64,000 nucleotides of DNA, taken from the NCBI RefSeq assembly GCF_055900595.2, contig NZ_CM148325.1; one strand, 5' to 3'. Positions within the stretch are counted from its first letter, which is position 1. The number at the start of each line of letters is the position of its first letter. Positions 1 through 64,000 of the stretch are shown here, piece by piece. The position numbers and the translations under genes were made by a program. Under the pieces are notes generated by a model. That model saw only the letters and a list, made by a program, of their open reading frames with translations. It did no database searches and had not been told where the DNA came from.

Positions 1-903
1 AACTGTCTACCGTCGTATGCGCTGGCGCAGTCAGCAAAAATTGTTCGCCATCCTTTTGGCTGCAATAAACAGACTCATCGGGCAAATAAACAAACAGTTG
101 CTGAACGCCTTGCTGATGCAACGCATTCACTGCGGCATTACGATCAGCATCGCGGGTTATCGGCTGGCCCCATAAAATTTCCAGCTCCGGCAAAGTGGGT
201 TTCAGAGTGTGAATATGCGCCAGCCAGTGTTTGATTTTGCCCGCTTTGAATTCTGAAACGGTATCGACAAACACCGGGATTTCATCAGCGAGGGTAAAGA
301 CCCACTCCAGCGCCTCGGCTGTCAGGTTGCAATCAGCCAGTACCACGCCCGCATGACGAAGTAAATCGCGCGACCCGTTCAGTAGTTGCGGTGTCAACTG
401 TTCCAGCAGATGGGTATCGTTAATCGCCAGCACGGTTTGATCGTCTCGATTGGCAATTGCCAGATACGTCGATGTGCTTTGACCATGTAAACGAACGCAG
501 CCGGAGACATTCACGCCGGCGCGGCGCGTTTCTTCCAGGAGCATTTCGCCATAAAAGTCATCGCCAATCACTGAAAGCAAATGGACGTCGCGGCCTAACA
601 GCGCCAGATTGTGGGCGATATTGCGTCCAACGCCGCCTGCCGAGCAATGAATTGTACCGGGATGAGAAGCCGCTTGCGGGTAACGGATATCCGCCATCCC
701 GCGAATATCCATATTGATTGTCCCCACCACTACGCAGTATTCCTGCTCGGTGAGAATGTAACCTTTGCCTTTAATCCGACCTTTGCGCATTAAATCCATA
801 ATATGCGCTGCAACACGCGAACGGCTGATTTGCAGCATATCCGCAATTTCGTTCTGCTGAATCAGCGGGTTACGCCTTAATATTGCAAGGATCTCCTTCT
901 CCC
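1..903 (-). CDS. yeiI: Sugar kinase with N-terminal HTH (YeiI), 5' portion; gene runs off window start
   Basis: Minus-strand frame translates MNNREKEILAILRRNPLIQQNEIADMLQISRSRV... from ATG complement at 901-903; position downstream of nfo as in K-12; not in ORF track because no stop in window. Confidence 0.8.
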
Positions 904-915
904 GGTTATTCATCT

Positions 916-1773
916 TCAGGCCACCGCTTTTTCAGTTTGTTGCGCTTTCAGCCAGGCGATCTCTTCTGCCCAGATATCCGGGTTGATGGTTTCAAGGATC
1001 AGCGGAATTCCGTCGAAACGGTTGTCCTGCATGATCCAGCGGAACGCATCATGACCGATATTGCCTTCACCGAGGCTATGATGGCGGTCAACGCGGCTGC
1101 CAAAGGTGCTTTTCGCATCGTTAAGGTGCATCCCGCGCAGATACTTAAAGCCGACAATACGGGCAAAATCCGCGAACGTTTTCTCGCATTCGGCTGGAGT
1201 ACGCAAATCATACCCGGCAGCGAAAGCATGGCAGGTATCAATGCAGACGCCGACGCGGGATTTATCTTCCACGCCGTCGATAATCGCCGCGAGATGTTCG
1301 AATTTAAACCCTAAGTTGCTGCCCTGACCGGCGGTATTTTCAATCACCGCTGTCACACCTTGAGTTTTATCCAGCGCAATGTTGATGGATTCGGCAATAC
1401 GCGCAAGGCAATCCTCTTCTGAAATCTGCATCAGATGGCTGCCAGGGTGGAAGTTGAGCAAAGAAAGCCCCAGCTGTTCGCAACGCTGCATTTCATCTAT
1501 AAACGCATCGCGCGATTTTTCCAGAGCTTCAGCGACCGGATGTCCGAGGTTAATCAGATAACTGTCGTGGGGAAGAATTTGCGCCGATGTGTAGTGATAT
1601 TTTTCACAGGCGGCTTTGAATTCATTGATGGTTTGCGTCGTGAGCGGTGCGGCACGCCACTGACGTTGGTTTTTGGTGAACAAGGCAAACGCGGTTGCGT
1701 CGATTTCGGCGGCGCGAATTGCGGCATTTGCCAGACCGCCAGCAGCACTAACGTGCGCTCCAATGTATTTCAT
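916..1773 (-). CDS. nfo: Endonuclease IV
   Basis: 285 aa [24 protein letters not shown]..., length and sequence match recalled Nfo; synteny. Confidence 0.95.
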
Positions 1774-1846
1774 GCGAGGACTCCTGTTAAACCCGCTGGA
1801 GGAAAACGGTAATGATAGCGGGTTAACAGGAGCAAGATGTAGTGGT

Positions 1847-2896
1847 TTATGCGATGACGCTTTGAATCACATAGTTAATCGCACCACCACCAACAATCAG
1901 CCAGGCAAACAGTACCAGAGCCATCAGCAGAGGTTTCGCCCCGGCTTTTTTCAGCGCGCTGACGTGAGTGGTCAGACCCAGCGCCGCCATCGCCATTGCC
2001 AGCAGGAAGGTATCCAGCGTTACCAGCATATTCACTACGCTCTGCGGTAACAGGTGGAACGAGTTAAAGATGGCAACGACGATGAACAAGATGGCAAACC
2101 ACGGAATAGTGATTTTGCTTTTCTCGCCGCTGTTCGCCCCAGACAGCTGTTTAACACGCGCCGCCAGCAGGATGAGGAACGGAGCCAGCATCATCACGCG
2201 CAGCATTTTGGAAATAACTGCTGCGTTTTCTGCATCCGGGCTGATGGCATGACCTGCCGCCACCACCTGCGCCACTTCGTGCACAGTAGAACCAATGTAG
2301 ATACCGAAAGTTTCCGGACTAAACCATTGAGACATCAGCGGATATATCGCCGGGTAGAGGAAAATCGCGACGGTACCGAAGATAACAACGGTTGCAACAG
2401 CCACGGTTACTTTACTGGCTTCCGCTTTCACTACCGGCTCAGTCGCCAGTACCGCGGCAGCACCACAGATACTGCTACCGGCACCGATCAACCAGCTGGT
2501 GTGCTTATCCAGACCAAACACTTTCTGCCCCAGGAAACAAGCCAGCAGGAAGGTACTGGACAGCGTCAGCACGTCAATGATGATCCCACTGATACCGACA
2601 TCGGCAATTTGCGAGAACGTCAGACGGAAGCCATAAAGAATGATACCCAGACGTAATAAATATTGCTTGGCAAACAGCACGCCACCGTCACAGCTTTTCC
2701 AGATGCGCGGATAGATGGTGTTGCCTAAAACCATCCCCAACAAGATTGCGAGGGTGAGGGCACTAAACCCGGCACCCGCAACCGCGGGAATGGAACCACC
2801 CCACAGGGCGACCCCGGTGATAACTGCACTCAGGGCTAACCCCGGAATAAAATGCCACAGTGTACGATGTTGTTTCTGTAAGGTGATATTCGTCAT
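1847..2896 (-). CDS. yeiH: Inner membrane protein YeiH (UPF0324 family)
   Basis: 349 aa hydrophobic ORF; divergent from LysR regulator yeiE as in K-12. Confidence 0.9.
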
Positions 2897-2949
2897 AACC
2901 CTCTCCTTTAACCGGGCATAAGGTTACGACTAACTGGTTTAAAAATAAA

Positions 2950-2973
2950 ATTGATTATATATTTATAATCAAT
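2950..2973. promoter_or_regulatory. Perfect 10-4-10 inverted repeat ATTGATTATA-TATT-TATAATCAAT in yeiH/yeiE divergent promoter (LysR-type T-N11-A-like site)
   Basis: Read directly in sequence; sits between divergent yeiH and LysR-family yeiE start codons. Confidence 0.55.
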
Positions 2974-2994
2974 CTTTATAAGTGGTAAGCGACT

Positions 2995-3876
2995 ATGCAC
3001 ATCACCCTCCGGCAGTTGGAAGTTTTTGCAGAAGTATTGAAAAGTGGATCAACCACCCAGGCGTCGGTGATGCTGGCGTTGTCGCAATCAGCAGTGAGCG
3101 CAGCCTTGACTGACCTGGAAGGGCAGCTTGGCGTGCAACTGTTTGATCGCGTGGGGAAAAGACTGGTTGTTAATGAACACGGGCGGCTGCTCTATCCGCG
3201 TGCGTTGGCACTGCTTGAACAGGCGATTGAAATCGAACAACTGTTTCGCGAAGACAACGGCGCGATTCGTATCTATGCCAGTAGTACTATCGGTAACTAC
3301 ATTCTGCCTGCAGTCATTGCCCGTTATCGCCATGATTATCCGCAGTTGCCGATTGAACTTAGCGTTGGGAACAGCCAGGACGTGATGCAAGCGGTGCTGG
3401 ATTTCCGCGTTGATATTGGCTTTATTGAAGGACCGTGCCACAGCACTGAAATCATCTCTGAACCGTGGCTGGAAGACGAGCTGGTGGTTTTCGCCGCGCC
3501 GACTTCGCCGTTGGCTCGTGGTCCGGTCACCTTAGAGCAGCTGGCTGCCGCGCCGTGGATCCTGCGTGAACGCGGTTCCGGCACGCGGGAGATTGTCGAT
3601 TATCTGTTGCTGTCACATTTACCGAAGTTTGAGATGGCAATGGAATTAGGTAACTCCGAGGCAATCAAACATGCGGTGCGTCATGGATTGGGAATTAGTT
3701 GCCTGTCGCGACGGGTCATTGAAGATCAATTGCAGGCAGGCACATTAAGTGAAGTTGCGGTCCCTCTGCCGCGCCTGATGCGTACGTTGTGGCGTATACA
3801 TCATCGGCAAAAACACCTTTCCAACGCGCTACGGCGCTTTCTGGACTATTGCGATCCCGCGAATGTACCGCGTTAA
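2995..3876 (+). CDS. yeiE: LysR-family transcriptional regulator YeiE
   Basis: 293 aa ORF with N-terminal HTH ([38 protein letters not shown]). Confidence 0.92.
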
Positions 3877-4080
3877 GTTGCTGTACAAGAACATGCTGGT
3901 GCTGTGTCGATTTCGTGACGCAGCGCCCGCAGCATGCATTCGCCAGAAAAGAGATTGGCTGCTTTACTTATAATCCCGGGGCGATCATGAAGGTGTCTTA
4001 TAACCGTGTATTTCTGCCGGAAGGATTGCCAATCGTCTGCTACAATCGCGCCTCATTTTTAAGATGGATAGCATTTTTGT

Positions 4081-5550
4081 ATGGTTTCCGAAACTAAAAC
4101 CACAGAAGCGCCGGGCTTACGCCGTGAATTAAAGGCGCGTCACCTGACGATGATTGCCATTGGCGGTTCCATCGGTACAGGTCTTTTTGTTGCCTCTGGC
4201 GCAACGATTTCTCAGGCAGGTCCGGGCGGGGCATTGCTCTCGTATATGTTGATTGGCCTGATGGTTTACTTCCTGATGACCAGTCTCGGTGAACTGGCCG
4301 CATATATGCCGGTTTCCGGTTCGTTTGCCACTTACGGTCAGAACTATGTTGAAGAAGGCTTTGGCTTCGCGCTGGGCTGGAACTACTGGTACAACTGGGC
4401 GGTGACTATCGCCGTTGACCTGGTTGCTGCGCAGCTGGTTATGAGCTGGTGGTTCCCGGATACACCCGGTTGGATCTGGAGTGCGCTGTTCCTCGGCGTT
4501 ATCTTCCTGCTGAACTACATTTCGGTCCGTGGCTTTGGTGAAGCAGAATACTGGTTCTCACTGATCAAGGTTACGACGGTTATTGTCTTTATTGTTGTCG
4601 GCGTGCTGATGATTATCGGTATCTTCAAAGGCGCACAGCCTGCGGGCTGGAGCAACTGGACAATCGGCGAAGCACCGTTTGCTGGTGGTTTTGCGGCGAT
4701 GATCGGCGTAGCTATGATTGTCGGCTTCTCTTTCCAGGGAACCGAGCTGATCGGTATTGCTGCAGGCGAGTCCGAAGATCCGGCGAAAAACATTCCACGC
4801 GCGGTACGTCAGGTGTTCTGGCGAATCCTGTTGTTCTATGTGTTCGCGATCCTGATCATCAGCCTGATTATTCCGTACACCGATCCGAGCCTACTGCGTA
4901 ATGATGTGAAAGACATCAGCGTCAGTCCGTTCACCCTGGTATTCCAACACGCGGGTCTGCTCTCTGCGGCGGCGGTGATGAACGCTGTTATTCTGACGGC
5001 GGTGCTGTCAGCGGGTAACTCCGGTATGTATGCGTCTACTCGTATGTTGTACACCCTGGCGTGTGACGGTAAAGCGCCGCGCATTTTCGCTAAATTGTCG
5101 CGTGGTGGCGTGCCGCGTAACGCGCTGTATGCGACGACGGTGATTGCCGGTCTGTGCTTCCTGACCTCGATGTTTGGTAACCAGACGGTATACCTGTGGT
5201 TGCTGAACACCTCTGGTATGACAGGCTTTATTGCCTGGCTGGGGATTGCGATTAGCCACTACCGCTTCCGTCGCGGTTACGTATTGCAGGGACACGACAT
5301 TAACGATCTGCCGTACCGTTCAGGCTTCTTCCCACTGGGGCCGATCTTCGCATTCATTCTGTGTCTGATTATTACTTTGGGCCAGAACTACGAAGCGTTC
5401 CTGAAAGACACCATTGACTGGGGCGGCGTAGCGGCAACATATATTGGTATCCCGCTGTTCCTGATTATCTGGTTCGGATACAAGCTGATTAAAGGAACTC
5501 ACTTCGTACGCTACAGCGAAATGAAGTTCCCGCAGAACGATAAGAAATAA
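4081..5550 (+). CDS. lysP: Lysine-specific permease (APC family)
   Basis: 489 aa ORF MVSETKTTEAPGLRRELKARHLTMIAIGGSIGTGLF...; length and sequence as recalled for LysP. Confidence 0.95.
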   Translation: MVSETKTTEAPGLRRELKARHLTMIAIGGSIGTGLFVASGATISQAGPGGALLSYMLIGLMVYFLMTSLGELAAYMPVSGSFATYGQNYVEEGFGFALGWNYWYNWAVTIAVDLVAAQLVMSWWFPDTPGWIWSALFLGVIFLLNYISVRGFGEAEYWFSLIKVTTVIVFIVVGVLMIIGIFKGAQPAGWSNWTIGEAPFAGGFAAMIGVAMIVGFSFQGTELIGIAAGESEDPAKNIPRAVRQVFWRILLFYVFAILIISLIIPYTDPSLLRNDVKDISVSPFTLVFQHAGLLSAAAVMNAVILTAVLSAGNSGMYASTRMLYTLACDGKAPRIFAKLSRGGVPRNALYATTVIAGLCFLTSMFGNQTVYLWLLNTSGMTGFIAWLGIAISHYRFRRGYVLQGHDINDLPYRSGFFPLGPIFAFILCLIITLGQNYEAFLKDTIDWGGVAATYIGIPLFLIIWFGYKLIKGTHFVRYSEMKFPQNDKK

Positions 5551-5571
5551 GTTTCCTCCCTTCTTTGCTAA

Positions 5572-5597
5572 GCCCTCTCAACCGAGAGGGCTTTTTT
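5572..5597 (+). terminator. Rho-independent terminator after lysP
   Basis: GCCCTCTC-AACC-GAGAGGGC hairpin followed by TTTTTT. Confidence 0.8.
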
Positions 5598-5648
5598 AAT
5601 TCTATTTCACTGACAAATCATGCGGATATAAATTTTAACATTTGGATT

Positions 5649-5674
5649 GATAATTGTTATCGTTTGCATTATCG
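5649..5674. promoter_or_regulatory. Fur-box-like sequence in cirA promoter region
   Basis: GATAATTGTTATCGTTTGCATTATCG resembles the GATAATGATAATCATTATC consensus; cirA is a classic Fur-repressed gene. Confidence 0.6.
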
Positions 5675-5842
5675 TTACGCCGAAATCAAAAAAGGCTGAC
5701 AAATCAGGGGCTGTTCCGGCTTTCTGGGATGATCACCTGCATACAAATAAGTCCACCGCGATGCTGCCGTACGCAAGGGGACGTGAAGAAGATGTGAGCG
5801 ATAACCCATTTTATTTTCGTAGTTACCTCATGGAGATATGGA

Positions 5843-7822
5843 ATGTTTAGGTTTAACCCCTTCGTACGGGTCGGGCTGTGTTTGTCCGCTATTTCTTGTG
5901 CATGGCCTGTGTTAGCGGTCGATGATGATGGCGAAACGATGGTTGTCACTGCATCTTCCGTTGAGCAAAACCTTAAAGATGCACCCGCCAGTATCAGCGT
6001 CATTACCCAGGAAGACCTGCAGCGAAAACCGGTACAGAATCTGAAGGATGTCCTCAAAGAAGTGCCTGGCGTACAACTGACGAACGAAGGGGATAACCGT
6101 AAGGGCGTTAGTATTCGTGGTCTTGACAGCAGCTACACCCTGATTCTCGTCGACGGTAAACGCGTTAACTCCCGCAATGCCGTCTTCCGCCACAATGATT
6201 TCGATCTGAACTGGATCCCGGTCGATTCCATCGAACGTATTGAAGTGGTCCGTGGCCCGATGTCGTCGCTGTACGGTTCCGATGCGCTCGGCGGTGTCGT
6301 GAATATCATCACCAAAAAAATCGGTCAGAAATGGTCGGGTACCGTTACTGTCGATACCACCATTCAGGAACATCGCGATCGCGGTGATACCTATAACGGT
6401 CAGTTCTTTACCAGCGGACCATTAATTGACGGCGTGCTGGGAATGAAAGCTTACGGCAGCCTGGCAAAACGTGAAAAGGATGACCCACAAAACTCAACGA
6501 CCACCGATACCGGAGAAACGCCGCGTATTGACGGATTCTCCAGCCGCGACGGCAATGTGGAATTTGCCTGGACACCGAATCAAAATCACGATTTTACTGC
6601 CGGATACGGTTTTGACCGTCAGGATCGTGATTCCGACTCGCTGGACAAAAACCGCCTGGAACGTCAGAACTACTCCGTCAGCCATAATGGGCGTTGGGAT
6701 TACGGCACCAGCGAACTGAAATACTACGGTGAGAAAGTCGAAAACAAAAATCCTGGCAACAGCAGCCCGATTACTTCCGAAAGCAATACGGTCGATGGTA
6801 AATACACGTTGCCACTGACGGCGATTAATCAGTTTGTTACGGTTGGCGGTGAATGGCGTCACGACAAACTTAGCGATGCAGTAAACCTGACCGGAGGAAC
6901 AAGCTCCAAAACGTCTGCCAGCCAGTACGCGCTGTTTGTGGAAGATGAATGGCGGATCTTCGAGCCGCTGGCGCTGACGACCGGCGTGCGTATGGACGAT
7001 CACGAAACCTACGGTGAACACTGGAGTCCTCGTGCCTACCTGGTTTACAACGCCACCGACACCGTAACGGTGAAAGGGGGCTGGGCAACGGCATTTAAAG
7101 CGCCTTCTCTGTTGCAACTTAGCCCTGACTGGACGAGCAATTCCTGCCGTGGCGCATGCAAGATTGTGGGTAGCCCGGATCTGAAACCTGAAACCAGCGA
7201 AAGTTGGGAGCTGGGGCTTTACTACATGGGTGAAGAAGGCTGGCTGGAAGGGGTTGAATCCAGCGTGACCGTTTTCCGCAACGATGTAAAAGATCGTATC
7301 AGCATCAGCCGTACGTCTGACGTCAATGCTGCTCCGGGCTACCAAAACTTTGTCGGTTTTACAGCGGACGGTGTGCCAGTATTCAGCTACTACAACGTTA
7401 ACAAAGCACGTATTCAGGGCGTGGAAACCGAACTGAAAATTCCGTTCAACGATGAATGGAAACTGTCGATCAACTACACCTACAACGATGGTCGTGATGT
7501 CAGCAACGGCGAAAACAAACCGTTGTCCGATCTGCCGTTCCATACTGCTAACGGTACGCTGGACTGGAAACCGCTGGCGCTGGAAGACTGGTCATTCTAT
7601 GTTTCCGGACACTATACCGGGCAGAAACGCGCCGACAGCGCGACGGCTAAAACTCCGGGCGGTTATACCATCTGGAATACCGGCGCGGCCTGGCAGGTGA
7701 CCAAAGACGTCAAACTGCGTGCGGGCGTGCTGAACCTTGGCGACAAGGATCTCAGTCGTGACGACTACAGCTATAACGAAGACGGACGTCGTTACTTTAT
7801 GGCAGTGGATTATCGCTTCTGA
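5843..7822 (+). CDS. cirA: TonB-dependent catecholate siderophore / colicin IA-IB receptor CirA
   Basis: 659 aa ORF with signal peptide [25 protein letters not shown], TonB-box region, C-terminal ...AVDYRF. Confidence 0.95.
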
Positions 7823-7832
7823 TGCGAAGATG

Positions 7833-7854
7833 CCCGGCGTCGATCCCGCCGGGC
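7833..7854. terminator. GC-rich hairpin after cirA (possible bidirectional terminator)
   Basis: GCCCGGCG-N6-CGCCGGGC, 8 bp stem; no strong T-run. Confidence 0.5.
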
Positions 7855-7880
7855 ATAATCCCAGAAATTCGCTTCTGGCT

Positions 7881-9203
7881 TTATAACCGATGAAATTTTG
7901 CCAGTAAGGCCAGTGAAAATGTTGTCAGCAAAATGGTAATGACTGCGTAAATATACACTCCTGACCATTCCCAACTGTTTTTCACCATAATAACTGGAAG
8001 CCCTGCCATTGCCGCGCCTAAATAACTAAACAAGCCCCTGAATCCAGTAATGGAACCTGCCGCATCTTTATGCGTAACATCAAGACACCCGACAGCGAAT
8101 AACATATGCGGTCCATACAATGCAAACCCCATGATTGTAAACAGAATAGCCGTTAATGTGTAGGAGACGTCCTGCACCAGCGGTACGAGAACGATGCAAA
8201 TACATAAAGCGATGGCAAAGATTAATCCTGTCATCCAGCGGTTACTTTTAAACATGAAATCGGACAAGTACCCCGCCAGTAATCCCCCAGCAAGTCCACC
8301 TGCTTCAAACCAGGATATAATGGAGTTCGCTTTAATCAGGCTCCAGTTATGAACCTGAGAATAATAAATTTGTGGCCAGTCATTGAGGATGGTGCGTGCA
8401 ATATAGACCGACATATCCCCGAGGATAATGAGCCAAACTAATGGGTTGGTAAGAATATATTTAACGAATATTTGCCAAAAACTGAGATCAACCGGACTTG
8501 CTTTAACTTGTGCAAGTTCTGTCGGGTCGTTGCGCCACTTACCGACGTTAGGCAAACCGAGCGTGCTGGGACGATCTTTTATCGTAAATAAGGCAACAAT
8601 CCCCATAATCAGTGAGATTACACCCGGAACATAAAAGCCCATCTTCCAGCTGCCACTAAAAGCAATAGCAAAGCTTGTCAGGAGAGGCGCAAGACTACCG
8701 CCAATATTATGCGCAGCTTCAACAACTGCCCACCAGCGTCCGCGTTCATTTTTCGAGAACCACGAGGCCATAATTTTTGCCATTGGCGGAAAACTGGTAC
8801 CCTGGAGAATAGCATTAAGGCTATACAGGATATAGAACGCAGCAACGCTGTCTGAAAAACCGAAAAGAATGTTAACAATACCGACGCCAATAAGTACGGG
8901 GCCAGTCATCGCTCGTGGGTTAATTTTATCGACTAACATGCCACCTACAAACTTCATGGAGCCATAAAGAATGTAAAAGACCGACGACATGATAGCGAAA
9001 TCTTGTGCGGTTAATGACGTATCCGTTAACATCGCTGGCATGGCCGCAGAGAAATTCTTGCGGGTTAAGTAAAATACGGCATAAGAGATAAATACAGAGG
9101 TGATGATTTCAATGCGAAATTTTTTATAAGTATGATCAACTTCTTCTTTTGGTTTGACCACCGGTTGGTCGGCCTGGCTGAAAATAAATTTTTTCAAACT
9201 CAT
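7881..9203 (-). CDS. MFS transporter of the organophosphate:Pi antiporter family (GlpT/UhpT/PgtP-like)
   Basis: 440 aa; N-terminal DHTYKKFRIEIITSVFISYAVFYLTRKNFSAAMP and WFSKNERGRWWAVVEAAHNIGGSLAPLL align by eye with the recalled GlpT sequence; not part of K-12 cirA-yeiG interval. Confidence 0.75.
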   Translation of the reverse strand: MSLKKFIFSQADQPVVKPKEEVDHTYKKFRIEIITSVFISYAVFYLTRKNFSAAMPAMLTDTSLTAQDFAIMSSVFYILYGSMKFVGGMLVDKINPRAMTGPVLIGVGIVNILFGFSDSVAAFYILYSLNAILQGTSFPPMAKIMASWFSKNERGRWWAVVEAAHNIGGSLAPLLTSFAIAFSGSWKMGFYVPGVISLIMGIVALFTIKDRPSTLGLPNVGKWRNDPTELAQVKASPVDLSFWQIFVKYILTNPLVWLIILGDMSVYIARTILNDWPQIYYSQVHNWSLIKANSIISWFEAGGLAGGLLAGYLSDFMFKSNRWMTGLIFAIALCICIVLVPLVQDVSYTLTAILFTIMGFALYGPHMLFAVGCLDVTHKDAAGSITGFRGLFSYLGAAMAGLPVIMVKNSWEWSGVYIYAVITILLTTFSLALLAKFHRL

Positions 9204-9235
9204 TGTGAGTTTCCTTTTCTGTGAACCTTATGGCG

Positions 9236-10123
9236 CTATAATTTTTCTTCTATAAAAAAGAGAAGCGACTCGAAACCATTAAAATTAATCTGGTCAGCAA
9301 TTTTTTCCCGGGTTTTAGGTTTTGCTTTCCATGCCACGCCATTTCCGGCATGCAAAAGCATAGGAATATCATTGGCACCATCTCCACAGGCAATGATGTT
9401 TTCACGGCAGATAGCTAACTCTGTCGCTAAATTTATCAGGGTTTGCTTTTTCTTTTCTGCATTCATAATAGGTAAGGTAATTGTATCAGTTAACAGATCT
9501 TCCTTAATGCGCACAGAGTTAGAAAATGCAAAATCAAGTTGATATTTTTCCTTCAATCGCTCAGTAAAAATATCCAAACCTCCAGATATAATTGCCGTCT
9601 TGAATCCTTTTTCTTTTAGTATGGGAAGAATAGTTTCAAGACCTGGTGAAAGAGTCATCTGTTCACAAACTTGATGCAATATATCTTTATGCGTTCCTTT
9701 AAGCATGGCAATTCGCCGGGTAAAACTGGTATCAAAATCGATTTTCCCTTCCATCGCTTCACGGGTCAGTGCGGTGATTTTTTCAGAGATGCCGAGTCTA
9801 CGGGCTATTTCATCGACACCTTCTTCTTCAACAAAGGTGGAATCCATATCAAAGGCAATAATTCCCTGATCCGGTAAGACCCTGGGTTTACGGAAAAAAT
9901 CAAACTGATGATTATCAGCACGGTGACGTAAACCAGCATAAAAAGCAGGGTTGGTAACATCATTTGGTAATACTAGCTTTAGATACTCTCTATTTATTTG
10001 CCTACTGTAATTCGTTGTTAGCGAAAACACCGAGGGGGAAATCTTTAAATGTTGCAGATAATCTTTCAGACATTTTTGGGTGATGTCGATGCCTGTTGGC
10101 GACAAGAAATAAATAATCGTCAT
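9236..10123 (-). CDS. HAD-superfamily phosphatase, SerB-like (phosphoserine phosphatase family)
   Basis: 295 aa; HAD motifs FDMDSTF (DxDST), ISGG, GDGANDIPML in SerB-like order; upstream of and likely co-transcribed with the transporter. Confidence 0.75.
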   Translation of the reverse strand: MTIIYFLSPTGIDITQKCLKDYLQHLKISPSVFSLTTNYSRQINREYLKLVLPNDVTNPAFYAGLRHRADNHQFDFFRKPRVLPDQGIIAFDMDSTFVEEEGVDEIARRLGISEKITALTREAMEGKIDFDTSFTRRIAMLKGTHKDILHQVCEQMTLSPGLETILPILKEKGFKTAIISGGLDIFTERLKEKYQLDFAFSNSVRIKEDLLTDTITLPIMNAEKKKQTLINLATELAICRENIIACGDGANDIPMLLHAGNGVAWKAKPKTREKIADQINFNGFESLLFFIEEKL

Positions 10124-10222
10124 TTACCGCTCCTTTTTATCTGCAATGATTATAATAAGATTTCGTAGAAGCTGATGTATCTGACAATCACAGTTGTGAA
10201 TGTTAAATAAAAGATAAAAAAG

Positions 10223-10276
10223 TACTTTTTTGATACTTTGAAATAATAAGATACTAAAAGTACCATTTTTGATATC
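10223..10276. promoter_or_regulatory. Two direct repeats GTAC(N1-2)TTTTTGATA(C/T) in divergent promoter of the islet (candidate operator)
   Basis: GTACTTTTTTGATAC at 10223-10237 and GTACCATTTTTGATATC at 10260-10276; AT-rich 209 bp intergenic region. Confidence 0.4.
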
Positions 10277-10332
10277 TTTACCAGGATATAAAGAATAACT
10301 ATTTTTCAACGTTGAAGGAATCATTTACAAAT

Positions 10333-11685
10333 ATGGAAAGCTGCATAGATATATTCAAGATAGTTATTGGTCCATCCAGTTCCCGCACAGTCGGGCCAAT
10401 GCGTGCGGCTTATAATTTTGTGTCACAATTGAAACAGCAAGAAATGTTACCTTTGTTGCGGAAAATTGATGTCGAACTTTATGGTGCGCTGTCATTAAGC
10501 CGCAAGTGCCATAATGTTGATGTGGCGATTTATCTCGGTTTGCAAGGACACTTACCTGACAGCGTTGACATTCGCATGGAAATGTCCGCCATCAGGCGTG
10601 CAGAAACTGAGGCGACGCTGGAAGTTATGCCTGGTGTCAACGTCAGTGTATCCATTCTTTCTAATCTACAAGCGCATCCGGGGCACCCTTATGCGATGAC
10701 ATTTCGTGCCAGAGATGACTGGTTTACACTTTATGAAGAAACCTGGTTTTCTATCGGCGACGGTCAAGTGCTAAAAGCAGGAGAGGCGATTATTCCTCCA
10801 TCAGTCACTCCACATCCTTTTGAATTCCAGAACGCAAACGAATTATTAAAACTTTGTCAGCAAAACGGATTATCTGTCGCGGCATTAATGATGAAAAACG
10901 AACTGCACTGCCAGACAGCAGCTTTTTTGCATGACGATCTTCATAAAAAATGGGAAGTAATGAAGGAGGCGGTTTATCGCGGGATGCATACAGAAGGATT
11001 ACTTCCAGGTCCGTTTCAGGTTAACCGTCGTGCCTGTGCTTTATATAAATCGTTGCAGTCAAAGGGGTTTTCCAATGACTTCCTGACTACGCTCAATTGG
11101 GTCAATACTTTTGCCATTGCGGTGAGCGAAGAAAATGCTGCGGGTGGACGTGTCGTGACAGCACCCACCAACGGCGCGAGCGGTATTATCCCGGCTGTAC
11201 TGTGCTGGTATGATAAATTCATTCACGAGCTTGATACATACTCCGTTACCCGCTTTTTACTGACCGCTGGTGCCATCGCCATTCTGTTCAAAAAAAATGC
11301 CTCTATTCTGGGTTCTGAAGTTGGATGTCAGGGGGAAATAGGTGTTGCCAGTTCAATGGCGGCAGCAGGATTAGCAGAACTTATGGGCGGGTCAGTGGCT
11401 CAGGTACTTAGCGCGGCAGAAATTGCGATGGAGCATCATTTAGGTTTGACCTGTGATCCAGTTGGCGGGCAGGTACAAATTCCTTGTATTGAACGAAATG
11501 CTATTTCAGCTGTGAAAGCTATCAACGCAACGACGATGGCGTTGAGTCGCATAAGCGAGCCGTGCATTACGCTGGATGAGATAATTTCCGCGATGTATGA
11601 AACCGGAAAGGATATGAGCGCTAAATACCGTGAAACTTATCATGGCTGTCTGAGCAAATTGCAGCCAAGAAAAAAGGATGCGTAA
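10333..11685 (+). CDS. L-serine dehydratase-like protein (single-chain Fe-S type, SdaA/SdaB/TdcG family)
   Basis: ORF track begins at TTG 10312; ATG at 10333 gives [23 protein letters not shown] matching recalled SdaA N-terminus [23 protein letters not shown]; about 450 aa. Confidence 0.8.
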
Positions 11686-11686
11686 G

Positions 11687-12076
11687 ATGAAATATAATAC
11701 GATGAATAACAACGAAATTATTTTATCACTGTGCGCTCGCATTAAAGAAACGCGTATCTCATTATCATTGACCCAACAGCAGTTAGCCGAGCGTGCATTG
11801 GTGGGCATAGCAACGGTCAAGCGGATTGAAAAGGGGGGAAGTTTAAATCTTGATACTCTCATTTCTCTTCTGCGCGCGCTGAATAAATTGCAAAATCTCG
11901 ATGCCATATTGTTCGAAGCAGAAATGCGTAATTTCAACGAAAATAGTTCCAGCGGCGAAGGGGCAGGGCGACTACAGGTACGCCAGCAACTGACAGATTT
12001 AAACCAGAAGTCTCCAGCCCCGCACGCAGATGACCATAATTTTAGTACGGCGCTGGAAAATACCCTCTGCTGGTGA
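11687..12076 (+). CDS. XRE-family helix-turn-helix transcriptional regulator
   Basis: 129 aa; HTH segment LSLTQQQLAERALVGIATVKRIEKG; AGGA 8 nt upstream of ATG 11687; follows sdaA-like stop directly. Confidence 0.65.
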   Translation: MKYNTMNNNEIILSLCARIKETRISLSLTQQQLAERALVGIATVKRIEKGGSLNLDTLISLLRALNKLQNLDAILFEAEMRNFNENSSSGEGAGRLQVRQQLTDLNQKSPAPHADDHNFSTALENTLCW

Positions 12077-12946
<870 letters not shown>

Positions 12947-13170
12947 TCATCATACCGTTTATTCAATGTGCTGTGAGTAACTTTCACTTCCGTATATACA
13001 TAACGATGTTTTAACATCTGCTGATGAAAGGCAGCGGCAATTACAATAATTATCGCTGTGAATACTGGATTATGTGCGCCGCCTCACGCACAATAATCAG
13101 GCTGTAAATCAGCTTAATAACTTTGCCCCCACGCAGGGCGGAGGCGTCACACCTGCAGGAGAAATCATAA

Positions 13171-13839
13171 ATGCCATCACTCAGTAAAGAAGCGGCCCTG
13201 GTTCATGAAGCGTTAGTTGCGCGAGGACTGGAAACACCGCTGCGCCCGCCCGTGCATGAAATGGATAACGAAACGCGCAAAAGCCTTATTGCTGGTCATA
13301 TGACCGAAATCATGCAGCTGCTGAATCTCGACCTGGCTGATGACAGTTTGATGGAAACGCCGCATCGCATCGCTAAAATGTATGTCGATGAAATTTTCTC
13401 CGGTCTGGATTACGCCAATTTCCCGAAAATCACCCTCATTGAAAACAAAATGAAGGTTGATGAAATGGTCACCGTGCGCGATATCACCCTGACCAGTACC
13501 TGTGAACACCATTTTGTTACCATCGATGGCAAAGCGACGGTGGCTTATATCCCGAAAGATTCGGTGATCGGTCTGTCAAAAATTAACCGTATCGTGCAGT
13601 TCTTTGCCCAGCGTCCGCAGGTGCAGGAACGTCTGACGCAGCAAATTCTCATTGCGCTACAAACGCTGCTGGGCACCAATAACGTGGCTGTCTCTATCGA
13701 TGCGGTACATTACTGCGTGAAGGCGCGCGGCATCCGCGATGCAACCAGTGCCACGACAACGACCTCTCTTGGTGGATTGTTCAAATCCAGTCAGAATACG
13801 CGCCACGAGTTTCTGCGCGCTGTGCGTCATCACAACTGA
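13171..13839 (+). CDS. folE: GTP cyclohydrolase I
   Basis: 222 aa [27 protein letters not shown]...; family signature CEHH. Confidence 0.95.
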
Positions 13840-13855
13840 TTAAAAGGCAGGAACC

Positions 13856-15013
13856 ATGGAGCGCAACGTCACGCTCGATTTTGTTCGCGGCGTCGCCATT
13901 CTGGGGATCCTGCTATTAAACATCAGCGCCTTTGGGTTACCAAAGGCGGCTTATCTCAATCCCGCCTGGTACGGCGCTATTACGCCGCAGGATGCATGGA
14001 CCTGGGCATTACTCGATCTCATCGGTCAGGTGAAATTCCTCACGCTTTTTGCGTTGCTGTTTGGTGCTGGCCTGCAAATGTTGCTACCCCGTGGCAAACG
14101 CTGGATCCAGTCGCGGTTAACACTGTTAGTCTTGTTGGGCTTTATTCACGGTTTATTGTTCTGGGACGGCGATATTCTGTTGGCTTACGGGCTGGTGGGC
14201 TTAATCTGTTGGCGGCTGGTGCGCGATGCGCCATCGGTAAAAAGCCTGTTTAATACCGGCGTCATGCTTTATCTGGTGGGGCTTGGCGTTTTGCTGTTGT
14301 TGGGGTTGATTTCAGACAGTCAGACCAGCCGCGCCTGGACGCCGGATGCATCGGCTATTTTGTATGAAAAATACTGGAAGCTTCATGGCGGCGTTGAAGC
14401 GATCGGTAACCGTGCCGATGGAGTTGGGAACAGTTTACTGGCACTGGGCGCACAGTATGGCTGGCAACTGGCAGGGATGATGCTAATTGGCGCGGCGCTG
14501 ATGCGCAGTGGCTGGCTGAAAGGGCAGTTTAGCTTGCGCCATTATCGGCGTACCGGTTTTGTGCTGGTGGCGATTGGGGTGATCATTAACCTTCCAGCGA
14601 TCGCCCTGCAATGGCGGCTGGACTGGGCATATCGCTGGTGCGCCTTCTTACTTCAGATGCCGCGGGAACTGAGTGCGCCGTTTCAGGCGGTTGGCTATGC
14701 GTCGCTGTTTTATGGTTTCTGGCCGCAATTGAGCCGCTTTAAGCTGGTGCTCGCGATCGCCTGCGTCGGACGGATGGCGCTGACCAACTATCTATTGCAA
14801 ACGCTGATTTGTACCACGCTTTTTTATCACCTCGGTTTGTTTATGCAGTTTGACCGTCTGGAATTGCTGGCGTTTGTTATTCCGGTATGGCTGGCGAATA
14901 TTCTCTTCTCTGTTATCTGGCTGCGTTACTTCCGTCATGGGCCGGTGGAATGGCTCTGGCGTCAGTTAACTTTACGTGCTGCCGGACCTGCATTATCTAA
15001 AACATCAAGATAA
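13856..15013 (+). CDS. yeiB: Inner membrane protein YeiB (DUF418)
   Basis: 385 aa polytopic membrane ORF immediately downstream of folE. Confidence 0.88.
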   Translation: MERNVTLDFVRGVAILGILLLNISAFGLPKAAYLNPAWYGAITPQDAWTWALLDLIGQVKFLTLFALLFGAGLQMLLPRGKRWIQSRLTLLVLLGFIHGLLFWDGDILLAYGLVGLICWRLVRDAPSVKSLFNTGVMLYLVGLGVLLLLGLISDSQTSRAWTPDASAILYEKYWKLHGGVEAIGNRADGVGNSLLALGAQYGWQLAGMMLIGAALMRSGWLKGQFSLRHYRRTGFVLVAIGVIINLPAIALQWRLDWAYRWCAFLLQMPRELSAPFQAVGYASLFYGFWPQLSRFKLVLAIACVGRMALTNYLLQTLICTTLFYHLGLFMQFDRLELLAFVIPVWLANILFSVIWLRYFRHGPVEWLWRQLTLRAAGPALSKTSR

Positions 15014-15154
15014 CGATCTGGATCACATTCATTAACAAAATGGTTGTAACCGTTTCCATTGCTGTGACTCGATTCACGAAGTCCTGAATTCAGTGCTGAC
15101 AAAATAGCCGCCAGCAAGCAGGCATTTACTGCAATCTCATAACAGGTAGTGAAT

Positions 15155-16195
15155 ATGATCACCATTCGTGATGTAGCGCGTCAGGCTGGCGTCTCTGTGG
15201 CAACGGTTTCCCGGGTGCTCAATAACAGCACGCTGGTCAGTGCCGACACGCGTGAAGCAGTAATGAAAGCAGTGAGCGAGCTGGATTATCGGCCAAACGC
15301 CAATGCCCAGGCGCTGGCAACTCAGGTTAGCGATACCATTGGCGTGGTGGTGATGGACGTTTCTGATGCGTTTTTCGGCGCGCTGGTAAAAGCGGTGGAT
15401 CTCGTCGCCCAGCAGCACCAGAAATATGTGCTAATAGGTAATAGCTATCATGAAGCGGAAAAAGAGCGTCATGCCATTGAGGTGTTAATTCGCCAGCGTT
15501 GTAACGCGTTGATTGTTCATTCAAAAGCGTTAAGCGATGATGAATTAGCGCAGTTTATGGATAACATTCCCGGTATGGTGTTAATCAACCGCGTTGTGCC
15601 AGGTTACGCCCATCGTTGCGTTTGCCTGGATAATCTCAGTGGTGCCCGAATGGCCACGCGCATGTTGCTCAATAATGGTCATCAACGTATTGGTTATCTT
15701 TCTTCCAGCCACGGCATTGAAGATGATGCCATGCGCAAAGCAGGCTGGATGAGTGCGTTGAAAGAGCAGGATATTATTCCGTCGGAAAGCTGGATTGGCA
15801 CTGGCACCCCGGACATGCCAGGCGGTGAGGCGGCGATGGTTGAACTGCTGGGGCGCAATCTACACCTTACCGCTGTATTTGCATACAACGACAATATGGC
15901 CGCTGGCGCACTGACGGCATTAAAAGATAATGGTATTGCGATTCCGTTACATCTCTCAATCATCGGTTTCGATGATATTCCCATCGCTCGTTACACCGAC
16001 CCACAATTAACGACCGTGCGTTATCCTATTGCTTCGATGGCAAAATTAGCTACCGAACTGGCCTTACAAGGGGCAGCAGGCAACATTGATCCTCACGCCA
16101 GCCACTGTTTTATGCCGACGTTAGTGCGTCGCCATTCTGTCGCAACGCGCCAGAATGCGGCAGCGATCACTAACTCAACAAATCAGTCGATGTAA
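15155..16195 (+). CDS. galS: LacI/GalR-family repressor GalS (mgl-gal isorepressor)
   Basis: ATG at 15155 gives [24 protein letters not shown] (346 aa); ORF track starts at GTG two codons upstream. Confidence 0.93.
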
Positions 16196-16205
16196 CCGCT
16201 TTCAA
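16190..16205. promoter_or_regulatory. GalR/GalS operator-like site overlapping galS stop codon
   Basis: ATGTAACCGCTTTCAA matches GTGKAANCGNTTNCAC core. Confidence 0.65.
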
Positions 16206-16207
16206 TC

Positions 16208-16223
16208 TGTGAGTGATTTCACA
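16208..16223. promoter_or_regulatory. CRP-binding-site consensus TGTGA-N6-TCACA upstream of mglB
   Basis: TGTGAGTGATTTCACA read directly; mgl operon is CRP-activated. Confidence 0.7.
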
Positions 16224-16474
16224 GTATATTAACAATGCGATAGCTATGATTGCACCGTTCTAACGCTGTAACCTGCATGTAACAGTGAATCATCACTTTC
16301 ACCGAGGTAATAGCGTCATAACAACAATTAAAGCCGTTTTCTGGAGCGTTACCGGGCATGGAAGAACGAATTTTAAAAAGTGAGCTTCGGCGTTCAGTAA
16401 CACTTCATTAACTCTACTGCCCCGCCGAGCATTTATCTCAAGCACTACCCTGCATAAGAAAAACCGGAGATACC

Positions 16475-17473
16475 ATGAATAAGAAGGTGTTAACCCTGTC
16501 TGCTGTAATGGCCAGTATGTTATTCGGTGCCACTGCACACGCTGCTGATACCCGTATTGGTGTAACAATCTATAAGTACGACGATAACTTTATGTCTGTT
16601 GTGCGCAAGGCTATCGAACAAGATGCGAAAGCCGCGCCAGATGTTCAGCTGCTGATGAATGATTCTCAGAATGACCAGTCCAAGCAGAACGATCAGATCG
16701 ACGTATTGCTGGCGAAAGGGGTGAAGGCACTGGCAATCAACCTGGTTGACCCGGCAGCTGCGGGTACGGTGATTGAGAAAGCGCGTGGGCAAAACGTGCC
16801 GGTGGTTTTCTTTAACAAAGAACCGTCTCGTAAGGCGCTGGATAGCTACGATAAAGCCTACTATGTTGGCACTGACTCCAAAGAGTCCGGCATTATTCAG
16901 GGCGATTTGATTGCTAAGCATTGGGCGGCAAACCAGGGTTGGGATCTCAACAAAGACGGTCAGATTCAATTCGTACTGCTGAAAGGTGAACCGGGCCATC
17001 CGGATGCAGAAGCACGCACCACTTACGTGATTAAAGAGCTGAACGACAAAGGCATCAAAACTGAACAGTTACAGTTAGATACCGCTATGTGGGATACCGC
17101 TCAGGCGAAAGATAAGATGGACGCCTGGCTGTCTGGCCCGAACGCCAACAAAATCGAAGTGGTTATCGCCAACAACGATGCGATGGCAATGGGCGCAGTA
17201 GAAGCACTGAAAGCACACAACAAGTCCAGCATTCCAGTGTTTGGTGTCGATGCGCTGCCAGAAGCTCTGGCACTGGTGAAATCCGGTGCACTGGCGGGCA
17301 CCGTATTGAACGACGCTAACAACCAGGCGAAAGCGACTTTTGATCTGGCGAAAAACCTGGCCGATGGCAAAGGTGCGGCTGATGGTACCAACTGGAAAAT
17401 CGACAACAAAGTGGTCCGCGTACCTTACGTTGGCGTAGATAAAGACAACCTGGCTGAATTCAGCAAGAAATAA
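16475..17473 (+). CDS. mglB: Galactose/glucose ABC transporter periplasmic binding protein
   Basis: 332 aa with signal peptide [23 protein letters not shown]. Confidence 0.95.
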
Positions 17474-17481
17474 GACTGATT

Positions 17482-17510
17482 GGGCGCAGTCATTTACTGC
17501 GCCCTTATTG
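17482..17510 (+). terminator. Intra-operon hairpin between mglB and mglA (partial terminator/attenuator)
   Basis: GGGCGCAGT-CATTT-ACTGCGCCC followed by TTATTG. Confidence 0.6.
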
Positions 17511-17533
17511 TATGGCCAACAAGGTAAAATTAT

Positions 17534-19054
17534 ATGGTCAGCTCAACGACTCCGTCTTCCGGGGAATACTTGTTGGAAATGAGCGGTATCAACAAGTCTT
17601 TTCCGGGTGTTAAGGCACTTGATAACGTTAATTTAAAAGTCCGGCCACATTCTATCCATGCATTAATGGGGGAAAACGGCGCAGGAAAATCAACATTATT
17701 AAAATGCCTGTTTGGTATTTATCAAAAAGACTCCGGCACCATTTTGTTCCAGGGTAAAGAGATCGATTTTCATTCTGCCAAAGAAGCACTGGAAAATGGT
17801 ATTTCGATGGTACACCAGGAATTAAACCTGGTATTACAACGTTCGGTGATGGACAACATGTGGCTGGGGCGATATCCCACCAAAGGCATGTTTGTCGATC
17901 AGGACAAAATGTACCGCGAAACCAAAGCGATTTTTGATGAGCTGGATATTGATATCGATCCGCGTGCGCGCGTCGGCACATTATCCGTTTCGCAAATGCA
18001 GATGATCGAAATCGCCAAAGCGTTTTCCTATAACGCGAAAATTGTGATTATGGATGAACCGACATCTTCGTTAACTGAAAAAGAGGTCAATCATCTTTTC
18101 ACTATTATTCGTAAATTAAAAGAGCGCGGTTGCGGTATTGTTTATATCTCGCATAAAATGGAAGAAATCTTCCAGTTATGTGATGAAGTCACCGTATTGC
18201 GCGACGGTCAGTGGATCGCTACCGAACCGCTGGCAGGGCTAACGATGGACAAGATCATCGCCATGATGGTTGGACGCTCTCTTAACCAGCGTTTCCCTGA
18301 CAAAGAAAACAAGCCGGGCGAAGTGATTCTGGAAGTGCGTAATCTGACGTCGCTGCGCCAGCCGTCGATTCGCGATGTCTCGTTTGATCTGCATAAAGGG
18401 GAGATCCTCGGTATTGCCGGTCTGGTGGGGGCGAAACGTACCGATATTGTTGAGACGTTATTTGGTATTCGCGAGAAATCGGCTGGCACCATTACGTTGC
18501 ACGGTAAAAAGATCAATAACCATAACGCTAACGAAGCCATAAACCACGGATTTGCACTGGTAACTGAAGAGCGCCGCTCAACGGGAATTTATGCCTATCT
18601 GGATATTGGCTTTAACTCGTTAATTTCCAATATCCGCAACTACAAAAATAAAGTTGGCTTGCTGGATAACTCGCGGATGAAAAGCGATACCCAGTGGGTA
18701 ATTGATTCGATGCGGGTAAAAACGCCGGGACATCGTACGCAAATTGGTTCACTCTCCGGCGGTAATCAGCAAAAGGTAATTATTGGGCGCTGGCTGCTTA
18801 CGCAACCAGAAATATTAATGCTCGATGAACCAACGCGCGGTATTGATGTCGGAGCGAAGTTTGAAATTTATCAGTTAATTGCCGAACTGGCGAAGAAAGG
18901 CAAGGGGATTATTATTATTTCCTCCGAAATGCCAGAGTTGTTAGGGATAACAGACCGTATTCTGGTCATGAGCAATGGTCTCGTTTCCGGAATTGTCGAT
19001 ACAAAAACAACAACGCAAAACGAAATTCTGCGTCTTGCGTCTTTGCACCTTTAA
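17534..19054 (+). CDS. mglA: Galactose/methyl-galactoside ABC transporter ATP-binding protein (tandem ABC domains)
   Basis: 506 aa; Walker [10 protein letters not shown] and second ABC domain. Confidence 0.95.
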
Positions 19055-19069
19055 GATTAGGGGCCTCCC

Positions 19070-20080
19070 ATGAGTGCGTTAAATAAGAAAAGTTTTCTTA
19101 CTTACCTGAAAGAGGGCGGTATTTACGTCGTTCTTTTAGTTTTGCTGGCGATTATTATTTTCCAGGACCCAACTTTTTTAAGTCTGTTGAACTTAAGTAA
19201 TATTCTCACCCAGTCATCGGTGCGTATTATTATCGCGCTTGGTGTGGCAGGATTAATTGTCACCCAGGGGACCGACCTTTCTGCGGGACGTCAGGTAGGG
19301 CTGGCAGCCGTGGTGGCAGCGACGTTATTGCAGTCCATGGATAACGCTAACAAAGTATTCCCGGAAATGGCGACGATGCCGATTGCGCTGGTAATTCTGA
19401 TTGTCTGTGCCATTGGCGCGGTGATCGGTTTGATCAACGGCCTGATTATCGCTTATCTCAACGTGACGCCATTCATTACCACGCTCGGCACGATGATTAT
19501 CGTCTACGGCATCAACTCGCTCTATTACGACTTTGTCGGGGCGTCGCCAATTTCTGGTTTTGACAGTGGTTTCTCTACCTTTGCTCAGGGCTTTGTTGCG
19601 CTGGGGAGCTTCCGTCTCTCTTACATCACTTTCTACGCGTTGATTGCGGTGGCATTCGTCTGGGTGTTGTGGAACAAAACCCGTTTCGGTAAGAACATTT
19701 TTGCCATTGGCGGTAACCCGGAAGCGGCGAAAGTTTCTGGTGTCAACGTTGGCCTGAACCTGCTGATGATCTACGCGTTGTCTGGTGTGTTCTATGCCTT
19801 TGGCGGGATGTTAGAAGCCGGCCGTATCGGCTCTGCCACCAACAACCTCGGCTTTATGTATGAGCTGGATGCTATCGCAGCGTGTGTGGTGGGCGGTGTA
19901 TCGTTCAGCGGTGGTGTAGGGACGGTGATTGGTGTGGTGACCGGGGTAATTATCTTTACCGTCATCAACTATGGCCTGACGTATATCGGCGTAAACCCAT
20001 ACTGGCAGTACATCATCAAAGGGGCGATTATTATCTTCGCCGTAGCGCTGGATTCACTGAAATACGCGCGTAAGAAATGA
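19070..20080 (+). CDS. mglC: Galactose ABC transporter permease
   Basis: 336 aa polytopic membrane ORF following mglA. Confidence 0.93.
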   Translation: MSALNKKSFLTYLKEGGIYVVLLVLLAIIIFQDPTFLSLLNLSNILTQSSVRIIIALGVAGLIVTQGTDLSAGRQVGLAAVVAATLLQSMDNANKVFPEMATMPIALVILIVCAIGAVIGLINGLIIAYLNVTPFITTLGTMIIVYGINSLYYDFVGASPISGFDSGFSTFAQGFVALGSFRLSYITFYALIAVAFVWVLWNKTRFGKNIFAIGGNPEAAKVSGVNVGLNLLMIYALSGVFYAFGGMLEAGRIGSATNNLGFMYELDAIAACVVGGVSFSGGVGTVIGVVTGVIIFTVINYGLTYIGVNPYWQYIIKGAIIIFAVALDSLKYARKK

Positions 20081-20092
20081 TGTGAATGTGGG

Positions 20093-20140
20093 TATTGCCG
20101 GATGCGCCGCATCCGGCAATCGGTGCCAAATGCCGGATGC
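20093..20140. repeat. REP-like palindromic element downstream of mglC
   Basis: GCCGGATGCGCCGCATCCGGCAA ... GCCGGATGCG motifs. Confidence 0.7.
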
Positions 20141-20150
20141 GTCTCTGATT

Positions 20151-21386
20151 TTACAACGTTACCGGGTGTTCTTTCTCTCCCTTCTTAAACTTCACTTCCC
20201 CGAGATCAATACAACCAACCGGGCAAACATGACCACAAAGCAGACAACCCACGCACTTCTCGGTATTACAATGCGGTGTGCGCGTTTTCTCGCTCCATTC
20301 CATCGCCTGGTGACCGCCGTCGTAACAGGAAATATAACAGCGTCCACAGCCAACACATTTATCGAGATTGATATGGGGATAGACGATATAGCTACGGTCT
20401 AAATCTTCCGCCGGGACAATATTGTGATTCGCCAGACCTACCATCTCCTGCAACGAATCAAATCCCTGATCGGCGAGATAATGCGATAACCCGCTCGCCA
20501 TATCTTCCACTATCCGATACCCGTACTGCATAATGCCGGTGGTCACCTGTAACGTTGCTGCGCCGAGCAATAAAAACTCCGCAGCATCTTCCCAGGTTTC
20601 AATACCGCCGATACCGCTGATCGGGAAATCGCGCAGCTCTGGATGGGTGCGCATTTGCTGAATAAAGCGTAGGGCGATCGGTTTTACCGCTTTACCGGAA
20701 TATCCGGAAATACTCGATTTACCGTTAACGATCGGCATACCAATTTTCTGATTAAGATCGATATTGGTAATGGATTTAACGGTGTTAATCGCCGCAATGC
20801 CATCTGCGCCGCCGCGTTTTGCCGCCAGCGCCACTTCGCACATATCACCGATATTTGGCGTCATCTTCGCCAGCATCGGCAGCTTAGAACCGCGTTTCAC
20901 CGCCCGACAATATTTTTCTACCAGTTCCGGGCTTTGCCCGACATCACTACCCATCGCATGAGAAGTCATTTGCGGACAGGAGAAGTTACACTCGATCATA
21001 TCGGCGCCAGCTTCTTGCACTAGCCGCGCCAGATCCTCCCACTGCTGTTCATTTTCGCCCATGATCGAAGCTATCAATACTTTGTCCGGATAATCTTCTT
21101 TCAGCCGACGCAGGGCGGCCAGATTCTCCTCCAGAGGATGTTCGGCAATCTGCTCCATATTTTTGAAGCCGATAAAACCGGTATCTTCTTTCACCAGATG
21201 ATCAAAACGTGGTGAGACTTCGTTGGCGATAAAAAAGCCGATCGTTTTAAATACCACGCCACCCCAGCCCGTGTCGTAGGCTTTGGCGCACATCTCATAG
21301 CAGTTGCCTACCGGCGAAGAAGAGAGGCAGAACGGGTTGGGAAACTTCACGCCGCAAAAGGTAATCGAAAGATCTTTCGTTAACAT
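20151..21386 (-). CDS. preA: NAD-dependent dihydropyrimidine dehydrogenase subunit PreA
   Basis: [26 protein letters not shown]...; C-terminal 4Fe-4S cysteine clusters; start taken at second Met of ORF. Confidence 0.9.
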
Positions 21387-22618
21387 GAGCAAGCTCCCTC
21401 TAAATAGTGATGAATCGCCTCGGCGGCTTCTTTCCCGGTTTTCACGGCATAAACCACGGTTTTGTCACCCTCAACAATATCGCCAGCAGCAAAGACTTGC
21501 GGGTCGCGGGTCTGGTAATTTTGTGTTTTGATGGTGTTACGCTGCGGCTCTAACTCCGCAAAGGCATCCAGTCTGGCATGCTGACCGACGGCGAGAATAA
21601 TTTTATCTGCCGCCATCGTCAGTTCGCCCGGTAAGCGTACATGCTTAAACGTGACTTTATTGCCTTCCACGGCCACTGGTGTGAATCCATCGATGATCGA
21701 AACGCCCAACTCCCGGGCGCTGGCAAACTCTTTTTCGCTTGCCGGAAACTCATCTAACTCTTCACGTGCTACGCAGGTTACCGCCTGACAGCCGAGAACT
21801 TTCAGCGTGCTGGCAACGTCCATCGCGACATCACCGCCGCCGATAATTAATGCGCTTTGTGGAATGCTGATATCGCCCTGCGCCTGCCGTGCACGTTGCA
21901 AGAAGTCGACGGCAATCTCAACGTCGCTATGCTCAAACAGCGGTAGCCCGGAACCGCCCGACAACCCTACGGTGACAAGTACTGCGCGGTTTTCCGCTTT
22001 CAGTTGCTCCAGGGTGAGTACTTTACCGATTTCGTTATTGCACTTAATGGTCACCCCCATTTTTTCGATACGGGCGATCTCTGCATCCAGCACGGTTTGC
22101 GGCAAACGAAATTGCGGAATACCGTTACACAGCCAGCCACCGGGTTGCGCTTCTTTTTCATAAATAGTGACGTCGTACCCCATATTTGTCAGCGTCACGC
22201 TGGCCTGCAATCCAGCAGGACCTGCGCCAATAATGGCGACTTTGCCGAGCGTTTTAGTACCAGGCTGATAAATTTCCATCCCGGTTTGTTGTTCAAAATC
22301 AGTGATAAAACGCTGTAAGCGACCGATATCAATGGGATCATCAACACCGGCACGGGTACAACCGCTTTGACATAATTTCTCCGTCGGGCACACTCTGGCA
22401 CAAACGGCACCGAGGGCATTATTTTCGCGAATTGTCTCGGCAGCGCCTTTAAAATTACGAAAGTAGATTGAGCGTATAAATTTCCCCGGATCGGTTTGTG
22501 CCGGGCAAGCCTGACTACAGGGCGCGTCGTGACATAATAAACAGCGAGAGGCTTCTTTAATCGCCAGTAAAGGCGTAAAAGCCGGAGTGAGTTCATCCAG
22601 ATAATTTTGTTGCGGCAT
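21380..22618 (-). CDS. preT: Dihydropyrimidine dehydrogenase subunit PreT
   Basis: 412 aa [14 protein letters not shown]...; FAD/NAD Rossmann GAGPAG; overlaps preA start (coupling). Confidence 0.9.
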
Positions 22619-22650
22619 GTGATCTTCCTTAATGCTATGAGTAATTAAGG

Positions 22651-22780
22651 CGAACGCTAAATATACTCGTCATACTTCAAGTTGCATGTGCTGCGTCTGC
22701 GTTAGCTCACCCCAGTCACTTGTCGCCTTCCTGCAACTCGAATTATTTAGAGCATAAATATTGCTTGCTGATATTAAGGC
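22651..22780. repeat. ERIC (IRU) intergenic repeat
   Basis: Contains GTCATACTTCAAGTTGCA ... GCTCACCCCAGTCACTT core recognised from ERIC consensus (reverse orientation). Confidence 0.7.
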
Positions 22781-22803
22781 TAAGCGTGTGGGGAAATTTA
22801 AAC

Positions 22804-22819
22804 TGTGAAAGCATTCACA
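22804..22819. promoter_or_regulatory. Perfect CRP half-site pair TGTGA-AAGCAT-TCACA upstream of preTA
   Basis: Read directly; about 190 bp upstream of preT start codon. Confidence 0.55.
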
Positions 22820-22904
22820 AATAGCTGCGGTTCAGAATGTTATATCCGCAGCTTATTGACTGAAGTAATAATTATTCTCAATAATTAACAGGGGAGGGAC
22901 AATA

Positions 22905-23981
<1,077 letters not shown>

Positions 23982-24013
23982 TGATGCGACGTTTATCAGT
24001 GTGTCAGACCTGA

Positions 24014-24940
<927 letters not shown>

Positions 24941-25069
24941 GGCGTTGCCTCATAATCATGTAATGGGATAACAGTTTACGAACCCGTTATGGCTTTATAT
25001 GTGATCTGAATCTCATTAATTGTGCAACGAATGAAACTTACATCAAAAATGCGCGACGCATCGCAAATT

Positions 25070-26196
<1,127 letters not shown>

Positions 26197-26290
26197 TTAA
26201 TTCGTAAAACGTGCTACCGATCACATTAAGAATTCTCAGCATAGTTGAATTACAGGGAAGTAACATCGGGCGAGTGCCCAGTTCAGCACA

Positions 26291-27199
26291 CTAATTCTGC
26301 TGTAAAAAGTGCAGAAACTGACTTAAAGCATAAGAAGGCGTTTCGTTATTACGCCAAAACACACCGACGCTGCCTTTCTGTTCAATCTTTGGCAGGTTGA
26401 GGATCACCAGTTGCCCCTGGCTGGCATAACGTTGCGCCAGGCGTAATGACAAAATAGAGATCATATTGCTGCTTTGTAACAGGTTGGTACTGACGTTCAT
26501 CGACGCCGACTCAATCGTGTTTTCTGGCAGCATCACGCCGTGGTCTACCAGCGCATTATCAATGCTGATGCGGATGGGGGTACCTGTCGGCCAGACTATC
26601 CACCGCCAGTTAGCAAGATCATTCCAGCTGAGGGTGGCGTATTTCGCCAGTGGATGCTCAGGACGGGCGACAAAGCATACCGGCTCGGTGTAGAGCACGC
26701 GATAATTCAGCGGCAGCTGCAACGCGCGACCGCCAATTCGCCCAACCACCACATCGATAGAACCTGCCAACAGATCTTGCAGCAATGGGGTCATCACCTT
26801 CTCTTCGATATTCAGGTGTAGAGTTGGCATCTCCTTGAGCAAATGCAAAATCGCCTGGGATACGCAGTCAGTGGCGACGGGAGAACAGCCAATTTTCAGA
26901 CTGCCGACCAGTCCACCTTGTTTAAAGCGAGCCAGTTCATATTGCGATCTTTCCATGTCATTGATTAACCGTTGGGCATGTTGCAATAACAATTTGCCGC
27001 CTTCAGTAGGACGAAGTCCTTTGCTGTGCCGCTCAAAAAGTGTGAGTTCGATCTCATCTTCGAGTTGTGACAACCATTTCGACAGCGCAGGCTGGGTGAT
27101 ATTCATCATCCGCGCGACATGGGTCAGATTGCCCTGTTCACCCAGCGCCACCAGCATTTGCAGGTGATGTAGTTTTAGTTTTTGCGCCCAGTTCGCCAT
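26291..27199 (-). CDS. mhbR: LysR-family regulator of the 3-hydroxybenzoate/gentisate cluster
   Basis: HTH LTHVARMMNITQPALSKWLSQLE; start placed at MANWAQ (ATG 27197-27199) preceded by GGAGG; divergent from catabolic operon. Confidence 0.75.
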   Translation of the reverse strand: MANWAQKLKLHHLQMLVALGEQGNLTHVARMMNITQPALSKWLSQLEDEIELTLFERHSKGLRPTEGGKLLLQHAQRLINDMERSQYELARFKQGGLVGSLKIGCSPVATDCVSQAILHLLKEMPTLHLNIEEKVMTPLLQDLLAGSIDVVVGRIGGRALQLPLNYRVLYTEPVCFVARPEHPLAKYATLSWNDLANWRWIVWPTGTPIRISIDNALVDHGVMLPENTIESASMNVSTNLLQSSNMISILSLRLAQRYASQGQLVILNLPKIEQKGSVGVFWRNNETPSYALSQFLHFLQQN

Positions 27200-27325
27200 T
27201 TGCCATAACCTCCAGGTTATCTCTCTGTCCGAAATGCCATTGTACATCTCATCTCTTTAATTACATTATCGCAACATACATAAAACAAAAGAAACATCTA
27301 CCTTACCTGCACTGAGGCATTTACT

Positions 27326-28684
27326 ATGACTCAACGACGTGATTTACAAGCACTGATCGATGCTGCTCCGGTCGGCAAGATGCAGTGGCGCGTTATCATC
27401 TGCTGTTTTCTGGTGGTAATGCTCGATGGTTTTGACACCGCGGCTATCGGATTTATCGCCCCTGATATTCGCACTCACTGGCAACTCACCGCAGGCGATC
27501 TCGCCCCGCTTTTTGGCGCGGGTCTGCTGGGATTAACCGCAGGCGCACTGCTTTGTGGCCCGTTGTCCGATCGCTTTGGTCGCAAGCGGGTGATTGAGCT
27601 GTGCGTCTTTTTGTTTGGCGCGTTAAGCCTCGCCTCGGCTTTCTCACCGGATCTGCAAACGCTGGTCTTCCTGCGCTTTCTCACCGGCCTGGGTCTGGGC
27701 GGCGCGATGCCGAACACCATCACCATGACCTCGGAATATCTGCCTGCCCGCCGCCGAGGCGCGCTGGTGACGCTGATGTTTTGCGGCTTTACGCTGGGTT
27801 CGGCGTTTGGCGGGATTGTCAGCGCACAGCTGGTGCCGGTGATTGGCTGGCACGGCATTCTGGTGTTGGGTGGCGTGTTACCGCTGATGCTGTTTGTCGC
27901 ACTGCTGGTAGTTCTGCCGGAATCGCCACGCTGGCAGGTGCGCCGCCAGCTACCGCAGGCGGTGATTGCGAAAACCGTCAGCGCCATCACCCGCGAGCGT
28001 TATGTCGATACCCACTTTTATCTCATTGAATCAGCCTCCGTTACAAAAGGCAGCATTCGTCAACTGTTTATGGGACGTCAGTTACCCATCACGTTGATGT
28101 TGTGGGTAGTGTTCTTTATGAGCCTGCTGATTATTTACCTGCTCTCAAGCTGGATGCCGACGCTACTGAACCATCGCGGCATCGACCTGCAACACGCGTC
28201 CTGGGTCACCGCCGCGTTCCAGATTGGTGGTACGTTAGGCGCGCTGGCGCTGGGCGTGCTGATGGATAAGTTCAATCCTTTCCGCGTGCTGGCGCTGAGC
28301 TATGCCGTAGGCGCTGTATGCATCGTGATGATTGGCTTAAGCCAGGATGGATTATGGCTGATGGCGCTGGCGATTTTCGGCACCGGCATTGGCATTAGCG
28401 GATCTCAGGTGGGGTTGAACGCGTTGACCGCAACGCTCTACCCAACGCAAAGCCGCGCCACGGGCGTGAGCTGGTCAAACGCCGTAGGCCGCTGCGGCGC
28501 GATTGTCGGCTCGCTTTCTGGCGGCCTGATGATGGCGATGAATTTCTCTTTCGACACCCTGTTTTTCATTATCGCTGTGCCCGCGGCGATCAGTGCGGTG
28601 ATGTTAAGCCTGCTGATCACCGTGGTTCGCCAGTCGACCTCTGTCCCTGACTCACTGCCTCGCGCAGGCATTGTGAACGAATAA
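27326..28684 (+). CDS. mhbT: MFS aromatic-acid transporter (3-hydroxybenzoate/gentisate transporter-like)
   Basis: 452 aa; MFS signature [12 protein letters not shown]; first gene of operon. Confidence 0.75.
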
Positions 28685-28695
28685 GGAGCATCCTA

Positions 28696-29724
28696 ATGAC
28701 TGATAACAATCAAAAAAGCCGCGAGCAATTTTATCAGCATATTTCCGGGCAAAACCTGACCCCGCTGTGGGAGTCACTGCACCACCTGGTGCCGAAAACG
28801 CCCAACGCCAACTGTGCGCCAGCGTACTGGAATTATCAGGAGATCCGCCCGCTGCTGCTGGAGAGCGGCAGCCTGATTGGCGCGAAAGAAGCTGTGCGTC
28901 GTGTGCTGGTACTGGAAAACCCGGCGCTGCGCGGGCAGTCTTCCATCACCGCGACTTTGTATGCTGGTTTGCAACTGATCATGCCGGGCGAAGTGGCACC
29001 GAGTCATCGTCATAACCAATCGGCGCTGCGTTTTATTGTTGAAGGCAAAGGGGCATTTACCGCCGTTGATGGCGAACGCACGCCAATGAATGAGGGCGAT
29101 TTTATCCTGACCCCACAATGGCGCTGGCACGATCACGGTAACCCTGGCGACGAACCGGTTATCTGGCTCGATGGGCTGGATCTGCCATTAGTGAACACTC
29201 TGGGCTGCGGTTTTGCCGAAGATTACCCGGAAGAGCAACAACCGGTAACGCGTAAAGAGGGCGATTATCTGCCACGTTACGCTGCCAATATGTTGCCGCT
29301 GCGCCATCAGACCGGGAACTCCTCACCCATCTTTAACTACCGTTATGACCGTAGCCGCGAAGTGCTGCACGATTTAACCCGCCTGGGCGATGCCGATGAG
29401 TGGGATGGCTACAAAATGCGCTACGTCAACCCGGTCACCGGCGGCTATCCGATGCCGTCGATGGGCGCTTTCCTGCAACTGCTGCCGAAAGGGTTCGCCT
29501 CACGCGTGGCGCGTACTACTGACAGCACCATCTATCACGTGGTGGAAGGCGACGGGCAGGTCACTATCGGCAATGAAACCTTCAGCTTTAGTGCAAAAGA
29601 TCTCTTTGTGGTGCCGACCTGGCACGGCGTGTCGTTCCAGACCACGCAAGATACCGTTTTATTCAGTTTTTCGGACAGACCGGTACAAGAAGCCCTGGGG
29701 CTGTTCCGCGAAGCGCGTTATTAA
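28696..29724 (+). CDS. mhbD: Gentisate 1,2-dioxygenase (bicupin)
   Basis: 342 aa; cupin His motifs ([13 protein letters not shown]..., [10 protein letters not shown]); RBS AAGGAG. Confidence 0.8.
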
Positions 29725-29739
29725 TTTGGGAGAGAGAAA

Positions 29740-30441
29740 ATGACTCAATATGTATTCGAACCACAAGCGCCCGTTACCGTACCGGTTGTTGGCGGTGATG
29801 AACAATTCCCCGTGCGCCGCGTTTACTGCGTCGGGCGTAACTATGCCGCCCACGCCCGCGAAATGGGCTTTGATCCGGATCGTGAACCCCCCTTCTTCTT
29901 CTGCAAACCAGCAGATGCCGTTGTTCCGGTCGCCGCTGGCGAAACGCTGGCGCTGCCGTATCCGGCGCAGACCGATAACTATCATTACGAAATTGAACTG
30001 GTGGTGGCGATTGGTAAAAAGGGCAGCGATATCCCACTGGAAAAGGCCCATGAATATGTCTGGGGTTATGCCACAGGCCTTGATATGACGCGCCGGGACC
30101 GTCAAATGGAAATGCGTCAGATGGGCCGCCCGTGGGAAATCGGCAAAGCATTTGATCTCTCGGCCCCCATCGCACCGCTGCACAAAGCCAGCGAAACCGG
30201 CGGTATTGATAACGCACCAATCTGGTTACAGGTAAACGGTGAAGATCACCAGCGCAGCGATATTCGTCATCTCATCTGGTCAGTGAATGAAACCATCAGC
30301 TACCTGTCAGGCTTCTTTGAACTGCAACCGGGCGATCTGATCTTCACTGGTACGCCAGAAGGGGTGGGCCCGGTAGTGAAAGGTGATGTGATCACGGGCA
30401 ACGTCGAGGGCTTAACCCCTATCGCGGTGAAGATTGTCTGA
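29740..30441 (+). CDS. mhbH: Fumarylpyruvate hydrolase (FAH family)
   Basis: 233 aa FAH-family protein [41 protein letters not shown]. Confidence 0.75.
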
Positions 30442-30446
30442 GGTGC

Positions 30447-31094
30447 ATGATGAAGCTGTACAGTTTTTTTAATAGTTCAGCATCGTACCGGGTACGCATT
30501 GCGCTGGCGCTGAAAGGCATTAATTACCAGACCGAAGGGGTGAATATCCGTATTGGTCAGCAAAATGAACTGGCCTATCGGCGGATGAATCCTGTCGGGC
30601 TGGTGCCGACGCTGCTGACTGACGAGGGCGAGTCACTCGGTCAGTCGCTGGCGATTATTGACTGGCTGGATCGTCACTACCCGCAAGTTCCGCTGGTGCC
30701 GCAGGAAGAACCGGCCCGCAACAAGGTGCTGGAAATTGTCTATGCCATCGCTTGTGATATTCATCCATTGAATAACCTGCGCGTGCTGCGCTACCTGACC
30801 GAAGAGCTGAACGTCAGTGAAGAAGAGAAAAAACGCTGGTATGCGCACTGGATCCAGCAAGGGTTAAGCGCGGTGGAACAGCTACTGCGCCAGAGCCAGT
30901 CGGGGCAATTTTGTGTGGGTGAGACGCCGACGCTGGCAGACTGCTGCCTTGTTCCGCAGTGGGCGAACGCGCTACGTATGAACTGCGATCTGAGTGGATA
31001 TCCGCGCTGCAAAGCGGTGTACGACGCCTGCACACAACTGCCAGCGTTCATTGCCGCAGCGCCAGAAAATCAACAAGATAAAATTTCAGCCTGA
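30447..31094 (+). CDS. mhbI: Maleylpyruvate isomerase (GST-zeta-like)
   Basis: about 214 aa GST-fold MKLYSFFNSSASYRVRIALALKGINY; start could be 30447 or 30450. Confidence 0.75.
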   Translation: MMKLYSFFNSSASYRVRIALALKGINYQTEGVNIRIGQQNELAYRRMNPVGLVPTLLTDEGESLGQSLAIIDWLDRHYPQVPLVPQEEPARNKVLEIVYAIACDIHPLNNLRVLRYLTEELNVSEEEKKRWYAHWIQQGLSAVEQLLRQSQSGQFCVGETPTLADCCLVPQWANALRMNCDLSGYPRCKAVYDACTQLPAFIAAAPENQQDKISA

Positions 31095-31108
31095 CCAGGA
31101 GAACCATA

Positions 31109-32302
31109 ATGACTAAAGTGACACGCGCAGTAATTGTGGGAGGCGGGATCGGCGGTGCGGCAACTGCGCTGTCACTGGCCCGCCAGGGGATCAAAGTGGT
31201 GCTGCTGGAAAAGGCGCATGAGATCGGTGAGATCGGCGCAGGCATCCAGTTGGGGCCAAACGCGTTTTCGGCGTTGGATAGTCTTGGTGTTGGCGAAATC
31301 GCCCGCCAGCGCGCGGTGTTTACCGATCACATCACCATGATGGATGCGGTGAACGCCGAAGAAGTGGTGCGTATTGAAACCGGGCAGGCCTTTCGTGACC
31401 ATTTCGGCGGCCCTTACGCGGTGATCCATCGCGTTGATATTCATGCCTCGGTATGGGAAGCGGTACTGACGCATCCGGACGTGGAGTATCACACCTCCAC
31501 AAACGTCGTTGATATTCGCGAGACGCCGGACGATGTCACCGTTTTCGACGATCGAGGTAATAGCTGGAGCGGCGATATTTTGATTGGCTGTGATGGCGTG
31601 AAGTCAGTGGTGCGCCAGAGCTTATTAGGCGATGCGCCGCGCGTCACCGGTCATGTGGTCTACCGTGCGGTTATCGATTGTGCGGATATGCCGGAAGATT
31701 TACGTATTAATGCGCCGGTATTGTGGGCGGGTCCGCACTGTCACCTGGTGCATTATCCTTTGCGCGGCGGCAAGCAGTATAACCTGGTGGTGACATTCCA
31801 CAGTCGCCACCAGGAAGAGTGGGGCGTGAAGGATGGCAGTAAAGAGGAAGTGCTCTCTTACTTTGAAGGGATTCACCCCCGTCCGCGCCAGATGCTGGAT
31901 AAACCGACTTCATGGCGACGCTGGTCAACCGCTGACCGTGAACCGGTGGCGAAGTGGGGAACGAAGCGCATAACGCTTGTGGGCGATGCGGCTCATCCGG
32001 TGGCGCAATATATGGCACAAGGTGCCTGTATGGCGCTGGAAGATGCAGTAACGCTGGGTAAGGCGCTGGCGCAGTGTGAGGGTGATGCGGCGCAAGCTTT
32101 TGCGCTGTATGAGTCGGTACGTATTCCGCGTACCGCGCGCATCGTCTGGTCGACCCGTGAAATGGGGCGGGTTTATCACGCCGCAGGGGTAGAACGTCAG
32201 GTACGTAATCTGCTGTGGAAAGGGAAATCGCAGGCAGAGTTTTATCGCGGCATGGAGTGGCTGTACGGCTGGAAAGAAGATAACTGTCTGCAACCACGCT
32301 GA
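31109..32302 (+). CDS. mhbM: 3-hydroxybenzoate 6-hydroxylase (FAD-dependent aromatic monooxygenase)
   Basis: 397 aa; FAD-binding VIVGGGIGGAATALSLARQGIKVVLLEK and GDAAHP motif. Confidence 0.8.
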   Translation: MTKVTRAVIVGGGIGGAATALSLARQGIKVVLLEKAHEIGEIGAGIQLGPNAFSALDSLGVGEIARQRAVFTDHITMMDAVNAEEVVRIETGQAFRDHFGGPYAVIHRVDIHASVWEAVLTHPDVEYHTSTNVVDIRETPDDVTVFDDRGNSWSGDILIGCDGVKSVVRQSLLGDAPRVTGHVVYRAVIDCADMPEDLRINAPVLWAGPHCHLVHYPLRGGKQYNLVVTFHSRHQEEWGVKDGSKEEVLSYFEGIHPRPRQMLDKPTSWRRWSTADREPVAKWGTKRITLVGDAAHPVAQYMAQGACMALEDAVTLGKALAQCEGDAAQAFALYESVRIPRTARIVWSTREMGRVYHAAGVERQVRNLLWKGKSQAEFYRGMEWLYGWKEDNCLQPR

Positions 32303-32317
32303 GTACTTCTTACCCAA

Positions 32318-32378
32318 TCAGGTGCACGGACGGTCCCCTCGCCCCTTTGGGGAGAGGGTTAGGGTGAGGGGAAAAATC
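32318..32378. repeat. GC-rich imperfect palindromic repeat (BoxC-like)
   Basis: CCCCTCGCCCCTTTGGGGAGAGGGTTAGGGTGAGGGG; family assignment from memory only. Confidence 0.35.
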
Positions 32379-32420
32379 TTGCCCGAATTAATCAGTAAGT
32401 CAGTTTGTCTGCAAACACCA

Positions 32421-32448
32421 GAGGCGCTAACATAGCGCCTCATTTTTG
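32421..32448 (+). terminator. Hairpin plus T-run (terminator of mhb operon and/or IS200 left-end read-through terminator)
   Basis: GAGGCGCT-AACAT-AGCGCCTC followed by ATTTTTG. Confidence 0.65.
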
Positions 32449-32590
32449 TGCACAGAAAACCCCCAGCTAGGCTGGGGGTTCCGGAAAGCTTTCAGCTTTG
32501 AGCCAGTTATTAAAACCCCTTTTGATTTGTTAAAACACCTTGCGGTCTGGCAACTGCAAGTGTCAAACAAGAAATCAAAAGGGGGTCCCA

Positions 32591-33049
32591 ATGGGGGACG
32601 AAAAGAGCTTAGCGCACACCCGCTGGAACTGTAAATATCACATAGTTTTTGCGCCGAAATACCGAAGACTGGCGTTTTACGGAGAGAAGCGTAGGGCGAT
32701 AGGCAGTATTTTGAGAAAGCTGTGTGAGTGGAAAAGCGTACGGATTCTGGAAGCAGAGTGCTGCGCAGATCATATCCATATGCTTGTGGAAATCCCACCC
32801 AAAATGAGCGTATCCGGCTTTATGGGATATCTGAAAGGGAAAAGCAGTCTGATGCTTTACGAGCAGTTTGGGGATTTGAAATTCAAATACAGAAACAGGG
32901 AGTTCTGGTGCCGAGGGTACTATGTCGATACGGTGGGTAAGAACACGGCGAAGATACAGGACTACATAAAGCACCAGCTTGAAGAGGATAAAATGGGGGA
33001 GCAGTTATCGATTCCATATCCGGGCAGCCCGTTTACGGGCCGTAAGTAA
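32591..33049 (+). CDS. tnpA: IS200 transposase TnpA (HUH/Y1)
   Basis: MGDEKSLAHTRWNCKYHIVFAPKYRRLAFYGEKRRAIGSILRKLCEWKSVRILEAECCADHIHMLVEIPPK...; ORF track start lies further upstream. Confidence 0.9.
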   Translation: MGDEKSLAHTRWNCKYHIVFAPKYRRLAFYGEKRRAIGSILRKLCEWKSVRILEAECCADHIHMLVEIPPKMSVSGFMGYLKGKSSLMLYEQFGDLKFKYRNREFWCRGYYVDTVGKNTAKIQDYIKHQLEEDKMGEQLSIPYPGSPFTGRK

Positions 33050-33173
33050 CGAAGTTGAATGCAAATGTCAGATCGTATGCGCCTGTTAGGGCACGGCTGG
33101 TAACAGAGCCTTACAGGCGCATTTGAAAAACCTCCGGCTATGCCGGAGGATATTTATTTTTGCGGGTGATGAT

Positions 33174-34121
33174 ATGCGTGTGTTACTGGCACCGATGGAG
33201 GGTGTACTCGACTCTCTGGTGCGTGAATTGCTGACCGAAGTTAACGACTACGATCTGTGCATCACCGAGTTTGTCCGCGTGGTGGATCAACTGCTGCCGG
33301 TAAAAGTTTTTCATCGCATTTGCCCGGAGCTACAAAACGCCAGCCGAACGCCATCCGGTACGCTGGTGCGCGTGCAATTGCTGGGGCAGTTCCCACAATG
33401 GCTGGCAGAGAACGCCGCCCGTGCGGTGGAGTTAGGTTCCTGGGGTGTGGATCTTAATTGCGGCTGTCCGTCGAAAACGGTTAACGGTAGCGGCGGCGGG
33501 GCGACACTACTCAAAGATCCTGAACTCATCTACCAGGGTGCAAAAGCGATGCGTGAAGTTGTACCGGCGCATTTGCCCGTCAGTGTGAAAGTGCGTCTGG
33601 GCTGGGACAGCGGTGAGAAGAAATTTGAAATCGCCGATGCGGTTCAACAGGCTGGCGCTACGGAGTTGGTGGTGCATGGGCGGACAAAAGAGCAGGGGTA
33701 CCGCGCGGAGCATATTGACTGGCAGGCGATTGGCGAGATTCGCCAACGGCTGAATATTCCGGTGATTGCCAACGGTGAAATCTGGGACTGGCAGAGCGCG
33801 CAACAGTGTATGGCGATCAGCGGCTGTGACGCGGTGATGATTGGTCGCGGAGCGCTCAATATTCCCAATCTGAGCCGAGTGGTAAAATATAACGAACCGC
33901 GAATGCCGTGGCCGGAGGTGGTTGCTTTGCTACAAAAATATACCCGTCTGGAAAAGCAGGGCGATACTGGGTTATATCACGTTGCGCGGATTAAACAGTG
34001 GTTGAGTTATTTGCGTAAAGAATACGATGAAGCAACGGAATTATTTCAGCATGTTCGGGTGTTGAATAATTCCCTTGATATTGCAAGGGCTATTCAGACC
34101 ATTGATATCGAGAAACTCTAA
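33174..34121 (+). CDS. dusC: tRNA-dihydrouridine synthase C
   Basis: [36 protein letters not shown]... (315 aa from ATG 33174); Dus family. Confidence 0.92.
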
Positions 34122-34493
34122 GAAACCATAGTGATGTTTTTTGACAATGTGTTAGCTCTTTATCAATAGGCCGCACGGTTGTTTGGTGGCGTCAAAATCG
34201 CCGAGGCGTTCCCTGAAGGCCGGGGCAGCCCATATGGATGTGGGCTGAGGGCGCGTTTTACAGGGATGTTACCTCGCGCCCGACCCGGTAGCCGTAAGGG
34301 ATAAGCCGAGGGCACCGCGCAGCGGCGATTTTGTTCGCCAGAGCCCGGGGGTGCAGGGGGCGGCGGCGACTGGTCGCCCCCTGCGCGCTCCTTGCGCTAG
34401 TGATTATATGAAGCAATGCACATGACAGGAGCGCAACAGGATGAGAGACTGAAATATTCTCGTTATTTTCGGATCTGATGACGTTAATTAATT

Positions 34494-34577
34494 TTAAAAT
34501 ATCATCTTAAATACGCCAGTCACCACCAGTAGTCCAATCAGGAAAATAATCAATACAGCCCAGAGTATAATTTTCAT
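34494..34577 (-). CDS. yohP: Small membrane protein YohP (27 aa)
   Basis: Minus-strand ATG..TAA encodes MKIILWAVLIIFLIGLLVVTGVFKMIF, matching the recalled YohP sequence; below ORF-track size cutoff. Confidence 0.85.
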   Translation of the reverse strand: MKIILWAVLIIFLIGLLVVTGVFKMIF

Positions 34578-34800
34578 TGGCGTTCCTTTATTTGTGAGTG
34601 TCGAATAAGTATAGGAAAAAACGAAGCCCTTTGCCGTTACTCATAAGTGATTAAGATAAATCGGAGAATATCATTCACTTACTGTATATTTTTCTGAATA
34701 TGTCGTTTTATTGCCACTGATGTATTGCCACGCGAAACTAAAAAATATATTGCATCACACGGTAATCTCCGCGCACCTTTTCTTACCTGACTATTCCTCC

Positions 34801-36237
34801 ATGAATCGTGATTCCTTTTACCCAGCCATCGCCTGTTTTCCTCTGTTACTGATGCTGGCCGGGTGTGCGCCTATGCATGAAACCCGCCAGGCGTTAAGCC
34901 AGCAAACACCCGCTGCGCAAGTTGACACCGCATTACCTACGGCGCTGAAAAATGGTTGGCCAGACAGCCAATGGTGGCTGGAGTATCACGATAATCAACT
35001 CACTTCATTAATTAACTATGCACTGCAGAACGCACCGGATATGCAGGTGGCTGAACAGCGCATTCAGCTGGCTGAAGCCCAGGCGAAGGCAGTTGCCACT
35101 CAGGATGGCCCTCAGATCGATTTTTCTGCGGATATGGAGCGGCAAAAAATGTCGGCAGAAGGGCTAATGGGGCCGTTTGCTCTGAACGATCCTGCCGCAG
35201 GTACGACCGGTCCGTGGTACACCAACGGTACTTTTGGCTTAACGGCGGGCTGGCATCTCGATATCTGGGGAAAGAATCGGGCGGAGGTAACTGCTCGCCT
35301 GGGTACGGTTAAAGCACGAGCGGCGGAACGCGAGCAAACCCGCCAATTGCTGGCTGGCAGCGTTGCCCGCCTTTACTGGGAGTGGCAAACCCAGGCAGCG
35401 TTAAACACTGTTTTGCAGCAAATCGAAAAAGAGCAGAACACCATTATCGCGACCGATCGCCAGCTATATCAGAACGGGATTACTTCTTCAGTTGAAGGTG
35501 TGGAAACCGATATTAATGCCAGCAAGACCCGGCAGCAGCTCAACGATGTCGTGGGAAAAATGAAAATTATTGAGGCACGGTTAAGCGCACTTACAAATCA
35601 CCAGATAAAGTCATTGAAGCTTAAACCGGTTGAGTTGCCGAAAGTGGCAAGTCAGCTTCCTGATGAACTGGGGTATTCATTGCTGGCACGGCGGGCAGAT
35701 TTGCAGGCAGCGCATTGGTACGTTGAGTCATCGTTAAGCACCATTGATGCGGCAAAAGCGGCATTTTACCCTGACATCAACCTGATGGCCTTCCTGCAAC
35801 AGGATGCGTTGCACTTAAGCGATTTGTTCCGTCATTCCGCGCAGCAAATGGGCGTTACGGCAGGCCTGACGCTACCCATTTTCGATAGTGGTCGTCTTAA
35901 CGCCAACCTCGATATTGCAAAAGCCGAAAGCAACTTGTCTATCGCCAGCTACAACAAAGCGGTGGTTGAAGCGGTGAATGACGTGGCGCGGGCAGCCAGT
36001 CAGGTTCAGACGCTGGTGGAGAAAAACCAGCATCAGGCGCAAATTGAGCGCGATGCCTTGCGTGTGGTAGGTCTTGCGCAGGCCCGCTTTAACGCGGGTA
36101 TCATTGCTGGTTCCCGCGTCAGCGAAGCCAGGATCCCGGCGCTGCGTGAGCGGGCCAATGGCCTGTTATTGCAAGGGCAGTGGCTGGATGCCTCCATTCA
36201 ACTCACTGGTGCGTTGGGCGGGGGGTACAAACGCTGA
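34801..36237 (+). CDS. mdtQ: Outer-membrane efflux lipoprotein (NodT/OprM family); uninterrupted here
   Basis: Start taken at MNRDSFYPAIACFPLLLMLAGC (lipobox LAGC); weak RBS so start uncertain; ORF track starts at TTG 34711. Confidence 0.75.
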   Translation: MNRDSFYPAIACFPLLLMLAGCAPMHETRQALSQQTPAAQVDTALPTALKNGWPDSQWWLEYHDNQLTSLINYALQNAPDMQVAEQRIQLAEAQAKAVATQDGPQIDFSADMERQKMSAEGLMGPFALNDPAAGTTGPWYTNGTFGLTAGWHLDIWGKNRAEVTARLGTVKARAAEREQTRQLLAGSVARLYWEWQTQAALNTVLQQIEKEQNTIIATDRQLYQNGITSSVEGVETDINASKTRQQLNDVVGKMKIIEARLSALTNHQIKSLKLKPVELPKVASQLPDELGYSLLARRADLQAAHWYVESSLSTIDAAKAAFYPDINLMAFLQQDALHLSDLFRHSAQQMGVTAGLTLPIFDSGRLNANLDIAKAESNLSIASYNKAVVEAVNDVARAASQVQTLVEKNQHQAQIERDALRVVGLAQARFNAGIIAGSRVSEARIPALRERANGLLLQGQWLDASIQLTGALGGGYKR

Positions 36238-36289
36238 TGATATACGCCTTCTATACTTAACGTTTATTCAGCGTTAAGTGGAGAACTCG

Positions 36290-37051
36290 ATGGTACAGGT
36301 CGCGATTATTACCGCTTCCGATTCGGGGATCGGCAAAGAGTGCGCGTTATTACTGGCGCAGCAGGGTTTTGATATTGGTATTACCTGGCACTCAGATGAA
36401 GAAGGGGCAAAAGATACCGCGCGTGAGGTGGTTAGCCACGGCGTACGTGCGGAGATGGTGCAGCTCGATCTCGGTAAACTGCCAGAGGGGGCACTGGCGC
36501 TGGAGAAACTTATTCAACGGCTGGGGCGCATCGATGTACTCGTGAATAATGCGGGCACAATGACCAAAGCGCCGTTTCTTGATATGGCTTTCGATGAGTG
36601 GCGCAAGATTTTTACCGTTGATGTTGATGGTGCATTTTTATGCTCGCAAATTGCGGCCCGCCAGATGGTGAAACAAGGGCAGGGCGGTCGCATCATCAAC
36701 ATTACGTCGGTACATGAGCATACGCCGCTGCCGGATGCCAGCGCCTATACAGCTGCTAAACATGCACTCGGTGGGCTAACCAAAGCGATGGCGCTTGAGC
36801 TGGTCAGGTATAAGATTTTGGTGAATGCAGTCGCGCCTGGGGCTATCGCCACACCAATGAATGGCATGGATGACGGCGACGTGAAGCCCGACGCGGAGCC
36901 TTCGATTCCCCTGCGGCGTTTCGGCGCAACGCATGAGATTGCCAGCCTGGTGGCGTGGTTATGCTCTGAAGGCGCAAATTACACCACCGGGCAGTCGTTA
37001 ATTGTCGATGGTGGCTTTATGCTGGCGAATCCGCAGTTCAACCCAGAATAG
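36290..37051 (+). CDS. yohF: Short-chain dehydrogenase/reductase YohF
   Basis: MVQVAIITASDSGIGKECALLLAQQGF...; SDR motifs TASDSGIG and YxxxK. Confidence 0.9.
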   Translation: MVQVAIITASDSGIGKECALLLAQQGFDIGITWHSDEEGAKDTAREVVSHGVRAEMVQLDLGKLPEGALALEKLIQRLGRIDVLVNNAGTMTKAPFLDMAFDEWRKIFTVDVDGAFLCSQIAARQMVKQGQGGRIINITSVHEHTPLPDASAYTAAKHALGGLTKAMALELVRYKILVNAVAPGAIATPMNGMDDGDVKPDAEPSIPLRRFGATHEIASLVAWLCSEGANYTTGQSLIVDGGFMLANPQFNPE

Positions 37052-37091
37052 CACAGTGAGGTGCGTGGTTATTTCAATGGGTAATATTTGG

Positions 37092-37175
37092 TAGGCATGA
37101 TAAGACGTGCAAGCGTCGCATCAGGCATGGTGCGACGGATGTCGGATGCGGCGCAAACCGCCTTATCCGAGGCAA
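37092..37175. repeat. REP-like palindromic elements between yohF and yohD
   Basis: GCATCAGGCATGGTGCGACGGATGTCGGATGCGGCGCAAACCGCCTTATCCGAGGC. Confidence 0.65.
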
Positions 37176-37180
37176 TGGTT

Positions 37181-37759
37181 TTACGCCTGATCATCCGGCT
37201 TTTTCTTCCCGCGCCGTTTCAGCCACCAGCGCACGCCAACCACCAGAACCACGACCAGAATCAACCAGACCCAGTGCTTCAAATGCTGGTCGAGATTGTG
37301 CAACCACGGCGCAATCACCTGACCACCAGCATAACCGATAGTGGTAAAAATCAACGCCCAGGCAAATGCGCCGAGAATATTCAGCGGCAGAAAGATTTTC
37401 GGCGGCAGCTGGCTGGCACCAATCAGCGTCGGGCCAATGACCCGAAAGCCATACATAAAACGCGTACCAATGACAAACAGATACGGATGGCGCTGGATAA
37501 GTTTCTGCGCCCGCTCAATTTTATCCTGATGTTTCGAGAAACGGCGTAATAGCTTGCCGCCAAAGCGCCGCCCGCACAGATAAAGCACCTGGTCGCCAAT
37601 CATGCCGCCAAGCGCCACAGAAAGTACCACCAGCGGGAACTTTAATAACCCCTGATGTGCCGCAACGCCTCCCAGCAACGTCACGGTTTCACCTTCCGCC
37701 AGACTTCCGAGCACCAGCGCAGCATAACCATATTGTGAGATGAGTGTATTGAGATCCAT
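37181..37759 (-). CDS. yohD: DedA-family inner membrane protein YohD
   Basis: MDLNTLISQYGYAALVLGSLAEGETV... (192 aa from internal ATG). Confidence 0.88.
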   Translation of the reverse strand: MDLNTLISQYGYAALVLGSLAEGETVTLLGGVAAHQGLLKFPLVVLSVALGGMIGDQVLYLCGRRFGGKLLRRFSKHQDKIERAQKLIQRHPYLFVIGTRFMYGFRVIGPTLIGASQLPPKIFLPLNILGAFAWALIFTTIGYAGGQVIAPWLHNLDQHLKHWVWLILVVVLVVGVRWWLKRRGKKKPDDQA

Positions 37760-37928
37760 AGGCCCGTCTGTCTCCCTTTGGTTGCTTGTAAGCATACACC
37801 CTGTGAATCATTCACGCTGAAAAAGGACGCTCATCAGACGGTGCAAATTCTATGAATGCACAAAAAATAATCACAAGCTGACTTATACTTGAACTGTCAG
37901 GTTCATGAACTCACAACAAGGGGGCGGT

Positions 37929-38516
37929 ATGAGCCATGTCTGGGGACTGTTTTCCCATCCCGATCGTGAAATGCAGGTGATTAATCGCGAAAACGAAACG
38001 ATTTCTCACCATTACACCCACCACGTTTTGCTGATGGCGGCGATTCCGGTGATTTGCGCCTTCATTGGCACCACACAAATTGGCTGGAATTTTGGCGATG
38101 GCACCATCCTGAAGTTATCCTGGTTTACCGGACTGGCGCTGGCCGTCTTGTTTTATGGCGTTATGCTGGCTGGGGTCGCGGTGATGGGGCGGGTCATCTG
38201 GTGGATGGCGCGCAATTATCCGCAGCGTCCGTCACTTGCGCACTGCATGGTCTTTGCGGGCTACGTTGCAACTCCGCTGTTTTTAAGCGGTCTGGTGGCG
38301 CTTTATCCGCTGGTCTGGTTGTGTGCGCTGGTCGGCACGGTGGCGCTGTTTTACACCGGCTACCTGCTTTATCTCGGTATTCCGAGCTTCCTGAATATCA
38401 ACAAAGAGGAAGGCCTTAGCTTCTCCAGTTCGACGCTGGCGATTGGCGTGCTGGTACTGGAAGTGCTGCTCGCCCTTACCGTTATACTATGGGGCTACGG
38501 TTATCGTTTGTTCTAG
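37929..38516 (+). CDS. yohC: Yip1-family inner membrane protein YohC
   Basis: MSHVWGLFSHPDREMQVINRENETISHHY... (195 aa). Confidence 0.88.
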   Translation: MSHVWGLFSHPDREMQVINRENETISHHYTHHVLLMAAIPVICAFIGTTQIGWNFGDGTILKLSWFTGLALAVLFYGVMLAGVAVMGRVIWWMARNYPQRPSLAHCMVFAGYVATPLFLSGLVALYPLVWLCALVGTVALFYTGYLLYLGIPSFLNINKEEGLSFSSSTLAIGVLVLEVLLALTVILWGYGYRLF

Positions 38517-38689
38517 CAAGTTCTTTTGCGTTGCATTGCTGGCGTAAATGTCAGCAATGCAGCATTTCCTCACGATTCTCCTTTGACGATCGCACTTTTT
38601 GCTCGTTATGATGGCGTTGCTAGCCTCAGTAAATCCTTACTCCGGCGGTGCGCAACCTGTGCGCGTGAACCACTATCTGAATGCTCATC

Positions 38690-39622
38690 ATGCCGAAATT
38701 TCGAGTTTCTTTATTTAGCCTGGCCCTGATGCTGGCTGTGCCTTTTGCACCGCAGGCCGTTGCGAAAACGGCAGCCGCTACCACCGCTTCACAGCCGGAA
38801 ATTGCCTCCGGTAGCGCGATGATTGTTGATCTGAATACCAACAAAGTGATCTATTCGAACCACCCGGATTTGGTGCGTCCGATTGCGTCTATCAGTAAAT
38901 TAATGACCGCGATGGTTGTGCTGGATGCACGATTGCCGCTGGATGAAAAACTGAAAGTGGATATCAGCCAGACGCCGGAGATGAAAGGGGTCTATTCGCG
39001 CGTACGACTGAACAGCGAAATCAGCCGTAAAGATATGCTGTTGCTGGCGCTGATGTCTTCAGAAAACCGCGCGGCGGCAAGCCTTGCGCACCATTATCCC
39101 GGTGGTTACAAAGCCTTTATTAAGGCGATGAATGCGAAAGCGAAATCGCTCGGAATGAACAACACGCGCTTTGTTGAACCGACCGGATTGTCGGTGCATA
39201 ACGTTTCAACTGCCCGTGACTTAACCAAACTGCTCATTGCCAGCAAACAATATCCGTTGATTGGTCAGTTAAGTACTACCAGGGAAGATATGGCAACCTT
39301 CTCTAACCCGACGTATACGCTGCCGTTCCGCAATACTAACCATCTGGTGTATCGCGATAACTGGAATATTCAGTTAACCAAAACGGGCTTTACCAATGCG
39401 GCGGGCCATTGTCTGGTGATGCGTACGGTTATCAATAATAAACCGGTAGCGTTGGTGGTGATGGACGCGTTTGGCAAATATACCCATTTTGCCGATGCCA
39501 GCCGCCTGCGTACCTGGATTGAAACCGGTAAAGTGATGCCTGTTCCGGCAGCAGCGTTGAGCTATAAAAAACAAAAAGCCGCCCAGATGGCGGCGGCGGG
39601 GCAGACGGCACAGAACGATTAA
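38690..39622 (+). CDS. pbpG: D-alanyl-D-alanine endopeptidase (PBP7)
   Basis: [25 protein letters not shown] signal peptide; SxxK motif [14 protein letters not shown]; 310 aa. Confidence 0.92.
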
Positions 39623-39624
39623 GG

Positions 39625-39795
39625 GTAGGCAGGATAAGGCGTTTACGCCGCATCAGGCATTCGGAGCACAATGCCTGATGCGATGCTTGCGCATCTTATC
39701 AGGCCTACAAACGTGACGCGTCCGTAGGCAGGATAAGGCGTTCACGCCGCATCCGGCATTCGGTGCACGATGCCTGATGCGATGCTTCTATTTGC
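39625..39795. repeat. Cluster of REP elements (BIME-like) between pbpG and dld
   Basis: Repeated GCCTGATGCGATGCTT / GGCAGGATAAGGCGTTTACGCCGCATC units in alternating orientation. Confidence 0.85.
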
Positions 39796-39814
39796 ATCAG
39801 GCATCCAGCCGTAT

Positions 39815-41530
39815 TTACTCCACTTCCTGCCAGTTTTTCCGCTTACTGGTTTTACCGATCCCCGGATTCATGCTGTTGGTCGGATCGTTCTCGCGATAGA
39901 ACTTCTGCAACGTCTCCGGTGCTTTATACAAATGACCGACGTTATGCTCGGCAGGGTATTGCGCGCCGCGCTGCTGTAGCAGTTCCAGCATCTGTTCTTT
40001 CAACGCATGCACATCCACGCCTTTTTTAACGATGTAATCCTGATGGAAGACATAGCACATAAAATGGCCGTAATAGAGCTTGTGCACCAACTGACTGTCG
40101 ATCTCCGGCGGTAAATGCTCATACCACTCGGTGTCGTTACGCCGCAGAGCGATATCCAGCGCCAGAATGTCTTCGACTTCATCGGAATGCACCGCCTGAT
40201 AACGAATTGCTGCGCCCGCAGCGGCGAAACGGTGTAAAAACGCTTTGCTGCCTTCCTCCGGCGTACAGACAAAGAAATCGCCCTCGGCCTGTTTGAAATA
40301 ATCCACCAGCCACGATTTTGCTTCACCGACGCCATCGCCCGCCATTTTTAACAGCAGATGATGTTCATATTTATCGCGCCAGTTTTTCATGCGCGGCGGT
40401 AAATGGCTGGGGAACAGGTGACCGAATTTTTGCATCGCACGGTCGGTAAAATGCGGACGGAAGAATTTCACTTTCTCCAGCATCGCATCGGTGCGTCCCT
40501 TGAGATTAAAGAAGAACGGCATCTTGTCGGTGCCTAACTTATCAATCATCAGGAAGGTGTCTTTGCCGTATTTTTCCGCAATATCGTAGATATCCCGGTG
40601 CATATATTCCCCGGCAACCGGCAGATTTTCGAAATTAGCCAGAATATGACGGCGGATTTCGGTCAGTACTTCCGGCTGGTTGGTGCCGATATAAAACACC
40701 TGCTGATTTTTTTCTGCTTCGAAGGTATCAAGACGTACCGCAAAGACGGCCAGTTTACCGGCGCAACCGGAGGATTCAAACAGGCGATCCGGGTCGGCGT
40801 TATAACGTGCTGGTGTGTCGGCTTCAATATCACGAACGCGGTGGACATAGTCATAATCGTGGGCGTGACGACCATCGTGGCGCACATCGTCATCTTTGAT
40901 GCGATCGTCATCCAGCTTGCTAAGGATCTGCTCCGGCGTTTCGCCGAGATCAATCCCCAGATGGTTCACCAGCGTCAGTTTGCCGTCTTCATTTATACGC
41001 GCGAATAACGACATTTCGGTATACGCCGGGCCACGCTGTACCAGCGAGCCGCCGGAGTTGTTACAAATACCGCCGATGACTGATGCGCCTATACACGATG
41101 ATCCAATCACTGAGTGCGGTTCGCGTCCCAGCGGTTTGAGAGCTTTTTCCAGCGAATAGAGTGTGGTGCCAGGATATGCCAGCACCTGTTCGCCCTTGCC
41201 GAGAACATGTAGTTTGTCGAGACGCAGGGTGCTGATGATCACGATATCGCGATCATAGTCGTTACCGTTTGGCGTCGAGCCTTCGGTCAGGCCGGTATTA
41301 GCGGCTTGCATCAGAATAATTTTGTCGGCGGTGACGCAGGCTTTCAGCACCCGCCACAATTCCAGTAGTGAGCCAGGGAAAACGACAGCCAGCGCGTCGC
41401 CCTGACCAGAACGGAAGCCCTTGCGATAGCGGGCCGTTTTTGCGGGATCGGTGAGCAGGTGTGAATGACCGACCAGACGGGCAAGTTCATTCAAAAAGGC
41501 TTTATTATCAGTTGTTGTCATGGAAGACAT
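39815..41530 (-). CDS. dld: FAD-dependent membrane D-lactate dehydrogenase
   Basis: MSSMTTTDNKAFLNELARLVG... 571 aa from internal ATG; matches recalled Dld. Confidence 0.93.
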   Translation of the reverse strand: MSSMTTTDNKAFLNELARLVGHSHLLTDPAKTARYRKGFRSGQGDALAVVFPGSLLELWRVLKACVTADKIILMQAANTGLTEGSTPNGNDYDRDIVIISTLRLDKLHVLGKGEQVLAYPGTTLYSLEKALKPLGREPHSVIGSSCIGASVIGGICNNSGGSLVQRGPAYTEMSLFARINEDGKLTLVNHLGIDLGETPEQILSKLDDDRIKDDDVRHDGRHAHDYDYVHRVRDIEADTPARYNADPDRLFESSGCAGKLAVFAVRLDTFEAEKNQQVFYIGTNQPEVLTEIRRHILANFENLPVAGEYMHRDIYDIAEKYGKDTFLMIDKLGTDKMPFFFNLKGRTDAMLEKVKFFRPHFTDRAMQKFGHLFPSHLPPRMKNWRDKYEHHLLLKMAGDGVGEAKSWLVDYFKQAEGDFFVCTPEEGSKAFLHRFAAAGAAIRYQAVHSDEVEDILALDIALRRNDTEWYEHLPPEIDSQLVHKLYYGHFMCYVFHQDYIVKKGVDVHALKEQMLELLQQRGAQYPAEHNVGHLYKAPETLQKFYRENDPTNSMNPGIGKTSKRKNWQEVE

Positions 41531-41725
41531 TTTCCACTCCTTGTGGTGGCGAAAAAATATCACAAACTAGCATAGCGCCTTGTATGACAATTCAGCGAGT
41601 GAATATTTTGAAAATTCAGACAATAAACTGAGCATTCTTTTTCTCTCTCCATCATGCTTATGGCAAACTACGGTTTTTGCACCATTTTCGCTGCCTCGTC
41701 GGGCAACAGAGGAAGAATAATCCAT

Positions 41726-44023
41726 ATGAAATGGCTATGTTCAGTAGGTATCGCGGTGAGTCTGGCCCTGCAACCAGCACTGGCGGATGATTTATTCGGT
41801 AACCATCCATTAACGCCTGAAGCGCGTGATGCGTTCGTCACCGAACTGCTCAAGAAAATGACAGTTGATGAGAAAATTGGTCAGCTGCGCTTAATCAGCG
41901 TCGGCCCGGATAACCCGAAAGAGGCGATCCGCGAGATGATCAAAGACGGGCAGGTTGGAGCGATTTTCAACACCGTAACCCGTCAGGATATCCGCGCCAT
42001 GCAGGATCAGGTGATGGAACTGAGCCGCCTGAAAATTCCTCTTTTCTTTGCTTACGACGTGCTGCACGGTCAGCGCACGGTGTTCCCGATTAGCCTCGGT
42101 CTGGCCTCGTCTTTTAACCTCGATGCGGTGAAAACGGTCGGGCGTGTCTCTGCTTATGAAGCCGCAGATGATGGCCTGAACATGACCTGGGCACCGATGG
42201 TCGATGTCTCGCGCGATCCGCGCTGGGGACGTGCTTCCGAAGGTTTTGGGGAAGATACGTATCTCACTTCGATTATGGGTAAGACTATGGTGGAAGCGAT
42301 GCAGGGTAAAAGCCCGGCAGATCGCTACTCGGTGATGACCAGCGTCAAACACTTTGCCGCTTACGGCGCGGTAGAAGGTGGTAAAGAGTACAACACCGTC
42401 GATATGAGTCCGCAGCGCCTGTTTAACGACTATATGCCGCCGTACAAAGCGGGGCTGGATGCAGGCAGCGGCGCGGTGATGGTGGCGCTGAACTCGCTGA
42501 ACGGCACGCCAGCCACCTCCGACTCTTGGCTGCTGAAAGATGTTCTGCGCGACCAGTGGGGCTTTAAAGGCATCACCGTTTCCGATCACGGCGCAATCAA
42601 AGAGCTGATTAAACATGGCACGGCGGCAGACCCGGAAGATGCGGTGCGCGTGGCACTGAAATCCGGCATCAACATGAGTATGAGCGACGAGTATTACTCG
42701 AAGTATCTGCCTGGGTTGATCAAATCCGGCAAAGTGACGATGGAAGAGCTGGATGACGCTGCCCGTCATGTACTGAACGTGAAATATGATATGGGGTTGT
42801 TTAACGACCCGTACAGCCATCTCGGTCCGAAAGAGTCTGACCCGGTGGATACCAATGCCGAAAGCCGCCTGCACCGCAAAGAAGCGCGTGAAGTGGCACG
42901 CGAAAGCCTGGTGTTGCTGAAAAACCGTCTCGAAACGTTACCGCTGAAAAAATCAGCCACCATTGCGGTGGTTGGGCCACTGGCGGACAGCAAACGTGAC
43001 GTGATGGGCAGCTGGTCCGCAGCCGGTGTTGCCGATCAATCCGTGACCGTACTGACCGGGATTAAAAATGCCGTCGGTGAAAACGGTAAAGTGCTGTACG
43101 CCAAAGGGGCGAACGTTACCAGTGACAAAGGCATTATCGATTTCCTGAATCAGTATGAAGAGGCGGTCAAAGTCGATCCGCGTTCGCCCCAAGAGATGAT
43201 TGATGAAGCGGTGCAAACCGCAAAACAATCTGATGTGGTGGTGGCTGTGGTCGGTGAAGCTCAGGGGATGGCGCACGAGGCTTCCAGCCGTACCGATATT
43301 ACTATTCCACAAAGCCAACGTGACTTGATTGCGGCGCTGAAAGCCACCGGTAAACCGCTGGTGCTGGTGCTGATGAACGGACGTCCACTGGCGCTGGTGA
43401 AAGAAGATCAGCAGGCTGATGCGATTCTGGAAACCTGGTTTGCGGGGACTGAAGGCGGTAATGCGATTGCCGATGTGTTGTTTGGCGATTACAACCCGTC
43501 GGGCAAGCTGCCGATGTCCTTCCCGCGTTCTGTCGGGCAGATCCCGGTGTACTACAGCCATCTGAATACCGGTCGGCCGTATAATGCCGACAAGCCGAAC
43601 AAATACACTTCGCGTTATTTTGATGAAGCTAACGGGGCGCTGTATCCGTTCGGCTATGGTCTGAGCTATACCACCTTCACCGTCTCTGATGTGAAACTTT
43701 CTGCGCCGACCATGAAGCGTGACGGCAAAGTGACCGCCAGTGTGCAGGTGACGAACACCGGTAAGCGCGAAGGGGCGACGGTAGTGCAGATGTACTTGCA
43801 GGATGTGACCGCTTCCATGAGTCGTCCGGTGAAGCAACTGAAAGGCTTTGAGAAAATCACCCTGAAACCGGGCGAAACTCAGACCGTCAGCTTCCCGATC
43901 GATATTGAGGCGCTGAAGTTCTGGAATCAACAGATGAAATATGACGCCGAGCCTGGCAAGTTCAATGTCTTCATCGGCACCGATTCCGCGCGCGTTAAGA
44001 AAGGCGAGTTTGAATTGCTGTAA
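41726..44023 (+). CDS. bglX: Periplasmic beta-glucosidase (GH3)
   Basis: MKWLCSVGIAVSLALQPALA signal peptide; 765 aa GH3. Confidence 0.93.
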   Translation: MKWLCSVGIAVSLALQPALADDLFGNHPLTPEARDAFVTELLKKMTVDEKIGQLRLISVGPDNPKEAIREMIKDGQVGAIFNTVTRQDIRAMQDQVMELSRLKIPLFFAYDVLHGQRTVFPISLGLASSFNLDAVKTVGRVSAYEAADDGLNMTWAPMVDVSRDPRWGRASEGFGEDTYLTSIMGKTMVEAMQGKSPADRYSVMTSVKHFAAYGAVEGGKEYNTVDMSPQRLFNDYMPPYKAGLDAGSGAVMVALNSLNGTPATSDSWLLKDVLRDQWGFKGITVSDHGAIKELIKHGTAADPEDAVRVALKSGINMSMSDEYYSKYLPGLIKSGKVTMEELDDAARHVLNVKYDMGLFNDPYSHLGPKESDPVDTNAESRLHRKEAREVARESLVLLKNRLETLPLKKSATIAVVGPLADSKRDVMGSWSAAGVADQSVTVLTGIKNAVGENGKVLYAKGANVTSDKGIIDFLNQYEEAVKVDPRSPQEMIDEAVQTAKQSDVVVAVVGEAQGMAHEASSRTDITIPQSQRDLIAALKATGKPLVLVLMNGRPLALVKEDQQADAILETWFAGTEGGNAIADVLFGDYNPSGKLPMSFPRSVGQIPVYYSHLNTGRPYNADKPNKYTSRYFDEANGALYPFGYGLSYTTFTVSDVKLSAPTMKRDGKVTASVQVTNTGKREGATVVQMYLQDVTASMSRPVKQLKGFEKITLKPGETQTVSFPIDIEALKFWNQQMKYDAEPGKFNVFIGTDSARVKKGEFELL

Positions 44024-44029
44024 TGCTTT

Positions 44030-44160
44030 AGTCAGGGCGCGACGTCTGCGCCCTTTGCCTGATGCGTTGCGCTTATCAGGCCTTCAGGGGTTTTTAACCT
44101 CTTGAATTTTCGCTGTTTGTAGGCTGGATAAGGCGTTTACGCCGCATCCGGCAAGAAACG
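44030..44160. repeat. Terminator hairpin plus REP elements downstream of bglX
   Basis: GGGCGCGACGTCTGCGCCC hairpin; CCTGATGCGTTGCGCTTATCAGGCC; GTAGGCTGGATAAGGCGTTTACGCCGCATCCGGCA. Confidence 0.8.
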
Positions 44161-44295
44161 ACGGGCAAAATATGCCCTTTAAGTATTTATCTGATTCTGC
44201 AACTGAATCCTTCCGCTCAGGCTAACCCCGCCATTATCAACTATGCTTTTCTCTTAATTCGCTGAAAACAACAGTAAAAGAATGAGGAAAGCATC

Positions 44296-45213
44296 ATGCC
44301 ACTCTCAAAGCTCTGGGCAGGTTCACTGGTTTTGTTGGCAGCCGTGAGCCTGCCGCTACAGGCGGCTTCCCCCGTTAAAGTCGGTTCGAAAATCGATACC
44401 GAAGGCGCGCTACTCGGCAACATTATTTTGCAAGTGCTGGAAAGCCACGGCGTACCGACGGTGAATAAAGTCCAGTTGGGAACCACGCCGGTGGTGCGCG
44501 GGGCGATTACTTCCGGTGAACTGGATATCTATCCGGAATATACCGGCAATGGCGCGTTTTTCTTTAAAGATGAAAACGATGCGGCGTGGAAAAATGCCGG
44601 GCAAGGCTACGAGAAAGTCAAAAAGCTCGATGCAGAACAAAACAAGTTAATCTGGCTGACGCCTGCGCCTGCAAATAACACCTGGACCATCGCCGTGCGT
44701 CAGGATGTTGCAGAGAAAAACAAACTCACTTCGCTTGCCGACCTGAGTCGTTATCTGAAAGACGGTGGCACCTTCAAACTGGCGGCCTCAGCAGAGTTTA
44801 TCGAACGCGCCGATGCCTTACCCGCTTTTGAAAAAGCCTATGGCTTTAAGCTCAGTCAGGATCAGTTGCTGTCACTGGCCGGTGGCGACACTGCGGTGAC
44901 AATCAAAGCTGCTGCCCAGCAAACATCCGGCGTTAATGCGGCGATGGCTTACGGCACTGACGGCCCGGTCGCGGCGCTGGGGCTGCAAACCTTAAGCGAT
45001 CCGCAAGGCGTGCAACCTATCTACGCGCCTGCACCAGTGGTGCGTGAATCGGTGTTGAAGGAGTATCCGCAAATGGCACAGTGGCTACAGCCAGTCTTCG
45101 CCAGCCTCGATGCAAAAACATTGCAGCAACTGAATGCCAGCATTGCTGTGGAAGGTCTGGATGCCAAAAAAGTGGCTGCCGACTACCTGAAACAAAAAGG
45201 GTGGACGAAGTAA
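44296..45213 (+). CDS. osmF: Glycine betaine ABC transporter periplasmic binding protein
   Basis: 305 aa with signal peptide; first gene of osmF-yehYXW operon. Confidence 0.9.
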   Translation: MPLSKLWAGSLVLLAAVSLPLQAASPVKVGSKIDTEGALLGNIILQVLESHGVPTVNKVQLGTTPVVRGAITSGELDIYPEYTGNGAFFFKDENDAAWKNAGQGYEKVKKLDAEQNKLIWLTPAPANNTWTIAVRQDVAEKNKLTSLADLSRYLKDGGTFKLAASAEFIERADALPAFEKAYGFKLSQDQLLSLAGGDTAVTIKAAAQQTSGVNAAMAYGTDGPVAALGLQTLSDPQGVQPIYAPAPVVRESVLKEYPQMAQWLQPVFASLDAKTLQQLNASIAVEGLDAKKVAADYLKQKGWTK

Positions 45214-45219
45214 TTTCCC

Positions 45220-46377
45220 GTGACTTATTTCCGTATTAATCCTGTTCTGGCGCTGCTGCTGTTGCTGACGGCAATCGCAGCGGCGCTGCCGTTTATCAGT
45301 TACGCGCCTAATCGTTTAGTCTCTGGTGAGGGGCGTCATCTCTGGCAGTTGTGGCCGCAAACGATCTGGATGCTGGTGGGCGTATGTTGCGCCTGGCTGA
45401 CAGCCTGTTTTATTCCCGGTAGAAAAGGCAGCATTTTTGCACTCATCCTGGCGCAACTCGTCTTCGTGTTGCTGGTATGGGGGGCAGGAAAGGCGGCGAC
45501 ACAACTGGCGCAAAATGGCAGTGCGCTGGCGCGTACCAGCCTCGGCAGTGGTTTCTGGCTGGCTGCGGCGCTGGCACTGCTGGCCTGTAGCGATGCCATC
45601 CGCCGAATTTCCACGCATCCGCTGTGGCGCTGGTTGTTGCATATGCAGATTACCATCATTCCGCTGTGGTTGCTGTACTCCGGCACGCTTAACGATCTTT
45701 CGCTAATGAAAGAATACGCCAACCGTCAGGATGTGTTTAATGACGCGCTGGCGCAACATCTGACGTTGCTGTTTGGTGCGGTGCTGCCTGCGTTAGTGAT
45801 TGGTGTGCCGCTGGGCGTCTGGTGCTACTTTTCCACTGCGCGGCAGGGGGCGATTTTTTCTCTGCTGAATGTCATTCAGACCGTGCCTTCGGTGGCGCTC
45901 TTTGGCCTGTTGATTGCGCCGCTTGCCGCGCTGGTTACGGCCTTTCCGTGGCTGGGTAAGCTCGGCATAGCAGGAACCGGAATGACACCCGCACTGATTG
46001 CGCTGGTGCTCTATGCCTTGCTGCCGCTGGTGCGCGGTGTGGTAGTCGGCTTGAACCAGATCCCGCGCGATGTGCTGGAGAGCGCCAGAGCGATGGGCAT
46101 GAGCGGGGCGCAGCGATTCCTGCATGTTCAGTTACCGCTGGCGTTACCGGTATTTCTGCGCAGCCTGCGGGTGGTGATGGTGCAAACCGTCGGCATGGCG
46201 GTGATTGCGGCGTTAATCGGCGCAGGCGGTTTTGGTGCGCTGGTTTTCCAGGGGCTGCTAAGCAGTGCCATTGATTTAGTGTTGCTGGGGGTGATCCCGG
46301 TAATTGTTCTGGCGGTGCTGATCGACGCGCTGTTCGATTTGCTTATCGCACTGCTGAAGGTGAAACGTAATGATTGA
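45220..46377 (+). CDS. yehY: Glycine betaine ABC transporter permease
   Basis: 385 aa polytopic; GTG start. Confidence 0.88.
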
Positions 46378-47296
46378 ATTTAGCCATGTCAGCAAACTGT
46401 TCGGCACACAAAAAGCCGTTAACGATCTCAATCTCAATTTTCAGGAGGGGAGTTTTTCGGTGCTGATTGGTACATCAGGCTCCGGTAAATCCACCACTCT
46501 GAAAATGATTAACCGCCTGGTGGAGCATGACAGTGGCGTGATCCGCTTTGCCGGAGAAGAAATTCGCTCGCTGCCAGTGCTGGAGTTACGCCGCCGGATG
46601 GGCTATGCCATTCAATCTATTGGCCTGTTTCCCCACTGGAGCGTGGCGCAAAACATTGCTACTGTGCCGCAATTACAAAAATGGCCTCGGGCGCGGATCG
46701 ACGACCGTATTGACGAATTAATGGCGCTACTGGGGCTGGAGCCAAATTTGCGTGAGCGTTATCCGCATCAGCTTTCCGGCGGTCAGCAGCAACGTGTGGG
46801 AGTGGCGCGCGCACTGGCTGCCGATCCGCAAGTCTTATTGATGGATGAACCCTTTGGCGCACTGGACCCGGTAACGCGCGGCGCGTTGCAACAAGAGATG
46901 ACGCGTATTCACCGTTTGTTGGGGCGTACCATTGTGCTGGTCACTCATGATATTGATGAGGCGCTACGGCTGGCAGAACATCTGGTATTGATGGATCACG
47001 GTGAAGTGGTGCAGCAGGGCAATCCGCTGACGATGCTGACTCGTCCGGCGAATGATTTCGTCCGCCAGTTTTTTGGGCATAGTGAACTGGGGGTCCGCCT
47101 GCTTTCGTTACGTAGCGTGGCGGATTACGTGCGTCGCGAAGAACGGGCAGAAGGTGAGGCACTGGCAGAAGAGATGACGCTACGCGATGCGCTCTCCCTG
47201 TTTGTCGCGCGGGGTTGTGAAGTGCTGCCGGTGGTGAACACGCAGGGCGAGCCTTGCGGCACGCTGCATTTTCAGGATCTGCTGGTGGAGGCGTAA
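46370..47296 (+). CDS. yehX: Glycine betaine ABC transporter ATP-binding protein
   Basis: 308 aa; Walker [10 protein letters not shown]; 8 nt overlap with yehY. Confidence 0.92.
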
Positions 47297-47300
47297 GCGT

Positions 47301-48032
47301 ATGAAGATGTTGCGCGATCCGCTGTTCTGGCTCATTGCTTTGTTTGTGGCACTGATTTTCTGGCTGCCTTACAGCCAGCCGCTGTTTTCTGCCTTGTTCC
47401 CACAACTGCCACGCCCCGTTTATCAGCAAGAAAGTTTTGCTGCTCTGGCACTGGCTCATTTCTGGCTGGTGGGAATTTCGAGTTTGTTTGCGGTGATCAT
47501 TGGCACAGGTGCCGGAATTATTGTTACTCGCCCGTGGGGCGCGGAATTTCGCCCACTGGTGGAAACTATTGCCGCCGTTGGGCAGACTTTTCCGCCCGTT
47601 GCGGTGCTGGCGATTGCCGTTCCGGTGATTGGGTTTGGTCTGCAACCCGCGATTATCGCCTTGATCCTGTACGGTGTGCTGCCCGTCCTGCAGGCGACAC
47701 TTGCCGGGCTGGGAGCGATTGATGCCAGCGTGACAGAAGTTGCTAAGGGTATGGGAATGAGCCGTGGACAGCAACTGCGTAAGGTCGAGCTACCGCTGGC
47801 GGCTCCGGTGATTCTGGCGGGTGTGCGAACTTCGGTGATTATCAACATTGGTACGGCGACGATCGCCTCAACGGTAGGGGCCAGCACGCTGGGTACGCCC
47901 ATCATCATCGGGCTTAGCGGATTTAATACCGCGTATGTGATCCAGGGGGCGTTACTGGTGGCACTGGCGGCGATCATCGCAGACCGCCTGTTTGAAAGGC
48001 TGGTGCAGGCGCTTAGCCAGCACGCAAAATAA
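47301..48032 (+). CDS. yehW: Glycine betaine ABC transporter permease
   Basis: 243 aa membrane ORF. Confidence 0.9.
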
Positions 48033-48120
48033 AGGTATAACCTGCGAGCATGACGCCACCAATTCCGCCTAACGCCATAAAAAGGAACAGGGCGATGACC
48101 CCAATTTTAGCTATGCGCAT
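48013..48120 (-). CDS. yohO: Small membrane protein YohO (35 aa)
   Basis: Minus strand encodes [35 protein letters not shown]; 3' end overlaps yehW 3' end by 20 nt; below ORF-track cutoff. Confidence 0.75.
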
Positions 48121-48179
48121 AATGCACTCCTTATGTTAACGAAAGGATTGTACAGTAAAGCGCATTTGTTAACGAATCA

Positions 48180-48911
48180 TTAAATGCCGAGTGGGAAAAT
48201 ATCATGGCCTTGTTCCTGCCAACTGGTAAGTTGCTGCTGTTGGGCAGAGGTTCGATTTTCACCGCACCACACCAGCAATGTACGGCCTTCGAACAGTTCA
48301 GGGCGTAGTTGATTGAGCGAGTGGGCGAGGACATCAATGCGCCATCCTTGTTGACTGGCAATCCAGCCCTCTAGCCACAGACGGGTGGTATCCTGAATAT
48401 TCCAGCCAACCACCAGCGCATCTTTACCTTGTTTTTTACGTGCCGAAGCCAGACAAATGGCGATGTAGTTGATCAGTACGCCGTCGAGGATCGCCAGCAG
48501 CGCCTGGAGAGTCGGTTGTTGGCACTGAAGTCGTCGGCGCAGAGGAATAAACAGGTGCGTGGTGAGTGTCTGGGCGGGGTAATCCTGACCGCGCTCTTTG
48601 ATCCACGTTCGCAGGCTATGCAGATTGCCGCTTTGCAGGTAAGTCAGTAATGTTTCTTGCTGATCGCGCCAGCCGTTCTGCACATCAACATTTTCATTAC
48701 TGAGCAGCATTTTAACTTTGCTGACCTGCACGCCGTTGTCGATCCAGCGTTTGATCTCGCGGATCCGGTCAATATCGGCATCATTGAACAGCCGATGACC
48801 GCCGTCTGTCCGTTGCGGTTTCAGCAATCCGTAACGCCTCTGCCACGCGCGTAACGTGACAGGGTTAATATCACAAAGCAACGCCACTTCACCAATTGTG
48901 TAAAGCGCCAT
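48180..48911 (-). CDS. mlrA: MerR-family regulator MlrA (csgD activator)
   Basis: 243 aa MALYTIGEVALLCDINPVTLRAWQRRYGLLKPQRTDGGHRLF... Confidence 0.92.
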   Translation of the reverse strand: MALYTIGEVALLCDINPVTLRAWQRRYGLLKPQRTDGGHRLFNDADIDRIREIKRWIDNGVQVSKVKMLLSNENVDVQNGWRDQQETLLTYLQSGNLHSLRTWIKERGQDYPAQTLTTHLFIPLRRRLQCQQPTLQALLAILDGVLINYIAICLASARKKQGKDALVVGWNIQDTTRLWLEGWIASQQGWRIDVLAHSLNQLRPELFEGRTLLVWCGENRTSAQQQQLTSWQEQGHDIFPLGI

Positions 48912-49132
48912 CGTCTCACCCTTGCTCGCGAGGTCCCAGTTTAACTTTAGACGCAGTTTTGCGAACCAGGTAGTTTTGCCCGTTTTTTGTTCATCTATAG
49001 GGTGATTTTATTTTTGCCAGGCGATTTTGAGTGATCGTACTCACGAATTCTCATTTTTCTGCAAGAGTTCAAAGAAAGTTAAACGCAGGCAATGTATGTT
49101 ACGCGTTTTAAAGGGAAGTGTGGTTTGCGGGT

Positions 49133-50818
49133 ATGTACGATTTTAATCTGGTGTTGCTGCTGCTTCAGCAGATGTGCGTTTTTTTAGTCATTGCGTGGTT
49201 AATGAGTAAAACGCCATTATTCATACCGTTAATGCAGGTCACGGTTCGTCTGCCGCATAAATTTCTCTGCTACATCGTCTTTTCCATCTTCTGCATCATG
49301 GGCACCTGGTTTGGGCTGCATATTGACGATTCTATTGCCAATACCCGTGCGATAGGCGCGGTAATGGGCGGCTTACTCGGCGGTCCGGTCGTCGGTGGGC
49401 TGGTTGGTCTGACCGGCGGGTTACATCGATATTCGATGGGGGGCATGACCGCGCTAAGTTGCATGATCTCGACCATCGTTGAAGGATTGCTCGGCGGCCT
49501 GGTACACAGCATCCTGATCCGTCGCGGGCGCACTGATAAAGTCTTTAACCCCATTACCGCCGGTGCCGTCACGTTCGTCGCTGAAATGGTGCAAATGTTG
49601 ATCATCCTGGCGATCGCCCGACCTTATGAAGATGCGGTGCGTCTGGTGAGTAATATTGCTGCGCCAATGATGGTCACCAATACCGTCGGCGCGGCGCTGT
49701 TTATGCGTATATTGCTCGATAAACGCGCGATGTTTGAAAAATACACTTCGGCTTTTTCTGCTACTGCGCTGAAAGTGGCTGCCTCGACGGAAGGCATTTT
49801 GCGCCAGGGGTTTAACGAAGTGAACAGCATGAAAGTGGCACAGGTGCTGTATCAGGAGCTGGATATTGGTGCAGTCGCGATTACCGATCGAGAGAAATTG
49901 CTGGCCTTTACCGGAATTGGTGACGACCACCATTTACCCGGCAAACCGATTTCTTCGACTTATACCTTAAAAGCGATTGAAACCGGTGAAGTGGTCTACG
50001 CCGATGGCAACGAAGTGCCTTACCGTTGCTCGTTGCATCCGCAATGCAAACTGGGTTCGACGCTGGTAATTCCGTTGCGTGGTGAAAATCAGCGGGTGAT
50101 GGGTACCATCAAATTGTATGAAGCCAAAAACCGTTTATTCAGTTCAATCAACCGCACGCTGGGCGAGGGGATTGCGCAACTGCTTTCGGCGCAGATCCTC
50201 GCCGGGCAATATGAGCGGCAAAAAGCGATGCTCACCCAGTCAGAGATCAAACTGCTTCACGCCCAGGTGAACCCCCATTTTCTGTTCAATGCGCTTAACA
50301 CCATTAAAGCGGTGATCCGACGCGACAGCGAACAGGCCAGTCAGCTGGTGCAGTATCTTTCCACTTTTTTCCGTAAAAACTTAAAGCGGCCTTCGGAGTT
50401 TGTTACTCTCGCCGACGAAATTGAACATGTGAACGCTTATCTGCAAATTGAAAAGGAGCGCTTCCAGTCGCGGTTGCAGGTCAGCATTGCTATTCCGCAA
50501 GAATTATCCCAGCAGCAATTGCCCGCGTTTACCCTGCAACCGATTGTGGAAAACGCCATTAAACATGGGACATCACAACTGCTGGATACAGGGCGAGTAG
50601 CAATCAGCGCCCGACGTGAGGGGCAACATTTGATGCTGGAGATCGAAGACAATGCTGGCTTGTATCAACCGGTAACCAATGCCAGCGGGCTGGGGATGAA
50701 TCTGGTGGATAAGCGTTTACGTGAACGGTTTGGCGATGACTATGGGATAAGCGTCGCCTGTGAACCTGATAATTACACCCGAATAACGTTACGACTGCCA
50801 TGGAGGGACGAGGCATGA
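49133..50818 (+). CDS. btsS: LytS-type sensor histidine kinase (pyruvate-sensing BtsS/YehU)
   Basis: [26 protein letters not shown]...; 5TM-LytS, GAF, His kinase. Confidence 0.9.
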
Positions 50819-51534
50819 TTAAAGTCTTAATTGTCGATGACGAACCGTTAGCACGGGAGAACCTGCGCGTATTTTTGCAGGAGCAGAGTGATATTGAAAT
50901 TGTCGGCGAGTGTTCAAACGCTGTAGAAGGGATCGGCGCGGTGCATAAACTGCGCCCGGACGTGCTGTTCCTCGATATCCAGATGCCGCGCATCAGTGGT
51001 CTGGAAATGGTGGGAATGCTCGACCCGGAACATCGTCCGTATATCGTTTTTCTCACCGCGTTTGACGAATACGCCATTAAAGCCTTTGAAGAACATGCAT
51101 TTGATTATCTCCTGAAGCCAATTGATGAAGCGCGGCTGGAGAAAACGCTGGCGCGTTTGCGTCAGGAGCGCAGCAAGCAGGATGTTTCGCTGTTACCGGA
51201 AAATCAACAGGCGCTGAAATTTATCCCTTGTACGGGGCATAGTCGGATTTATTTGCTGCAAATGAGAGATGTAGCATTTGTCAGCAGTCGGATGAGCGGT
51301 GTCTACGTTACCAGCCACGAAGGGAAAGAAGGTTTTACCGAACTGACTTTGCGCACCCTGGAGAGCCGTACACCACTACTGCGCTGCCATCGTCAGTATC
51401 TGGTTAACCTCGCGCATTTACAGGAGATTCGCCTGGAAGATAACGGTCAGGCTGAGTTGATTTTGCGTAATGGTTTAACCGTCCCTGTCAGCCGCCGCTA
51501 TCTGAAAAGTTTAAAAGAGGCGATTGGCCTGTAA
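50815..51534 (+). CDS. btsR: LytTR-family response regulator BtsR/YehT
   Basis: [18 protein letters not shown]...; 4 nt overlap with btsS. Confidence 0.92.
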
Positions 51535-51580
51535 AAGACTGCTAAAATGGCTTTTTGCCTCATCAACACCTGAAGGCCTC

Positions 51581-52051
51581 ATGCTTAGTAATGATATTCT
51601 GCGCAGCGTGCGCTACATTTTGAAAGCCAATAATAACGACCTGGTGCGCATTCTGGCGCTGGGTAATGTCGAAGCCACTGCGGAACAGATCGCCGTCTGG
51701 CTACGCAAAGAAGACGAAGAAGGGTTTCAGCGTTGTCCGGACATTGTTCTGTCTTCATTCCTGAATGGCCTGATTTATGAAAAACGTGGCAAGGATGAGT
51801 CAGCGCCGGCACTGGAGCCGGAACGTCGCATTAATAACAACATCGTGCTGAAAAAATTACGTATCGCGTTTTCGCTGAAAACTGATGATATTCTGGCGAT
51901 CCTTACCGAACAGCAGTTCCGCGTTTCGATGCCGGAAATTACGGCGATGATGCGTGCACCGGATCATAAAAACTTCCGCGAATGCGGCGATCAATTTTTA
52001 CGTTATTTTTTGCGTGGACTGGCAGCGCGCCAGCATGTGAAGAAAAGCTAA
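51581..52051 (+). CDS. yehS: DUF1456 protein YehS
   Basis: MLSNDILRSVRYILKANNNDLVRILALG... (156 aa from internal ATG). Confidence 0.85.
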   Translation: MLSNDILRSVRYILKANNNDLVRILALGNVEATAEQIAVWLRKEDEEGFQRCPDIVLSSFLNGLIYEKRGKDESAPALEPERRINNNIVLKKLRIAFSLKTDDILAILTEQQFRVSMPEITAMMRAPDHKNFRECGDQFLRYFLRGLAARQHVKKS

Positions 52052-52060
52052 GACGGGCAT

Positions 52061-52087
52061 GGCGGCCATGCGAAAAACATGGCCGCC
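52061..52087. terminator. Bidirectional hairpin terminator between convergent yehS and yehR
   Basis: GGCGGCCATG-CGAAAAA-CATGGCCGCC, perfect 10 bp stem. Confidence 0.75.
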
Positions 52088-52093
52088 GACAGA

Positions 52094-52555
52094 TTATTTC
52101 ACTTCTTTAAAACCAGCGGCTTTCATCACCAGTTCCATTTGCGCCATAGTGATACCTTTTTTGGCATCTTCAGCAGAAACGTTGATACCTGAAATACCCT
52201 GCAGGGCTTTAAAATCAACTTTTTCCATATCGATAGTCACGTTTTCCTGAGCATAAGTATCGGTAAAGGTTAATTTTTCTTCAACGCCAGGGATATTTTT
52301 ATATTTGGCACTTAACGGCTCAAGTGTCTTGGCAGCATCTTCTTTGGTGGTTGCACCAATGGAGGCAAATTGAATTTTGGTTTCAGAAGATTGCTTAAGA
52401 ACCTTGTCACCTTTGTAGACATAGGTAATAGCAATTTCAGTACCGTTCAGATTAGCGCTAAATTTCTTCGATTCTTCTTTGTCACCGCAGCCAGCAAGAG
52501 AGAAAACCAGAACAGATGCAACAACAAGGGAAAACAGCTTATTGAAAGCCTTCAT
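52094..52555 (-). CDS. yehR: Lipoprotein YehR (DUF1307)
   Basis: MKAFNKLFSLVVASVLVFSLAGC (lipobox) ...; 153 aa. Confidence 0.88.
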   Translation of the reverse strand: MKAFNKLFSLVVASVLVFSLAGCGDKEESKKFSANLNGTEIAITYVYKGDKVLKQSSETKIQFASIGATTKEDAAKTLEPLSAKYKNIPGVEEKLTFTDTYAQENVTIDMEKVDFKALQGISGINVSAEDAKKGITMAQMELVMKAAGFKEVK

Positions 52556-52686
52556 GTAAAACTCCATTTTATTTAATCAAGGAACTGGTGACCACACCAG
52601 GGGCCATATAGGATATGCCTAATACCTTGGCGTGAGCAGTCCGGAACTGGAGTAGAACTCTTTGTAAAAAGCACTATTTGTCCTTG

Positions 52687-55051
52687 TTACTCAAGCAAGG
52701 TTAATAATTGTTCGCAAAGCAAAACGCAGTTATTCATTGCATCTCCCCGTGCCTCGCCTTCTGTATTACGAAATTGTCCCAACACATGTGCCAGCCGATA
52801 AAAACCCACCGCAGTGAGGTCATTCGCCAGCAACTCTGCCTGACCAATAGCACTCTGTTCCTGATAGCGCCAGCCGTTATGGAGCAGTTGAATAAGTAAC
52901 GCCTGGCAGCGCATCAGCAACTGATGAGCGGTAGACGGCACAGGCAAAACGCTGGCAGAAGGTAGCGGTGCCACAGGCGCAGTTTCTGCGTCCAGCGCCC
53001 AGGCGAGGGTTTGCGTCATCATTACTCGTGGTTCCAGTGTCAATTGCCCCTCAGCAAAATTGATAAACCCAGAAACCAGACTAACGGGATCTTCTGTTTG
53101 TTGTAACAGAGCTGCCATGCGTTCAACAGCAAAGGGCGCACTGGCTGAAGCTGGCAGTGATAACGTCAGCACATTATCTTCACCTTCGCCACTGATTACC
53201 TGCGCATTCTGCTTTCAGCGCGGGGAAATCGAAACGTAACAGGGCCTCAACTGCGCTTTGTGGCATTATTTTTTTTTCGTATTGTTCTTCTCCGGTTCTG
53301 CTCCATTCCTTAAACCCCAGTAGCCAAAGGATTTGCTGTTCTGGCGTTAAAGGGATGAAAGACGTTTCCCAGCTTTCCTTTTCAATTAGTGGCAGATCGG
53401 TAAATAAGGTTTGCTGTGATGCCTGATATTTCGCGATTTCACTGAATCTGGATATGTCAGTGTGACTGATTAACTCTGTAATTCCAGGTGTGATGTCAGT
53501 GACGGAAGGGATGGGAAGTACCGGTAAATCAAATACGGGTATTACATTCTTTTTCTTATTTATTGCCCACGGTGGAGCGACAAGCAGCTCTGGCAACATA
53601 TCCGCAGTGGCATACTCACATTCTTCAGCGACTGACTGAGGACGACATTCAGATAATATGCCTGCCGCCTTAGCATTAACCCAGGGAATGACGTCGCATA
53701 CTAACTCTGGCGTGACGGTAACCAGTTTGACAAGCGCGTTGCGCCACTGTGCGTCTTCATGTATTGCCAGCAAAGTTGCATAAGCGGCAATAGCCGCAGC
53801 GGGATGTTTTTGGCAGGCTTTGCTTAAGTATTCCAGGTGCTTTTTCTTGCTATTTACACCGAGGATCAGAATTTGAATCGCATCCGGGTGATTCGTTTTC
53901 CATAGCCATTTGACAAGATCTTCAGTCTCGCTGATGCGCTCGAAGAGATAAGTGGGATTGTCAGAATGCTCTTCCACAAACTCAGTAAGTATCCGGCTTA
54001 CACCGCGCACGCCATTATTCGCCAGCAACATTGCCAGATAAGCGCGAAAATCACGATGCAATGGTGGGAAGTCGTATTTTTCGGTTGTAGTGGGAGCAGC
54101 GTCATTGGTTACCACCAGTCTTAACCAGGTCATCGCAGGGACGTTTTGATCTGCATAATGTAGCGCCATAGCATTGGCAATATCCGGGCGTTCAGGGATC
54201 AGTAATGCAGCAAAAGGTTGCCGTGCGGGGGATAGCGTCGGAATAGCAGTAAGCACTTTATCCACACAGCGTTGCCACTCATCTTCTGAAGCGAGTGAAA
54301 GATGATGACATAGACGTTGATGCCAACTCGGTAGCGATTCTGCTTCGTGATTAGGTGGAATGATGGTGGTTACTGCGCCTTTTACTGGTTTATATTTGAG
54401 TTGAAGAGCGAGAAGGGCGATTTCAACGGCACTTTCCAGACCACAGCGAATGACTAAGTCATCGACCAGTTCATCTTGAGAGTAAGAGTTCCAAAAGCCC
54501 CAGAGCAATGCTGCATCAGATTGCGCACTCCCTGTCGGTTGATTACCCTGAACTCGCATTTGTAACTCAGCAAAAGCCTGCTGCCAGTTTTCTGGATAAG
54601 AGCGGTAATTATTGTCGGGGTCATATGCCCTCGTGTTATTCGCGATGCGCTTCCATATTTGGCCATCTTTGTGCAGATAATTGATATCTCTGGGGCGAGA
54701 GCGATGTGGAAAAGCAAATCGGTTAATATCGTCGGTTAGCGGAATGGCTGCATCATCAGCCAGCCATGGGCGTTTGTTTTTACTCTCAGGTGAAGTTTCA
54801 ACTTCAGGAGTGACTTTGGTGACGGGGGGGATATGTACGTTTGCCGAAGCGTCTTCCACATAGCCTTTTTTCGTTTTCTCAGCGATAAGCTTCAGTTCCG
54901 CTTTTTCCGCCGCCGCAGCATCCGCAAAGCTTTTTATCTGGCTTTGCCCTTGGGTGCCAACTTTTCCCCAACTGATATGCAACTCGTTACCTTGCTGCCC
55001 CACCGCCCAGAATTTATGCGATTTTTCGTCCTGATAGATATAACTCTTCAT
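52687..55051 (-). pseudogene. molR/yehQ-like gene with N-terminal WGR domain, split into 623 aa and 161 aa ORFs by an apparent +1 frameshift near 53173-53205
   Basis: N-terminus SHKFWAVGQQGNELHISWGKVGTQGQ is WGR-like; two same-strand ORFs overlap in different frames with a 30 nt window where a single indel would fuse them. Confidence 0.55.
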
Positions 55052-55191
55052 CCGCGTTCCCTGTATTTATATCCAGTTATAAGCGGATGCTAGCAGTTAA
55101 TGAAAAAAATTAAGAGCGTTGAACAAACAAGAAAACAACTTTAGGAATTCATAAAGAAAAGGCGCTGTCGATGCAGCGCCTTGAAGGGGGA

Positions 55192-57225
55192 TTATTTCAC
55201 CTGATGGCCCGGTTTAGCACCGGCATCCGGGCTTAGCAGGAAGATATCTTTCCCGCCAGGACCGGCAGCCATCACCATGCCTTCGGAGATACCGAAGCGC
55301 ATTTTACGTGGTGCCAGGTTAGCCACCATAATGGTGTGACGACCAATCAGTGCCTGCGGATCCGGGTAAGCAGAACGAATGCCGGAGAAGACATTGCGTT
55401 TTTCACCGCCGAGATCCAGCGTCAGGCGCAGCAGTTTGTCAGAACCTTCAACAAACTCTGCGTTTTCGATCAACGCCACGCGCAGGTCAACTTTGGCGAA
55501 GTCGTCAAAGGTGATGGTTTCCTGAATCGGATCATCTGCCAGCGGGCCAGTAACTGGTGCGGCAGTGGCTTTCACTTCTTCTTTAGATGCTTCCACCAGT
55601 GCTTCAACCTGCTTCATGTCAATACGGTTATACAGCGCCTTGAACGGATTCACTTTGTGGCCCAGCAGCGGTTGCTGGATACCATGCCAGGTCAGTTCCG
55701 TATTGAGGAATGCTTCTGCACGCTCGGTCAGTTTCGGCAGTACCGGCTTCAGGTAAGTCATCAGCACGCGGAACAGGTTTATGCCCATCGAGCAAATTGC
55801 CTGCAGGTCGGCATCGCGGCCTTCCTGTTTCGCCACCACCCACGGAGCCTGTTCATCGACATAGCGGTTAGCCAGATCAGCCAGCGCCATAATTTCGCGC
55901 ACTGCTTTACCAAATTCGCGGCTTTCCCATGCTTCACCAATCACTTCAGCGGCATCCGTGAAGGTTTTGTACAACTGCGGGTCAGCCAGTTCGCTTGCCA
56001 ACACGCCGTCAAAACGCTTGTTGATAAAGCCCGCGTTACGGGATGCCAGGTTTACAACCTTATTAACGATATCGGCATTCACGCGCTGGACGAAATCCTC
56101 GAGGTTGAGATCGATATCATCAATGCGCGAAGAGAGTTTCGCAGTGTAGTAGTAACGCAGGCTGTCAGCGTCAAAATGATTCAGCCAGGTGCTGGCTTTA
56201 ATAAAGGTGCCGCGAGACTTGGACATCTTCGCGCCGTTCACCGTTACATAGCCGTGAACAAACAGGTTGGTCGGCTTGCGGAAGTTGCTACCTTCCAACA
56301 TGGCAGGCCAGAACAGGCTGTGGAAGTAAACAATATCTTTACCGATGAAGTGGTACAGCTCGGCGGTGGAGTCTTTCTTCCAGTATTCATCGAAGCTTAC
56401 GCTGTCGCCGCGCTTGTCACACAGATTCTTGAAAGAACCCATGTAGCCAATCGGTGCGTCCAGCCAGACGTAGAAATATTTGCCCGGCGCGTTCGGAATT
56501 TCAAAACCGAAGTAAGGGGCGTCGCGGGAGATATCCCATTGTTGCAGGCCAGATTCAAACCACTCCTGCATTTTGTTTGCCACCTGCTCCTGCAACGCAC
56601 CGCTGCGGGTCCATGCCTGCAGCATTTCGCTGAAAGAGGGCAGATCAAAGAAGAAGTGTTCAGAATCACGCATTACCGGGGTAGCGCCAGAAACCACCGA
56701 TTTCGGCTCGATCAGTTCAGTCGGGCTGTAGGTCGCGCCGCAGACTTCGCAGTTATCGCCGTATTGATCCGGGGATTTACATTTCGGGCAGGTGCCTTTT
56801 ACAAAACGGTCCGGCAGGAACATGCCTTTTTCCGGATCGTACAGCTGAGAGATGGTGCGGTTTTTAATAAAACCGTTTTCTTTCAGGCGAGAGTAGATAA
56901 GTTCTGACAACTGGCGGTTCTCTTCGCTGTGCGTCGAGTGATAGTTGTCATAGCTGATGTTAAAGCCTGCGAAATCAGTCTGATGCTCCTGACTCATTTC
57001 GCCAATCATCTGCTCCGGAGTGATACCAAGCTGCTGAGCTTTCAACATGATTGGTGTACCGTGGGCATCGTCGGCGCAGATGAAGTTGACCTCGTGGCCG
57101 CGCATTCGCTGGTAACGGACCCAGACATCAGCCTGGATGTGCTCCAGCATATGGCCGAGGTGGATTGAGCCGTTAGCGTACGGCAGTGCGCACGTCACCA
57201 GAATTTTCTTCGCGACTTGAGTCAT
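55192..57225 (-). CDS. metG: Methionyl-tRNA synthetase
   Basis: [28 protein letters not shown]... (HIGH motif), KMSKS present; 677 aa. Confidence 0.96.
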
Positions 57226-57356
57226 AGTAGGCATTACTTCTTAATAGTGAAAAGGGGTTAGATAGTACCAAATGGGAAAATGTTAAGTAAGTACTTCTCT
57301 ATATTCTTCAGGTAAACTATCAGCTGATGGTTTATCTATACAAAAAAGGAGTCGGG

Positions 57357-58466
57357 ATGAACGAACAATCCCAGGCCAAATCACCAGAAGCCTTGCGCGC
57401 AATGGTCGCCGGGACACTGGCCAATTTTCAGCACCCAACCCTGAAGCATAACCTCACCACGCTGAAAGCGTTGCACCATGTCGCCTGGATGGACGACACG
57501 TTGCATGTGGAACTGGTTATGCCATTCGTCTGGCATAGCGCGTTCGAAGAGTTAAAAGAGCAATGTAGCGCTGAACTGCTGCGCATCACCGGGGCGAAAG
57601 CTATCGACTGGAAACTGTCGCACAATATCGCCACCTTAAAACGCGTGAAGAATCAGCCGGGAATTAACGGCGTGAAGAACATCATTGCGGTCAGCTCCGG
57701 TAAAGGCGGCGTGGGTAAATCCTCCACGGCGGTAAATCTGGCGCTGGCACTGGCGGCGGAAGGGGCGAAAGTCGGCATTCTGGACGCCGATATCTACGGC
57801 CCATCAATACCCACCATGCTGGGCGCAGAAAATCAGCGTCCAACTTCGCCGGACGGTACCCATATGGCACCGATTATGTCTCATGGACTGGCAACCAATT
57901 CAATTGGTTATCTGGTCACTGACGACAATGCGATGGTGTGGCGTGGTCCGATGGCGAGCAAGGCGTTAATGCAGATGTTGCAGGAAACCTTGTGGCCGGA
58001 TCTCGACTATCTGGTGCTTGATATGCCGCCAGGCACCGGTGACATTCAATTGACACTGGCACAAAACATTCCAGTAACTGGCGCGGTAGTGGTCACCACC
58101 CCGCAGGACATTGCGTTGATCGATGCGAAAAAAGGCATTGTGATGTTCGAGAAAGTCGAGGTTCCGGTGCTCGGTATTGTCGAGAACATGAGTGTGCATA
58201 TTTGCAGTAACTGTGGTCACCATGAACCGATTTTCGGTACCGGTGGTGCAGAGAAACTGGCCGAGAAATACCACACGCAGTTGCTGGGGCAGATGCCGTT
58301 ACACATCTCCTTACGTGAAGATCTCGATAAAGGCACGCCAACGGTTATCAGCCGTCCGGAGAGCGAATTTACTGCTATCTACCGCCAGCTGGCTGACCGC
58401 GTTGCAGCCCAGCTTTATTGGCAGGGAGAAGTCATTCCTGGCGAGATTTCCTTCCGCGCGGTCTGA
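57357..58466 (+). CDS. apbC: Fe-S cluster carrier ATPase ApbC/Mrp
   Basis: MNEQSQAKSPEALRAMV...; P-loop SGKGGVGKSS; CxxC motif. Confidence 0.93.
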   Translation: MNEQSQAKSPEALRAMVAGTLANFQHPTLKHNLTTLKALHHVAWMDDTLHVELVMPFVWHSAFEELKEQCSAELLRITGAKAIDWKLSHNIATLKRVKNQPGINGVKNIIAVSSGKGGVGKSSTAVNLALALAAEGAKVGILDADIYGPSIPTMLGAENQRPTSPDGTHMAPIMSHGLATNSIGYLVTDDNAMVWRGPMASKALMQMLQETLWPDLDYLVLDMPPGTGDIQLTLAQNIPVTGAVVVTTPQDIALIDAKKGIVMFEKVEVPVLGIVENMSVHICSNCGHHEPIFGTGGAEKLAEKYHTQLLGQMPLHISLREDLDKGTPTVISRPESEFTAIYRQLADRVAAQLYWQGEVIPGEISFRAV

Positions 58467-58496
58467 CGCGTATTAACCTTTTTGGTTGTTTTTCGT

Positions 58497-58537
58497 ACAC
58501 CGCAGAGATGTTACATTGATGCGGTGTATTTGTTTTT
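58497..58537 (+). terminator. Rho-independent terminator after apbC
   Basis: ACACCGCA-N15-TGCGGTGT followed by ATTTGTTTTT. Confidence 0.7.
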
Positions 58538-58728
58538 GCCGCATTAATGAACACTTATTTAATGCTGCGAATATTCTGCGGACCTTCGTCCGAAACTCTA
58601 TAAAGTCGATTGATTGTACAGGCAATGCTTCATTATCATCCTTCGTGGCTGTGTAGTGGATGTACAGCTATAGTTTGTTATGCACTCATTCTATCCAGGC
58701 ATAACCTTTACTACAGGGATAACGTTCA

Positions 58729-59010
58729 ATGAATAAGTACTGGCTGTCAGGAATTATTTTTCTTGCCTATGGAATGGCTTCTCCCGCGTTCTCTTTACAG
58801 ACTGCCACATTAACGATTAATGGCAGGATCAGTCCCCCAACATGCAGTATGGCAATGGTTAATGGTCAACCTCAACAGCATTGTGGTCAGTTAACGTATA
58901 ATGTTGATACTCGTCATCAGGTTTCTTCGCCAGTTAAAGGTGTGACGACAGAAGTGGTTGTTGCAGGTAGTGATAGCAAACGTCGAATCGTGTTAAATCG
59001 CTACGATTAA
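58729..59010 (+). CDS. yehE: DUF2574 small secreted protein YehE
   Basis: 93 aa with signal peptide MNKYWLSGIIFLAYGMASPAFS. Confidence 0.8.
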   Translation: MNKYWLSGIIFLAYGMASPAFSLQTATLTINGRISPPTCSMAMVNGQPQQHCGQLTYNVDTRHQVSSPVKGVTTEVVVAGSDSKRRIVLNRYD

Positions 59011-59305
59011 TTTGCCACCCTGGTTTTTTAAGCGGATTTAGAAAGCTGAAATCATTCGTGTGAATGATTTAAGCTTTTTTATTGATATTAATAATACCAT
59101 TTAAAAAAATCTGCATTAATTAATAGATGTGATAAATATTTAATATGCTTAAGTATTTGTTGTATTTATATTGCAATAGTTAATTTGTTTTAAATCAATA
59201 AAACAATATGTTTACATTGCGGCAACTTTTTTGATGTGAGAAATTTGTTTCCAAGAGATACAGACTCTTAACAACCAAAAAATAAATTTTATTAAGGAAC
59301 ATATT

Positions 59306-59848
59306 ATGAAACGTTCAATTATTGCTGCCGCTGTCTTTTCTTCTTTTTTTATGAGCGCTGGGGTATTTGCCGCAGACGTTGATACCGGAACATTAACCAT
59401 TAAAGGGAATATTGCAGAATCTCCGTGTAAATTCGAAGCGGGTGGTGATTCAGTAAGTATTAATATGCCAACTGTACCAACCACTGTCTTTGAAGGTAAA
59501 GCTAAATACTCGACCTATGATGATGCAGTCGGTGTAACCAGCAGCATGTTAAAAATTAGCTGTCCGAAAGAAGTTGCTGGTGTAAAACTCTCGTTGATTA
59601 CCAACGATAAAATAACCGGAAACGATAAGGCGATAGCCAGTAGCAACGATACCGTGGGGTACTATCTCTATTTAGGTGATAACAGCGATGTCCTGGATGT
59701 TTCTGCACCTTTTAACATTGAGAGTTATAAAACAGCGGAAGGTCAATATGCTATTCCGTTTAAAGCAAAATACCTGAAGCTGACAGATAATTCAGTGCAA
59801 TCAGGTGATGTGTTATCTTCTCTGGTTATGCGTGTGGCGCAGGATTAA
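59306..59848 (+). CDS. yehD: Fimbrial major subunit (chaperone-usher Yeh fimbriae)
   Basis: 180 aa; signal peptide MKRSIIAAAVFSSFFMSAGVFA; fimbrin-like. Confidence 0.85.
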   Translation: MKRSIIAAAVFSSFFMSAGVFAADVDTGTLTIKGNIAESPCKFEAGGDSVSINMPTVPTTVFEGKAKYSTYDDAVGVTSSMLKISCPKEVAGVKLSLITNDKITGNDKAIASSNDTVGYYLYLGDNSDVLDVSAPFNIESYKTAEGQYAIPFKAKYLKLTDNSVQSGDVLSSLVMRVAQD

Positions 59849-59884
59849 TAAATAAAATTTCAAATTTCTCCAGGTAATAAACAT

Positions 59885-59910
59885 GGCCGCTATCCCCATG
59901 GCGGCCTTTT
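59885..59910 (+). terminator. Hairpin plus T-run after yehD (attenuator before chaperone/usher genes)
   Basis: GGCCGC-N10-GCGGCC followed by TTTT. Confidence 0.6.
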
Positions 59911-59928
59911 AATTTAAGAGGCATTAAG

Positions 59929-60603
59929 ATGAAAGGATTATTAGCTTTACTCATTTCTTCTATGGTCCTTCCTGCGCATGCCGGAATTGTTATCTACGGG
60001 ACGCGCATTATTTACCCGGCAGAAAATAAAGAAGTGATGGTGCAGTTGATGAACCAGGGAAACCGTTCTTCGCTGCTGCAGGCGTGGATTGATGATGGCG
60101 ATACGTCGTTACCACCAGAAAAAATTCAGGTTCCTTTCATGTTAACGCCACCAGTGGCCAAAATAGGGGCAAATTCCGGGCAGCAAGTAAAAATCAAAAT
60201 TATGTCGAATAAACTGCCCACTAATAAAGAGAGCATTTTTTATCTGAATGTTCTGGATATTCCACCAAATAGTCCAGAGCAAGAGGGCAAGAATGCACTG
60301 AAATTTGCAATGCAAAACAGAATCAAATTGTTTTACCGGCCTGCGGGTATTGCACCGGTAAATAAAGCGACATTTAAAAAGTTACTGGTAAATCGCAGTG
60401 GCAATGGATTGGTGATAAAAAATGACTCAGCAAATTGGGTAACGATTTCGGATGTCAAAGCTAATAATGTCAAAGTCAATTATGAAACTATTATGATTGC
60501 CCCCTTAGAAAGTCAGAGTATTAATGTCAAAAGTAATAATGCGAATAACTGGTATCTGACCATTATCGATGACCATGGCAACTATATTAGTGACAAAATT
60601 TAA
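59929..60603 (+). CDS. yehC: Periplasmic fimbrial chaperone (PapD-like)
   Basis: 224 aa; signal peptide; RBS AAGAGG. Confidence 0.85.
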   Translation: MKGLLALLISSMVLPAHAGIVIYGTRIIYPAENKEVMVQLMNQGNRSSLLQAWIDDGDTSLPPEKIQVPFMLTPPVAKIGANSGQQVKIKIMSNKLPTNKESIFYLNVLDIPPNSPEQEGKNALKFAMQNRIKLFYRPAGIAPVNKATFKKLLVNRSGNGLVIKNDSANWVTISDVKANNVKVNYETIMIAPLESQSINVKSNNANNWYLTIIDDHGNYISDKI

Positions 60604-60618
60604 TTGCAGGAGCTGCCT

Positions 60619-63099
60619 ATGTTGAGAATGACCCCACTTGCATCAGCAATCGTAGCGTTATTGCTCGGCATTGAAGCTTATGCAGCTGAAGAAACCTTTG
60701 ATACCCATTTTATGATAGGTGGAATGAAAGACCAGCAGGTTGCAAATATTCGTCTTGATGATAATCAACCCTTGCCGGGGCAGTATGACATCGATATTTA
60801 TGTCAATAAGCAATGGCGCGGGAAATATGAGATTATTGTTAAAGACAACCCGCAAGAAACATGTTTATCAAGGGAAATTATCAAGCGGTTAGGCATTAAT
60901 ACCGATAACTTTGCCAGCGGTAAGCAATGTTTAACATTTGAGCAACTTGTTCACGGTGGGAGCTATACCTGGGATATCGGAGTTTTTCGTCTCGATTTCA
61001 GTGTACCGCAGGCGTGGGTGGAAGAACTGGAAAGTGGCTATGTTCCACCGGAAAACTGGGAGCGGGGTATTAATGCGTTTTATACCTCTTATTATGTGAG
61101 TCAGTATTACAGCGACTATAAAGCGTCGGGTAATAGCAAGAGTACATATGTACGTTTTAACAGCGGGTTAAACTTACTGGGGTGGCAACTGCATTCTGAT
61201 GCCAGTTTAAGTAAAACAAATAGCAATCCAGGGGTGTGGAAAAGCAATACCCTGTATCTGGAACGTGGATTTGCCCAACTTCTCGGCACGCTTCGCGTGG
61301 GTGATATGTACACATCAAGCGATATTTTTGATTCTGTTCGCTTCAGCGGTGTGCGGTTGTTTCGTGATATGCAGATGTTGCCTAACTCGAAACAAAATTT
61401 TACTCCACGGGTGCAGGGGATTGCTCAGAGTAACGCGCTGGTAACTATTGAACAGAACGGTTTTGTGGTTTATCAGAAAGAGGTTCCTCCTGGCCCGTTT
61501 GCGATTACAGATTTGCAGTTGGCCGGTGGTGGAGCAGATCTTGATGTCAGCGTGAAAGAGGCGGACGGTTCGGTAACCACCTATCTGGTGCCTTATGCAG
61601 CAGTGCCGAATATGCTGCAACCCGGCGTGTCGAAATATGATTTTGCGGCAGGTCGTAGCCATATTGAAGGGGCGAGCAAACAAAGTGATTTTGTTCAGGC
61701 GGGTTATCAGTATGGTTTTAATAACTTATTGACGCTGTATGGCGGATCGATGGTCGCGAATAATTATTACGCGTTCACTTTGGGGACTGGCTGGAATACA
61801 CGCATTGGTGCCATTTCCGTCGATGCCACGAAGTCGCATAGTAAACAAGACAACGGCGATGTGTTTGACGGGCAAAGTTATCAAATTGCCTACAACAAAT
61901 TTGTGAGCCAAACGTCGACGCGTTTTGGTCTGGCGGCCTGGCGTTATTCGTCGCGTGATTACCGGACATTTAACGATCACGTTTGGGCAAACAATAAAGA
62001 TAATTATCGCCGTGATGAAAACGATATCTATGACATTGCCGATTATTACCAGAACGATTTTGGCCGTAAAAATAGCTTTTCTGCCAATATGAGCCAGTCA
62101 TTGCCAGAAGGCTGGGGTTCTGTGTCCTTAAGTACGTTATGGCGAGATTACTGGGGGCGTAGCGGCAGCAGTAAGGATTATCAGTTGAGTTATTCCAACA
62201 ACCTGCGACGGATAAGCTATACCCTCGCGGCAAGCCAGGCTTATGACGAGAATCATCATGAAGAGAAACGTTTTAATATTTTTATAGCGATTCCCTTTGA
62301 TTGGGGTGATGACGTTACGACGCCTCGTCGGCAAATATATATATCTAACTCAACGACGTTTGATGATCAGGGGTTTGCCTCAAATAATACGGGATTATCG
62401 GGAACCGTTGGAAGCCGGGATCAATTTAACTATGGGGTCAACTTAAGTCATCAGCATCAGGGAAATGAAACGACAGCTGGCGCGAATTTGACCTGGAACG
62501 CGCCGGTTGCGACAGTGAATGGCAGTTATAGTCAGTCGAGTGCTTATCGACAAGCTGGAGCCAGTATTTCAGGGGGCATTGTCGCCTGGTCGGGTGGCGT
62601 TAATCTGGCGAACCGTCTTTCCGAAACGTTTGCTGTGATGAATGCGCCAGGAATTAAAGATGCTTATGTCAATGGGCAAAAATATCGCACAACAAACCGT
62701 AATGGAGTGGTGGTATACGACGGAATGACACCTTATCGGGAAAATCACCTGATGCTGGATGTGTCGCAAAGCGATAGCGAAGCAGAATTACGTGGCAACC
62801 GGAACATTGCCGCCCCTTTTCGCGGCGCGGTTGTACTGGTTAATTTTGATACCGATCAGCGCAAGCCCTGGTTTATAAAAGCGTTAAGAACGGATGGGCA
62901 ACCATTAACGTTTGGTTATGAAGTCAATGATATCCATGGTCATAATATTGGCGTTGTCGGCCAGGGAAGCCAGTTATTTATTCGCACCAATGAAGTACCG
63001 CCATCGGTTAATGTAGCAATTGATAAGCAACAAGGGCTTTCATGCACAATCACCTTCGGTAAAGAGATTGATGAAAGTAGAAATTATATTTGCCAGTAA
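60619..63099 (+). CDS. yehB: Fimbrial outer-membrane usher
   Basis: MLRMTPLASAIVALLLGIEAYA...; 826 aa usher. Confidence 0.9.
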   Translation: MLRMTPLASAIVALLLGIEAYAAEETFDTHFMIGGMKDQQVANIRLDDNQPLPGQYDIDIYVNKQWRGKYEIIVKDNPQETCLSREIIKRLGINTDNFASGKQCLTFEQLVHGGSYTWDIGVFRLDFSVPQAWVEELESGYVPPENWERGINAFYTSYYVSQYYSDYKASGNSKSTYVRFNSGLNLLGWQLHSDASLSKTNSNPGVWKSNTLYLERGFAQLLGTLRVGDMYTSSDIFDSVRFSGVRLFRDMQMLPNSKQNFTPRVQGIAQSNALVTIEQNGFVVYQKEVPPGPFAITDLQLAGGGADLDVSVKEADGSVTTYLVPYAAVPNMLQPGVSKYDFAAGRSHIEGASKQSDFVQAGYQYGFNNLLTLYGGSMVANNYYAFTLGTGWNTRIGAISVDATKSHSKQDNGDVFDGQSYQIAYNKFVSQTSTRFGLAAWRYSSRDYRTFNDHVWANNKDNYRRDENDIYDIADYYQNDFGRKNSFSANMSQSLPEGWGSVSLSTLWRDYWGRSGSSKDYQLSYSNNLRRISYTLAASQAYDENHHEEKRFNIFIAIPFDWGDDVTTPRRQIYISNSTTFDDQGFASNNTGLSGTVGSRDQFNYGVNLSHQHQGNETTAGANLTWNAPVATVNGSYSQSSAYRQAGASISGGIVAWSGGVNLANRLSETFAVMNAPGIKDAYVNGQKYRTTNRNGVVVYDGMTPYRENHLMLDVSQSDSEAELRGNRNIAAPFRGAVVLVNFDTDQRKPWFIKALRTDGQPLTFGYEVNDIHGHNIGVVGQGSQLFIRTNEVPPSVNVAIDKQQGLSCTITFGKEIDESRNYICQ

Positions 63100-63114
63100 T
63101 AGTCAGGTGGTTCT

Positions 63115-64000
63115 ATGAAAATTCGCATAATGCTATTTATATTAACGATGATGGTTATGCCTGTGAGCTATGCAGCATGTTATAGTGAGTTATCTGTTCA
63201 GCACAATTTGATTGTTCAGGGGGATTTTGCACTTACTCAAACACAAATGGCAACATATGAGCATAATTTTAATGATTCGTCATGCGTGAGTACAAATACT
63301 ATCACCCCTATGAGCCCGTCGGATGTTATTGTTGGACTTTATAACGATACCATTAAATTAAATTTACATTTTGAATGGACCAATAAAAACAACATCACGT
63401 TGTCAAATAATCAGACCAGTTTCACCAATGGTTATTCGGTAACGGTGACACCTGCGGCCAGTAATGCAAAAGTGAATGTTTCTGCGGGGGGCGGCGGTTC
63501 AGTGATGATTAATGGTGTTGCGACATTATCCAGTGCTTCATCATCGACACGCGGGAGTGCTGCAGTACAATTTTTACTGTGTTTATTCGGTGGCAAGTCA
63601 TGGGATGCATGTGTAAATAGCTACAGAAATGCATTGGCACAAAATGCAGGTGTCTATTCCTTTAATCTGACATTGTCATACAACCCGATAACCACAACCT
63701 GCAAACCGGACGATTTATTAATTACTTTAGAGAGTATTCCCGTTTCACAATTACCTGCTACAGGTAACAAAGCAACAATAAATAGTAACAAAGGGGATAT
63801 TGTTCTGCGTTGTAAAAACTTATTAGGTCAACAAAATCAAACATCACGGAAAATGCAGGTGTATTTATCAAGTTCTGACTTGTTAACCAACAGCAACACA
63901 ATACTGAAAGGTGCGGAAGATAATGGTGTAGGATTTATTCTTGAAAGTAATGGTTCTCCAGTCACACTTTTAAATATCACTAACAGCAGTAAAGAATACA
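63115..64000 (+). CDS. yehA: Fimbrial adhesin-like subunit YehA, 5' portion (runs off window end)
   Basis: MKIRIMLFILTMMVMPVSYA signal peptide; no stop within window. Confidence 0.8.
   Translation, partial: MKIRIMLFILTMMVMPVSYAACYSELSVQHNLIVQGDFALTQTQMATYEHNFNDSSCVSTNTITPMSPSDVIVGLYNDTIKLNLHFEWTNKNNITLSNNQTSFTNGYSVTVTPAASNAKVNVSAGGGGSVMINGVATLSSASSSTRGSAAVQFLLCLFGGKSWDACVNSYRNALAQNAGVYSFNLTLSYNPITTTCKPDDLLITLESIPVSQLPATGNKATINSNKGDIVLRCKNLLGQQNQTSRKMQVYLSSSDLLTNSNTILKGAEDNGVGFILESNGSPVTLLNITNSSKEY

Follow-up and report, generated by a model that had tools for sequence, protein, structure and literature searches.

An inverted repeat in the divergent yeiH-yeiE control region as the probable main operator of the sulfite-sensing regulator YeiE

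We found that the spacer between the divergent genes yeiH and yeiE contains an interrupted inverted repeat, which we propose, with considerable though not full confidence, to be the principal operator, one of high affinity, through which the LysR-type regulator YeiE acts on their shared control region. This reading draws on the conservation of the repeat, which stands above that of the first and second codon positions of yeiE, and on published fragment-level data, namely a ChIP peak, a gel shift, autorepression and a sulfite- and YeiE-dependent yeiH activity, for a regulator that itself binds sulfite. It is further based on a distance to the yeiH ATG that is fixed against one to the yeiE ATG that varies, on the recurrence of the dyad core, of a yeiH-strand TAnnnT and of a third half-site-like element (box R, see below) beside YeiE proteins of 49-68% identity, on a left arm that is invariant although it is needed by no -10 hexamer, and on the placement of the FinR operator in P. 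aeruginosa, which follows the same logic. The regulator, its binding to the spacer region, its autoregulation and its control of yeiH are already published; what is new here is an operator candidate at the level of base pairs, its fixed geometry to a putative yeiH promoter, the third half-site and the recognition of perfect symmetry as a rare allele.

The yeiH-yeiE locus and its inverted repeat

The window (the whole 64-kb stretch of DNA that was analysed) is E. coli chromosome; of the 5426 E. coli genomes that are complete, 5425 match a 501-bp stretch around the repeat. The flanking genes are yeiH and yeiE according to RefSeq, which annotates E. coli DNA identical to this, and the MG1655 record agrees. 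Window positions convert to MG1655 as NC_000913.3 coordinate = 2252613 minus window position, which places the repeat at 2249640-2249663. The divergent spacer measures 98 bp, and the region has an A+T content of 69%. The features are:

1847-2896, minus strand: yeiH, inner-membrane protein of the Pfam family PF03601, target of YeiE
2995-3876, plus strand: yeiE, LysR-type sulfite-sensing regulator with the Pfam domains HTH_1 and LysR_substrate
2950-2973, no strand: interrupted inverted repeat, proposed primary YeiE operator, composed of ATTGATTATA (2950-2959), TATT (2960-2963) and TATAATCAAT (2964-2973)
2970 (NC_000913.3 2249643), no strand: polymorphic C/T, where C gives perfect 10-bp arms and T gives 9 of 10 pairs

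Read directly from the window, the arms ATTGATTATA and TATAATCAAT are perfect reverse complements of 10 nt each, just as the first-pass annotation had described them, and 21 bp separate the end of the repeat from the yeiE ATG (2995), in keeping with the roughly 20 bp given there. The further description as a perfect 24-bp palindrome overstates the case, since the TATT spacer is not self-complementary and the element is an interrupted inverted repeat. The T-N11-A architecture also assigned to it fits loosely, because the axis of symmetry falls between two bases (2961/2962), so that the symmetric T/A pairs are spaced as T-N10-A or T-N12-A. A symmetry scan of the spacer gave 2961.5 as the best centre (11 of 12 symmetric pairs), and extension by a repeat finder takes the arms to 13 nt at 92% (2947-2959 and 2964-2976). 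A weaker, odd-centred dyad that does have the T-N11-A form, TTATAA-N7-TTATAA (centre 2972, T2966-A2978), overlaps the right arm.

When the 64 kb are searched for inverted repeats whose arms reach 10 nt or more and whose spacer does not exceed 8 nt, the yeiH-yeiE repeat stands alone in being AT-rich; the five other such sites (nine overlapping calls) are GC-rich and of terminator or REP type. Repeats of this kind number 0.5 per window in first-order Markov simulations. Arms of 10 nt were reached in 0.2-0.4% of trials when the 98-bp spacer was shuffled and in 2% when its 45-bp AT-rich core was. Symmetry by itself is suggestive, and it is conservation that carries the case. The window has no further copy of the repeat within 3 mismatches, and the degenerate dyad pattern occurs in it at chance frequency.

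Perfect inverted repeats, mostly GC-rich and with arms no shorter than 10 nt, lie at window positions 20094-20120, 5570-5593, 7830-7856, 32458-32480, 39652-39679 and 52061-52087. Those just after lysP (5570-5593) and just after cirA (7830-7856) both look terminator-like, and the one at 20094-20120 (GCCGGATGCG/CGCATCCGGC) resembles a REP-type element. A 10-nt direct repeat (CATAACCCTC / CATCACCCTC) at 2894-2903 and 3000-3009, across both divergent start codons, is probably a chance match.

Conservation of the repeat in Enterobacteriaceae

Scanning genomes with YeiE, we obtained 80 loci in as many species of Enterobacteriaceae (YeiE 83-100% identical), with yeiH divergent to yeiE in 79 of them and the 80th lying on a contig that has no upstream sequence. 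The sequences were anchored on the repeat and then scored column by column (n=80). The first-pass annotation had named conservation of its palindrome in orthologous intergenic regions as one of its checks, and 18 of the 24 columns proved invariant in these species, with a mean of 1.92 bits. The left arm is invariant in all 10 columns (mean 2.00 bits) and the right arm in 6 of 10 (mean 1.86 bits). By comparison, the third codon positions of yeiE, our yardstick, are invariant at 4 of 279 positions (1.4%; mean 0.77 bits), which yields a binomial P of ~1e-28 for the whole repeat, and even the first and second codon positions (61% invariant; mean 1.77 bits) fall below it. The repeat is the most constrained element of the spacer. 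The conserved block exceeds it, extending roughly from 2938 to 2989, and a separate short conserved box is found at 2919-2928. The conservation of the right arm may in part be a promoter constraint, as this arm doubles as a -10 hexamer (see below); right-arm variants are accompanied by no compensatory left-arm changes in the 80 sequences.

The repeat keeps a nearly constant distance from the yeiH ATG, 55-57 nt in 74 of the 80 sequences, as against 41 to 190 nt from the yeiE ATG. The longer distances to yeiE in several Citrobacter are due to an insertion of ~125 bp. This element has inverted ends (TATACCCGTCATACTTCAAGTTGCA ... TGCAACTCGAATTATTTAGGGTATA), separates the conserved block from the yeiE ATG and is displayed at about 125 bp by L011, L014, L016 and L018 and in shorter form by L020 and L049. 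Its insertion point corresponds to about window 2987/2988, right after the GGTA of box R, and delimits the constrained region on the right; it resembles an ERIC-type intergenic repeat.

The perfect symmetry of the arms is strain-specific and reflects a rare E. coli allele. The MG1655 spacer differs from that of the window at a single base, T for C at 2970; a 60-mer with the T allele is matched exactly in 5361 of 5425 E. coli genomes (98.8%), and the C-allele 60-mer of the window in 16 of the 5425, including Z0117EC0005 and 2013C-4282. That most E. coli carry the imperfect repeat counts against the operator reading. When the 80 Enterobacteriaceae sequences are counted by sequence variant, C occupies the position in 26 and T in 52, and the relatives with YeiE of 68% and 53% identity have C at the equivalent of 2970. 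As C occurs commonly in Enterobacter and Kosakonia as well as in more distant relatives, the T of E. coli may be the derived state.

Promoter elements and box R

Around and within the repeat, we found the following candidate promoter elements and a further conserved box:

2964-2969, plus strand: TATAAT, probable yeiE -10 within the right arm, retained in L083 and L087 (see below), with a yeiE start predicted near 2976 (NC_000913.3 about 2249637, minus strand)
2939-2944, plus strand: TTAAAA, candidate -35 of yeiE at a 19-bp spacer, predicted in PMC3946193, with columns 2939-2943 nearly invariant
2926-2921, minus strand: TAACCT, putative -10 of a weak YeiE-dependent yeiH promoter, with a start predicted near 2914 (NC_000913.3 about 2249699, plus strand)
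2949-2944, minus strand: TTTATT, putative weak -35 of yeiH, abutting the left arm, 17 bp from the putative -10 and replaced by TTTACC in some species
2978-2989, plus strand: box R, ATAAGTGGTAAG, conserved and resembling a half-site, at an offset of 31 bp from the left half-site

The yeiE promoter was predicted as TTAAAA-19-TATAAT by Shimada 2014, where genomic SELEX showed that the RNA polymerase sigma-70 holoenzyme alone binds the spacer (PMC3946193). A sigma-70 consensus scan of 2800-3100 on both strands called no promoter; TATAAT is present, and its best -35, TTAAAA, is 19 bp away, outside the 16-18 bp expected of sigma-70 spacing. On the yeiH strand, the T, the A and the final T of the TAACCT hexamer (2926, 2925 and 2921) are its only invariant positions in the 80 species, with the middle three bases varying. 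This is the signature expected of a sigma-70 -10 element, from which we infer a weak yeiH promoter, TTTATT-17-TAACCT, with a start near 2914. A yeiH-strand TAnnnT lies at one and the same offset from the dyad in five of six lineages (TAACCT, TAACCT, TATGCT, TACAGT and TAAAGT) and 1 bp off in the sixth. Relative to this putative start, the dyad would be centred at about -47.5, with the left half-site at -39 to -44 and box R at -70 to -75. Such a centre, set against the canonical -65 of LysR recognition sites, is a point against the operator reading. Box R, with a mean information of 1.78 of 2 bits across the 80 species, is possibly a secondary YeiE contact.

Distant relatives of YeiE

The word-indexed protein search gave close relatives only; as distant relatives, we took representatives of YeiE-like clusters and placed them on contigs. 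A divergent PF03601 gene lies beside the YeiE-like gene in L083 (68% identity), L087/L088 (53%), L089/L090 (52%) and L093 (49%), and in L091 (YeiE 50% identical) the PF03601 gene is downstream. The part of the repeat that is kept in these distant YeiE-like/yeiH-like divergent pairs is its core:

2953-2970, no strand: core dyad GATTAT-N6-ATAATC
E. coli: GATTAT-ATATTT-ATAATC
L083 (YeiE 68% identical): GATTAT-ATTTTT-ATAATC
L087 (YeiE 53% identical): GATTAT-TTTTGT-ATAATC
L089 (YeiE 52% identical): GATAAT-TTCCTT-ATAAGT
L093 (YeiE 49% identical): GAATAA-AATTAA-TTAAGC

When aligned on the left half-site, a G[AG]WWAW-N6-WTWAKY dyad is kept in all the PF03601-linked relatives, and an AAAA-N2 run precedes the dyad in all of those aligned. 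The half-site-like box at +31 bp reads GGTAAG in E. coli, GATAAG in L083, GGTTAA in L087 and GGTATA in L089. The upstream regions of L084/L085, L086 and L094, which have other neighbours, contain no comparable dyad.

Some YeiE-like regulators are linked to genes of other kinds. In L095:2-862 (minus) with L095:971-1879, such a regulator (48% identity) is divergent to an anion channel of the SLAC1/TehA family (PF03595), which is not a YeiH homologue and is possibly an alternative sulfite-export partner; the L095 spacer contains CTGGATAA, a FinR-type half-site (see below). At L086:181-537, and at L094:1-1070 with L094:1158-1691, YeiE-like regulators (~48-51% identity) have sulfur-related neighbours: a rhodanese in L086, and in L094 an Rrf2 regulator together with a cysteine-desulfurase-like gene (Aminotran_5).

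Published evidence on YeiE

[quoted passage not shown] Hong 2022 reported that YeiE binds both sulfite and the cysJI promoter (PMC8931317). In Salmonella, Westerman 2026 found that a fragment spanning the whole spacer is gel-shifted by purified YeiE, that yeiE promoter activity is higher in a yeiE deletion (autorepression), that yeiE expression is raised by sulfite in a YeiE-dependent manner, that the yeiH promoter is undetectable without sulfite and YeiE and that a yeiE mutant is sulfite-sensitive (PMC12880088). The gel-shift and reporter promoter sequences in the supplement of that study include the repeat in its T form, unmarked, and its discussion states that the specific sequences bound by YeiE are still to be defined (PMC12880088); a search for the sequence string of the repeat in the text of the searchable papers did not find it.

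The first-pass suggestion that the repeat is a likely YeiE site serving both autoregulation and control of yeiH is supported by these data at the level of fragments (the ChIP peak, the gel shift, autorepression and a yeiH activity dependent on sulfite and YeiE) and by conservation. A point against the operator reading is that the promoter of cysJ, a reported YeiE target, contains no similar or degenerate dyad, with the best match there having mismatches at 10 of 24 positions.

Alternative explanations

The alternative that fares best, which we still regard as improbable, is that the arms are two back-to-back -10 elements, a plus-strand TATAAT at 2964-2969 for yeiE and a minus-strand TATAAT from 2959 to 2954 for yeiH, so that conservation would report recognition by polymerase only and YeiE would bind elsewhere (box R or the GGTTAC region). 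Perfect TATAAT hexamers are indeed present in both arms, the right arm is less conserved outside its hexamer, compensatory changes between the arms are lacking and the spacer was selected by the RNA polymerase holoenzyme alone in genomic SELEX (PMC3946193). However, the invariant columns reach well past the hexamers, into TAAAATTG (2946-2953) and the spacer of the repeat, the consensus scan found no full promoter on either strand, and another -10-like hexamer, with its invariant T, A and final T, lies 27 bp nearer yeiH in all lineages. Moreover, yeiH is undetectable without YeiE and sulfite, and the yeiE mutant is sulfite-sensitive, which indicates that the perfect yeiH-strand -10 does not drive yeiH; a yeiH gene that is silent without YeiE is not what a minus-strand TATAAT acting as a free promoter would give.

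Far less probable is that the repeat is the site of another protein, either an AT-tract binder (IHF, H-NS or Fis) or a dimer of the FNR/CRP type, with YeiE on a neighbouring element. The FNR consensus is TTGAT-N4-ATCAA, and IHF recognizes the core WATCAA within the full consensus WATCAANNNNTTR. The region is 69% A+T, FNR-type half-sites are contained in the arms (TTGAT at 2951-2955 and ATCAA at 2968-2972), and on one strand the left arm has the sequence AATCAATTTT, which comes near to the IHF core. Yet the TTGAT and ATCAA are 12 bp apart rather than 4 bp, the right ATCAA is destroyed by the common T allele (98.8% of E. coli), and the full IHF consensus is matched on neither strand, so the FNR and IHF site readings are rejected for wrong spacing or incomplete consensus. 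The two-fold symmetry and the strict linkage to YeiE-like genes (49-100% identity) point instead to the cognate regulator, and IHF, H-NS, Fis and FNR/CRP have no known link to the yeiH-yeiE spacer. A Fur box was also considered and rejected, with only 6 of 19 matches to the consensus by eye.

Least credible of all, and rejected for its weak fold and lack of covariation support, is a nucleic-acid structure (a DNA cruciform, or a hairpin in a transcript starting upstream): the single-stranded DNA fold reaches -7.8 kcal/mol, with z about -5 against shuffles, but the stem is weak and nearly all A-T with one G-C pair, the natural right-arm variants, T for C at 2970 and the TATAACCTAT of Trabulsiella, are uncompensated in the invariant left arm, the repeat would be untranscribed given the putative start sites, and no T run follows it as in a terminator.

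A proposed mechanism for YeiE action

With the repeat as the YeiE operator, we propose that one DNA-binding pair of the YeiE tetramer would occupy GATTAT-N6-ATAATC as its anchoring site. The right half-site coincides with the probable yeiE -10, TATAAT, and YeiE occupancy would thereby compete with RNA polymerase and cause autorepression. The left half-site, at about -39 to -44 of the weak yeiH promoter and next to its putative -35, would place the bound subunit so that it could contact or recruit polymerase. Without sulfite, the second DNA-binding pair would probably settle on the weaker box R (2978-2989), 31 bp or three helical turns off. Sulfite is then predicted to reshape the YeiE tetramer, following the sliding-dimer scheme of LysR regulators, bringing polymerase to yeiH and lifting part of the block on yeiE.

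We also consider, as a speculation of low probability, that YeiE exemplifies a non-classical layout, in which an even-centred anchoring dyad at an activation position (~-47.5) doubles as the regulator's own -10 and a lone third half-site (box R) lies exactly three helical turns away on the regulator side. Here, sulfite would release the distal contact instead of sliding the dimer toward the target, and the C/T at 2970 would tune the symmetry of the dyad and hence the set-point of the sulfite response.

YeiE and YeiH have lately come to be recognized as the sulfite-stress response of enteric bacteria, with a bearing on food preservatives and host defence. The operator candidate, with its core GATTAT-N6-ATAATC, its fixed offset to the yeiH promoter, its third half-site and its C/T variant, offers a direct basis for designing footprinting experiments, operator mutants and sulfite biosensors. 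The finding fills in a circuit already known; the kind of system is not new.

Comparison with known LysR-type systems

Like YeiE, CysL of Bacillus subtilis and CysB, in their control of cysJI, belong to the LysR regulators and act on sulfite or sulfur metabolism, and CysL shares ligand-site residues with YeiE according to Hong 2022 (PMC8931317). They differ in that the E. coli cysJ promoter is without a YeiE-type dyad.

FinR is named as the YeiE homologue in P. aeruginosa (PMC12880088). The FinR box of the finR-fprA divergent promoter, mapped by mutagenesis (Boonma et al. 2017), consists of overlapping dyads, TATCCATATTCTGGATAAGCATTATCCAGA, and is located between the -35 and -10 of finR and upstream of the fprA -35, at -46 to -83 of fprA (PMC5302815). 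The E. coli spacer also has two overlapping dyads, with centres at 2961.5 and 2972, and the FinR box mediates both autorepression and activation, as reported for YeiE. The systems differ in their target (fprA as opposed to yeiH), in the position of the box (-46 to -83 of the target promoter, against about -36 to -59 predicted for the main E. coli dyad) and in the half-sites, which are TATCCA/TGGATA with an 11-bp spacing (TATCCA-N5-TGGATA) for FinR and GATTAT/ATAATC with a 12-bp spacing (6-bp gap) in E. coli. The E. coli repeat has neither the half-site sequence nor the spacing of FinR, which speaks against the operator reading, and the resemblance is a loose one (T-G-R-W-T-A).

The classical LysR recognition site is a 13-15 bp, odd-centred T-N11-A element near -65, such as the ATAC-N7-GTAT of BenM/CatM (PMC11495319). 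The E. coli repeat departs from it in having 10-bp arms, an even centre with symmetric T/A pairs spaced by N10 or N12, so that it has no 13-bp T-N11-A core with a base pair at its centre, and a putative dyad centre at about -47.5, a position usually held by activation sites. In common with the classical systems, it is a high-symmetry dyad, the most symmetric of the region, in a divergent regulator-target spacer; it overlaps the regulator's own (predicted) promoter, which goes with the autorepression seen in Salmonella (PMC12880088), and it is joined by putative weaker flanking contacts and by a ligand-dependent switch that activates the neighbouring gene. The repeat is probably a LysR-type operator that departs mildly from the textbook layout.

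Follow-up and report, generated by a model that had tools for sequence, protein, structure and literature searches.

The predicted Fur operator of cirA in an Escherichia coli chromosome matches the footprinted K-12 site and overlies two tandem sigma-70 promoters

Results

The lysP-cirA intergenic region

The whole stretch of DNA that was analysed, hereafter the window, is 64,000 nt of an E. coli chromosome. A 601-bp probe over the site under study matched 5425 of 5426 complete E. coli genomes and was 100% identical to strain E200086 (NZ_CM128605.1), where the gene coordinates agree with those of the window. Two genes on the same strand bound the region of interest, lysP and cirA, which encodes the catecholate siderophore and colicin Ia/Ib receptor. 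The product of cirA scored 1441 bits against the NCBIfam CirA equivalog NF007478 (cutoff 745). The genes are separated by 292 bp (58% A+T), and a terminator scan placed a strong intrinsic terminator at the upstream end of this gap, where a T run follows a G+C-rich stem of 10 bp (5570-5593). This terminator insulates cirA transcription from lysP.

4081-5550, plus strand: lysP (RefSeq annotation of the 100%-identical record)
5570-5599, plus strand: intrinsic terminator of lysP (terminator scan)
5843-7822, plus strand: cirA coding sequence, 659 aa (NF007478 equivalog; RefSeq annotation of the 100%-identical record)

The 26-mer GATAATTGTTATCGTTTGCATTATCG lies exactly at 5649-5674 within this gap. 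A sequence-only reading of the window had taken it for a Fur-box-like operator upstream of cirA, made of overlapping Fur hexamers, and had flagged the whole of 5600-5842.

A Fur box upstream of cirA scores highest in the window

We constructed a 19-bp Fur matrix from 15 E. coli K-12 sites (fhuA, fepA-fes, fepD-entS, entC, gpmA, sufA, yoeA, mntH, exbB, bfd, ryhB, sodA, fecI, fhuF and nohA), leaving out cir. The site centres were taken from Table 4 of Chen et al. 2007 (PMC2189734) and converted to NC_000913.3 coordinates. When compared with the annotated gene starts, 13 of the 15 converted centres were exact; the start of fes has since been re-annotated, and for nohA the stretch compared contained no annotated gene. 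Footprint or gel-shift evidence is recorded in the table of Chen et al. for 12 of the 15 sites. The consensus of the matrix was AATGATAATCATTATCATT.

5646-5664, unstranded: core 19-bp Fur box ATTGATAATTGTTATCGTT (22.54 bits, independent matrix)

The segment 5646-5664 scored 22.54 bits and ranked first among the ~64,000 positions of the window (mean -28.8, sd 9.9). The 15 reference sites scored between 17.4 and 28.1 bits when each was left out in turn, and the cirA box falls within this range, so the weight-matrix check proposed in the sequence-only reading came out in its favour. The exact per-position probability of the score was 1.6e-8, corresponding to an expectation of ~0.001 matches per 64 kb and of 3e-5 matches in the intergenic region at its own composition. 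The core box contains a 7-1-7 inverted repeat, TGATAAT-T-GTTATCG, at 5648-5662 with its centre at 5655, and is thus a GATAATGATAATCATTATC-type 19-bp site with a 7-1-7 inverted repeat that scores like proven Fur sites. A search with the Fur dimer palindrome GATAATNATTATC returned GATAATTGTTATC (5649-5661, one mismatch) as the sole match in the window at ≤1 mismatch; at ≤2 mismatches there were 10 matches, compared with 2.6 +/- 1.5 in shuffled sequences.

The box coincides with the Fur-protected region of K-12

The DNase I footprint of Fur on cir (Griggs & Konisky 1989) is listed by Chen et al. 2007 in Table 3 at NC_000913.2 2244957-2244999 (PMC2189734). The strongest cir Fur site of the same study (20.7 bits) is at 2244980, -189 from the ATG, and is one of three overlapping sites in a 31-bp cluster (PMC2189734). 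The offset from NC_000913.2 to NC_000913.3 was +1978, as determined from the cirA start at 2246769 in the later version and at 2244980 - 189 = 2244791 in the earlier one. In this calculation the "Position" column of Chen et al. is counted from the annotated start, a rule that reproduces 13 other gene starts.

5636-5678, unstranded: 43-bp region corresponding to the Fur DNase I footprint on K-12 cir (Table 3 of Chen et al. 2007 and K-12 alignment)

After conversion of the tabulated coordinates, and with a 1-nt deletion in the cirA leader of this strain taken into account, the listed footprint corresponds to 5636-5678 and the centre of the strongest site to 5655, which is also the centre of our best matrix match. 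The box therefore coincides with the experimentally mapped Fur-protected region of K-12 as Chen et al. list it. Since both the footprint and the strongest site map onto the box, the listed K-12 sites are found in the same place as the proposed operator and not elsewhere. The intergenic region as a whole is 98% identical to that of MG1655, with no differences in 5634-5682. The differences are at 5564, 5597, 5603, 5609, 5633, 5683 and 5708, a 1-nt deletion after 5742, and 5744. A metal-dependent Fur footprint or gel shift has been published for the identical K-12 sequence, as cited by Chen et al. 2007 (PMC2189734). The cirA Fur operator is thus already known and canonical, and the present one is base-for-base identical to the K-12 site footprinted in 1989. 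It also counts among the sites on which Fur models were first built.

An incidental resemblance would require that the AT-rich string is merely the -35 and -10 elements of cirA and is not specifically bound by Fur. Promoter hexamers are indeed present in the string (TTGATA at 5647-5652, TATCGT at 5658-5663 and again at 5670-5675), and the A+T content of the intergenic region is somewhat raised (58%). Against this, only 3e-5 matches of this score are expected in 292 bp of that composition, no base differs from the footprinted K-12 site, and both Fur occupancy and Fur-dependent cirA expression have been reported (PMC4676285, PMC7157518). We therefore give an incidental resemblance practically no credence. 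The 26-mer at 5649-5674 was rightly recognised as a Fur-box-like operator, as both the rank of the core box in the matrix scan and the overlap with the K-12 footprint indicate.

The Fur-protected region overlaps two tandem promoters

Two cirA promoters, with leaders of 173 nt (p1) and 160 nt (p2), are given for K-12 by Guillier & Gottesman 2008, who cite Griggs et al. for them (PMC2588501). These cited lengths place the starts in the window at A5671 (p1) and A5684 (p2). The p1 leader is 172 nt here as compared with 173 nt in K-12 because of the 1-nt deletion after 5742. A consensus scan revealed two promoter-like hexamer pairs, 12 bp apart, at suitable distances from the published starts, and we infer that they are the -35 and -10 elements of p1 and p2.

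5635-5663, plus strand: promoter p1, with -35 TTAACA (5635-5640), a 17-nt spacer and a TG-extended -10 TATCGT (5658-5663); start at 5671 (consensus scan and published leader)
5647-5675, plus strand: promoter p2, with -35 TTGATA (5647-5652, in the Fur box), a 17-nt spacer and -10 TATCGT (5670-5675); start at 5684 (consensus scan and published leader)

The site thus serves as an anchor for promoter mapping, as had been anticipated from the letters. Relative to the start sites, the footprint reaches from -35 to +8 for p1 and from -48 to -6 for p2, and the 19-bp box holds the -35 element of p2 together with the spacer and -10 element of p1. The -35 and -10 elements and the starts of both promoters lie in or at the edge of 5636-5678. 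A footprint over both promoters fits repression by promoter occlusion, which is probably how Fur acts here. In K-12, Fur is bound upstream of cirA and the gene is de-repressed in fur mutants (PMC4676285); the same has been reported for CFT073 (PMC7157518). In addition, cirA is a member of the Fur-1 iModulon (PMC10164565).

Another regulator, such as CRP, ArcA, Fnr or H-NS, could in principle be the chief occupant of the sequence in place of Fur. Stimulation of cir by cAMP-CRP is said to have been described by Griggs et al. in 1990. Furthermore, cirA transcript levels differ with O2 even in Fur-minus strains (PMC4676285), which means that other inputs exist. Such regulators would supplement Fur control and not substitute for it. 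The sequence has the matrix score of a genuine Fur box and falls within the Fur footprint, we found no evidence for another regulator's site on 5646-5664, and no convincing CRP site (TGTGA-N6-TCACA) was seen by eye. Moreover, iron regulation is reported to be lost in a K-12 fur mutant in which the box is intact. An operator used chiefly by a regulator other than Fur is hence very unlikely.

The hexamer array is lopsided

The reading of GATAATTGTTATCGTTTGCATTATCG as overlapping Fur hexamers was examined by scoring the neighbouring registers of the matrix and by comparing the in-phase hexamers from 5649 with NAT(A/T)AT, which has five specified positions. The hexamers GATAAT, TGTTAT, CGTTTG and CATTAT agreed at 5, 4, 2 and 5 of these positions, respectively. 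The matrix gave +4.2 bits at centre 5661, -0.2 at 5649 and -2.2 at 5667, so that two registers scored above 0 bits with this matrix as compared with the three sites of Chen et al. 2007.

5652-5670, unstranded: weak second Fur register, centre 5661, 6 bp to the right of the core (4.24 bits)

With at least three in-phase hexamers or overlapping sites spaced by 6 bp taken as the definition of an array, the array is real but lopsided. The low scores of the neighbouring registers indicate that the specific signal sits in the left two-thirds of GATAATTGTTATCGTTTGCATTATCG, and the core itself begins 3 nt to the left of the start of the string. The hexamer claim accordingly holds for the left part, which belongs to the 22.5-bit box at 5646-5664; the right part found no support of its own from the matrix (-2.2 bits, centre 5667), and its ATTATC (5668-5673) also forms part of the p2 -10 element.

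These scores raise a refinement more than a rival, namely that the sequence-specific Fur site is 5646-5664 only and that 5665-5674 (GCATTATCG) is the -10 region of p2 and not a separate hexamer site, its protection resulting from cooperative spread of Fur from the core. The drop from 22.5 bits at centre 5655 to +4.2 at 5661 and -2.2 at 5667 speaks for this, as do the position of the p2 -10 element (TATCGT, 5670-5675) and the observation of Chen et al. 2007 that Fur footprints reach into flanks barely resembling strong sites (PMC2189734). On the other side, an inverted GATAAT hexamer without mismatch (ATTATC, 5668-5673) keeps the 6-bp phase of the core, Chen et al. 2007 counted three overlapping sites in a 31-bp cluster (PMC2189734), and the GCATTATCG stretch is conserved like the core in Enterobacter asburiae, although the search pattern fixed six of its bases. 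We regard the chances of this refinement as evenly balanced. In either case the Fur operator is centred on the core at 5646-5664.

The cirA leader and its small RNA sites

The flagged range 5600-5842 proved too wide for an operator. The core at 5646-5664 and the protected region 5636-5678 lie within it, but 5671-5842 is the cirA leader.

5671-5842, plus strand: 5' untranslated leader of cirA, 172 nt (p1) or 159 nt (p2) (published leader lengths and K-12 alignment)
5783-5803, plus strand: predicted RyhB pairing site, core AUGUGAGC, -60 to -40 (seed-region duplex scan)
5824-5833, plus strand: OmrA/OmrB pairing site TACCTCATGG, -19 to -10 (Guillier & Gottesman 2008, PMC2588501)

The folding energy of the leader was no better than that of shuffled sequences (z = +0.59), which gives no sign of a structured element, and no Rfam family matched in 5500-5900. 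Activation of cirA by RyhB has been reported (PMC4676285, PMC7157518). In our duplex scan, nt 40-59/62 of RyhB paired with the leader at about -21 to -22 kcal/mol. As 4.5% of shuffled leaders paired equally well, the predicted RyhB site at 5783-5803 is marginal (p about 0.045). The OmrA/OmrB site overlaps the Shine-Dalgarno sequence GGAG (5832-5835), and its sequence is the same in K-12 and in E. asburiae.

Conservation and natural variation of the operator

Among 5371 matching E. coli genomes, the 47-mer 5634-5680 was unchanged in 4853, and the remaining 518 (~10%) carried one or two changes. Three E. coli variants were sampled (A5638T, T5641C and A5671G), none of them inside the 19-bp core. 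A5638T weakens the -35 hexamer of p1, and A5671G alters the p1 start together with the conserved second-position A of the p2 -10 element. Other sampled E. coli strains showed extra changes at 5623, 5682 and 5715, beyond the footprint. In E. coli strain 19SZHZ803Rt (NZ_CP080066.1; locus extract L017, 2558-3340), the cirA promoter is interrupted by an IS1A element at a position equivalent to about 5676 of the window. The insertion directly follows ATTATCG, in the p2 -10 element and a few bases past the p1 start, and splits both promoters from the leader and the gene.

We performed a cross-species scan of a species-representative genome collection using the pattern TTGATAATNNTTATCNNNNNNATTATC. 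This pattern fixed 19 positions within the box, and hence only the remaining positions are independent evidence of conservation. The cirA upstream regions compared, among the matches listed, were those of E. coli, E. whittamii, Escherichia sp. E1V33 and Enterobacter asburiae (at least five cirA orthologous loci); cirA of Salmonella, Citrobacter and Klebsiella lay outside this comparison. The segment 5646-5679, with its 19 pattern-fixed positions, had the sequence of the window in E. whittamii, Escherichia sp. E1V33 and E. asburiae, and the leader diverged. The 19-bp core showed no change in any of the compared sequences from E. coli, Escherichia and Enterobacter. In E. asburiae, whose CirA is 86.5% identical over the first 200 aa, 5623-5640 and 5646-5679 were kept and the rest of the intergenic region was rearranged. 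The leader of this species is 58 nt shorter and heavily diverged, and the block of the Shine-Dalgarno sequence and OmrA/OmrB site is perfectly kept. The edge of the conserved block falls within one base of the edge of the footprint. The box is thus conserved relative to its flanks in orthologous promoters, with the reservation that 19 of its positions were pattern-fixed.

Among the 80 matches listed, most of them from unrelated genomes, at least 15 CirA-like TonB-dependent receptor genes carried the box pattern 60-230 nt upstream and in the same orientation. At least 10 of these 15 loci encode non-orthologous receptors, 29-49% identical to CirA, preceded by the pattern TTGATAAT-N2-TTATC-N6-ATTATC, in the genera Parahaliea, Pseudoalteromonas, Thalassotalea, Raoultella, Klebsiella and Enterobacter. 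The presence of the box pattern before non-orthologous receptors fits a generic Fur box.

The window carries two rare alleles at the promoter flanks, T5633 and A5683. Of the roughly 5,400 E. coli genomes, no more than 16 were ≥99% identical to the window across the region; these matches are few because most genomes carry the K-12 state at 5633 and 5683. E. whittamii, Escherichia sp. E1V33 and E. asburiae each carry one of the two alleles, which suggests neutral ancestral variation. Differences were also seen in the gene product. CirA is 659 aa here as compared with 663 aa in K-12, with 98.5% identity, and the differences cluster in a short indel patch at K-12 residues 507-515 (about codons 507-511 in the window), comprising E507T, deletion of T508, G509, R513 and R514, N511D and I515V. 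The remaining substitutions are L4F, E230D and L332V. It is conceivable but improbable that T5633, A5683 and the 1-nt deletion after 5742 change the use of p1 and p2 or the tightness of Fur or small RNA control and, together with the four-residue deletion in CirA, alter susceptibility to colicins Ia/Ib or to siderophore-conjugated antibiotics.

Other features of the window

The second-best match to the Fur matrix was at 22864-22882 (AGTAATAATTATTCTCAAT, 21.3 bits) in the yeiS-preT intergenic region. This region (22609-22894) is 286 bp long as compared with 193 bp in K-12, about 92 bp longer, and the inserted block puts the Fur site at -265 from preT instead of at -163. The block contains AAGTGACTGGGGTGAGC, which we take to resemble an ERIC/IRU repeat. 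Weaker matches were found at 13039-13057 (AATTACAATAATTATCGCT, 13.0 bits) in the yeiG-folE intergenic region and at 17756-17774 (14.8 bits) within mglA.

Two gene clusters were also noted. The genes cirA and yeiG adjoin each other in K-12; here they are separated by a four-gene insert (7823-12077) encoding a UhpC/PgtP-like MFS transporter, a SerB-type phosphoserine phosphatase, an L-serine ammonia-lyase and a helix-turn-helix protein. A 3-hydroxybenzoate/gentisate catabolic cluster (26281-32292) is located between yohJ and dusC and comprises a LysR regulator gene, mhbT, gtdA, a fumarylacetoacetate-hydrolase-family gene, maiA and a 3-hydroxybenzoate 6-monooxygenase gene. The gene yeiB (13857-15003) is a frameshifted pseudogene according to the 100%-matching RefSeq record. 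Rfam matches above the gathering score were the Hfq-binding small RNA STnc490 (32458-32581, 146 bits), the Peptidase-S11 cis-regulatory RNA (38605-38685, within the 3' portion of the pbpG reading frame, 74 bits) and naRNA4 (39628-39705, 77 bits).

Discussion

Collectively, these results make it almost certain that the sequence upstream of cirA would function as the Fur operator of E. coli cirA, placed over two tandem sigma-70 promoters. This assignment is based on the sequence match, the identity with K-12, the coincidence with the published footprint and starts, and conservation; Fur binding, iron regulation and the small RNA effects are taken from the literature.

A mechanism can be proposed from the arrangement of these elements. 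In the presence of iron, Fe2+-Fur dimers would nucleate on the 19-bp box at 5646-5664 and then extend across 5636-5678, covering the -35 element, spacer, -10 element and start of p1 as well as the -35 element, spacer and -10 element of p2. RNA polymerase would be shut out and cirA would be off. When iron is absent, Fur would lose its metal and depart, and transcription would begin at 5671 (p1) and 5684 (p2). Small RNAs would then further tune the 172- or 159-nt leader, with RyhB activating cirA translation and OmrA/B repressing it at the ribosome-binding site.

The site is useful as an annotation anchor, since the cirA promoters, starts, Fur-protected region and small RNA targets can be placed to the base in this strain. 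The cirA regulatory region is intact and wild-type, and nothing here points to new biology. Colicins Ia/Ib, microcin V and catechol-conjugated antibiotics all enter the cell through CirA. With the Fur-controlled promoter intact, normal iron-dependent expression of this point of entry is predicted.

The closest known system is the K-12 cir operator over p1 and p2, at the same lysP-cirA locus. The identical segment 5634-5682 takes in the start of p1, the -35 and -10 elements of both promoters and the full 43 bp of the footprint. Its spacing from the ATG differs only by the 1-nt leader deletion. The two differ at 5633 (T here, A in K-12), 2 nt upstream of the p1 -35 element, and at 5683 (A here, C in K-12), position -1 of p2, both beyond the footprint. 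Three more differences lie in the leader, at 5708, after 5742 (the 1-nt deletion) and at 5744. The preT (yeiT) Fur site at 22864-22882 is likewise identical to a K-12 site, scored at 19.6 bits by Chen et al. 2007 (PMC2189734), and a Fur ChIP-seq signal has been reported at the preT promoter (Beauchene et al. 2015, PMC4676285). It precedes the dihydropyrimidine dehydrogenase operon, whereas the cirA box precedes an iron-uptake gene. The Fur boxes of fhuA, fepA-fes, fepD-entS, entC, exbB, fecI, fhuF and ryhB have the AATGATAATCATTATCATT-type 19-bp palindrome in common with the cirA box, and other E. coli iron-uptake boxes also overlap the core promoter, with scores of 17.4-28.1 bits as compared with 22.5 bits for cirA. 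Unlike these boxes, that of cirA serves two overlapping promoters 12-13 bp apart. It is also unusually distant from the start codon (-189) in comparison with other iron-uptake boxes, because of the long leader regulated by small RNAs.

Follow-up and report, generated by a model that had tools for sequence, protein, structure and literature searches.

A four-gene block between cirA and yeiG of Escherichia coli: an old enterobacterial module with a proposed role in phosphoserine uptake and breakdown

The glpT, uhpT (with uhpABC) and pgtP (with pgtABC) systems exchange phosphate (Pi) for an external phosphoester, which enters intact and is then metabolised in the cytoplasm. To our knowledge, the characterised members of the OPA family are uptake systems. 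In another group of systems, represented by sdaCB, tdcABCDEFG and sdaA, an Fe-S L-serine dehydratase is encoded next to the transporter for its substrate. Here, a block of four intact genes is described that shares features with both, located between cirA and yeiG in a 64,000-nucleotide stretch of contig NZ_CM148325.1 (the window). We lean towards reading it as an uncharacterised system for phosphoserine import and breakdown to pyruvate, phosphoserine being the putative substrate. The initial annotation knew of no characterised E. coli system of this architecture; likewise, our literature search found no paper characterising the block, no functional study of it and none on its substrate.

The four genes form two divergent operons. 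On the minus strand, the gene of a HAD phosphatase (9236-10123; 295 aa) is followed, after 32 nt that include a Shine-Dalgarno sequence, by that of an MFS transporter (7881-9203; 440 aa). On the plus strand, an L-serine dehydratase gene (ORF 10312-11685; 450 aa from the ATG at 10333, the conserved start according to the RefSeq annotation and the orthologues) is followed by an XRE regulator gene (11678/11687-12076; 129-132 aa). The start codon of the latter lies 1 nt past the dehydratase stop codon, so that these two genes form an operon. The ORFs and family matches bear out the gene identities, operon arrangement and coordinates of the initial annotation. The ORFs are genuine genes and did not arise by chance, as indicated by the E-values of the family matches (1e-62 to 1e-164), the orthologues in five genera, and the dN/dS values of 0.03-0.19 across all four genes, which reflect purifying selection. 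The block is AT-rich, as had been noticed by eye: its GC content is 0.33-0.47 versus 0.50-0.55 in the flanks, and GC3 is likewise lower (0.34-0.47 versus 0.57-0.63). The XRE stop codon (12074-12076) directly abuts that of yeiG (12077-12079), also as described, and no terminator was predicted between the two genes. When the window was compared with the islet-free strain NCTC11121, the islet-specific segment was found to extend from 7840 to ~12079-12085, slightly wider than the 7855-12076 originally delimited. Its left breakpoint lies within the cirA terminator hairpin, after GCCCGGCG, and its right breakpoint within the final yeiG codons (LQE* at the yeiG end in the window, LLK* in the empty allele); islet-free E. 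coli has ~23 bp in place of 7840..12079. No direct repeats were found at the block edges in this comparison, no tRNA was detected in the window, and no IS or integrase ORF was seen near the block among the window ORFs, in line with the earlier impression that such elements do not flank it.

The distribution of the block provides its history. In K-12 MG1655 it is absent, and cirA and yeiG are convergent neighbours with a 31-bp spacer, as the initial annotation stated. It is kept in 85 of 5,426 complete E. coli genomes, while ~98% show a deletion scar; in each of the 29 islet-free genomes sampled, the empty site spanned 265-278 bp. The four genes are also found together at this position in Salmonella, at least 8 Citrobacter species, Scandinavium and E. 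whittamii. The orthologous blocks are framed by yeiG and lysP in Salmonella enterica (three subspecies), 8 Citrobacter species, E. whittamii and Scandinavium, where cirA adjoins them or, in most Citrobacter, another TonB-dependent receptor gene does. Among the genomes examined, the four genes occur together in every enterobacterial genome that carries them. The block is thus not peculiar to E. coli: the Salmonella cluster of the transporter comprises 6,223 sequences, and the block appears to be standard in that genus. An islet that this E. coli lineage gained recently through horizontal transfer, as the initial annotation implied, might be suggested by the low GC relative to the flanks and by the rarity of the block among E. 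coli. This reading is nevertheless very improbable and was already contradicted by the synteny across genera. The site is shared with four other genera, and divergence is at least that of the flanks: the E. coli and Salmonella proteins are 91% (MFS), 75% (XRE), 72% (SDH) and 64% (HAD) identical, comparable to or below the 85-96% of the flanking genes, which excludes a recent transfer. Mobility genes, tRNA and direct repeats are also lacking at the block. In addition, its GC content is low in every genus carrying it, which suggests that it was acquired before these genera diverged, and the matches labelled 'plasmid' are chromosome fragments. The block is an old enterobacterial metabolic module, not a recent acquisition, and has been lost from most E. 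coli by deletion.

The transporter belongs to the OPA family, as had been proposed: it aligns with GlpT (1PW4, residues 7-426) and keeps the phosphate-binding residues, with R45, K80, H165, R269, D274 and E299 conserved. Its best NCBIfam score was for UhpC (427 bits; cut-off 564), followed by the PgtP subfamily (344), GlpT (280) and UhpT (199). Since none of these curated cut-offs is reached, family membership does not reveal the specificity. The identity is 40% to UhpC, 33% to GlpT and 29% to UhpT, and the protein (dN/dS 0.03-0.05) falls in a narrow clade separate from UhpC, GlpT, PgtP and UhpT. The clade-invariant changes are, in GlpT numbering, N162E, N262D, V365H, T388R, G156R and G322W; the former four add acidic and basic side chains at positions that are neutral in all outgroups. 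Judged from the alignment, these charges would suit a zwitterionic amino-acid moiety, and we propose that the protein acts as a phosphoserine:Pi antiporter, both substrate and antiport mode being putative.

The HAD phosphatase exceeds the cut-off of TIGR00338 (serB; 207.6 versus 144 bits) and stays below that of the full-length E. coli-type SerB model (201 versus 413 bits). It is an HAD-IB protein in which a fast-evolving N-terminal domain (residues 1-85), without a Pfam match, precedes the catalytic domain. All the phosphomonoesterase motifs (DxDxT, SGG, K and GDGAND) are conserved in 13 orthologues, as are E20, M43, F49 and R56, the phosphoserine-specific residues of M. jannaschii PSP; the SerB-like assignment made at the outset thus stands. 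The protein matches PDB 4EZE over its full length (E=1e-117), the solved structure of the orthologous Salmonella phosphatase, which we take to be S. Typhi t0658, a target of the Enzyme Function Initiative.

The SdaA-like assignment of the dehydratase also holds, the score for TIGR00720 (L-serine ammonia-lyase) being 548 bits (cut-off 345). The enzyme is 50% identical to SdaA, and the three cluster cysteines are conserved relative to LpLSD (4RQO). Members of its clade are at least 67% identical within a few enterobacterial genera, and the next drop is to 54%. Two features distinguish them: GPSSSRT is found in 15/15 clusters of the clade, while 105/105 other homologues have GPSSSHT, and the C-terminal Cys present in 101/105 of those homologues is absent in 14/15 clade clusters. 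We classify the protein as a putative Fe-S L-serine dehydratase paralogue of a distinct clade; given these two departures from what is nearly universal in the canonical enzymes, it may act on something other than plain L-serine. The known Fe-S L-serine dehydratases act specifically on L-serine, so that conversion of phosphothreonine to 2-oxobutyrate, offered earlier as an alternative, is unlikely.

The divergent control region (10124..10332; 33% GC) consists of invariant sequence islands amid variable spacer in a ten-genome alignment, and no Rfam family matched it. On the minus strand, a conserved ATTATAAT (10149..10156; alignment columns 46-53, invariant or near-invariant) is a candidate -10 element of the HAD-MFS operon, and GGAG precedes the HAD start codon by 7 nt. 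A conserved ATCACAGTTGTGAATG (10187..10202; columns 84-100) contains the dyad TCACA-N2-TGTGA, a candidate regulator site ~45-60 nt upstream of the predicted HAD-MFS transcription start. Two conserved 20-bp boxes are candidate operators. Box 1, AAAAAGTACTTTTTTGATAC (10217..10236), has T6 in the window and T7 in all other E. coli alleles; Box 2, AAAAGTACCATTTTTGATAT (10256..10275), is an imperfect dyad (GTAyCA-N4-TGATAy) that overlaps TTGATA, a candidate -35 element of the dehydratase promoter, and its motif has one match in the 64-kb window versus 0.03 expected by chance. The XRE protein (129 aa from the start at 11687) has a Pfam HTH_3 domain at residues 19-66, and among its orthologues identity is 70-95% and the C-terminal tail is conserved. 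Most probably it acts as a repressor of both promoters, via the two boxes and/or the dyad. In Typhimurium grown in LB, transposon insertions are under-represented in STM2195, the Salmonella XRE gene (PMC3487940), which would fit, weakly, a costly de-repression.

In the proposed route, the transporter would exchange external O-phospho-L-serine for internal phosphate, the phosphatase would hydrolyse it to L-serine and Pi, the latter feeding the antiporter, and the dehydratase would convert L-serine to pyruvate and ammonium, which would also avert a toxic build-up of serine. This import-dephosphorylation-deamination logic, which the initial annotation had put forward, is partly supported by the gene linkage and the two enzymes' cut-offs, the transporter substrate being its conjectural part. 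It gains weight from the constant company of the four genes in enterobacterial carriers, and from the pairing of the transporter clade with a different SerB-type phosphatase elsewhere: in Photobacterium lutimaris and one metagenomic locus, the same MFS clade lies beside a SerB-type gene in reversed order, and the Photobacterium-type phosphatase shares only 35% identity with the islet HAD, yet passes the SerB cut-off. As an organophosphate-utilisation system, the route is plausible. On the other side, E. coli already owns SerB and three serine dehydratases, so that a dedicated set is not strictly needed, and periplasmic phosphatases could render the import of intact phosphoserine unnecessary.

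The most serious competing possibility, which we regard as a minority view, is that the transporter carries another organophosphate (2-/3-phosphoglycerate, PEP, a sugar phosphate, phosphoethanolamine, phospho-D-serine or phosphothreonine) and that the phosphatase and dehydratase act further along a route shared with housekeeping enzymes. Sugar phosphates, glycerol-3-phosphate or phosphoglycerates are the substrates of its nearest characterised relatives, and the missed cut-offs leave room for such a substrate. The Gallibacterium transporter (77-81% identical) stands alone, in unrelated contexts, and a D-2-hydroxyacid dehydrogenase gene adjoins in loci L008 and L005, directly upstream in one MFS-HAD locus; phosphoserine is neither excluded nor required by these cases. 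The L005 transporter, however, lacks the clade-defining E162, H366 and R389 and probably has a different specificity. Moreover, SerB-type phosphatases with phosphoserine-specific residues accompany the clade closely and repeatedly, in two independent arrangements, and an L-serine dehydratase accompanies it in all Enterobacteriaceae examined.

It is improbable that the block manages internal serine and phosphoserine, with an alternative SerB, a detoxifying dehydratase and a transporter acting as exporter or Pi exchanger. The HAD protein indeed carries a SerB annotation and exceeds the cut-off of the biosynthetic equivalog model, and excess serine is toxic in the absence of dehydratases; but synthesis and destruction of serine from divergent promoters of one control region would be futile without an external source, the known OPA-family precedents are for uptake, and 98% of E. 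coli do without the module. A UhpC-like membrane sensor in place of a carrier is hardly to be expected, even though UhpC is both the best-scoring family and the closest K-12 relative: the score falls short of the UhpC cut-off, none of ~20 loci has a two-component partner, and the module's only regulator is the cytoplasmic XRE protein. It is the nearest out-of-clade relative that sits in a uhpT-uhpA-uhpB-uhpC locus, adjoining uhpA, uhpB and uhpT, where the islet clade never occurs.

With SerB, M. jannaschii PSP (PDB 1F5S) and PDB 4EZE, whose entry name gives no specific function, the islet phosphatase has in common the HAD-IB domain, the motifs and the phosphoserine-specific residues. It is 41% identical to K-12 SerB in the catalytic domain only, differs in its fast-evolving N-terminal domain, and, unlike the housekeeping enzyme, is found in a catabolic context. 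A 2026 review names only sdaA, sdaB and tdcG as L-serine deaminases (PMC13168631). The islet dehydratase shares the cluster ligands of SdaA but lacks the C-terminal Cys and the GPSSSHT His of the canonical enzymes, and, whereas sdaCB and tdcABCDEFG have an amino-acid permease, its partner is an organophosphate antiporter, with a phosphatase step interposed. The glpT, uhpT and pgtP systems have the transporter family, fold and phosphate-binding residues in common with the islet, and the exchange of an intact phosphoester for Pi would be alike. In contrast to these, the islet transporter forms a separate clade (at most 40% identity, none of their cut-offs reached) with its own charged substitutions, is encoded together with a phosphatase of its own and a catabolic enzyme acting downstream, is accompanied by an XRE-type regulator instead of a two-component system, and has a phospho-amino acid as its predicted substrate.

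The islet, a block of four genes between cirA (5843-7822, plus strand) and yeiG (12077-12913, minus strand; followed by folE and yeiB), consists of two divergent operons, and lysP (4081-5550, plus strand) precedes cirA. In the minus-strand operon, the HAD phosphatase gene (9236-10123, 295 aa) comes first and the MFS transporter gene (7881-9203, 440 aa) second, separated by a 32-nt spacer that carries a Shine-Dalgarno sequence. In the plus-strand operon, the L-serine dehydratase gene (10333-11685; the conserved start is the ATG at 10333) is followed by the XRE regulator gene (11687-12076, 129 aa), which starts 1 nt past the dehydratase stop codon. The composition of the islet differs from that of its surroundings: GC is 0.33-0.47 inside and 0.50-0.55 outside, and GC3 is 0.34-0.47 inside and 0.57-0.63 in the flanks. 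The ORF and GC analyses confirmed the initial annotation, which had described four genes in two divergent, AT-rich operons at this site, and its observation that the XRE stop codon directly abuts that of yeiG (12074-12079) was also found to be correct. RefSeq names, all generic, already exist for three of the islet proteins, and close solved homologues exist for three of them; each of the four can be assigned, by its sequence, to a known superfamily.

The convergent regulator and yeiG genes abut directly in E. coli and overlap by 12 nt in Salmonella, an arrangement that persists where the module has a different flank on its other side (locus L032). Since no intrinsic terminator is predicted at the convergence, the two transcripts should overlap in antisense. 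On the opposite side, the window's cirA encodes 659 aa and is 12 nt shorter than the 663-aa versions of other E. coli and of Salmonella. Most Citrobacter species have another TonB-dependent receptor gene in its place, which is transcribed from the other strand and whose product is only about 35% identical.

K-12 MG1655 lacks the islet, as the initial annotation had supposed, and its convergent yeiG and cirA genes are separated by 31 bp. Among 5,426 complete E. coli genomes, the flanks were matched in 5,422 and the block in only 85, where it is always single-copy and chromosomal; four further genomes carry partial copies, at least three of which are interrupted by IS1. Full-length matches on plasmids turned out to be chromosome fragments or mislabelled chromosomes, and plasmid mobility was rejected. 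The distance between the two flank pieces was 265-278 bp in each of the 29 islet-free genomes sampled, which suggests a common deletion scar. Comparison with the empty site places the left breakpoint in the cirA terminator hairpin, after GCCCGGCG, at 7839/7840, and the right breakpoint within the final yeiG codons; no direct repeats flanking the islet were found in this comparison.

Species-representative genomes were scanned, and tblastn was then run with each of the nine genes of the locus. The full module was found at the equivalent site in S. enterica, arizonae and diarizonae among them, in eight species of Citrobacter, and in Escherichia whittamii, and dehydratase-based look-ups add Scandinavium and one further enterobacterial lineage, in which the left flank is different and yeiG still abuts the regulator gene. 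The contig that encodes the 91%-identical Salmonella transporter carries the corresponding four genes between yeiG and cirA. Between E. coli and Salmonella, the amino acid identity is 91% for the transporter (nucleotide identity 78.6%; the Salmonella protein falls in a cluster of 6,223 sequences), 75% for the regulator (73%), 72% for the dehydratase (70.8%), and 64% for the phosphatase (69%), as compared with 85-96% (78-86%) for the flanking genes. These values indicate that the module is at least as old as the genus split. Its GC content (0.43-0.50) is below that of the flanks (0.52-0.57) in every genus, and any horizontal origin therefore predates that split. Recent acquisition of the block by horizontal transfer, the view implied in the initial annotation, is contradicted by the synteny, since Salmonella, Citrobacter, Scandinavium, and E. 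whittamii all carry the module at this position. Signatures of mobility are also lacking: no IS or integrase ORF was found near the islet, no tRNA was detected in the whole window, which agrees with the earlier statement that none of these elements accompanies the islet, and flanking direct repeats are absent. We regard such a recent insertion as highly improbable. The islet is an ancestral segment that most E. coli have deleted.

All four genes are under purifying selection. The dN/dS ratios, computed from comparisons of E. coli alleles with each other and with E. whittamii, are 0.03-0.05 for the transporter, 0.16-0.19 for the phosphatase, 0.11-0.15 for the dehydratase, and at most 0.10 for the regulator. 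The module is also decaying in some lineages. A Salmonella-like contig has a Trp-to-stop nonsense change in the transporter gene and a shortened dehydratase, the C. koseri type strain has a transporter frameshift, the S. arizonae type strain has an altered transporter C-terminus, and IS1 has inserted into the module in three E. coli genomes (the sites of decay are L034, 4542-5864; L022, 7001-8321; L015, 7001-8600; and hits H88-H90).

The window, tested at 4081-15013, 20000-24000, and 40000-44000, is about 3.5-5% diverged from nearly all of the 5,426 complete E. coli genomes, and the genes flanking the islet differ by 3.5-8% from islet-bearing and islet-free E. coli alike, yeiG being the most diverged (8%, dS about 0.43). 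The region 20000-24000 is 100% identical to strain Z0117EC0005 and about 95% identical to most others, and the region 40000-44000 (bglX-dld) has a best complete-genome match of 98.6%, with most at about 96.5%. This divergence suggests a deep-branching or heavily introgressed, mosaic E. coli lineage. The block is not confined to it, since the flanks of other islet-bearing strains are those of ordinary E. coli.

The score on the TIGR00338 serB model is 207.6 bits for the phosphatase of the window, above the curated equivalog cut-off of 144.15, and reaches 209 bits for its orthologue in Salmonella and 212 for that in Citrobacter werkmanii; the E. coli-type full-length SerB model PRK11133 is missed (201 bits against a cut-off of 413). 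Its first 85 residues are fast-evolving and unrelated to the N-terminus of E. coli SerB, and no Pfam match was obtained for them. The phosphomonoesterase motifs that the initial annotation had called for are present on alignment: motifs I-IV (D92/D94 of DxDxT, ISGG, K, and GDGAND) are kept in 13 orthologues. In an alignment to 1F5S, these orthologues also keep E20, M43, F49, and R56 of the M. jannaschii phosphoserine phosphatase, which we take to be the binders of the serine moiety (1F5S/1L7P structures). By cut-off, motifs, and serine-binding residues, the islet protein is predicted to be a SerB-type phosphatase. Its full-length orthologue has been solved as PDB 4EZE (E=1e-117), which is titled merely 'haloacid dehalogenase-like hydrolase' and is presumably S. 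Typhi t0658, a target of the Enzyme Function Initiative.

The transporter matches GlpT (1PW4, E=2e-69) over 420 residues (7-426) and SLC37A4 (E=1e-50), and Pfam MFS_1 is recorded for all of its orthologues. GlpT R45, K80, H165, R269, D274, and E299 are conserved in it, and the phosphate-binding residues R45, R269, K80, and H165 are kept across the islet clade, that is, the sequences closest to the protein of the window. The 1PW4 homology and these residues bear out the earlier assignment to the OPA family. The scores stay below the curated cut-offs for UhpC (427 against 564 bits), the PgtP subfamily (344 against 408), GlpT (280 against 633), PgtP (218 against 750), and UhpT (199 against 497), and the pairwise identities are low (UhpC 40%, GlpT 33%, UhpT 29%); the protein is therefore an OPA member (TC 2.A.1.4) outside every characterised subfamily and constitutes a separate one. 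Identity within the clade is 88-95% in Enterobacteriaceae, 77-81% in Gallibacterium, and 67-68% in Photobacterium lutimaris and a metagenome, and then falls to 43%. It was also found that 67 positions are invariant in the clade and different from all five outgroups, including N162E, N262D, V365H, T388R, G156R, and G322W (GlpT numbering); GlpT N162 presumably contacts the organic moiety of the substrate. We infer that the acidic and basic side chains gained in this way would fit the recognition of a zwitterionic amino-acid group.

Two observations concern the surroundings of transporter relatives. In Gallibacterium, bird-associated Pasteurellaceae (L006, L007, L019, L020, and L023, including similar loci), the transporter gene stands alone with all clade-specific residues, in at least two genomic contexts (L006 and L007), which suggests that it has spread horizontally on its own. 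In the metagenomic loci L008 (1-831) and L005 (1993-2925), genes of a D-2-hydroxyacid dehydrogenase and a YajQ protein adjoin transporter homologues; L008 has neither a dehydratase nor an XRE gene, and its MFS-HAD pair has the dehydrogenase gene immediately upstream.

The dehydratase scores 548 bits on TIGR00720, the model for type 2 (single-chain) Fe-S L-serine dehydratases, against a cut-off of 345, and is 50% identical to SdaA, and its three cluster-ligand cysteines (in CQGE, LTCDP, and IPCIERN) align with those of the Legionella enzyme LpLSD (4RQO). Its clade is at least 67% identical internally, and canonical enzymes drop sharply to 54%; members were found only in Escherichia, Citrobacter, Salmonella, Scandinavium, and a few other contigs. 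This clade departs from canonical enzymes at two hallmarks: GPSSSRT in 15 of 15 clusters replaces the GPSSSHT of canonical homologues (105/105), and the C-terminal cysteine is absent in 14 of 15 clusters as compared with its presence in 101 of 105 canonical homologues. In addition, TGKGH has become SRKCH. In LpLSD, the histidine of GPSSSHT lies near the Fe-S cluster. The C-terminal cysteine of LpLSD is termed an intrinsic competitive inhibitor in the title of Thoden et al. 2014 (cited in PMC12647591). Because a self-inhibiting cysteine has been lost and two arginines have been gained, the protein may, on an unlikely reading taken up below, no longer be a plain L-serine dehydratase. A 2026 review of gut L-serine names only sdaA, sdaB, and tdcG as L-serine deaminases (PMC13168631). 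In Salmonella, STM14_2709 mutants grew better under iron restriction in a Tn-seq study (PMC9308263); by its numbering, this is presumably the gene adjoining the regulator gene, that of the Fe-S dehydratase.

The regulator contains an HTH_3 domain (PF01381, E=3.5e-9, residues 19-66) and a conserved tail of about 55 residues, with no further domain detected in the protein. In a ten-genome alignment, the divergent spacer is mostly variable and four elements are conserved: ATTATAAT (10149-10156), a candidate -10 element of the HAD-MFS operon; ATCACAGTTGTGAATG (10187-10202); and two candidate operators sharing the motif AAAAGTAyyNTTTTTGATAy, box 1 (10217-10236) and box 2 (10256-10275), the latter overlapping a candidate -35 element of the dehydratase promoter. 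Each box is an imperfect GTAyyr-N4-TGATAy dyad, and the motif has one match in the 64-kb window against 0.03 expected by chance. Promoter and terminator consensus scans performed no better than on shuffled sequences, and an Rfam scan of 7000-13500 matched no family at E≤1. Readings of the elements as CRP, FNR, or Pho boxes were rejected by eye, the half-site arrangements being unfitting, and a 66-aa ORF (10124-10324, minus strand) in the variable part of the spacer was taken as spurious. Within box 1 (at 10221-10236), the window has T6, whereas Z0117EC0005 and the three further E. coli alleles examined have T7; this gap and two mismatches are the only differences from Z0117EC0005 in 12.5 kb. 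The shorter run could reflect a sequencing error in the homopolymer, or the half-site spacing of the candidate operator could really have changed. For the Salmonella regulator gene STM2195, transposon insertions in LB rank between the 15th and 17th percentiles in Typhimurium and between the 36th and 65th in Typhi (PMC3487940), a deficit that offers weak evidence for a costly de-repression.

Taken together, these features are compatible with a pathway in which the transporter would exchange external O-phospho-L-serine for internal Pi, the SerB-type phosphatase would hydrolyse the imported phosphoserine and regenerate Pi for the exchange, the dehydratase would convert L-serine into pyruvate and ammonium, and the XRE protein would repress both operons. 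We lean, by a small measure, towards this scheme as a whole. What argues for it most strongly on the comparative side is the inseparability of the four genes over the whole Escherichia-Salmonella-Citrobacter-Scandinavium range together with an apparently independent SerB-type pairing: in Photobacterium lutimaris and a metagenomic locus, the islet-clade transporter gene adjoins a SerB-type gene in the opposite order. The phosphatases encoded there exceed the SerB cut-off (243 and 236 bits), although they share only 35% identity with the islet HAD protein and 37-50% with K-12 SerB.

A different organophosphate as the transporter substrate is the most serious alternative, although we consider it rather doubtful. 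The failure of the transporter to reach any curated cut-off, its solitary occurrence in Gallibacterium, and the D-2-hydroxyacid dehydrogenase gene upstream in L008 would all suit it. However, a hydroxypyruvate reductase would equally suit serine catabolism via hydroxypyruvate, and the L005 homologue is without E162, H366, and R389; moreover, the dehydrogenases beside these distant homologues match generic models only, which do not discriminate substrates. The clade-specific dehydratase residues raise another reading, in which the substrate of this enzyme would be a beta-substituted amino acid that is phosphorylated or otherwise anionic (direct beta-elimination of phosphate from phosphoserine is one example), and the module would be a previously unknown phospho-amino-acid pathway with the first known OPA transporter dedicated to such a compound; we think this unlikely, and give a role in internal serine or phosphoserine homeostasis a similarly small chance. 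Least probable among these is a sensor function of the MFS protein like that of the glucose-6-phosphate sensor UhpC. The nearest relative outside the clade (P0015) sits in a uhpT-uhpA-uhpB-uhpC locus, and neither a UhpB kinase, a UhpA regulator, nor uhpT was found in any of the islet-clade loci examined; the sensor reading was rejected on this context.

If the phosphoserine scheme is correct, a dedicated route for taking up intact phosphoserine as a carbon and nitrogen source would exist in Salmonella, in Citrobacter, and in the minority of E. coli that carry the islet. Phosphoserine is available from phosphoproteins (casein, egg phosvitin) and host cells, and links are currently emerging between serine catabolism and fitness in the inflamed gut. 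The well-studied transporter family would gain a new substrate class, the solved structural-genomics protein 4EZE a function, and enterobacteria a fourth, structurally atypical L-serine dehydratase; a mechanistic surprise would arise only if the dehydratase has a new substrate. The hypothesis is clear and cheap to test by growth, transport, and enzyme assays in important pathogens, and the presence/absence polymorphism of E. coli provides natural knock-outs.

A literature search returned nothing on phosphoserine transport, uptake, or catabolism and, for the function of STM2195-STM2198, nothing beyond two incidental Tn-seq mentions, in line with the initial annotation, which knew of no characterised system with this architecture. 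As for the systems that are known, the islet resembles glpT, uhpT, and pgtP in its apparent logic of organophosphate utilisation, and sdaCB in the serine-catabolic step that is joined on. It differs from glpT, uhpT, and pgtP in that its transporter belongs to a different subfamily and its predicted substrate class is a phospho-amino acid. Compared with the known systems in general, it has a dedicated phosphatase, a regulator of the XRE type instead of a two-component one, and an atypical dehydratase.

Follow-up and report, generated by a model that had tools for sequence, protein, structure and literature searches.

The HipB antitoxin of E. coli carries an unstructured tail that ends in a universally conserved Trp, and it binds cooperatively to operators of the form TATCC-N8-GGATA (PMC3376134). 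Here we describe what appears to be a related arrangement, found in a window of 64,000 nucleotides of the E. coli chromosome (the whole stretch of DNA that was analysed; assembly GCF_055900595.2, contig NZ_CM148325.1), in the control region between two divergently transcribed operons. We consider it likely that two repeats in this region are copies of one 16-bp imperfect palindrome, which together would form the operator pair of a co-encoded HipB-like XRE regulator and would serve both divergent promoters. Behind this proposal stand the sequence itself and its conservation, the dyad symmetry of the sites, the fact that they co-occur with the regulator, and the architecture of the promoters. 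The likeness to the described system extends to the predicted protein, which like HipB would form a small XRE-fold dimer and whose disordered C-terminal tail likewise has a conserved Trp at its end (PMC3376134). It also extends to the candidate operators, which like those of hipBA are palindromic, have a TATC/GATA half-site core and occur in several copies (four hipBA operators in E. coli), and to more distant members of the regulator family whose genes are directly followed by a gene for a HipA kinase. The differences lie mainly in geometry and placement. The half-sites are 4 bp closer here (TATC-N6-GATA as against TATC-N10-GATA in hipBA), and the hipBA operator TATCC-N8-GGATA does not match the TATCA-N4-TGATA type of this family. 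The operators are 39–40 bp apart rather than the 28 bp of the hipBA O1-O2 oligonucleotide. Further, the sites precede catabolic operons, and in the genomes in which the regulator is linked to sdaC there is no convincing site in front of the regulator gene itself.

The repressor and Cro proteins of the phages 434, lambda and P22 provide a second point of comparison, being helix-turn-helix dimers that bind a dyad of 14–17 bp with an A/T-rich center. In the phage OR, which lies between the divergent promoters PR and PRM, the operators stand in tandem, and one bound protein can repress one promoter and help the other. Tandem operators between divergent promoters are predicted here too, but they are 39 bp apart instead of adjacent, with one of the two promoters far downstream of them, and the locus has neither a partner Cro nor a phage context. 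The C proteins of restriction-modification systems (e.g., C.Esp1396I) are likewise XRE-fold dimers that occupy two neighboring palindromes jointly and act as activators as well as repressors. Their operators, however, abut and overlap the promoter, and the present regulator gives only weak fold matches (none at E ≤ 0.001) and has no restriction-modification context.

The repeats belong to an accessory four-gene islet situated between cirA and yeiG, which is carried by 89 of 5426 complete E. coli genomes (~1.6%) and is chromosomal in every case. Its minus-strand operon begins with a SerB-type phosphoserine phosphatase (9236–10123), which scores above the SerB equivalog cut-off (TIGR00338, 207.6 bits versus 144), and continues with an MFS transporter of the organophosphate:phosphate antiporter type (UhpC/PgtP/GlpT-like; 7881–9203), which falls below all curated cut-offs in profile scoring. 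The plus-strand operon, sda-xre, begins with an L-serine ammonia-lyase (an L-serine dehydratase of the Fe-S type; 10333–11685) and continues with the HipB-like XRE regulator, a protein of 129 aa with an HTH_3 domain (11687–12076; PF01381, E = 2.4e-9, above cutoff). Because an antiporter-type MFS protein is combined with a phosphatase above the SerB cut-off, the islet looks like a unit for the uptake and breakdown of phosphoserine. The two operons are separated by an intergenic region of 209 bp (10124–10332), and the repeats do lie within it, as a sequence-only reading of the window had stated. An Rfam scan of 10050–10420 at E ≤ 1 returned no match and thus no known RNA element, and a terminator scan of the region found none.

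Several further features of the islet were recorded. It always adjoins yeiG (7881–12076 in the window) and is present in E. coli, E. whittamii, Citrobacter and Salmonella arizonae/diarizonae. Protein identity between the E. coli and the Citrobacter/Salmonella versions (loci L003–L010, L026 and L027) is 88–92% for the MFS transporter, 57–64% for the SerB-like phosphatase, 72–77% for the dehydratase and 69–74% for the regulator, an uneven divergence that points either to a mosaic history or to constraints that differ greatly. The regulator ORF has two possible starts, an ATG at 11678, which would give an 8-nt overlap with the dehydratase stop, and the annotated ATG at 11687. In Citrobacter, the dehydratase ORF extends about 10 codons into the regulator gene. 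The overlap of the two ORFs fits with translational coupling. In strain E200086 (L001 9658–10804), yeiB, which lies downstream of the islet, is annotated as frameshifted.

Site 1, GTACTTTTTTGATAC, occupies positions 10222–10236 (15 bp) and site 2, GTACCATTTTTGATAT, positions 10260–10275 (16 bp); both are candidate operators. The sequence-only reading had described them as two direct copies of a GTAC-Tn-GATA unit. The copies exist, with the first displaced by one position from the 10223–10237 given there; with one more base, the second reads GTACCATTTTTGATATC at 10260–10276, the coordinates stated there. The repeat finder reports that the similarity of the two copies reaches ~30 nt at a distance of 39 bp, and that there are inverted-repeat relations both within and between them. 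Within the window, the loose pattern GTAC-N6-7-GATA has 7 matches versus 1.75 expected, which is weak by itself; since this enrichment is only mild, significance must come from comparison with other genomes.

For the orthologous islets, one genome per species was scanned with the regulator alignment, which yielded 38 loci. Eleven of these have the same four genes beside yeiG (E. whittamii, Salmonella enterica subsp. arizonae and diarizonae, and eight Citrobacter genomes), and together with one other E. coli allele they provided 12 intergenic regions for alignment besides that of the window. The two sites emerge from the 12 orthologous regions as phylogenetic footprints, with a column identity of 0.87 for site 1 and 0.92 for site 2 versus 0.40–0.55 in the remaining segments; the other conserved blocks are ATCACAG (0.98), ATTATAAT (0.89) and an A/T-rich block beside site 1 (0.75). 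Conservation in orthologous loci was the check proposed with the sequence-only reading, and both copies are kept in all 12 islets. Their conserved form is AAAAGTAT[T/C][G/A]TTTTT[G/T]ATA[C/T], and they are retained 39–40 bp apart as an imperfect palindrome, GTATCA-N4-TGATAC. It is this palindrome, rather than GTAC-Tn-GATA, that constitutes the unit: the C of GTAC is a deviation specific to E. coli and the T-tract is the center of the dyad. A further GATAC between the sites (10250–10254, plus strand), which had been counted as a third copy of the motif, falls in a spacer with an identity of 0.53. It is specific to E. coli and, because it is not conserved in the orthologous regions, is probably not part of the operator. 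Also E. coli-specific is an exact 10-nt direct repeat, ATAATAAGAT, at 10152–10161 and 10243–10252, one copy of which overlaps the minus-strand −10 region while the other lies between the two operators.

Measured from start to start, the two sites of the window are 38 bp apart, whereas all the other E. coli carriers examined have a spacing of 39 bp. The T-tract of site 1 (10226–10231) is T6 here and 7 nt long in all five other aligned E. coli alleles, which is why the site has only 15 bp in the window; elsewhere it reads GTAC-T7-GATAC (16 bp) in other E. coli and GTATTGTTTTTGATAC in Citrobacter. One of the five other alleles has GTAT in place of GTAC. None of 86 other carriers matches the window exactly, the best reaching 99.4% with one gap, and the missing base reflects either a mutation private to the window or an error in sequencing the homopolymer. 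A phase-variable homopolymer switch in site 1 was considered and rejected, as T6 is private to the window, the five other alleles all have 7 nt and the tract is short. In both window sites, the imperfections are confined to the left halves (GTAC), which have a C at position 4, where T stands in 52 of the 56 sites collected from all loci (see below); the consensus of site 2 outside the window is GTATCATTTTTGATAT, with the core TATCA-N4-TGATA. Given that C4 departs from the consensus and that the spacer of site 1 is 1 bp shorter, the E. coli sites may be weak here, and T6, if real, should weaken site 1.

When every 16-mer was scored against GTATCA-N4-TGATAC, distant loci gave strong matches, and these came in pairs. 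Defining a pair as two sites with at least 9 of 12 matches each and a spacing of 38–40 bp, we found 36 pairs in 535 kb of fetched DNA versus 0.35 ± 0.57 in dinucleotide shuffles (maximum 2). All 36 lie in a regulatory region beside a homolog of the regulator. The weight matrix built from 56 unique sites is dyad-symmetric (G1 T2 A3 T4 C5 A6 ... T11 G12 A13 T14 A15 C16), with T4, T11, A13 and T14 near-invariant; AAA and TTT often flank the family consensus, GTATCA-N4(A/T)-TGATAC.

The distant regulator homologs in whose loci the paired motif recurs come from other families and orders and show 32–57% identity. In Mangrovibacter, Limnobaculum, Budvicia, Leminorella, Erwinia oleae, Zophobihabitans and some 15 Gilliamella genomes, the homolog has 35–57% identity and its gene stands tail-to-tail with one for an L-serine dehydratase; in Erwinia oleae, the dehydratase gene is ~3.4 kb from the regulator gene. 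The dehydratase gene in these genomes is preceded by a serine/threonine transporter gene scoring above the TIGR00814 cut-off, and palindromes paired at 38–40 bp stand upstream of the resulting sdaC-sda operons in Mangrovibacter, Budviciaceae, Erwinia and Orbaceae. The pairs are placed 100–340 bp upstream of the transporter start codon, and the Budviciaceae have two of them. Further family members, recovered by a profile search of 1.84 billion proteins, display additional arrangements, with the regulator downstream of sda, divergent from sda or divergent from sdaC-sda-sda, and new pairs are found in the metagenomic loci L048 (39 bp spacing) and L052 (40 bp spacing). Altogether, the regulator is beside an L-serine dehydratase gene in eight of the eight lineage types checked, in four different gene arrangements. 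The high-GC family members L046 and L053 have no recognizable motif beside sda.

Two loci served as controls. The sdaCB operon of E. coli K-12 resembles the predicted targets in that it combines a serine transporter with an L-serine dehydratase and has a CRP-type site upstream, but it has no regulator homolog nearby and no palindrome pair. In the Gilliamella locus L037, where the regulator is cut to 44 codons and sdaC is lost, there is no pair either. Thus, the earlier suggestion of an operator role for the repeats, with the co-encoded XRE regulator as the candidate binding protein, gains support both from their conservation and from the way the paired motif tracks the regulator homologs. Upstream of K-12 sdaC (L044 ~2893–2912), the stretch AAAAGTATTGATTTTTTCAG looks like site 1 as far as the left half and the T-tract go but has no right half, a resemblance that may be coincidental or mark a relic.

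The best curated match of the regulator is the Y4mF/HipB antitoxin model TIGR03070, at 41.2 bits and hence below the cutoff of 71.65; it has no match to NF007271. AlphaFold predicts with confidence a five-helix HTH domain (residues 8–88) followed by a disordered tail (residues 90–129, pLDDT below 50), and neither the domain annotation nor the AlphaFold model contains a recognizable sensor or ligand domain. The recognition helix GIATxKRxE and the C-terminal Trp (W129) are invariant in 28 family members, and the invariance of the helix matches the conservation of the half-site. A PDB sequence search and a fold search recovered generic XRE neighbors only, none at E ≤ 0.001; the fold-search neighbors include several HipBs and restriction-modification C-proteins, and 434 Cro is among the sequence matches. 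Hence, the link to HipB rests on gene context and on the tail rather than on structure. The Pokkaliibacter homolog (32% identity), with which a word-based protein search returned only itself, is followed by a gene for a HipA kinase, and the same holds for three members that are more distant and have WxWGDE at their end (the HipA-linked homologs are those of L020, L045, L050 and L051). In these HipA-linked loci, paired repeats 40–41 bp apart stand in front of the hipB-like gene, and two of the loci also have the half-site TATCA/TGATA. Since these relatives share the paired layout of ~40 bp, it is a family trait older than the link to serine genes. There is no HipA kinase gene downstream of the regulator in the window, where the next gene is yeiG on the opposite strand, and a HipA gene is absent beside every sda-linked family member. 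This suggests that a HipB-type antitoxin scaffold has been re-used without its toxin for the control of amino-acid catabolism. As an aside, two unrelated HipBA modules (L020 6854–6985 and L045 1503–1634) have a common three-site layout before hipB: two sites are separated by 40 bp, and another, near the start codon, follows after 76 bp more. The islet has no such additional operator at that distance, the corresponding position having 1 of 12 matches when inspected by eye.

The best-conserved promoter architecture beside the pair is that of the serB-like/MFS promoter, not that of the dehydratase-regulator promoter. Its −10 hexamer TATAAT (10149–10154, minus strand; identity 0.89) is accompanied by no good −35, and the minus-strand −10 is seen in 13 of 13 sequences at 31–32 nt from the ATG. 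Read toward the serB-like gene on the minus strand, the order of elements is site 2, 23 bp, site 1, 29 bp, TGTGAT within TGTGATTGTCAGATAC, 22 bp, TATAAT, the Shine-Dalgarno sequence and the ATG. The TGTGATTGTCAGATAC element (10177–10192, minus strand) is a CRP-like 16-bp core of which only the TGTGAT half is conserved (ATCACAG, identity 0.98). Its TGTGA core is centered at about −42.5 from the start predicted from the −10, a location of the class II type, and the second half-site (GATAC) has no CRP match. A class II CRP promoter has the sequence TGTGA-N6-TCACA centered near −41.5 and a weak or absent −35. E. coli and Citrobacter share a conserved near-palindrome, ATCACAG(T/A)TGTGAAT (10187–10201), whose left part is the minus-strand TGTGAT element and whose second TGTGA half is islet-specific.

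The gap between the proximal site and TGTGAT is 28–29 bp in the islet, Mangrovibacter, Budviciaceae and Erwinia, with differing gap sequences, and 38–40 bp, or one helical turn more, in the Orbaceae. The Orbaceae element is a near-perfect full CRP site, with an extended −10 located 21 nt after it; the CRP-like element of the Enterobacterales has just one conserved half-site. This preservation of helical phase argues that the bound regulator would contact CRP or RNA polymerase rather than block the polymerase. The layout resembles that of class III-type CRP co-dependent promoters (MelR/CRP, and CytR/CRP in the case of anti-activation), in which a specific regulator acts from upstream of a CRP site at a phase-constrained distance. 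The likeness lies in the gap (28–29 versus 38–40 bp) and in the full CRP site of the Orbaceae; the Enterobacterales members conserve a single CRP half-site, and the start used here is predicted from the −10.

On the other strand, site 2 lies only 57 bp from the sda start codon, and therefore any sda-xre promoter must overlap it. There are two candidates for this promoter. One has a −10, TACCAT, inside site 2 (10261–10266, plus strand; TATCAT in Citrobacter) and a −35, TTGAAA, at 10238–10243. The alternative (10269–10296, plus strand) takes the right half of site 2, TTGATA, as its −35 and has the −10 AAGAAT after a spacer of 16 nt. Neither is conserved between genera in the 13 sequences.

In the mechanism that we favor, the binding protein would be supplied by the regulator gene 1.4 kb downstream of the pair (11687–12076), with one dimer binding each palindrome via the recognition helix GIATxKRxE. 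The two dimers would act as a unit, as is suggested by the spacing, which is fixed at 38–40 bp. At the sda-xre core promoter, which the pair overlaps, the outcome would most likely be negative autoregulation. On the serB-like/MFS promoter, the predicted positions of the sites are about −87 and −125. Being so far upstream, they would exert their effect there without occluding RNA polymerase, most likely by modulating initiation dependent on CRP and RNA polymerase, that is, through co-activation or anti-activation. The binding, the dimer stoichiometry, the transcription start sites and the sign of regulation are the parts of this scheme that we infer.

A different reading of the same protein-DNA pairing makes the regulator a pure repressor or anti-activator, which, like HipB, would shut both operons. 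The serB-like/MFS promoter would be blocked through interference, upstream of its core, with CRP or with the C-terminal domain of the RNA polymerase α subunit, and induction would come from degradation or titration of a labile regulator. HipB is an autorepressor with a Lon-sensitive disordered tail that ends in Trp (PMC3376134), and the regulator shares such a tail. Moreover, the HipA-linked relatives have operators around their own promoters, and the overlap of site 2 with the sda-xre core promoter holds for both candidate −10 hexamers. Yet at the conserved type of promoter the sites are centered ~45 and ~85 bp upstream of the CRP-like element, from where they are unable to occlude RNA polymerase, and a gap that changes while preserving helical phase (28–29 versus 38–40 bp) is more typical of productive contacts. 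We therefore regard pure repression of both operons as possible, though not as the outcome to be expected.

A bolder extension of the HipB kinship, which we consider rather doubtful, is that the regulator is a HipB antitoxin minus its toxin with the L-serine dehydratase in place of HipA as its partner. The C-terminal Trp tail would then dock on the dehydratase, and the enzyme would report serine or Fe-S status to the operator pair in the manner of a trigger enzyme. The dehydratase is the only gene that is always beside the regulator. In an AlphaFold model of a fused Sda-linker-regulator chain, computed from a paired 23-sequence alignment, the last 9 residues have a pLDDT of 68 and form a β-bridge, as opposed to a pLDDT of ~45 for the regulator alone. 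This rise is a weak hint of docking and could be an artifact of the fusion.

It is very unlikely that some other protein of wide conservation (a nucleoid protein, for instance, or a global regulator) binds the palindromes with the XRE protein as a mere bystander. The sites are indeed A/T-rich and lie in promoters with CRP-type elements, and the tie between the XRE protein and the sites is drawn from sequence comparison. However, the pair tracks the regulator gene and not the targets, being missing at K-12 sdaCB and at the Gilliamella locus with the shortened regulator, and it also precedes the hipB-like genes of related HipBA modules that are unconnected with serine. Furthermore, when set against the generally known FNR and CRP consensus sequences, the motif is the reverse arrangement of FNR half-sites and misfits the CRP consensus. 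FNR and CRP as the palindrome-binding factor were accordingly rejected on half-site order and sequence. Least probable of all is that the repeats are promoter hardware without a dedicated regulator (duplicated −35-like TTGATA boxes, UP-like A/T tracts and intrinsic bends): TTGATA is a 5/6 match to the −35 consensus and the promoter scan pairs it with a −10, and promoter-like matches are no commoner in the region than in shuffles (2 versus 2.0), but this reading leaves unexplained the dyad symmetry and the conservation of the left half-site, the fixed pairing at 38–40 bp across orders and the position far upstream of the conserved −10 in the sdaC promoters.

In kind, the operator pair is an ordinary palindromic operator of an XRE protein, and the switch that it would form is conventional but undescribed. 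Our search of the literature found no paper that links sdaC, serine dehydratase and XRE, or that describes the regulator, the sites or the islet; the papers naming both HipB and serine dehydratase are unrelated, as judged by title and abstract. The novelty lies in the regulator family with its regulon, and in a HipB-type module that was apparently re-used without its toxin. The analysis provides small XRE proteins of a family without a name with a concrete predicted operator and regulon. The family is predicted to control sdaC-sda operons in several lineages of Gammaproteobacteria, among them the bee-gut Orbaceae, as well as the putative phosphoserine-utilization islet of ~1.6% of complete E. 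coli genomes, Citrobacter and Salmonella arizonae/diarizonae. For this islet, the analysis points to the bases whose mutation would uncouple the two divergent operons. For the family as a whole, re-use of the HipB scaffold would have retained the operator half-site, the paired layout of ~40 bp and the Trp-ended tail; and if the tail does dock on the dehydratase, a toxin-antitoxin DNA-binding module would have been re-used as a metabolic switch across Gammaproteobacteria.

Follow-up and report, generated by a model that had tools for sequence, protein, structure and literature searches.

The galS-mglB junction of an Escherichia coli chromosome carries the mglBAC control region known from K-12

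Genes and control elements at the junction

The window analysed here, a stretch of 64,000 nucleotides, is part of an E. coli chromosome with the gene order folE-yeiB-galS-mglBAC. A 701-bp query over the site gave a single match in each of 5425 genomes out of 5426 complete ones of E. coli, and these matches fall between genes annotated galS and mglB; in K-12 MG1655 the gene order here is mglA-mglB-galS-yeiB. The isorepressor gene galS (mglD), whose product acts on the operator described below, occupies 15155-16195 on the + strand. It was identified by its open reading frame of 347 codons, the RefSeq annotation of the matching E. coli genomes and K-12 b2151, and the K-12 gene stops at the same base. 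mglB, the first gene of the regulated mglBAC operon, follows on the + strand at 16475-17473 (open reading frame and annotation). The operon belongs to the gal regulon: it requires cAMP-CRP, and its repressors GalS and GalR are released by D-galactose (PMC4073488, PMC2516365, PMC3119520).

The GalS/GalR operator of the mglBAC promoter (O_mgl), ATGTAACCGCTTTCAA, lies at 16190-16205 with no strand assigned, and is supported by K-12 identity, ChIP-chip, mutations and conservation. The stop codon of galS, a + strand TAA at 16193-16195 that ends the open reading frame at the same base as in K-12, takes up operator positions 4-6. Both the operator and the stop codon inside it were found where the initial annotation had put them. 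The gal operator consensus, a hyphenated dyad of 16 bp, is GTGNAANC.GNTTNCAC, and mutations at positions 3, 5, 9 and 15 inactivate such an operator (PMC5110547). ATGTAACCGCTTTCAA agrees with this consensus at 10 of the 12 specified positions, the mismatches being the outermost positions 1 and 16, and all four inactivating positions are intact (G3, A5, G9, A15). Exact matches to the operator core TGTAACCGNTTNCA occur at only two places in the 64-kb window, here and in the galS promoter at 15045. An operator-like match with one mismatch, at 43804, is located inside a 789-aa open reading frame and was regarded as chance.

A cAMP-CRP site with a perfect core (TGTGA-N6-TCACA), TGTGAGTGATTTCACA, lies at 16208-16223, again with no strand assigned; its evidence is the sequence, a mutation at 16215 and conservation. 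All 10 half-site bases agree, and the 22-bp site would span 16205-16226. As had been claimed, the core reads TGTGA-GTGATT-TCACA and starts at the third base after the operator, with TC at 16206-16207 in between, so that the local order is ...AATCAGTCG ATGTAACCGCTTTCAA TC TGTGAGTGATTTCACA GTATATTAACAATGCGATAGCTATGATTGCACCG... The claimed distance of about 250 bp upstream of mglB also held, the core ending 252 bp and starting 267 bp before the ATG at 16475. Two perfect CRP cores occur in the 64 kb, where 0.08 would be expected; no shuffle out of 100 gave as many. The only other one, TGTGAAAGCATTCACA, is found at 22804-22819, where the intergenic DNA is AT-rich, and precedes by about 190 bp a minus-strand 412-aa open reading frame (21380-22618) that looks like preT (yeiT).

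These elements could be placed on published K-12 data. The alignment of the window with the K-12 intergenic region is free of gaps and shows 0 differences over 16188-16227; the operator and the CRP site are therefore identical in K-12. Qian et al. 2016 list a gal regulon operator at NC_000913.3 2240618-2240633, TTGAAAGCGGTTACAT (PMC5110547), which reads as the reverse complement of the window sequence at 16190-16205 and maps to it exactly. The GalR ChIP-chip peak at K-12 2240625, which the authors assign to mglB and for which they infer the site TTGAAAGCGGTTACA (PMC5110547), maps to window position 16198.

Published mutations map to the same bases. Kinnersley et al. described a mutation from G to T, 3 bp beyond the galS (mglD) end, which gives semi-constitutive mgl expression and sweeps in independent glucose-limited chemostats. 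In Kinnersley et al. 2021 the same mutation, at 2,238,647 in older K-12 coordinates, swept three chemostats; also reported were a mutation at the adjacent position 2,238,648 and, as a second step, one at 2,238,630 in 'the CRP activator site' (PMC7863352). The two versions of the K-12 coordinates differ by 1978, as checked from mglB coordinates. Position 2,238,647 maps to 16198, which is operator position 9, the G of the central CG and classically an operator-constitutive position, 2,238,648 maps to 16197 (operator position 8), and 2,238,630 maps to 16215 in the spacer of the CRP core. The published mglO mutations, which derepress mglBAC semi-constitutively, were in this way located computationally in the operator, at 16197 and 16198.

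The mglB transcription start is the G at 16257 on the + strand, equal to K-12 NC_000913.2 2238588 / NC_000913.3 2240566. This start was taken from the supplementary table of Kim et al. 2012, which gives NC_000913.2 2238588 with a 5'UTR of 218 nt, and the upstream 51-mer is CTGTGAGTGATTTCACAGTATCTTAACAATGTGATAGCTATGATTGCACCG, ending in ...TATGATTGCACCG (PMC3415461). Relative to 16257, the operator spans -67 to -52 (centre -59.5), the galS stop codon -64 to -62 (centre -63) and the CRP core -49 to -34, its centre at 16215.5 corresponding to -41.5. A -10 hexamer, TATGAT, lies on the + strand at 16244-16249 (-13 to -8, centre -10.5), and was identified by its distance to the mapped start and a majority-base frequency of 0.99. 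No recognisable -35 hexamer was found, as 16221-16227 agrees with TTGACA at only 1 of 6 positions. A scan for two-hexamer sigma-70 promoters returned nothing at the mgl start; this is expected of a class II promoter, where the CRP site overlaps a poor or absent -35, and does not count as evidence against it. With CRP at -41.5, a -10 element and no usable -35, the anatomy of the mgl promoter is that of a class II CRP-dependent promoter. Our literature search found nothing placing the mglB CRP site as class II at -41.5. The Reg-Seq preprints treat mglBp as a confirmed CRP promoter in a text that gives no coordinates; mglBAC shows no in vitro transcription without regulators and is controlled by cAMP-CRP (PMC4073488), and the activity of the mglB promoter increases with cAMP (PMC2516365).

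Between the CRP site and the -10 hexamer, TAACA at 16230-16234 (-27 to -23) is invariant in 80 of 80 aligned sequences while its neighbours vary, and no known element accounts for it. A published position-weight-matrix prediction of a PhoP site, TTGTTAAGATACTGTGAAATCA, overlaps 16214-16235 including TAACA (Mendoza-Vargas 2009 supplements), and was not counted as evidence. Apart from this prediction, those supplements give for mglB only an antisense start inside mglB.

The 218-nt mglB leader (16257-16474, + strand, from the K-12 start mapped to the window) matched no Rfam family and gave no conserved consensus RNA structure, with an RNAalifold energy of about -0.1. Rfam matches at the gathering threshold elsewhere in the window were the Hfq-binding sRNA STnc490 at 32458-32581, the Peptidase-S11 cis-regulatory RNA at 38605-38685 and naRNA4 at 39628-39705. 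A second K-12 mglB 5' end is reported 140 nt before the ATG, at NC_000913.2 2238510, with 9 reads against 6 for the CRP-dependent start (PMC3415461). It maps to 16335, has a weak AACAAT -10-like hexamer at 16323-16328, and could be a secondary promoter or a processing site.

Conservation of the two sites and of the galS stop codon

In order to follow the two sites across species, 80 mglB loci were fetched from species-representative genomes by MglB protein similarity, and their retrieval is therefore independent of the sites. All are from Enterobacteriaceae (Escherichia, Citrobacter, Salmonella, Enterobacter, Klebsiella, Raoultella, Kluyvera, Kosakonia, Buttiauxella, Cedecea and others). Together with the window, 81 of 81 sequences carry the composite pattern of operator and CRP site exactly once, and the two centres are always 18 bp apart. 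Over these 81 sequences 14 of the 16 operator columns are invariant, with variation at the degenerate positions 10 and 13, and the CRP half-sites are invariant in all, changes being confined to spacer bases. In the 80-sequence alignment the majority-base frequency is 0.97 for the operator, 0.99 for the CRP core and 0.99 for TATGAT; it is 0.76 for the galS 3' end and 0.75-0.82 for the flanking non-coding leader at 16250-16400.

Both motifs lie within 420 bp of the ATG in 79 of 80 loci. The remaining one, from Citrobacter amalonaticus S646 (L019), has them farther upstream; a first impression that it was without both sites proved wrong. An insertion of about 190 bp in its mglB leader, at about 1740-1930, displaces the operator-CRP module from about -285 to about -479 with respect to the ATG and leaves the module undisturbed.

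Within E. coli, no genome in an evenly spaced listing of the 5425 differed at more than one of the 42-43 bases aligned to 16186-16230. Between K-12 and the window we observed differences at 16187, at 16228 and at about ten more positions in 16238-16311, and they spare the operator, the CRP core and the -10 hexamer. The 12 substitutions just 3' of the CRP site crowd into about 85 bp (16228-16311), and 16312-16480 is identical. The window allele, at 99% identity or more, was seen in only 14-16 of the 5425 E. coli genomes. One substitution in the cluster changes K-12 AATAAT to AATCAT; the K-12 AATAAT, at about +30, has been reported to be one mutation short of a de novo -10 element (Reg-Seq preprints).

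Short degenerate motifs arise randomly, as the single-mismatch match at 43804 illustrates, and both sites could in principle be chance matches with no regulatory role. The probability of this is negligible in our view: a perfect CRP core is expected only 0.08 times per window, and ChIP occupancy, adaptive mutations, the geometry of the transcription start and near-invariance in the 80 species loci already refute it.

The stop codon of galS behaves differently from the two sites. It overlaps the operator in only 6 of the 81 sequences, of which five are from Escherichia (the window and L002-L005) and one is a Cedecea locus (L073). The distance from the end of galS to the operator is 12 or 15 bp in 67 sequences (...ITN* or ...ITNL*/S*) and 14 bp in 7 more, which brings the total at 12-15 bp to 74. 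The codon at 16175-16177 is TCA in Escherichia, as against TGA or TAA in 37 other loci; the Escherichia galS reading frame is therefore six codons longer (STNQSM), and the extended frame meets its first in-frame stop in the invariant ATGTAA of the operator. From this comparison of sequences we infer that the overlap is a derived Escherichia trait, an accident of stop-codon loss and not a conserved design. Escherichia lost the ancestral galS stop, and the operator sequence happens to supply a new TAA.

It may be asked whether the operator also, or instead, serves galS, as a roadblock to polymerase reading from galS into the mgl promoter, or by looping to the operators of the galS promoter, which lie about 1.1 kb upstream. 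Its location at the extreme end of the galS reading frame was counted for such a role, and so was the result that no intrinsic-terminator-like hairpin was found on the + strand between the galS stop and mglB (16196-16474). The labels in PMC5110547 are inconsistent: Table 1 calls the site 'OE (galS)', which together with the 3C contacts among gal regulon operators was likewise counted for it, while Table 3 gives the ChIP peak to mglB and so speaks against it. The mutations were selected because mglBAC expression goes up, the operator is tied to the mgl promoter by its coupling in all species to the mgl CRP site, at a fixed 18 bp, and to the -10 element, and in most genera galS stops 12-15 bp before the site. 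We thus consider a galS-serving operator improbable. The narrower proposal, that in Escherichia GalS/GalR, with CRP, forms here a galactose-sensitive roadblock to polymerases and ribosomes leaving galS, is if anything slightly less probable still. If true, such a roadblock would make both the formation of galS 3' ends and read-through into mglBAC depend on operator occupancy, and would add a second autoregulatory function to a site described so far only as the mgl operator. Our preferred reading is that the operator belongs to the mglBAC promoter and that its overlap with the stop codon is a by-product.

Possible mechanism of repression at the mgl promoter

According to the K-12 literature, the mgl promoter is silent without cAMP-CRP. 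When galactose is absent, GalS (mainly) and GalR occupy the 16-bp operator at -59.5, and D-galactose frees it. Given the need for CRP and a repressor released by galactose, the promoter integrates the condition 'cAMP high AND galactose present'. Judging from the geometry, a repressor dimer would sit immediately upstream of CRP, with a gap of 2 bp, on the DNA which the alpha C-terminal domain of RNA polymerase uses at class II promoters. In that position it may block CRP-dependent activation and open-complex formation while CRP stays bound, and not act mainly by evicting CRP.

Steric competition, in which GalS/GalR and CRP are unable to share the adjacent sites and the repressor excludes the activator, is a serious alternative. 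Only 2 bp separate the two 16-mers, and a CRP site of 22 bp (16205-16226) would overlap the operator by a single base; at mgl the two centres are 18 bp apart, 1 bp closer than at the galS promoter and at galE (19 bp at both, for galE from published positions). In addition, mutual interference is the explanation offered in PMC2516365 for the monotonic response of the mglB promoter to cAMP, on a reading of the EcoCyc diagram as 'partial overlap'. On the other hand, GalS, the main mgl repressor, 'prevents open complex formation' at mgl (PMC7863352), which argues against a simple exclusion of CRP. The invariant 18-bp spacing in 81 of 81 sequences suggests a fixed geometry of two co-bound proteins over occlusion. 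The near-identical layout of galE P1, with OE at -60.5 and CRP at -41.5, points in the same direction, since repression of P1 is reportedly described by Choy and Adhya as acting on bound polymerase. Overall, we regard eviction of CRP as possible but clearly the less probable of the two mechanisms. Anti-activation on a co-occupied promoter is most likely by our analysis, because the repressor would cover the alpha-CTD DNA and because the layout nearly duplicates that of galE P1.

Taken as a whole, it is very probable that 16190-16257 is the mglBAC control region, in which a class II CRP-dependent promoter is preceded by a GalS/GalR operator that would act by anti-activation, and in which the stop-codon overlap is a by-product. 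The initial annotation had read the region as the mgl control region, and K-12 identity, the ChIP-chip peak, adaptive mutations, the geometry of the transcription start and the footprint all agree with it; its coordinates were exact against the sequence throughout, and we met no evidence contradicting the identification. The element is the K-12 mglBAC switch in another E. coli strain, and it is real, functional and already known in detail. Binding by GalS/GalR and CRP in this particular strain is deduced from sequence identity with K-12 and may be expected to follow it. The case serves mainly as a positive control, in which a textbook regulatory module was located to the exact base from sequence alone. 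The mgl operator-CRP element is biologically important but already known, and the additions made here are small: the invariance of the 18-bp spacing across Enterobacteriaceae, and the stop overlap as a trait derived in Escherichia.

Comparison with known control regions

The closest comparison is with K-12 mglBp/mglO itself, which had been set beforehand as the refuting test. Both sites are identical and their positions coincide with those of the mapped K-12 operator and CRP site, relative to galS, to the transcription start and to mglB.

The galS promoter, in the same window, repeats the arrangement. It has an operator, TTGTAACCGTTTCCAT, at 15044-15059, followed by a CRP site, TGTGACTCGATTCACG, at 15063-15078, in which the right half-site is imperfect (TCACG). 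The order of operator then CRP site, the strand and the core TGTAACCGNTTNCA are the same as at mgl, whereas the spacing is 19 bp as compared with 18 bp. This layout is kept in 80 of 81 sequences, and the K-12 GalR ChIP peak at 2241771 (PMC5110547) maps to the galS promoter at 15044-15078. Two further published operators of the gal type map close by: 'OI(galS)', GTGGCAACGGTTTCCC (PMC5110547), to 15197-15212 in the coding region for the galS helix-turn-helix, and 'O(mglB)', GTGAAATCCGGTGCAC (PMC5110547), to 17276-17291, about 0.8 kb into mglB, where it is without the central CG.

The galETKM promoter P1 has in common with mgl an upstream GalR/GalS operator followed by a CRP site at -41.5 (PMC5110547), although the distance from operator to CRP site is 19 bp in galETKM and 18 bp in mgl. 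Beyond this, galETKM has another promoter, P2, as well as the internal operator OI at +53.5 and looping that depends on HU. For mgl, only the weak operator-like sequence about 1 kb downstream, in mglB at 17276-17291, has been listed (PMC5110547), and the main repressor at mgl is GalS rather than GalR (PMC7863352).

Follow-up and report, generated by a model that had tools for sequence, protein, structure and literature searches.

The window analysed here is a 64-kb stretch of Escherichia coli DNA that carries the mgl operon. Its source was assigned with a 401-nt query around the hairpin described below, which was matched in 5,425 of 5,426 complete E. coli genomes; this segment is 100% identical to that of E. 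coli strain Z0117EC0005. Genes were assigned with NCBIfam models and are listed, together with the features of the mglB-mglA spacer, in Table 1. The stop codon of mglB ends at 17473 and the ATG of mglA lies at 17534, leaving a spacer of 60 nt (17474-17533). From stop codon to start codon the order is TAA-GACTGATT-GGGCGCAGT-CATTT-ACTGCGCCC-TTATTGTATGGCCAACAAGGTAAAATTAT-ATG. A promoter scan of this spacer found no sigma-70-like promoter for independent transcription of mglA.

Table 1. Genes and RNA features at the mgl locus (positions in the window)
Feature	Position	Strand	Remarks
yeiB	13856-15013	+	NCBIfam equivalog model, far above cut-off
galS	15149-16195	+	NCBIfam equivalog model, far above cut-off
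mglB, periplasmic galactose/glucose-binding protein	16475-17473	+	NCBIfam NF011924 equivalog, 660 bits vs cut-off 420
Hairpin 5' arm GGGCGCAGT	17482-17490	+	begins 8 nt past the mglB stop codon
Hairpin loop CATTT	17491-17495	+	polymorphic within E. coli: CGTTT, CTATT, CATTT
Hairpin 3' arm ACTGCGCCC	17496-17504	+	100% complementary to the 5' arm
Weak U-tract TTATTGTAT	17505-17513	+	17509 is the equivalent of the K-12 mglB mRNA 3' end
mglA Shine-Dalgarno AAGGT	17521-17525	+	8 nt upstream of the ATG
mglA, ATP-binding subunit	17534-19054	+	NCBIfam NF008215, 1082 bits
mglC, permease subunit, last gene of the operon	19070-20080	+	NCBIfam NF007014, 641 bits
preA, convergent to mglC	20151-21392	-	NCBIfam equivalog model, far above cut-off

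The initial annotation had described a hairpin with a CATTT loop in the 60 bp between mglB and mglA, and its coordinates, its complementary 9-bp arms and its folding were all confirmed. The stem consists of 9 perfect pairs, 7 of them G-C, and is closed by a 5-nt loop, which fits the GC-rich stem-loop of an intrinsic terminator (∼5-14 bp, loop of 3-8 nt). The hairpin by itself folds with -16.5 kcal/mol. Within an 81-nt context the energy is -24.4 kcal/mol (z = -3.17 against 200 shuffles), and in a 181-nt context the ensemble pairing of the stem nucleotides is ∼99%. In a scan of 8 kb (14-22 kb of the window) the hairpin ranked first among terminator-like matches and was accepted under permissive terminator criteria. 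The sequence 3' of the stem is TTATTGTATGG. A T-rich tail had also been described; the tail UUAUUGUA is indeed enriched in T, with 5 U in its first 8 nt, but only modestly so, the longest run being 2.

Hairpins of this kind (perfect stem of at least 9 bp, at least 7 GC pairs, loop of 3-8 nt) were counted in the 64-kb window. Five were found, whereas 100 dinucleotide shuffles averaged 0.15, making them ∼30 times commoner than in shuffled sequence. From the shuffle mean of 0.15 per window, the chance of such a hairpin in any given 60-nt spacer is therefore of the order of 1e-4. Of the three matches to the motif GGGCGY..RCGCCC in the window, only the one in the hairpin continues into this stem. 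Membership of the mglB hairpin in a repeat family was considered and rejected on these motif and hairpin counts. Assignment to the REP/BIME elements was likewise rejected: the hairpin is unlike the REP-type hairpin at 20097-20117, and an Rfam scan of 16000-20500 with E-values up to 10 returned nothing matching it.

The REP-type hairpin is a perfect 9-bp stem-loop, GCCGGATGC-GCC-GCATCCGGC, located directly 3' of mglC, between the convergent genes mglC and preA. It is overlapped by a weak Rfam match to naRNA4 (18 bits, E = 7). Given its position, the mgl operon appears to end at a REP element and not at a canonical terminator. Two further RNA ends at the locus are known from published Term-seq data (PMC7815308). 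An abundant orphan 3' end lies at ∼16325 (K-12 2240498) in the galS-mglB spacer, 150 nt upstream of the mglB start. An internal 3' end at ∼19563 in mglC (K-12 2237260) belongs to a putative ORF-internal sRNA, 'mglC int', which has been reported in chimeras with ArcZ.

Orthologous loci were collected by an MglB scan with one genome per species, from which the best 80 of at least 595 loci were used (all Enterobacteriaceae, 92-100% protein identity). Together with the window this gave 81 loci, and a GGGCGY...RCGCCC hairpin was present in 73 of them. It starts 6-24 nt past the mglB stop codon, except at two Citrobacter loci where an insertion places it at 137 nt. When the most stable hairpin of each spacer was sought without any motif, most loci yielded the same structure. 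The sequence flanking the hairpin is unalignable between genera on both sides.

In a MAFFT alignment of 52 distinct orthologous sequences, 99.3% of cells were paired, and in 5 of the 9 pairs both partners had changed; 41 cells were affected, where shuffles gave 11.6. Covariation scored 0.256, against 0.102 in shuffles, none of 500 reaching the observed value, and at most 0.07 in slid-partner controls. Because loci were selected by a motif that already imposes five of the nine pairs (columns 7-11 with 25-29), only the remaining four are free tests. The lower five pairs of the stem are invariant, including the G-C pairs adjoining the tail, and the upper pairs covary. Pair 6 is found as C-G, U-A or U-G, pair 7 as A-U, G-C or G-U, and pair 8 as A-U, C-G, U-A or G-C. 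Pair 8 also varies inside the genus Escherichia: E. coli has G-C, whereas E. albertii and another Escherichia lineage have A-U, with flanks that are otherwise near-identical. The hairpin thus carries the compensatory changes of a conserved structured RNA.

Among E. coli the stem was identical in all eight sequences examined, and the loop has three alleles. Exact matches to the 60-nt spacer were counted by loop among the 5,426 complete E. coli genomes: CGTTT accounted for 2,646 and the K-12 type CTATT for 1,515. The CATTT allele of the window is rare, with only 12 genomes matching the 60-nt spacer exactly. Judged from these comparisons, the hairpin is under selection, with compensatory changes in the upper stem and drift in the loop and flanks.

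Several loci carry additional elements at this position. The two Citrobacter spp. loci mentioned above contain, 1-137 nt past the mglB stop codon and ahead of the hairpin, a ∼125-nt palindromic insert with a CCCCAG...CTGGGG core, which we take to resemble an ERIC element. In three loci (Raoultella spp. and 'Enterobacter sp. 10-1') the arms CGGGCG ... CGCCCG ATTATTCC are split by a structured insertion of 70-170 nt, within the first 180-250 nt past the mglB stop codon; the same arms enclose a 5-nt loop in Klebsiella. It looks as if a small element has landed in the hairpin loop. Salmonella arizonae has additional sequence between the hairpin and mglA, presumably REP-like. In E. coli strain E66 (NZ_CM173951.1; locus L087, 2531-4372) an IS1 lies directly after the mglB stop codon in place of the hairpin, and mglA is reduced to fragments between two IS1 copies. 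By its gene content E66 is a natural mglAC-null strain retaining mglB.

The U-tract is far more variable than the stem. At the E. coli site the TransTermHP-type tail score was 2.87 and the d'Aubenton-Carafa-type score +4.5. Both are positive by a small margin, as for a weak terminator. Across distinct sequences the frequency of T was 0.55-0.67 at positions +1 to +4 past the stem (0.62-0.67 at +1 to +3). This enrichment, together with the invariant G-C pairs beside the tail, is as expected if termination is selected. The d'Aubenton-Carafa-type score, calculated with modern energy parameters in place of the original ones, was positive in only 15 of 55 distinct orthologues. The hairpin is kept without a U-tract in Salmonella arizonae (TGAAACTG), E. 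albertii (AAATTG), Kluyvera and Buttiauxella. In five loci, from Pluralibacter, a Citrobacter sp., Trabulsiella and Cedecea sulfonylureivorans, the usual hairpin is replaced or accompanied by an unrelated GC-rich one (for example TCCCGTGCTGGATGGTCAGCACGGGA); these hairpins have no U-tail and are followed by A- or C-rich sequence. Their presence suggests that the structure turns over while its function is kept. Since the U-tract is missing or the hairpin replaced in several genera, the feature conserved across the family is a stem-loop and not a canonical terminator. The core conserved function would then be that of a stem-loop that both forms and protects the 3' end, with a U-tract that varies between genera.

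The spacer of E. coli K-12 MG1655 differs from that of the window only in the loop (CTATT for CATTT), the stem and tail being identical, and published K-12 data were therefore mapped onto the window. Term-seq of MG1655 lists a 'primary', dominant mglB 3' end at 2239314(-) (Adams et al., 2021; PMC7815308, Supplementary file 1). It is listed twice (147,960 and 77,439 reads on average), and file position together with the list of conditions indicates that these are the two LB conditions. For the third growth condition, M63 glucose (again assigned by file position), there is no listing of this end; mgl would be catabolite-repressed in this medium. On the K-12 sequence the end maps to ...GCGCCCUUAUU, the fifth nucleotide past the stem, equivalent to 17509. 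The RNA end observed in vivo thus falls inside the U-tract, as at an intrinsic terminator. It also sits at the base of the stable stem-loop with which the more abundant cistron ends, as for a protective stem-loop. Mapping of 3' ends had been proposed in the initial annotation as a check on its reading of the hairpin as a partial terminator or stabiliser. The outcome is positive, and with the conservation of the hairpin through compensatory changes it supports that reading. Supplementary file 3 of Adams et al. has no entry for the mglB 3' end, which hence carries no published intrinsic-terminator score (PMC7815308).

Supplementary file 3 also provides DirectRNA-seq reads in 800-nt windows (PMC7815308). 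A window covering mostly the body of mglB contained 192 reads without bicyclomycin and 421 with it, and a window inside mglA contained 126 and 288, giving mglA/mglB ratios of 0.66 and 0.68. These values suggest a drop in RNA from mglB to mglA of ∼1.5-fold, a rough figure given the small counts and the placement of the windows, whose edges do not coincide with the hairpin.

In the reading that we favour, with moderate confidence, the E. coli hairpin acts as a leaky Rho-independent terminator and at the same time caps the mglB mRNA against exonucleases. Once RNA polymerase had transcribed mglB, the 9-bp GC-rich stem would form beside the imperfect U-tract UUAUUGUAU. Some polymerases would stop there and release an RNA of mglB alone, with its end ∼5 nt past the stem, and the remainder would read through into mglA and mglC, this being the only route by which mglA is reached. 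The stem-loop would also stop 3'-to-5' exonucleases, so that both terminated transcripts and read-through transcripts cut downstream would accumulate as stable mglB message. Together with the weaker ribosome-binding site of mglA, the hairpin would yield more binding protein than membrane transporter. We infer termination, not trimming, as the origin of the 3' end, and likewise the consequence of the hairpin for protein stoichiometry; a termination site and a trimmed end are indistinguishable by Term-seq (Dar and Sorek, 2018; PMC6061677).

The main rival, possible though distinctly less probable, is that the hairpin is a purely post-transcriptional stabiliser. Polymerase would pass the site, the mglBAC RNA would be cut downstream by an endonuclease or end further on, and exonucleases would trim it 3' to 5' as far as the hairpin, leaving a long-lived mglB fragment while the mglAC RNA decays, as for malE in malEFG. 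The stem-loop is kept in genera without the U-tract and is replaced elsewhere by unrelated stable hairpins lacking U-tails, which speaks for a stabiliser. So does the small drop in RNA beside a very large Term-seq peak, as would fit a stable end that accumulates. Stable stem-loops free of U-tracts are known to set precise 3' ends by blocking PNPase and RNase II (PMC6061677), and in malEFG and other E. coli ABC operons differential decay favours the substrate-binding cistron (PMC5927463). Against this, U is enriched directly past the stem in about two thirds of the distinct sequences and the tail-side G-C pairs are invariant, and a mere exonuclease block needs neither; the acceptance of the E. 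coli site under permissive terminator criteria also argues for termination. The leaky terminator with a cap is retained as the preferred reading for E. coli.

Three further readings were weighed. The mglB 3' end might be secondary to Rho, with termination inside a poorly translated mglA and trimming back to the hairpin, which we consider very improbable. Rho-dependent transcripts do end at protective stem-loops (according to a paper citing Peters et al.), and the weak Shine-Dalgarno sequence of mglA would favour such a course. However, the Rho-termination regions of Adams et al. contain no entries for mglB or mglA, and a 3' end internal to mglA is marked 'No' there, with a Rho score of 0.91 (PMC7815308). 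A C-rich, G-poor stretch of the rut type (C>G bubble) was not found in the first ∼400 nt of mglA. The mglA/mglB ratio is the same with and without bicyclomycin, so the drop into mglA is Rho-independent; the ratio and the missing Rho-termination entry are indirect evidence that the mglB 3' end itself is independent of Rho. It is also improbable, though less so, that the hairpin is a translation-sensing attenuator. Coupled ribosomes on well-translated mglB would suppress the hairpin and let polymerase into mglAC; blocked translation would allow the hairpin to form and cut off the transporter genes. In Escherichia the stem begins only 8 nt past the mglB stop codon, which would place its first bases under a terminating ribosome. 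If such an attenuator operated, sRNA control of mglB (for example by Spot 42/Hfq at the 5' UTR) would extend to the whole operon. The least probable of the readings is that the hairpin mainly controls translation of mglA, for instance by structuring the read-through mRNA near the mglA start. The 81-nt fold lengthens the stem through pairing of GACUGAUU, just past the stop codon, with mglA codons 1-4, and an 8-bp complement of the Shine-Dalgarno region lies within codons 12-15. Yet the hairpin ends 29 nt upstream of the ATG and does not sequester the Shine-Dalgarno sequence (unpaired probability 0.72), the outer-pairing sequences are entirely different between genera, and an 8-bp match within 60 nt is estimated to occur ∼0.4 times by chance in a 400-nt region.

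The Shine-Dalgarno sequence of mglA forms a weaker duplex with the anti-Shine-Dalgarno (-3.9 kcal/mol) than that of mglB (-6.6 kcal/mol), so that translation is likely to add to the protein ratio in its own right, apart from the hairpin. The complement noted above is formed by CCAACAAG (17516-17523), which overlaps the mglA Shine-Dalgarno region, and CTTGTTGG (17569-17576), and is perfect. The segment at codons 12-15 could instead pair with CAACAAG at 17590-17596 (17559-17575 with 17590-17606). The Shine-Dalgarno-side sequence is unconserved beyond the Escherichia/Citrobacter/Salmonella group. The alternative pairing at the mglA start could be a translation switch or mere chance.

A literature search returned indirect material only and no direct description of the mglB-mglA hairpin. 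An abundant mglB-only transcript was reportedly described by Hogg and co-workers with the mgl operon sequence (Mol Gen Genet, 1991). Binding protein in excess of transporter is the textbook design of ABC importers. The element is of an ordinary, documented kind, and its 3' end is already present in a published table. The site marks where the major mglB transcript ends and illustrates cleanly, and with good conservation, how an ABC operon would make excess binding protein; beyond annotation its significance is small. The comparative data add the modest point that the hairpin is conserved or replaced by an equivalent and the U-tract comes and goes. With the hairpin constant and the U-tract variable across the Enterobacteriaceae, protection of the RNA end may be the constant function and termination a lineage-specific addition.

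Three known systems were compared with the mglB hairpin. Protective 3' stem-loops of Rho-dependent transcripts have a precise steady-state 3' end directly past a stable stem-loop (Dar and Sorek, 2018; PMC6061677), and the mglB hairpin shares this immediately downstream end. Such stem-loops are described as having no U-rich tail and a rut just downstream, whereas mglB has a moderately U-rich tail, no rut-like region and no Rho call. The REP stem-loops between malE and malF are elements of differential decay (Newbury et al., 1987, as summarised in Dar and Sorek, 2018; PMC5927463). The likeness lies in a 3' structure that shields the binding-protein cistron from 3'-to-5' decay, such that its mRNA outlasts that of the membrane components. 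In contrast to malE-malF, the mglB hairpin is not a REP element, and it carries a partial U-tract, which REPs do not.

Internal intrinsic terminators after ABC binding-protein genes have been found experimentally to set transporter stoichiometry in Ruminiclostridium cellulolyticum (Wu et al., 2022; PMC9045158). The systems differ in that R. cellulolyticum belongs to the Gram-positive Clostridia and its termination efficiencies were measured, and in that the U-tract of the mglB hairpin is absent altogether in several enterobacterial genera. Common to both is the gene order, with the binding-protein gene at the front, and behind it a GC-rich stem-loop whose tail is poorer in U than the canonical one. 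The two systems would also share partial read-through into the translocator genes and an effect of the hairpin on the stability of the upstream transcript.

Follow-up and report, generated by a model that had tools for sequence, protein, structure and literature searches.

A conserved CRP site and a strain-variable ERIC element upstream of preTA in Escherichia coli

Genes and flanking structures of the yeiS-preT spacer

The window, that is, the whole 64-kb stretch of DNA analysed here, is E. coli DNA and carries on its minus strand the preTA genes and their upstream neighbours. preT (yeiT; 21380-22618), the regulated gene, encodes an NAD-dependent dihydropyrimidine dehydrogenase subunit and has preA (20151-21386) on its 3' side. 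Upstream of preT lies yeiS (22905-23144), a DUF2542 gene, followed by sanA (23147-23866) and cdd (24056-24940), all of them on the same strand. The assignments of preT, preA and yeiS rest on the open reading frames together with RefSeq annotation. Between yeiS and preT there is a spacer of 286 bp (22619-22904) that contains both a site for the cAMP receptor protein (CRP) and an ERIC element. The placement of these two features in the yeiS-preT intergenic region, proposed in a first-pass annotation of the sequence, agrees with the open reading frames and with the way RefSeq annotates E. coli DNA that is identical to that of the window or nearly so. K-12 has the same annotated gene order, as does a strain that matches the window spacer at 100% identity. 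In the model developed below, the spacer of the window strain would contain the preTA promoter region, the leader of which has received a mobile repeat. Both the CRP site and the ERIC are ordinary types of element and the overall novelty of the arrangement is low.

On the yeiS side, the spacer contains a stem-loop of the form AGCTGCGG-N15-CCGCAGCT followed by ATTTGTGAAT (22823-22853, minus strand), which is located 3' of yeiS and adjoins the CRP site. The fold of the segment 22820-22904 has a z-score of -3.1, zero shuffled sequences folding as well, and the T-rich tail of the stem-loop runs into the CRP half-site. The stem-loop is probably the terminator of sanA-yeiS, and the CRP site comes directly after this terminator-like hairpin. 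The terminator scanner missed it because its loop (15 nt) exceeds 8 nt. The same stem-loop is absent from Citrobacter. Just past the yeiS stop codon there is also an all-A/T hairpin, AATTATTG-AGA-ATAATTAT (22864-22888, minus strand). On the opposite strand, a sigma-70-like match TTGACT-18-AATAAT (10 of 12 positions; 22856-22885, plus strand) points antisense into the 3' end of yeiS, such matches being as frequent as expected from shuffled sequences.

The CRP site and the core promoter

The CRP site, TGTGAAAGCATTCACA, occupies positions 22804-22819 on the minus strand, reads TGTGAATGCTTTCACA on the preT strand and has a perfect palindromic core. TGTGA-AAGCAT-TCACA is found exactly at these coordinates, all 10 core positions matching TGTGA-N6-TCACA. 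The perfect core claimed in the first-pass annotation is thus an exact match, and it is statistically unexpected: two perfect cores occur in the 64-kb window versus 0.08 expected from shuffles. The other one, TGTGAGTGATTTCACA (16208-16223), is identical to the mglBAC activator site of RegulonDB (-41.5).

Control of preTA by CRP is already documented. RegulonDB lists CRP as an activator of yeiTA, a synonym of preTA, at -57.5 through the site TGTGAATCTTTTCACA (K-12; listed in PMC3105977 table S4). Genomic SELEX-chip experiments detected a peak, assigned the site TGTGAAAAGATTCACA, in the yeiS-yeiTA intergenic region, and yeiT was among the known CRP targets also recovered by this approach (Shimada et al. 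2011, PMC3105977). In addition, b2146 appeared within the top 20 CRP predictions of PhyloScan (PMC1794230). The main text of an EAEC CRP ChIP preprint does not mention preT. The catabolite control suggested for the operon by the first-pass annotation is therefore backed by RegulonDB, SELEX-chip and PhyloScan, but it was already known; the CRP site has its entry in RegulonDB and brings no novelty of its own.

Conservation of the site was the check named beforehand. With one genome taken per species, the core was perfect in 19/19 preT loci of Escherichia, Citrobacter and Pseudocitrobacter, with changes confined to the N6 spacer, and the same was observed in 7/7 E. coli alleles, in which the N6 spacer alone varied. 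The element at 22804-22819 is the catalogued yeiTA site: it sits at the same locus as the K-12 site, in the same position with respect to the two flanking genes yeiS and preT, and both sites have TGTGA and TCACA as perfect half-sites. It differs in a private spacer variant, ATGCTT in the window strain versus ATCTTT in K-12 and ATCCTT in most other strains. A further difference is that the window strain carries an ERIC between the promoter and the start codon whereas K-12 has none. Binding and activation by cAMP-CRP are known from the literature for the K-12 spacer variant and may extend to the ATGCTT variant.

An architecture of the CytR-CRP type (as in cdd, deoP2 and udp), in which two CRP sites about 52 bp apart flank a CytR operator, was also considered and rejected, the CRP site being single. 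No second CRP-like site with two or fewer mismatches was found in 22560-22975, so the preTA promoter is not of the CytR type; TGCAA/TTGCA motifs were found only inside the ERIC inverted repeats.

The first-pass annotation placed the CRP site immediately adjacent to the ERIC. This did not hold, as 47 bp separate the site from the end of the element and the core promoter would lie in this gap. The gap contains a conserved block, GCTTAGCCTTAA (22774-22785, minus strand), reading GC(T/A)TAGCCTTAA, whose distance to the CRP site is constant and free of gaps in 20/21 sequences from three genera. Its mean conservation is 0.94, compared to 0.71 upstream and 0.68 downstream, where the stretch also varies in length. 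Within this block, the hexamer TAGCCT (22777-22782, minus strand) is situated 30-35 bp from the CRP centre, which is the place expected for the -10 element of a class II promoter; it would cover -12 to -7 if CRP were centred at -41.5. TAGCCT matches TATAAT at 3/6 positions. Given its position and conservation, we infer that it may serve as the -10 element of a CRP-dependent promoter of class II. The block also shares GCCTTAA with the 5' arm of a hairpin located 37 bp downstream and described below, and this sharing could hint instead at a repeated protein-binding motif.

Published data give the preT leader of MG1655 a length of 44 nt, and for EHEC EDL933 two lengths are reported, 184 and 58 nt (PMC10469882 table S5, sheet 3). 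By alignment, the start of the 58-nt leader of E. coli O157:H7 EDL933 has its homologous position at 22769 (minus strand), 43 bp from the CRP centre, which places CRP at -42.5. The annotated K-12 start of the 44-nt leader corresponds to 22755 (minus strand), 58 bp from the CRP centre, and reproduces the RegulonDB value of -57.5; this position is the A of the TA target where the ERIC inserted. The two starts differ by 15 nt and both were measured in strains with an empty site; aligned to the window, they fall at or upstream of the insertion point. When these homologous positions are set against the productive CRP distances (about -41.5, -61.5, -71.5 and so on), the EHEC start gives -42.5 and the K-12 start -57.5, the latter being neither a canonical class I nor a canonical class II position. 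The start of the 184-nt EDL933 leader has its window equivalent at about 22895, just past the yeiS stop codon and upstream of both the terminator-like hairpin and the CRP site.

In class II CRP-dependent promoters such as galP1, CRP is described as centred at -41.5 (Busby & Ebright 1999, as cited in PMC2859248). The preTA promoter resembles this class in having the CRP centre 41.5-42.5 bp upstream of an EHEC-type start, a weak -10 and no recognisable -35, and departs from it in that the K-12 annotation puts CRP at -57.5. In the preferred model, the core promoter would thus reside in the 47-bp gap that separates the CRP site from the ERIC, with transcription starting near 22769 and CRP at about -41.5/-42.5. 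According to the K-12 annotation, the start would instead be located 15 bp further on, at the equivalent of 22755, with CRP at -57.5.

Promoter prediction did not contribute to this placement. The promoter and terminator scanner returned nothing on the preT strand and its matches did not outnumber those in shuffles. A PWM scan yielded weak and ambiguous sigma-70 candidates, namely TATGCT/TATACT at the ERIC terminus and TAGCAT near the start codon, and because of this ambiguity it was not used to place the start. No start near preT was found in the supplementary data searched for the Cappable-seq (PMC4782308) and SMRT-Cappable-seq (PMC6131387) studies. The distance from CRP to the ATG is 100.5-101.5 bp in Escherichia with an empty site versus 110.5-111.5 bp in most Citrobacter. 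It reaches 123.5 bp in Citrobacter sp. MGH106, each step amounting to about one helical turn, and the change in length lies entirely downstream of the conserved TAGCCT block.

The ERIC element and its allelic forms

The mobile repeat of the spacer is an ERIC (also IRU or RU-1), a miniature inverted-repeat element present here as a short form of 95 bp (22662-22756), as established by consensus alignment. The plus strand of the window corresponds to the orientation printed in PMC2759123, and the preT mRNA would carry the reverse complement. The conserved core, GCTCACCCCAGTCACTT, is found at 22705-22721. Alignment to the ERIC consensus, the check asked for in the first-pass annotation, was performed against the 127-nt E. 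coli consensus and the Salmonella SeRU-1 element, both taken from Delihas 2007 (PMC2759123 Table 1a). The identity reached 83/92 aligned positions in the former case and 89/95 in the latter, with a single central gap of 32 bp in each, and the alignment covered both arms and the conserved core. When the element was compared by BLAST with a full-length allelic copy, its two halves matched with E = 3e-25 and 7e-15. The window contains one ERIC copy, and the spacer, used as a query, has matches at a median of 5 positions in each E. coli genome, corresponding to dispersed ERIC copies.

The identification as an ERIC consequently stands, whereas the element is not full-length, since it measures 95 bp and its central 32 bp are missing. 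It falls short of the unit length of about 127 bp by one clean central deletion of 32 bp relative to the allele of strain E371. As the element derives from a full-length copy, the shortfall is secondary and constitutes no argument against family membership. The junction of the deletion is marked by TCACTT (22716-22721, plus strand), a sequence that the full-length element contains twice, flanking the deleted tip of the hairpin. The deletion is a rare secondary event between these TCACTT repeats. Shorter, internally deleted ERICs are a known class, as are longer ones carrying insertions of about 70 bp, both reportedly recognised by Wilson and Sharp in 2006.

The remaining features of the element are those of its family. 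When the preT strand of the ERIC is folded as RNA, its ends pair with each other in the minimum-energy structure (7 + 3 + 11 bp), with -29.7 kcal/mol and a z-score of -3.2. The empty site reads AATATT-TA-TTTAGCG, and in filled alleles a TA is present at both ends of the element, between AATATT and TTTAGCG, with a net gain of 125 bp for the 127-bp form; the insertion therefore took place at a TA dinucleotide. TA at both termini has been described for ERIC-type MITEs (PMC3184786). The location is intergenic, between yeiS and preT, and downstream of the published preT starts. Like other members of the ERIC family (Sharples & Lloyd 1990; Hulton et al. 1991; Wilson & Sharp 2006), the element has terminal inverted repeats forming a long hairpin, TA ends, an intergenic and probably co-transcribed location and several copies per genome, and its two arms are about 90% identical to the consensus; it differs in its length, 95 versus 127 bp, due to the absence of the central 32 bp that form the hairpin tip.

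A curated RNA family was also sought and none applies, all Rfam matches being below threshold: V_AS5 reached 23.6 bits, its gathering score being 96, and CssrA gave E = 2.8, both on the ERIC arms. The V_AS5 family (Vibrio RNA AS5) aligns to these arms at 22666-22757 on the minus strand with E = 0.036, which suggests that this Vibrio 'antisense RNA' family was built on an ERIC-like repeat.

Alignment of spacers from representative E. coli genomes revealed four allelic states at one and the same TA dinucleotide. The empty allele, with a spacer of 193 bp, is that of K-12, O157:H7 and E2348/69. The window strain carries the short ERIC of 95 bp in its 286-bp spacer, strain E371 the full ERIC of 127 bp in a spacer of 318 bp, and strain NDM_12_14482 a long ERIC of 205 bp, with an internal insertion of 78 bp, in a spacer of 396 bp. 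Allele frequencies were obtained with two 48-bp junction probes, designed so that neither half alone is able to seed a match. The probe for the junction between the ERIC and the preT side was found in 2,187 of 5,426 complete E. coli genomes, once in each (40.3%, the site being empty in 59.7%), and the probe for the junction of the 32-bp deletion in 18 of the 5,426, also once each. The ERIC of the window is, then, a truncated and rare allele of a common polymorphic insertion. No paper describing an ERIC insertion upstream of preTA was found in the literature searched, which did not include the ERIC-locus catalogue of Wilson & Sharp 2006.

Other derivatives of the element occur in Escherichia, positioned about 60-230 bp upstream of preT. 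Escherichia sp. MOD1-EC7003 combines the same 32-bp deletion with the 78-bp internal insertion at the preT-upstream site, E. coli E69 has a degenerate ERIC remnant of 73 bp at or within a few bp of this site, and E. albertii has there, with the same tolerance, an ERIC copy of 128 bp that is 78-81% identical. Together, the diverged copy and remnant of the last two genomes show 78-82% identity. These derivatives could stem from an ancient insertion at this site or from several separate ones. The 78-bp insertion in the ERIC of E. coli NDM_12_14482 (CAAATCCGCATGGAGCGGATTTG...GGCCCATGGATGGGCC...) contains four short GC-rich hairpins and looks like a nested mobile element.

The preTA leader and possible effects of the insertion

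Since neither published start maps downstream of the insertion point, the ERIC would be transcribed as part of the leader and would leave the geometry between CRP and the promoter unmoved. Inserted at a TA at or just downstream of the starts, the whole element would be included in a leader of about 151 nt, instead of 58 nt with the empty site, and pairing of its terminal inverted repeats would produce a long hairpin there. Closer to preT there is a second inverted repeat, CCTTAAT-N10-ATTAAGG (22627-22650, minus strand), a predicted leader hairpin that includes the preT Shine-Dalgarno sequence AAGGAAG (22624-22630) in its 3' arm. This hairpin is present in the minimum-energy fold of every allele. 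Its stem is invariant in Escherichia and Citrobacter, its loop varies, and a C-to-T change in Pseudocitrobacter keeps a G.U pair. No compensatory change was found among the compared sequences, so the structure is not proven, and the hairpin may act as a translational control element.

In the modelled leaders, the ERIC folds as an independent module. For a segment comprising the leader and the initial 40 nt of preT, the minimum free energy is about -10 to -12 kcal/mol with the empty site and -43, -63 and -107 kcal/mol with the short, full and long ERIC, respectively. The predicted probability that the Shine-Dalgarno sequence is unpaired is nevertheless 0.31-0.37 in all alleles, with the start at either published site; if the start is placed 4 nt inside the ERIC, an unpublished position, the folds change and the accessibility becomes 0.43-0.59. 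Occlusion of the ribosome-binding site was considered as the main mechanism and discarded, since the predicted accessibility of the Shine-Dalgarno sequence is the same with and without the ERIC.

An effect of the ERIC on mRNA structure, as the first-pass annotation had proposed, is plausible from the models because the element is located downstream of both published starts and folds into a long hairpin. We would expect any effect to be at most modest and to operate through the structured leader and the access of RNase E. ERICs of Yersinia are described as altering transcript stability through RNase E (De Gregorio 2005, as summarised in the review PMC3184786), and structured obstacles to RNase E scanning have been discussed as well (PMC9943677). 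According to the same review, the ERICs of Yersinia operons (De Gregorio et al. 2005, PMC3184786) are likewise transcribed and folded and could change the fate of the transcript; they lie downstream of genes and create RNase E sites that destabilise the upstream mRNA, whereas the ERIC of the window is found in a 5' leader.

Three other readings of the locus have to be weighed. The first one is that the ERIC is selectively neutral, causing no measurable change in preTA mRNA level, translation or CRP dependence, and that its distribution reflects mobility and drift. This is a real, if minority, possibility. It is consistent with the fact that both allelic states are frequent (empty 59.7%, filled 40.3%), that a 32-bp deletion, a 78-bp insertion and degenerate remnants in other Escherichia have been tolerated, and that the Shine-Dalgarno sequence is predicted to be equally accessible with and without the element. 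However, a hairpin of -30 to -100 kcal/mol in the leader cannot simply be assumed to be inert, and the alteration of stability via RNase E reported for Yersinia ERICs in the review (PMC3184786) argues in the opposite direction.

A second reading, that the ERIC rewires initiation and creates in ERIC-bearing strains new start sites, possibly independent of CRP, seems unlikely. It would require that the ERIC terminus and its flank form a better -10 (TATACT in the full element, TATGCT in that of the window) at 56-61 bp from the CRP centre, and that the distal end of the element recreates a TATATT beside the old leader. The PWM scores point this way, as TTAATA-N15/17-TATACT/TACTCT reaches 7.5-8.3, more than any candidate of the empty alleles in this part of the spacer, and the distal junction has ATGCAA-N16-TATATT with 7.0; moreover, promoter activity of bacterial MITEs has been documented for other families such as the Correia elements (PMC3184786). 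Yet these are consensus matches alone, promoter-like sites are no more frequent in the scanner output than in shuffles, and the ERIC copy of the window carries the weaker TATGCT.

Most improbable is a promoter close to preT, with a -10 TAGCAT about 15 nt before the ATG and CRP at about -93 in the empty site, from which the ERIC would move the CRP site a further 93-205 bp and so uncouple preTA from catabolite control: TAGCAT with TTAGCG or TAAACG does rank among the top PWM matches in every Escherichia allele, and the difference of about one helical turn in the CRP-to-ATG distance between Escherichia and Citrobacter fits phasing too, but such a start would drop the Shine-Dalgarno sequence from the mRNA, the published leaders are 44 and 58 nt rather than about 7 nt, RegulonDB places CRP at -57.5, and the hexamer is weaker in Citrobacter (AAGCAT).

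The complete model, comprising a CRP activator site, a core promoter in the 47-bp gap, an ERIC transcribed in the leader and a polymorphism among strains, has in our estimation a probability of about 0.7. Its possible value resides solely in the strain-variable ERIC of the preTA leader, the CRP site being already known. In E. coli, preTA has been shown to be both necessary and sufficient for inactivating 5-fluorouracil (bioRxiv 10.1101/820084), and the abundance of the operon was a predictor of fluoropyrimidine toxicity (PMC11185696). The strains employed in these two studies, MG1655 and BW25113, both have the empty site; both papers count gene presence only, and neither mentions promoters, CRP or intergenic variation. 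That the leader polymorphism (empty, 95, 127 or 205 bp) constitutes a natural expression variant, with alleles differing in preTA mRNA stability or in the use of start sites, is a rather doubtful proposition. If it were true, E. coli strains would differ in the rate at which they inactivate 5-fluorouracil and in the response of this activity to glucose and cAMP, and gene counting alone would misjudge the drug-inactivating capacity of bacteria. The four natural alleles would offer a clean test of how an ERIC acts in a 5' UTR.
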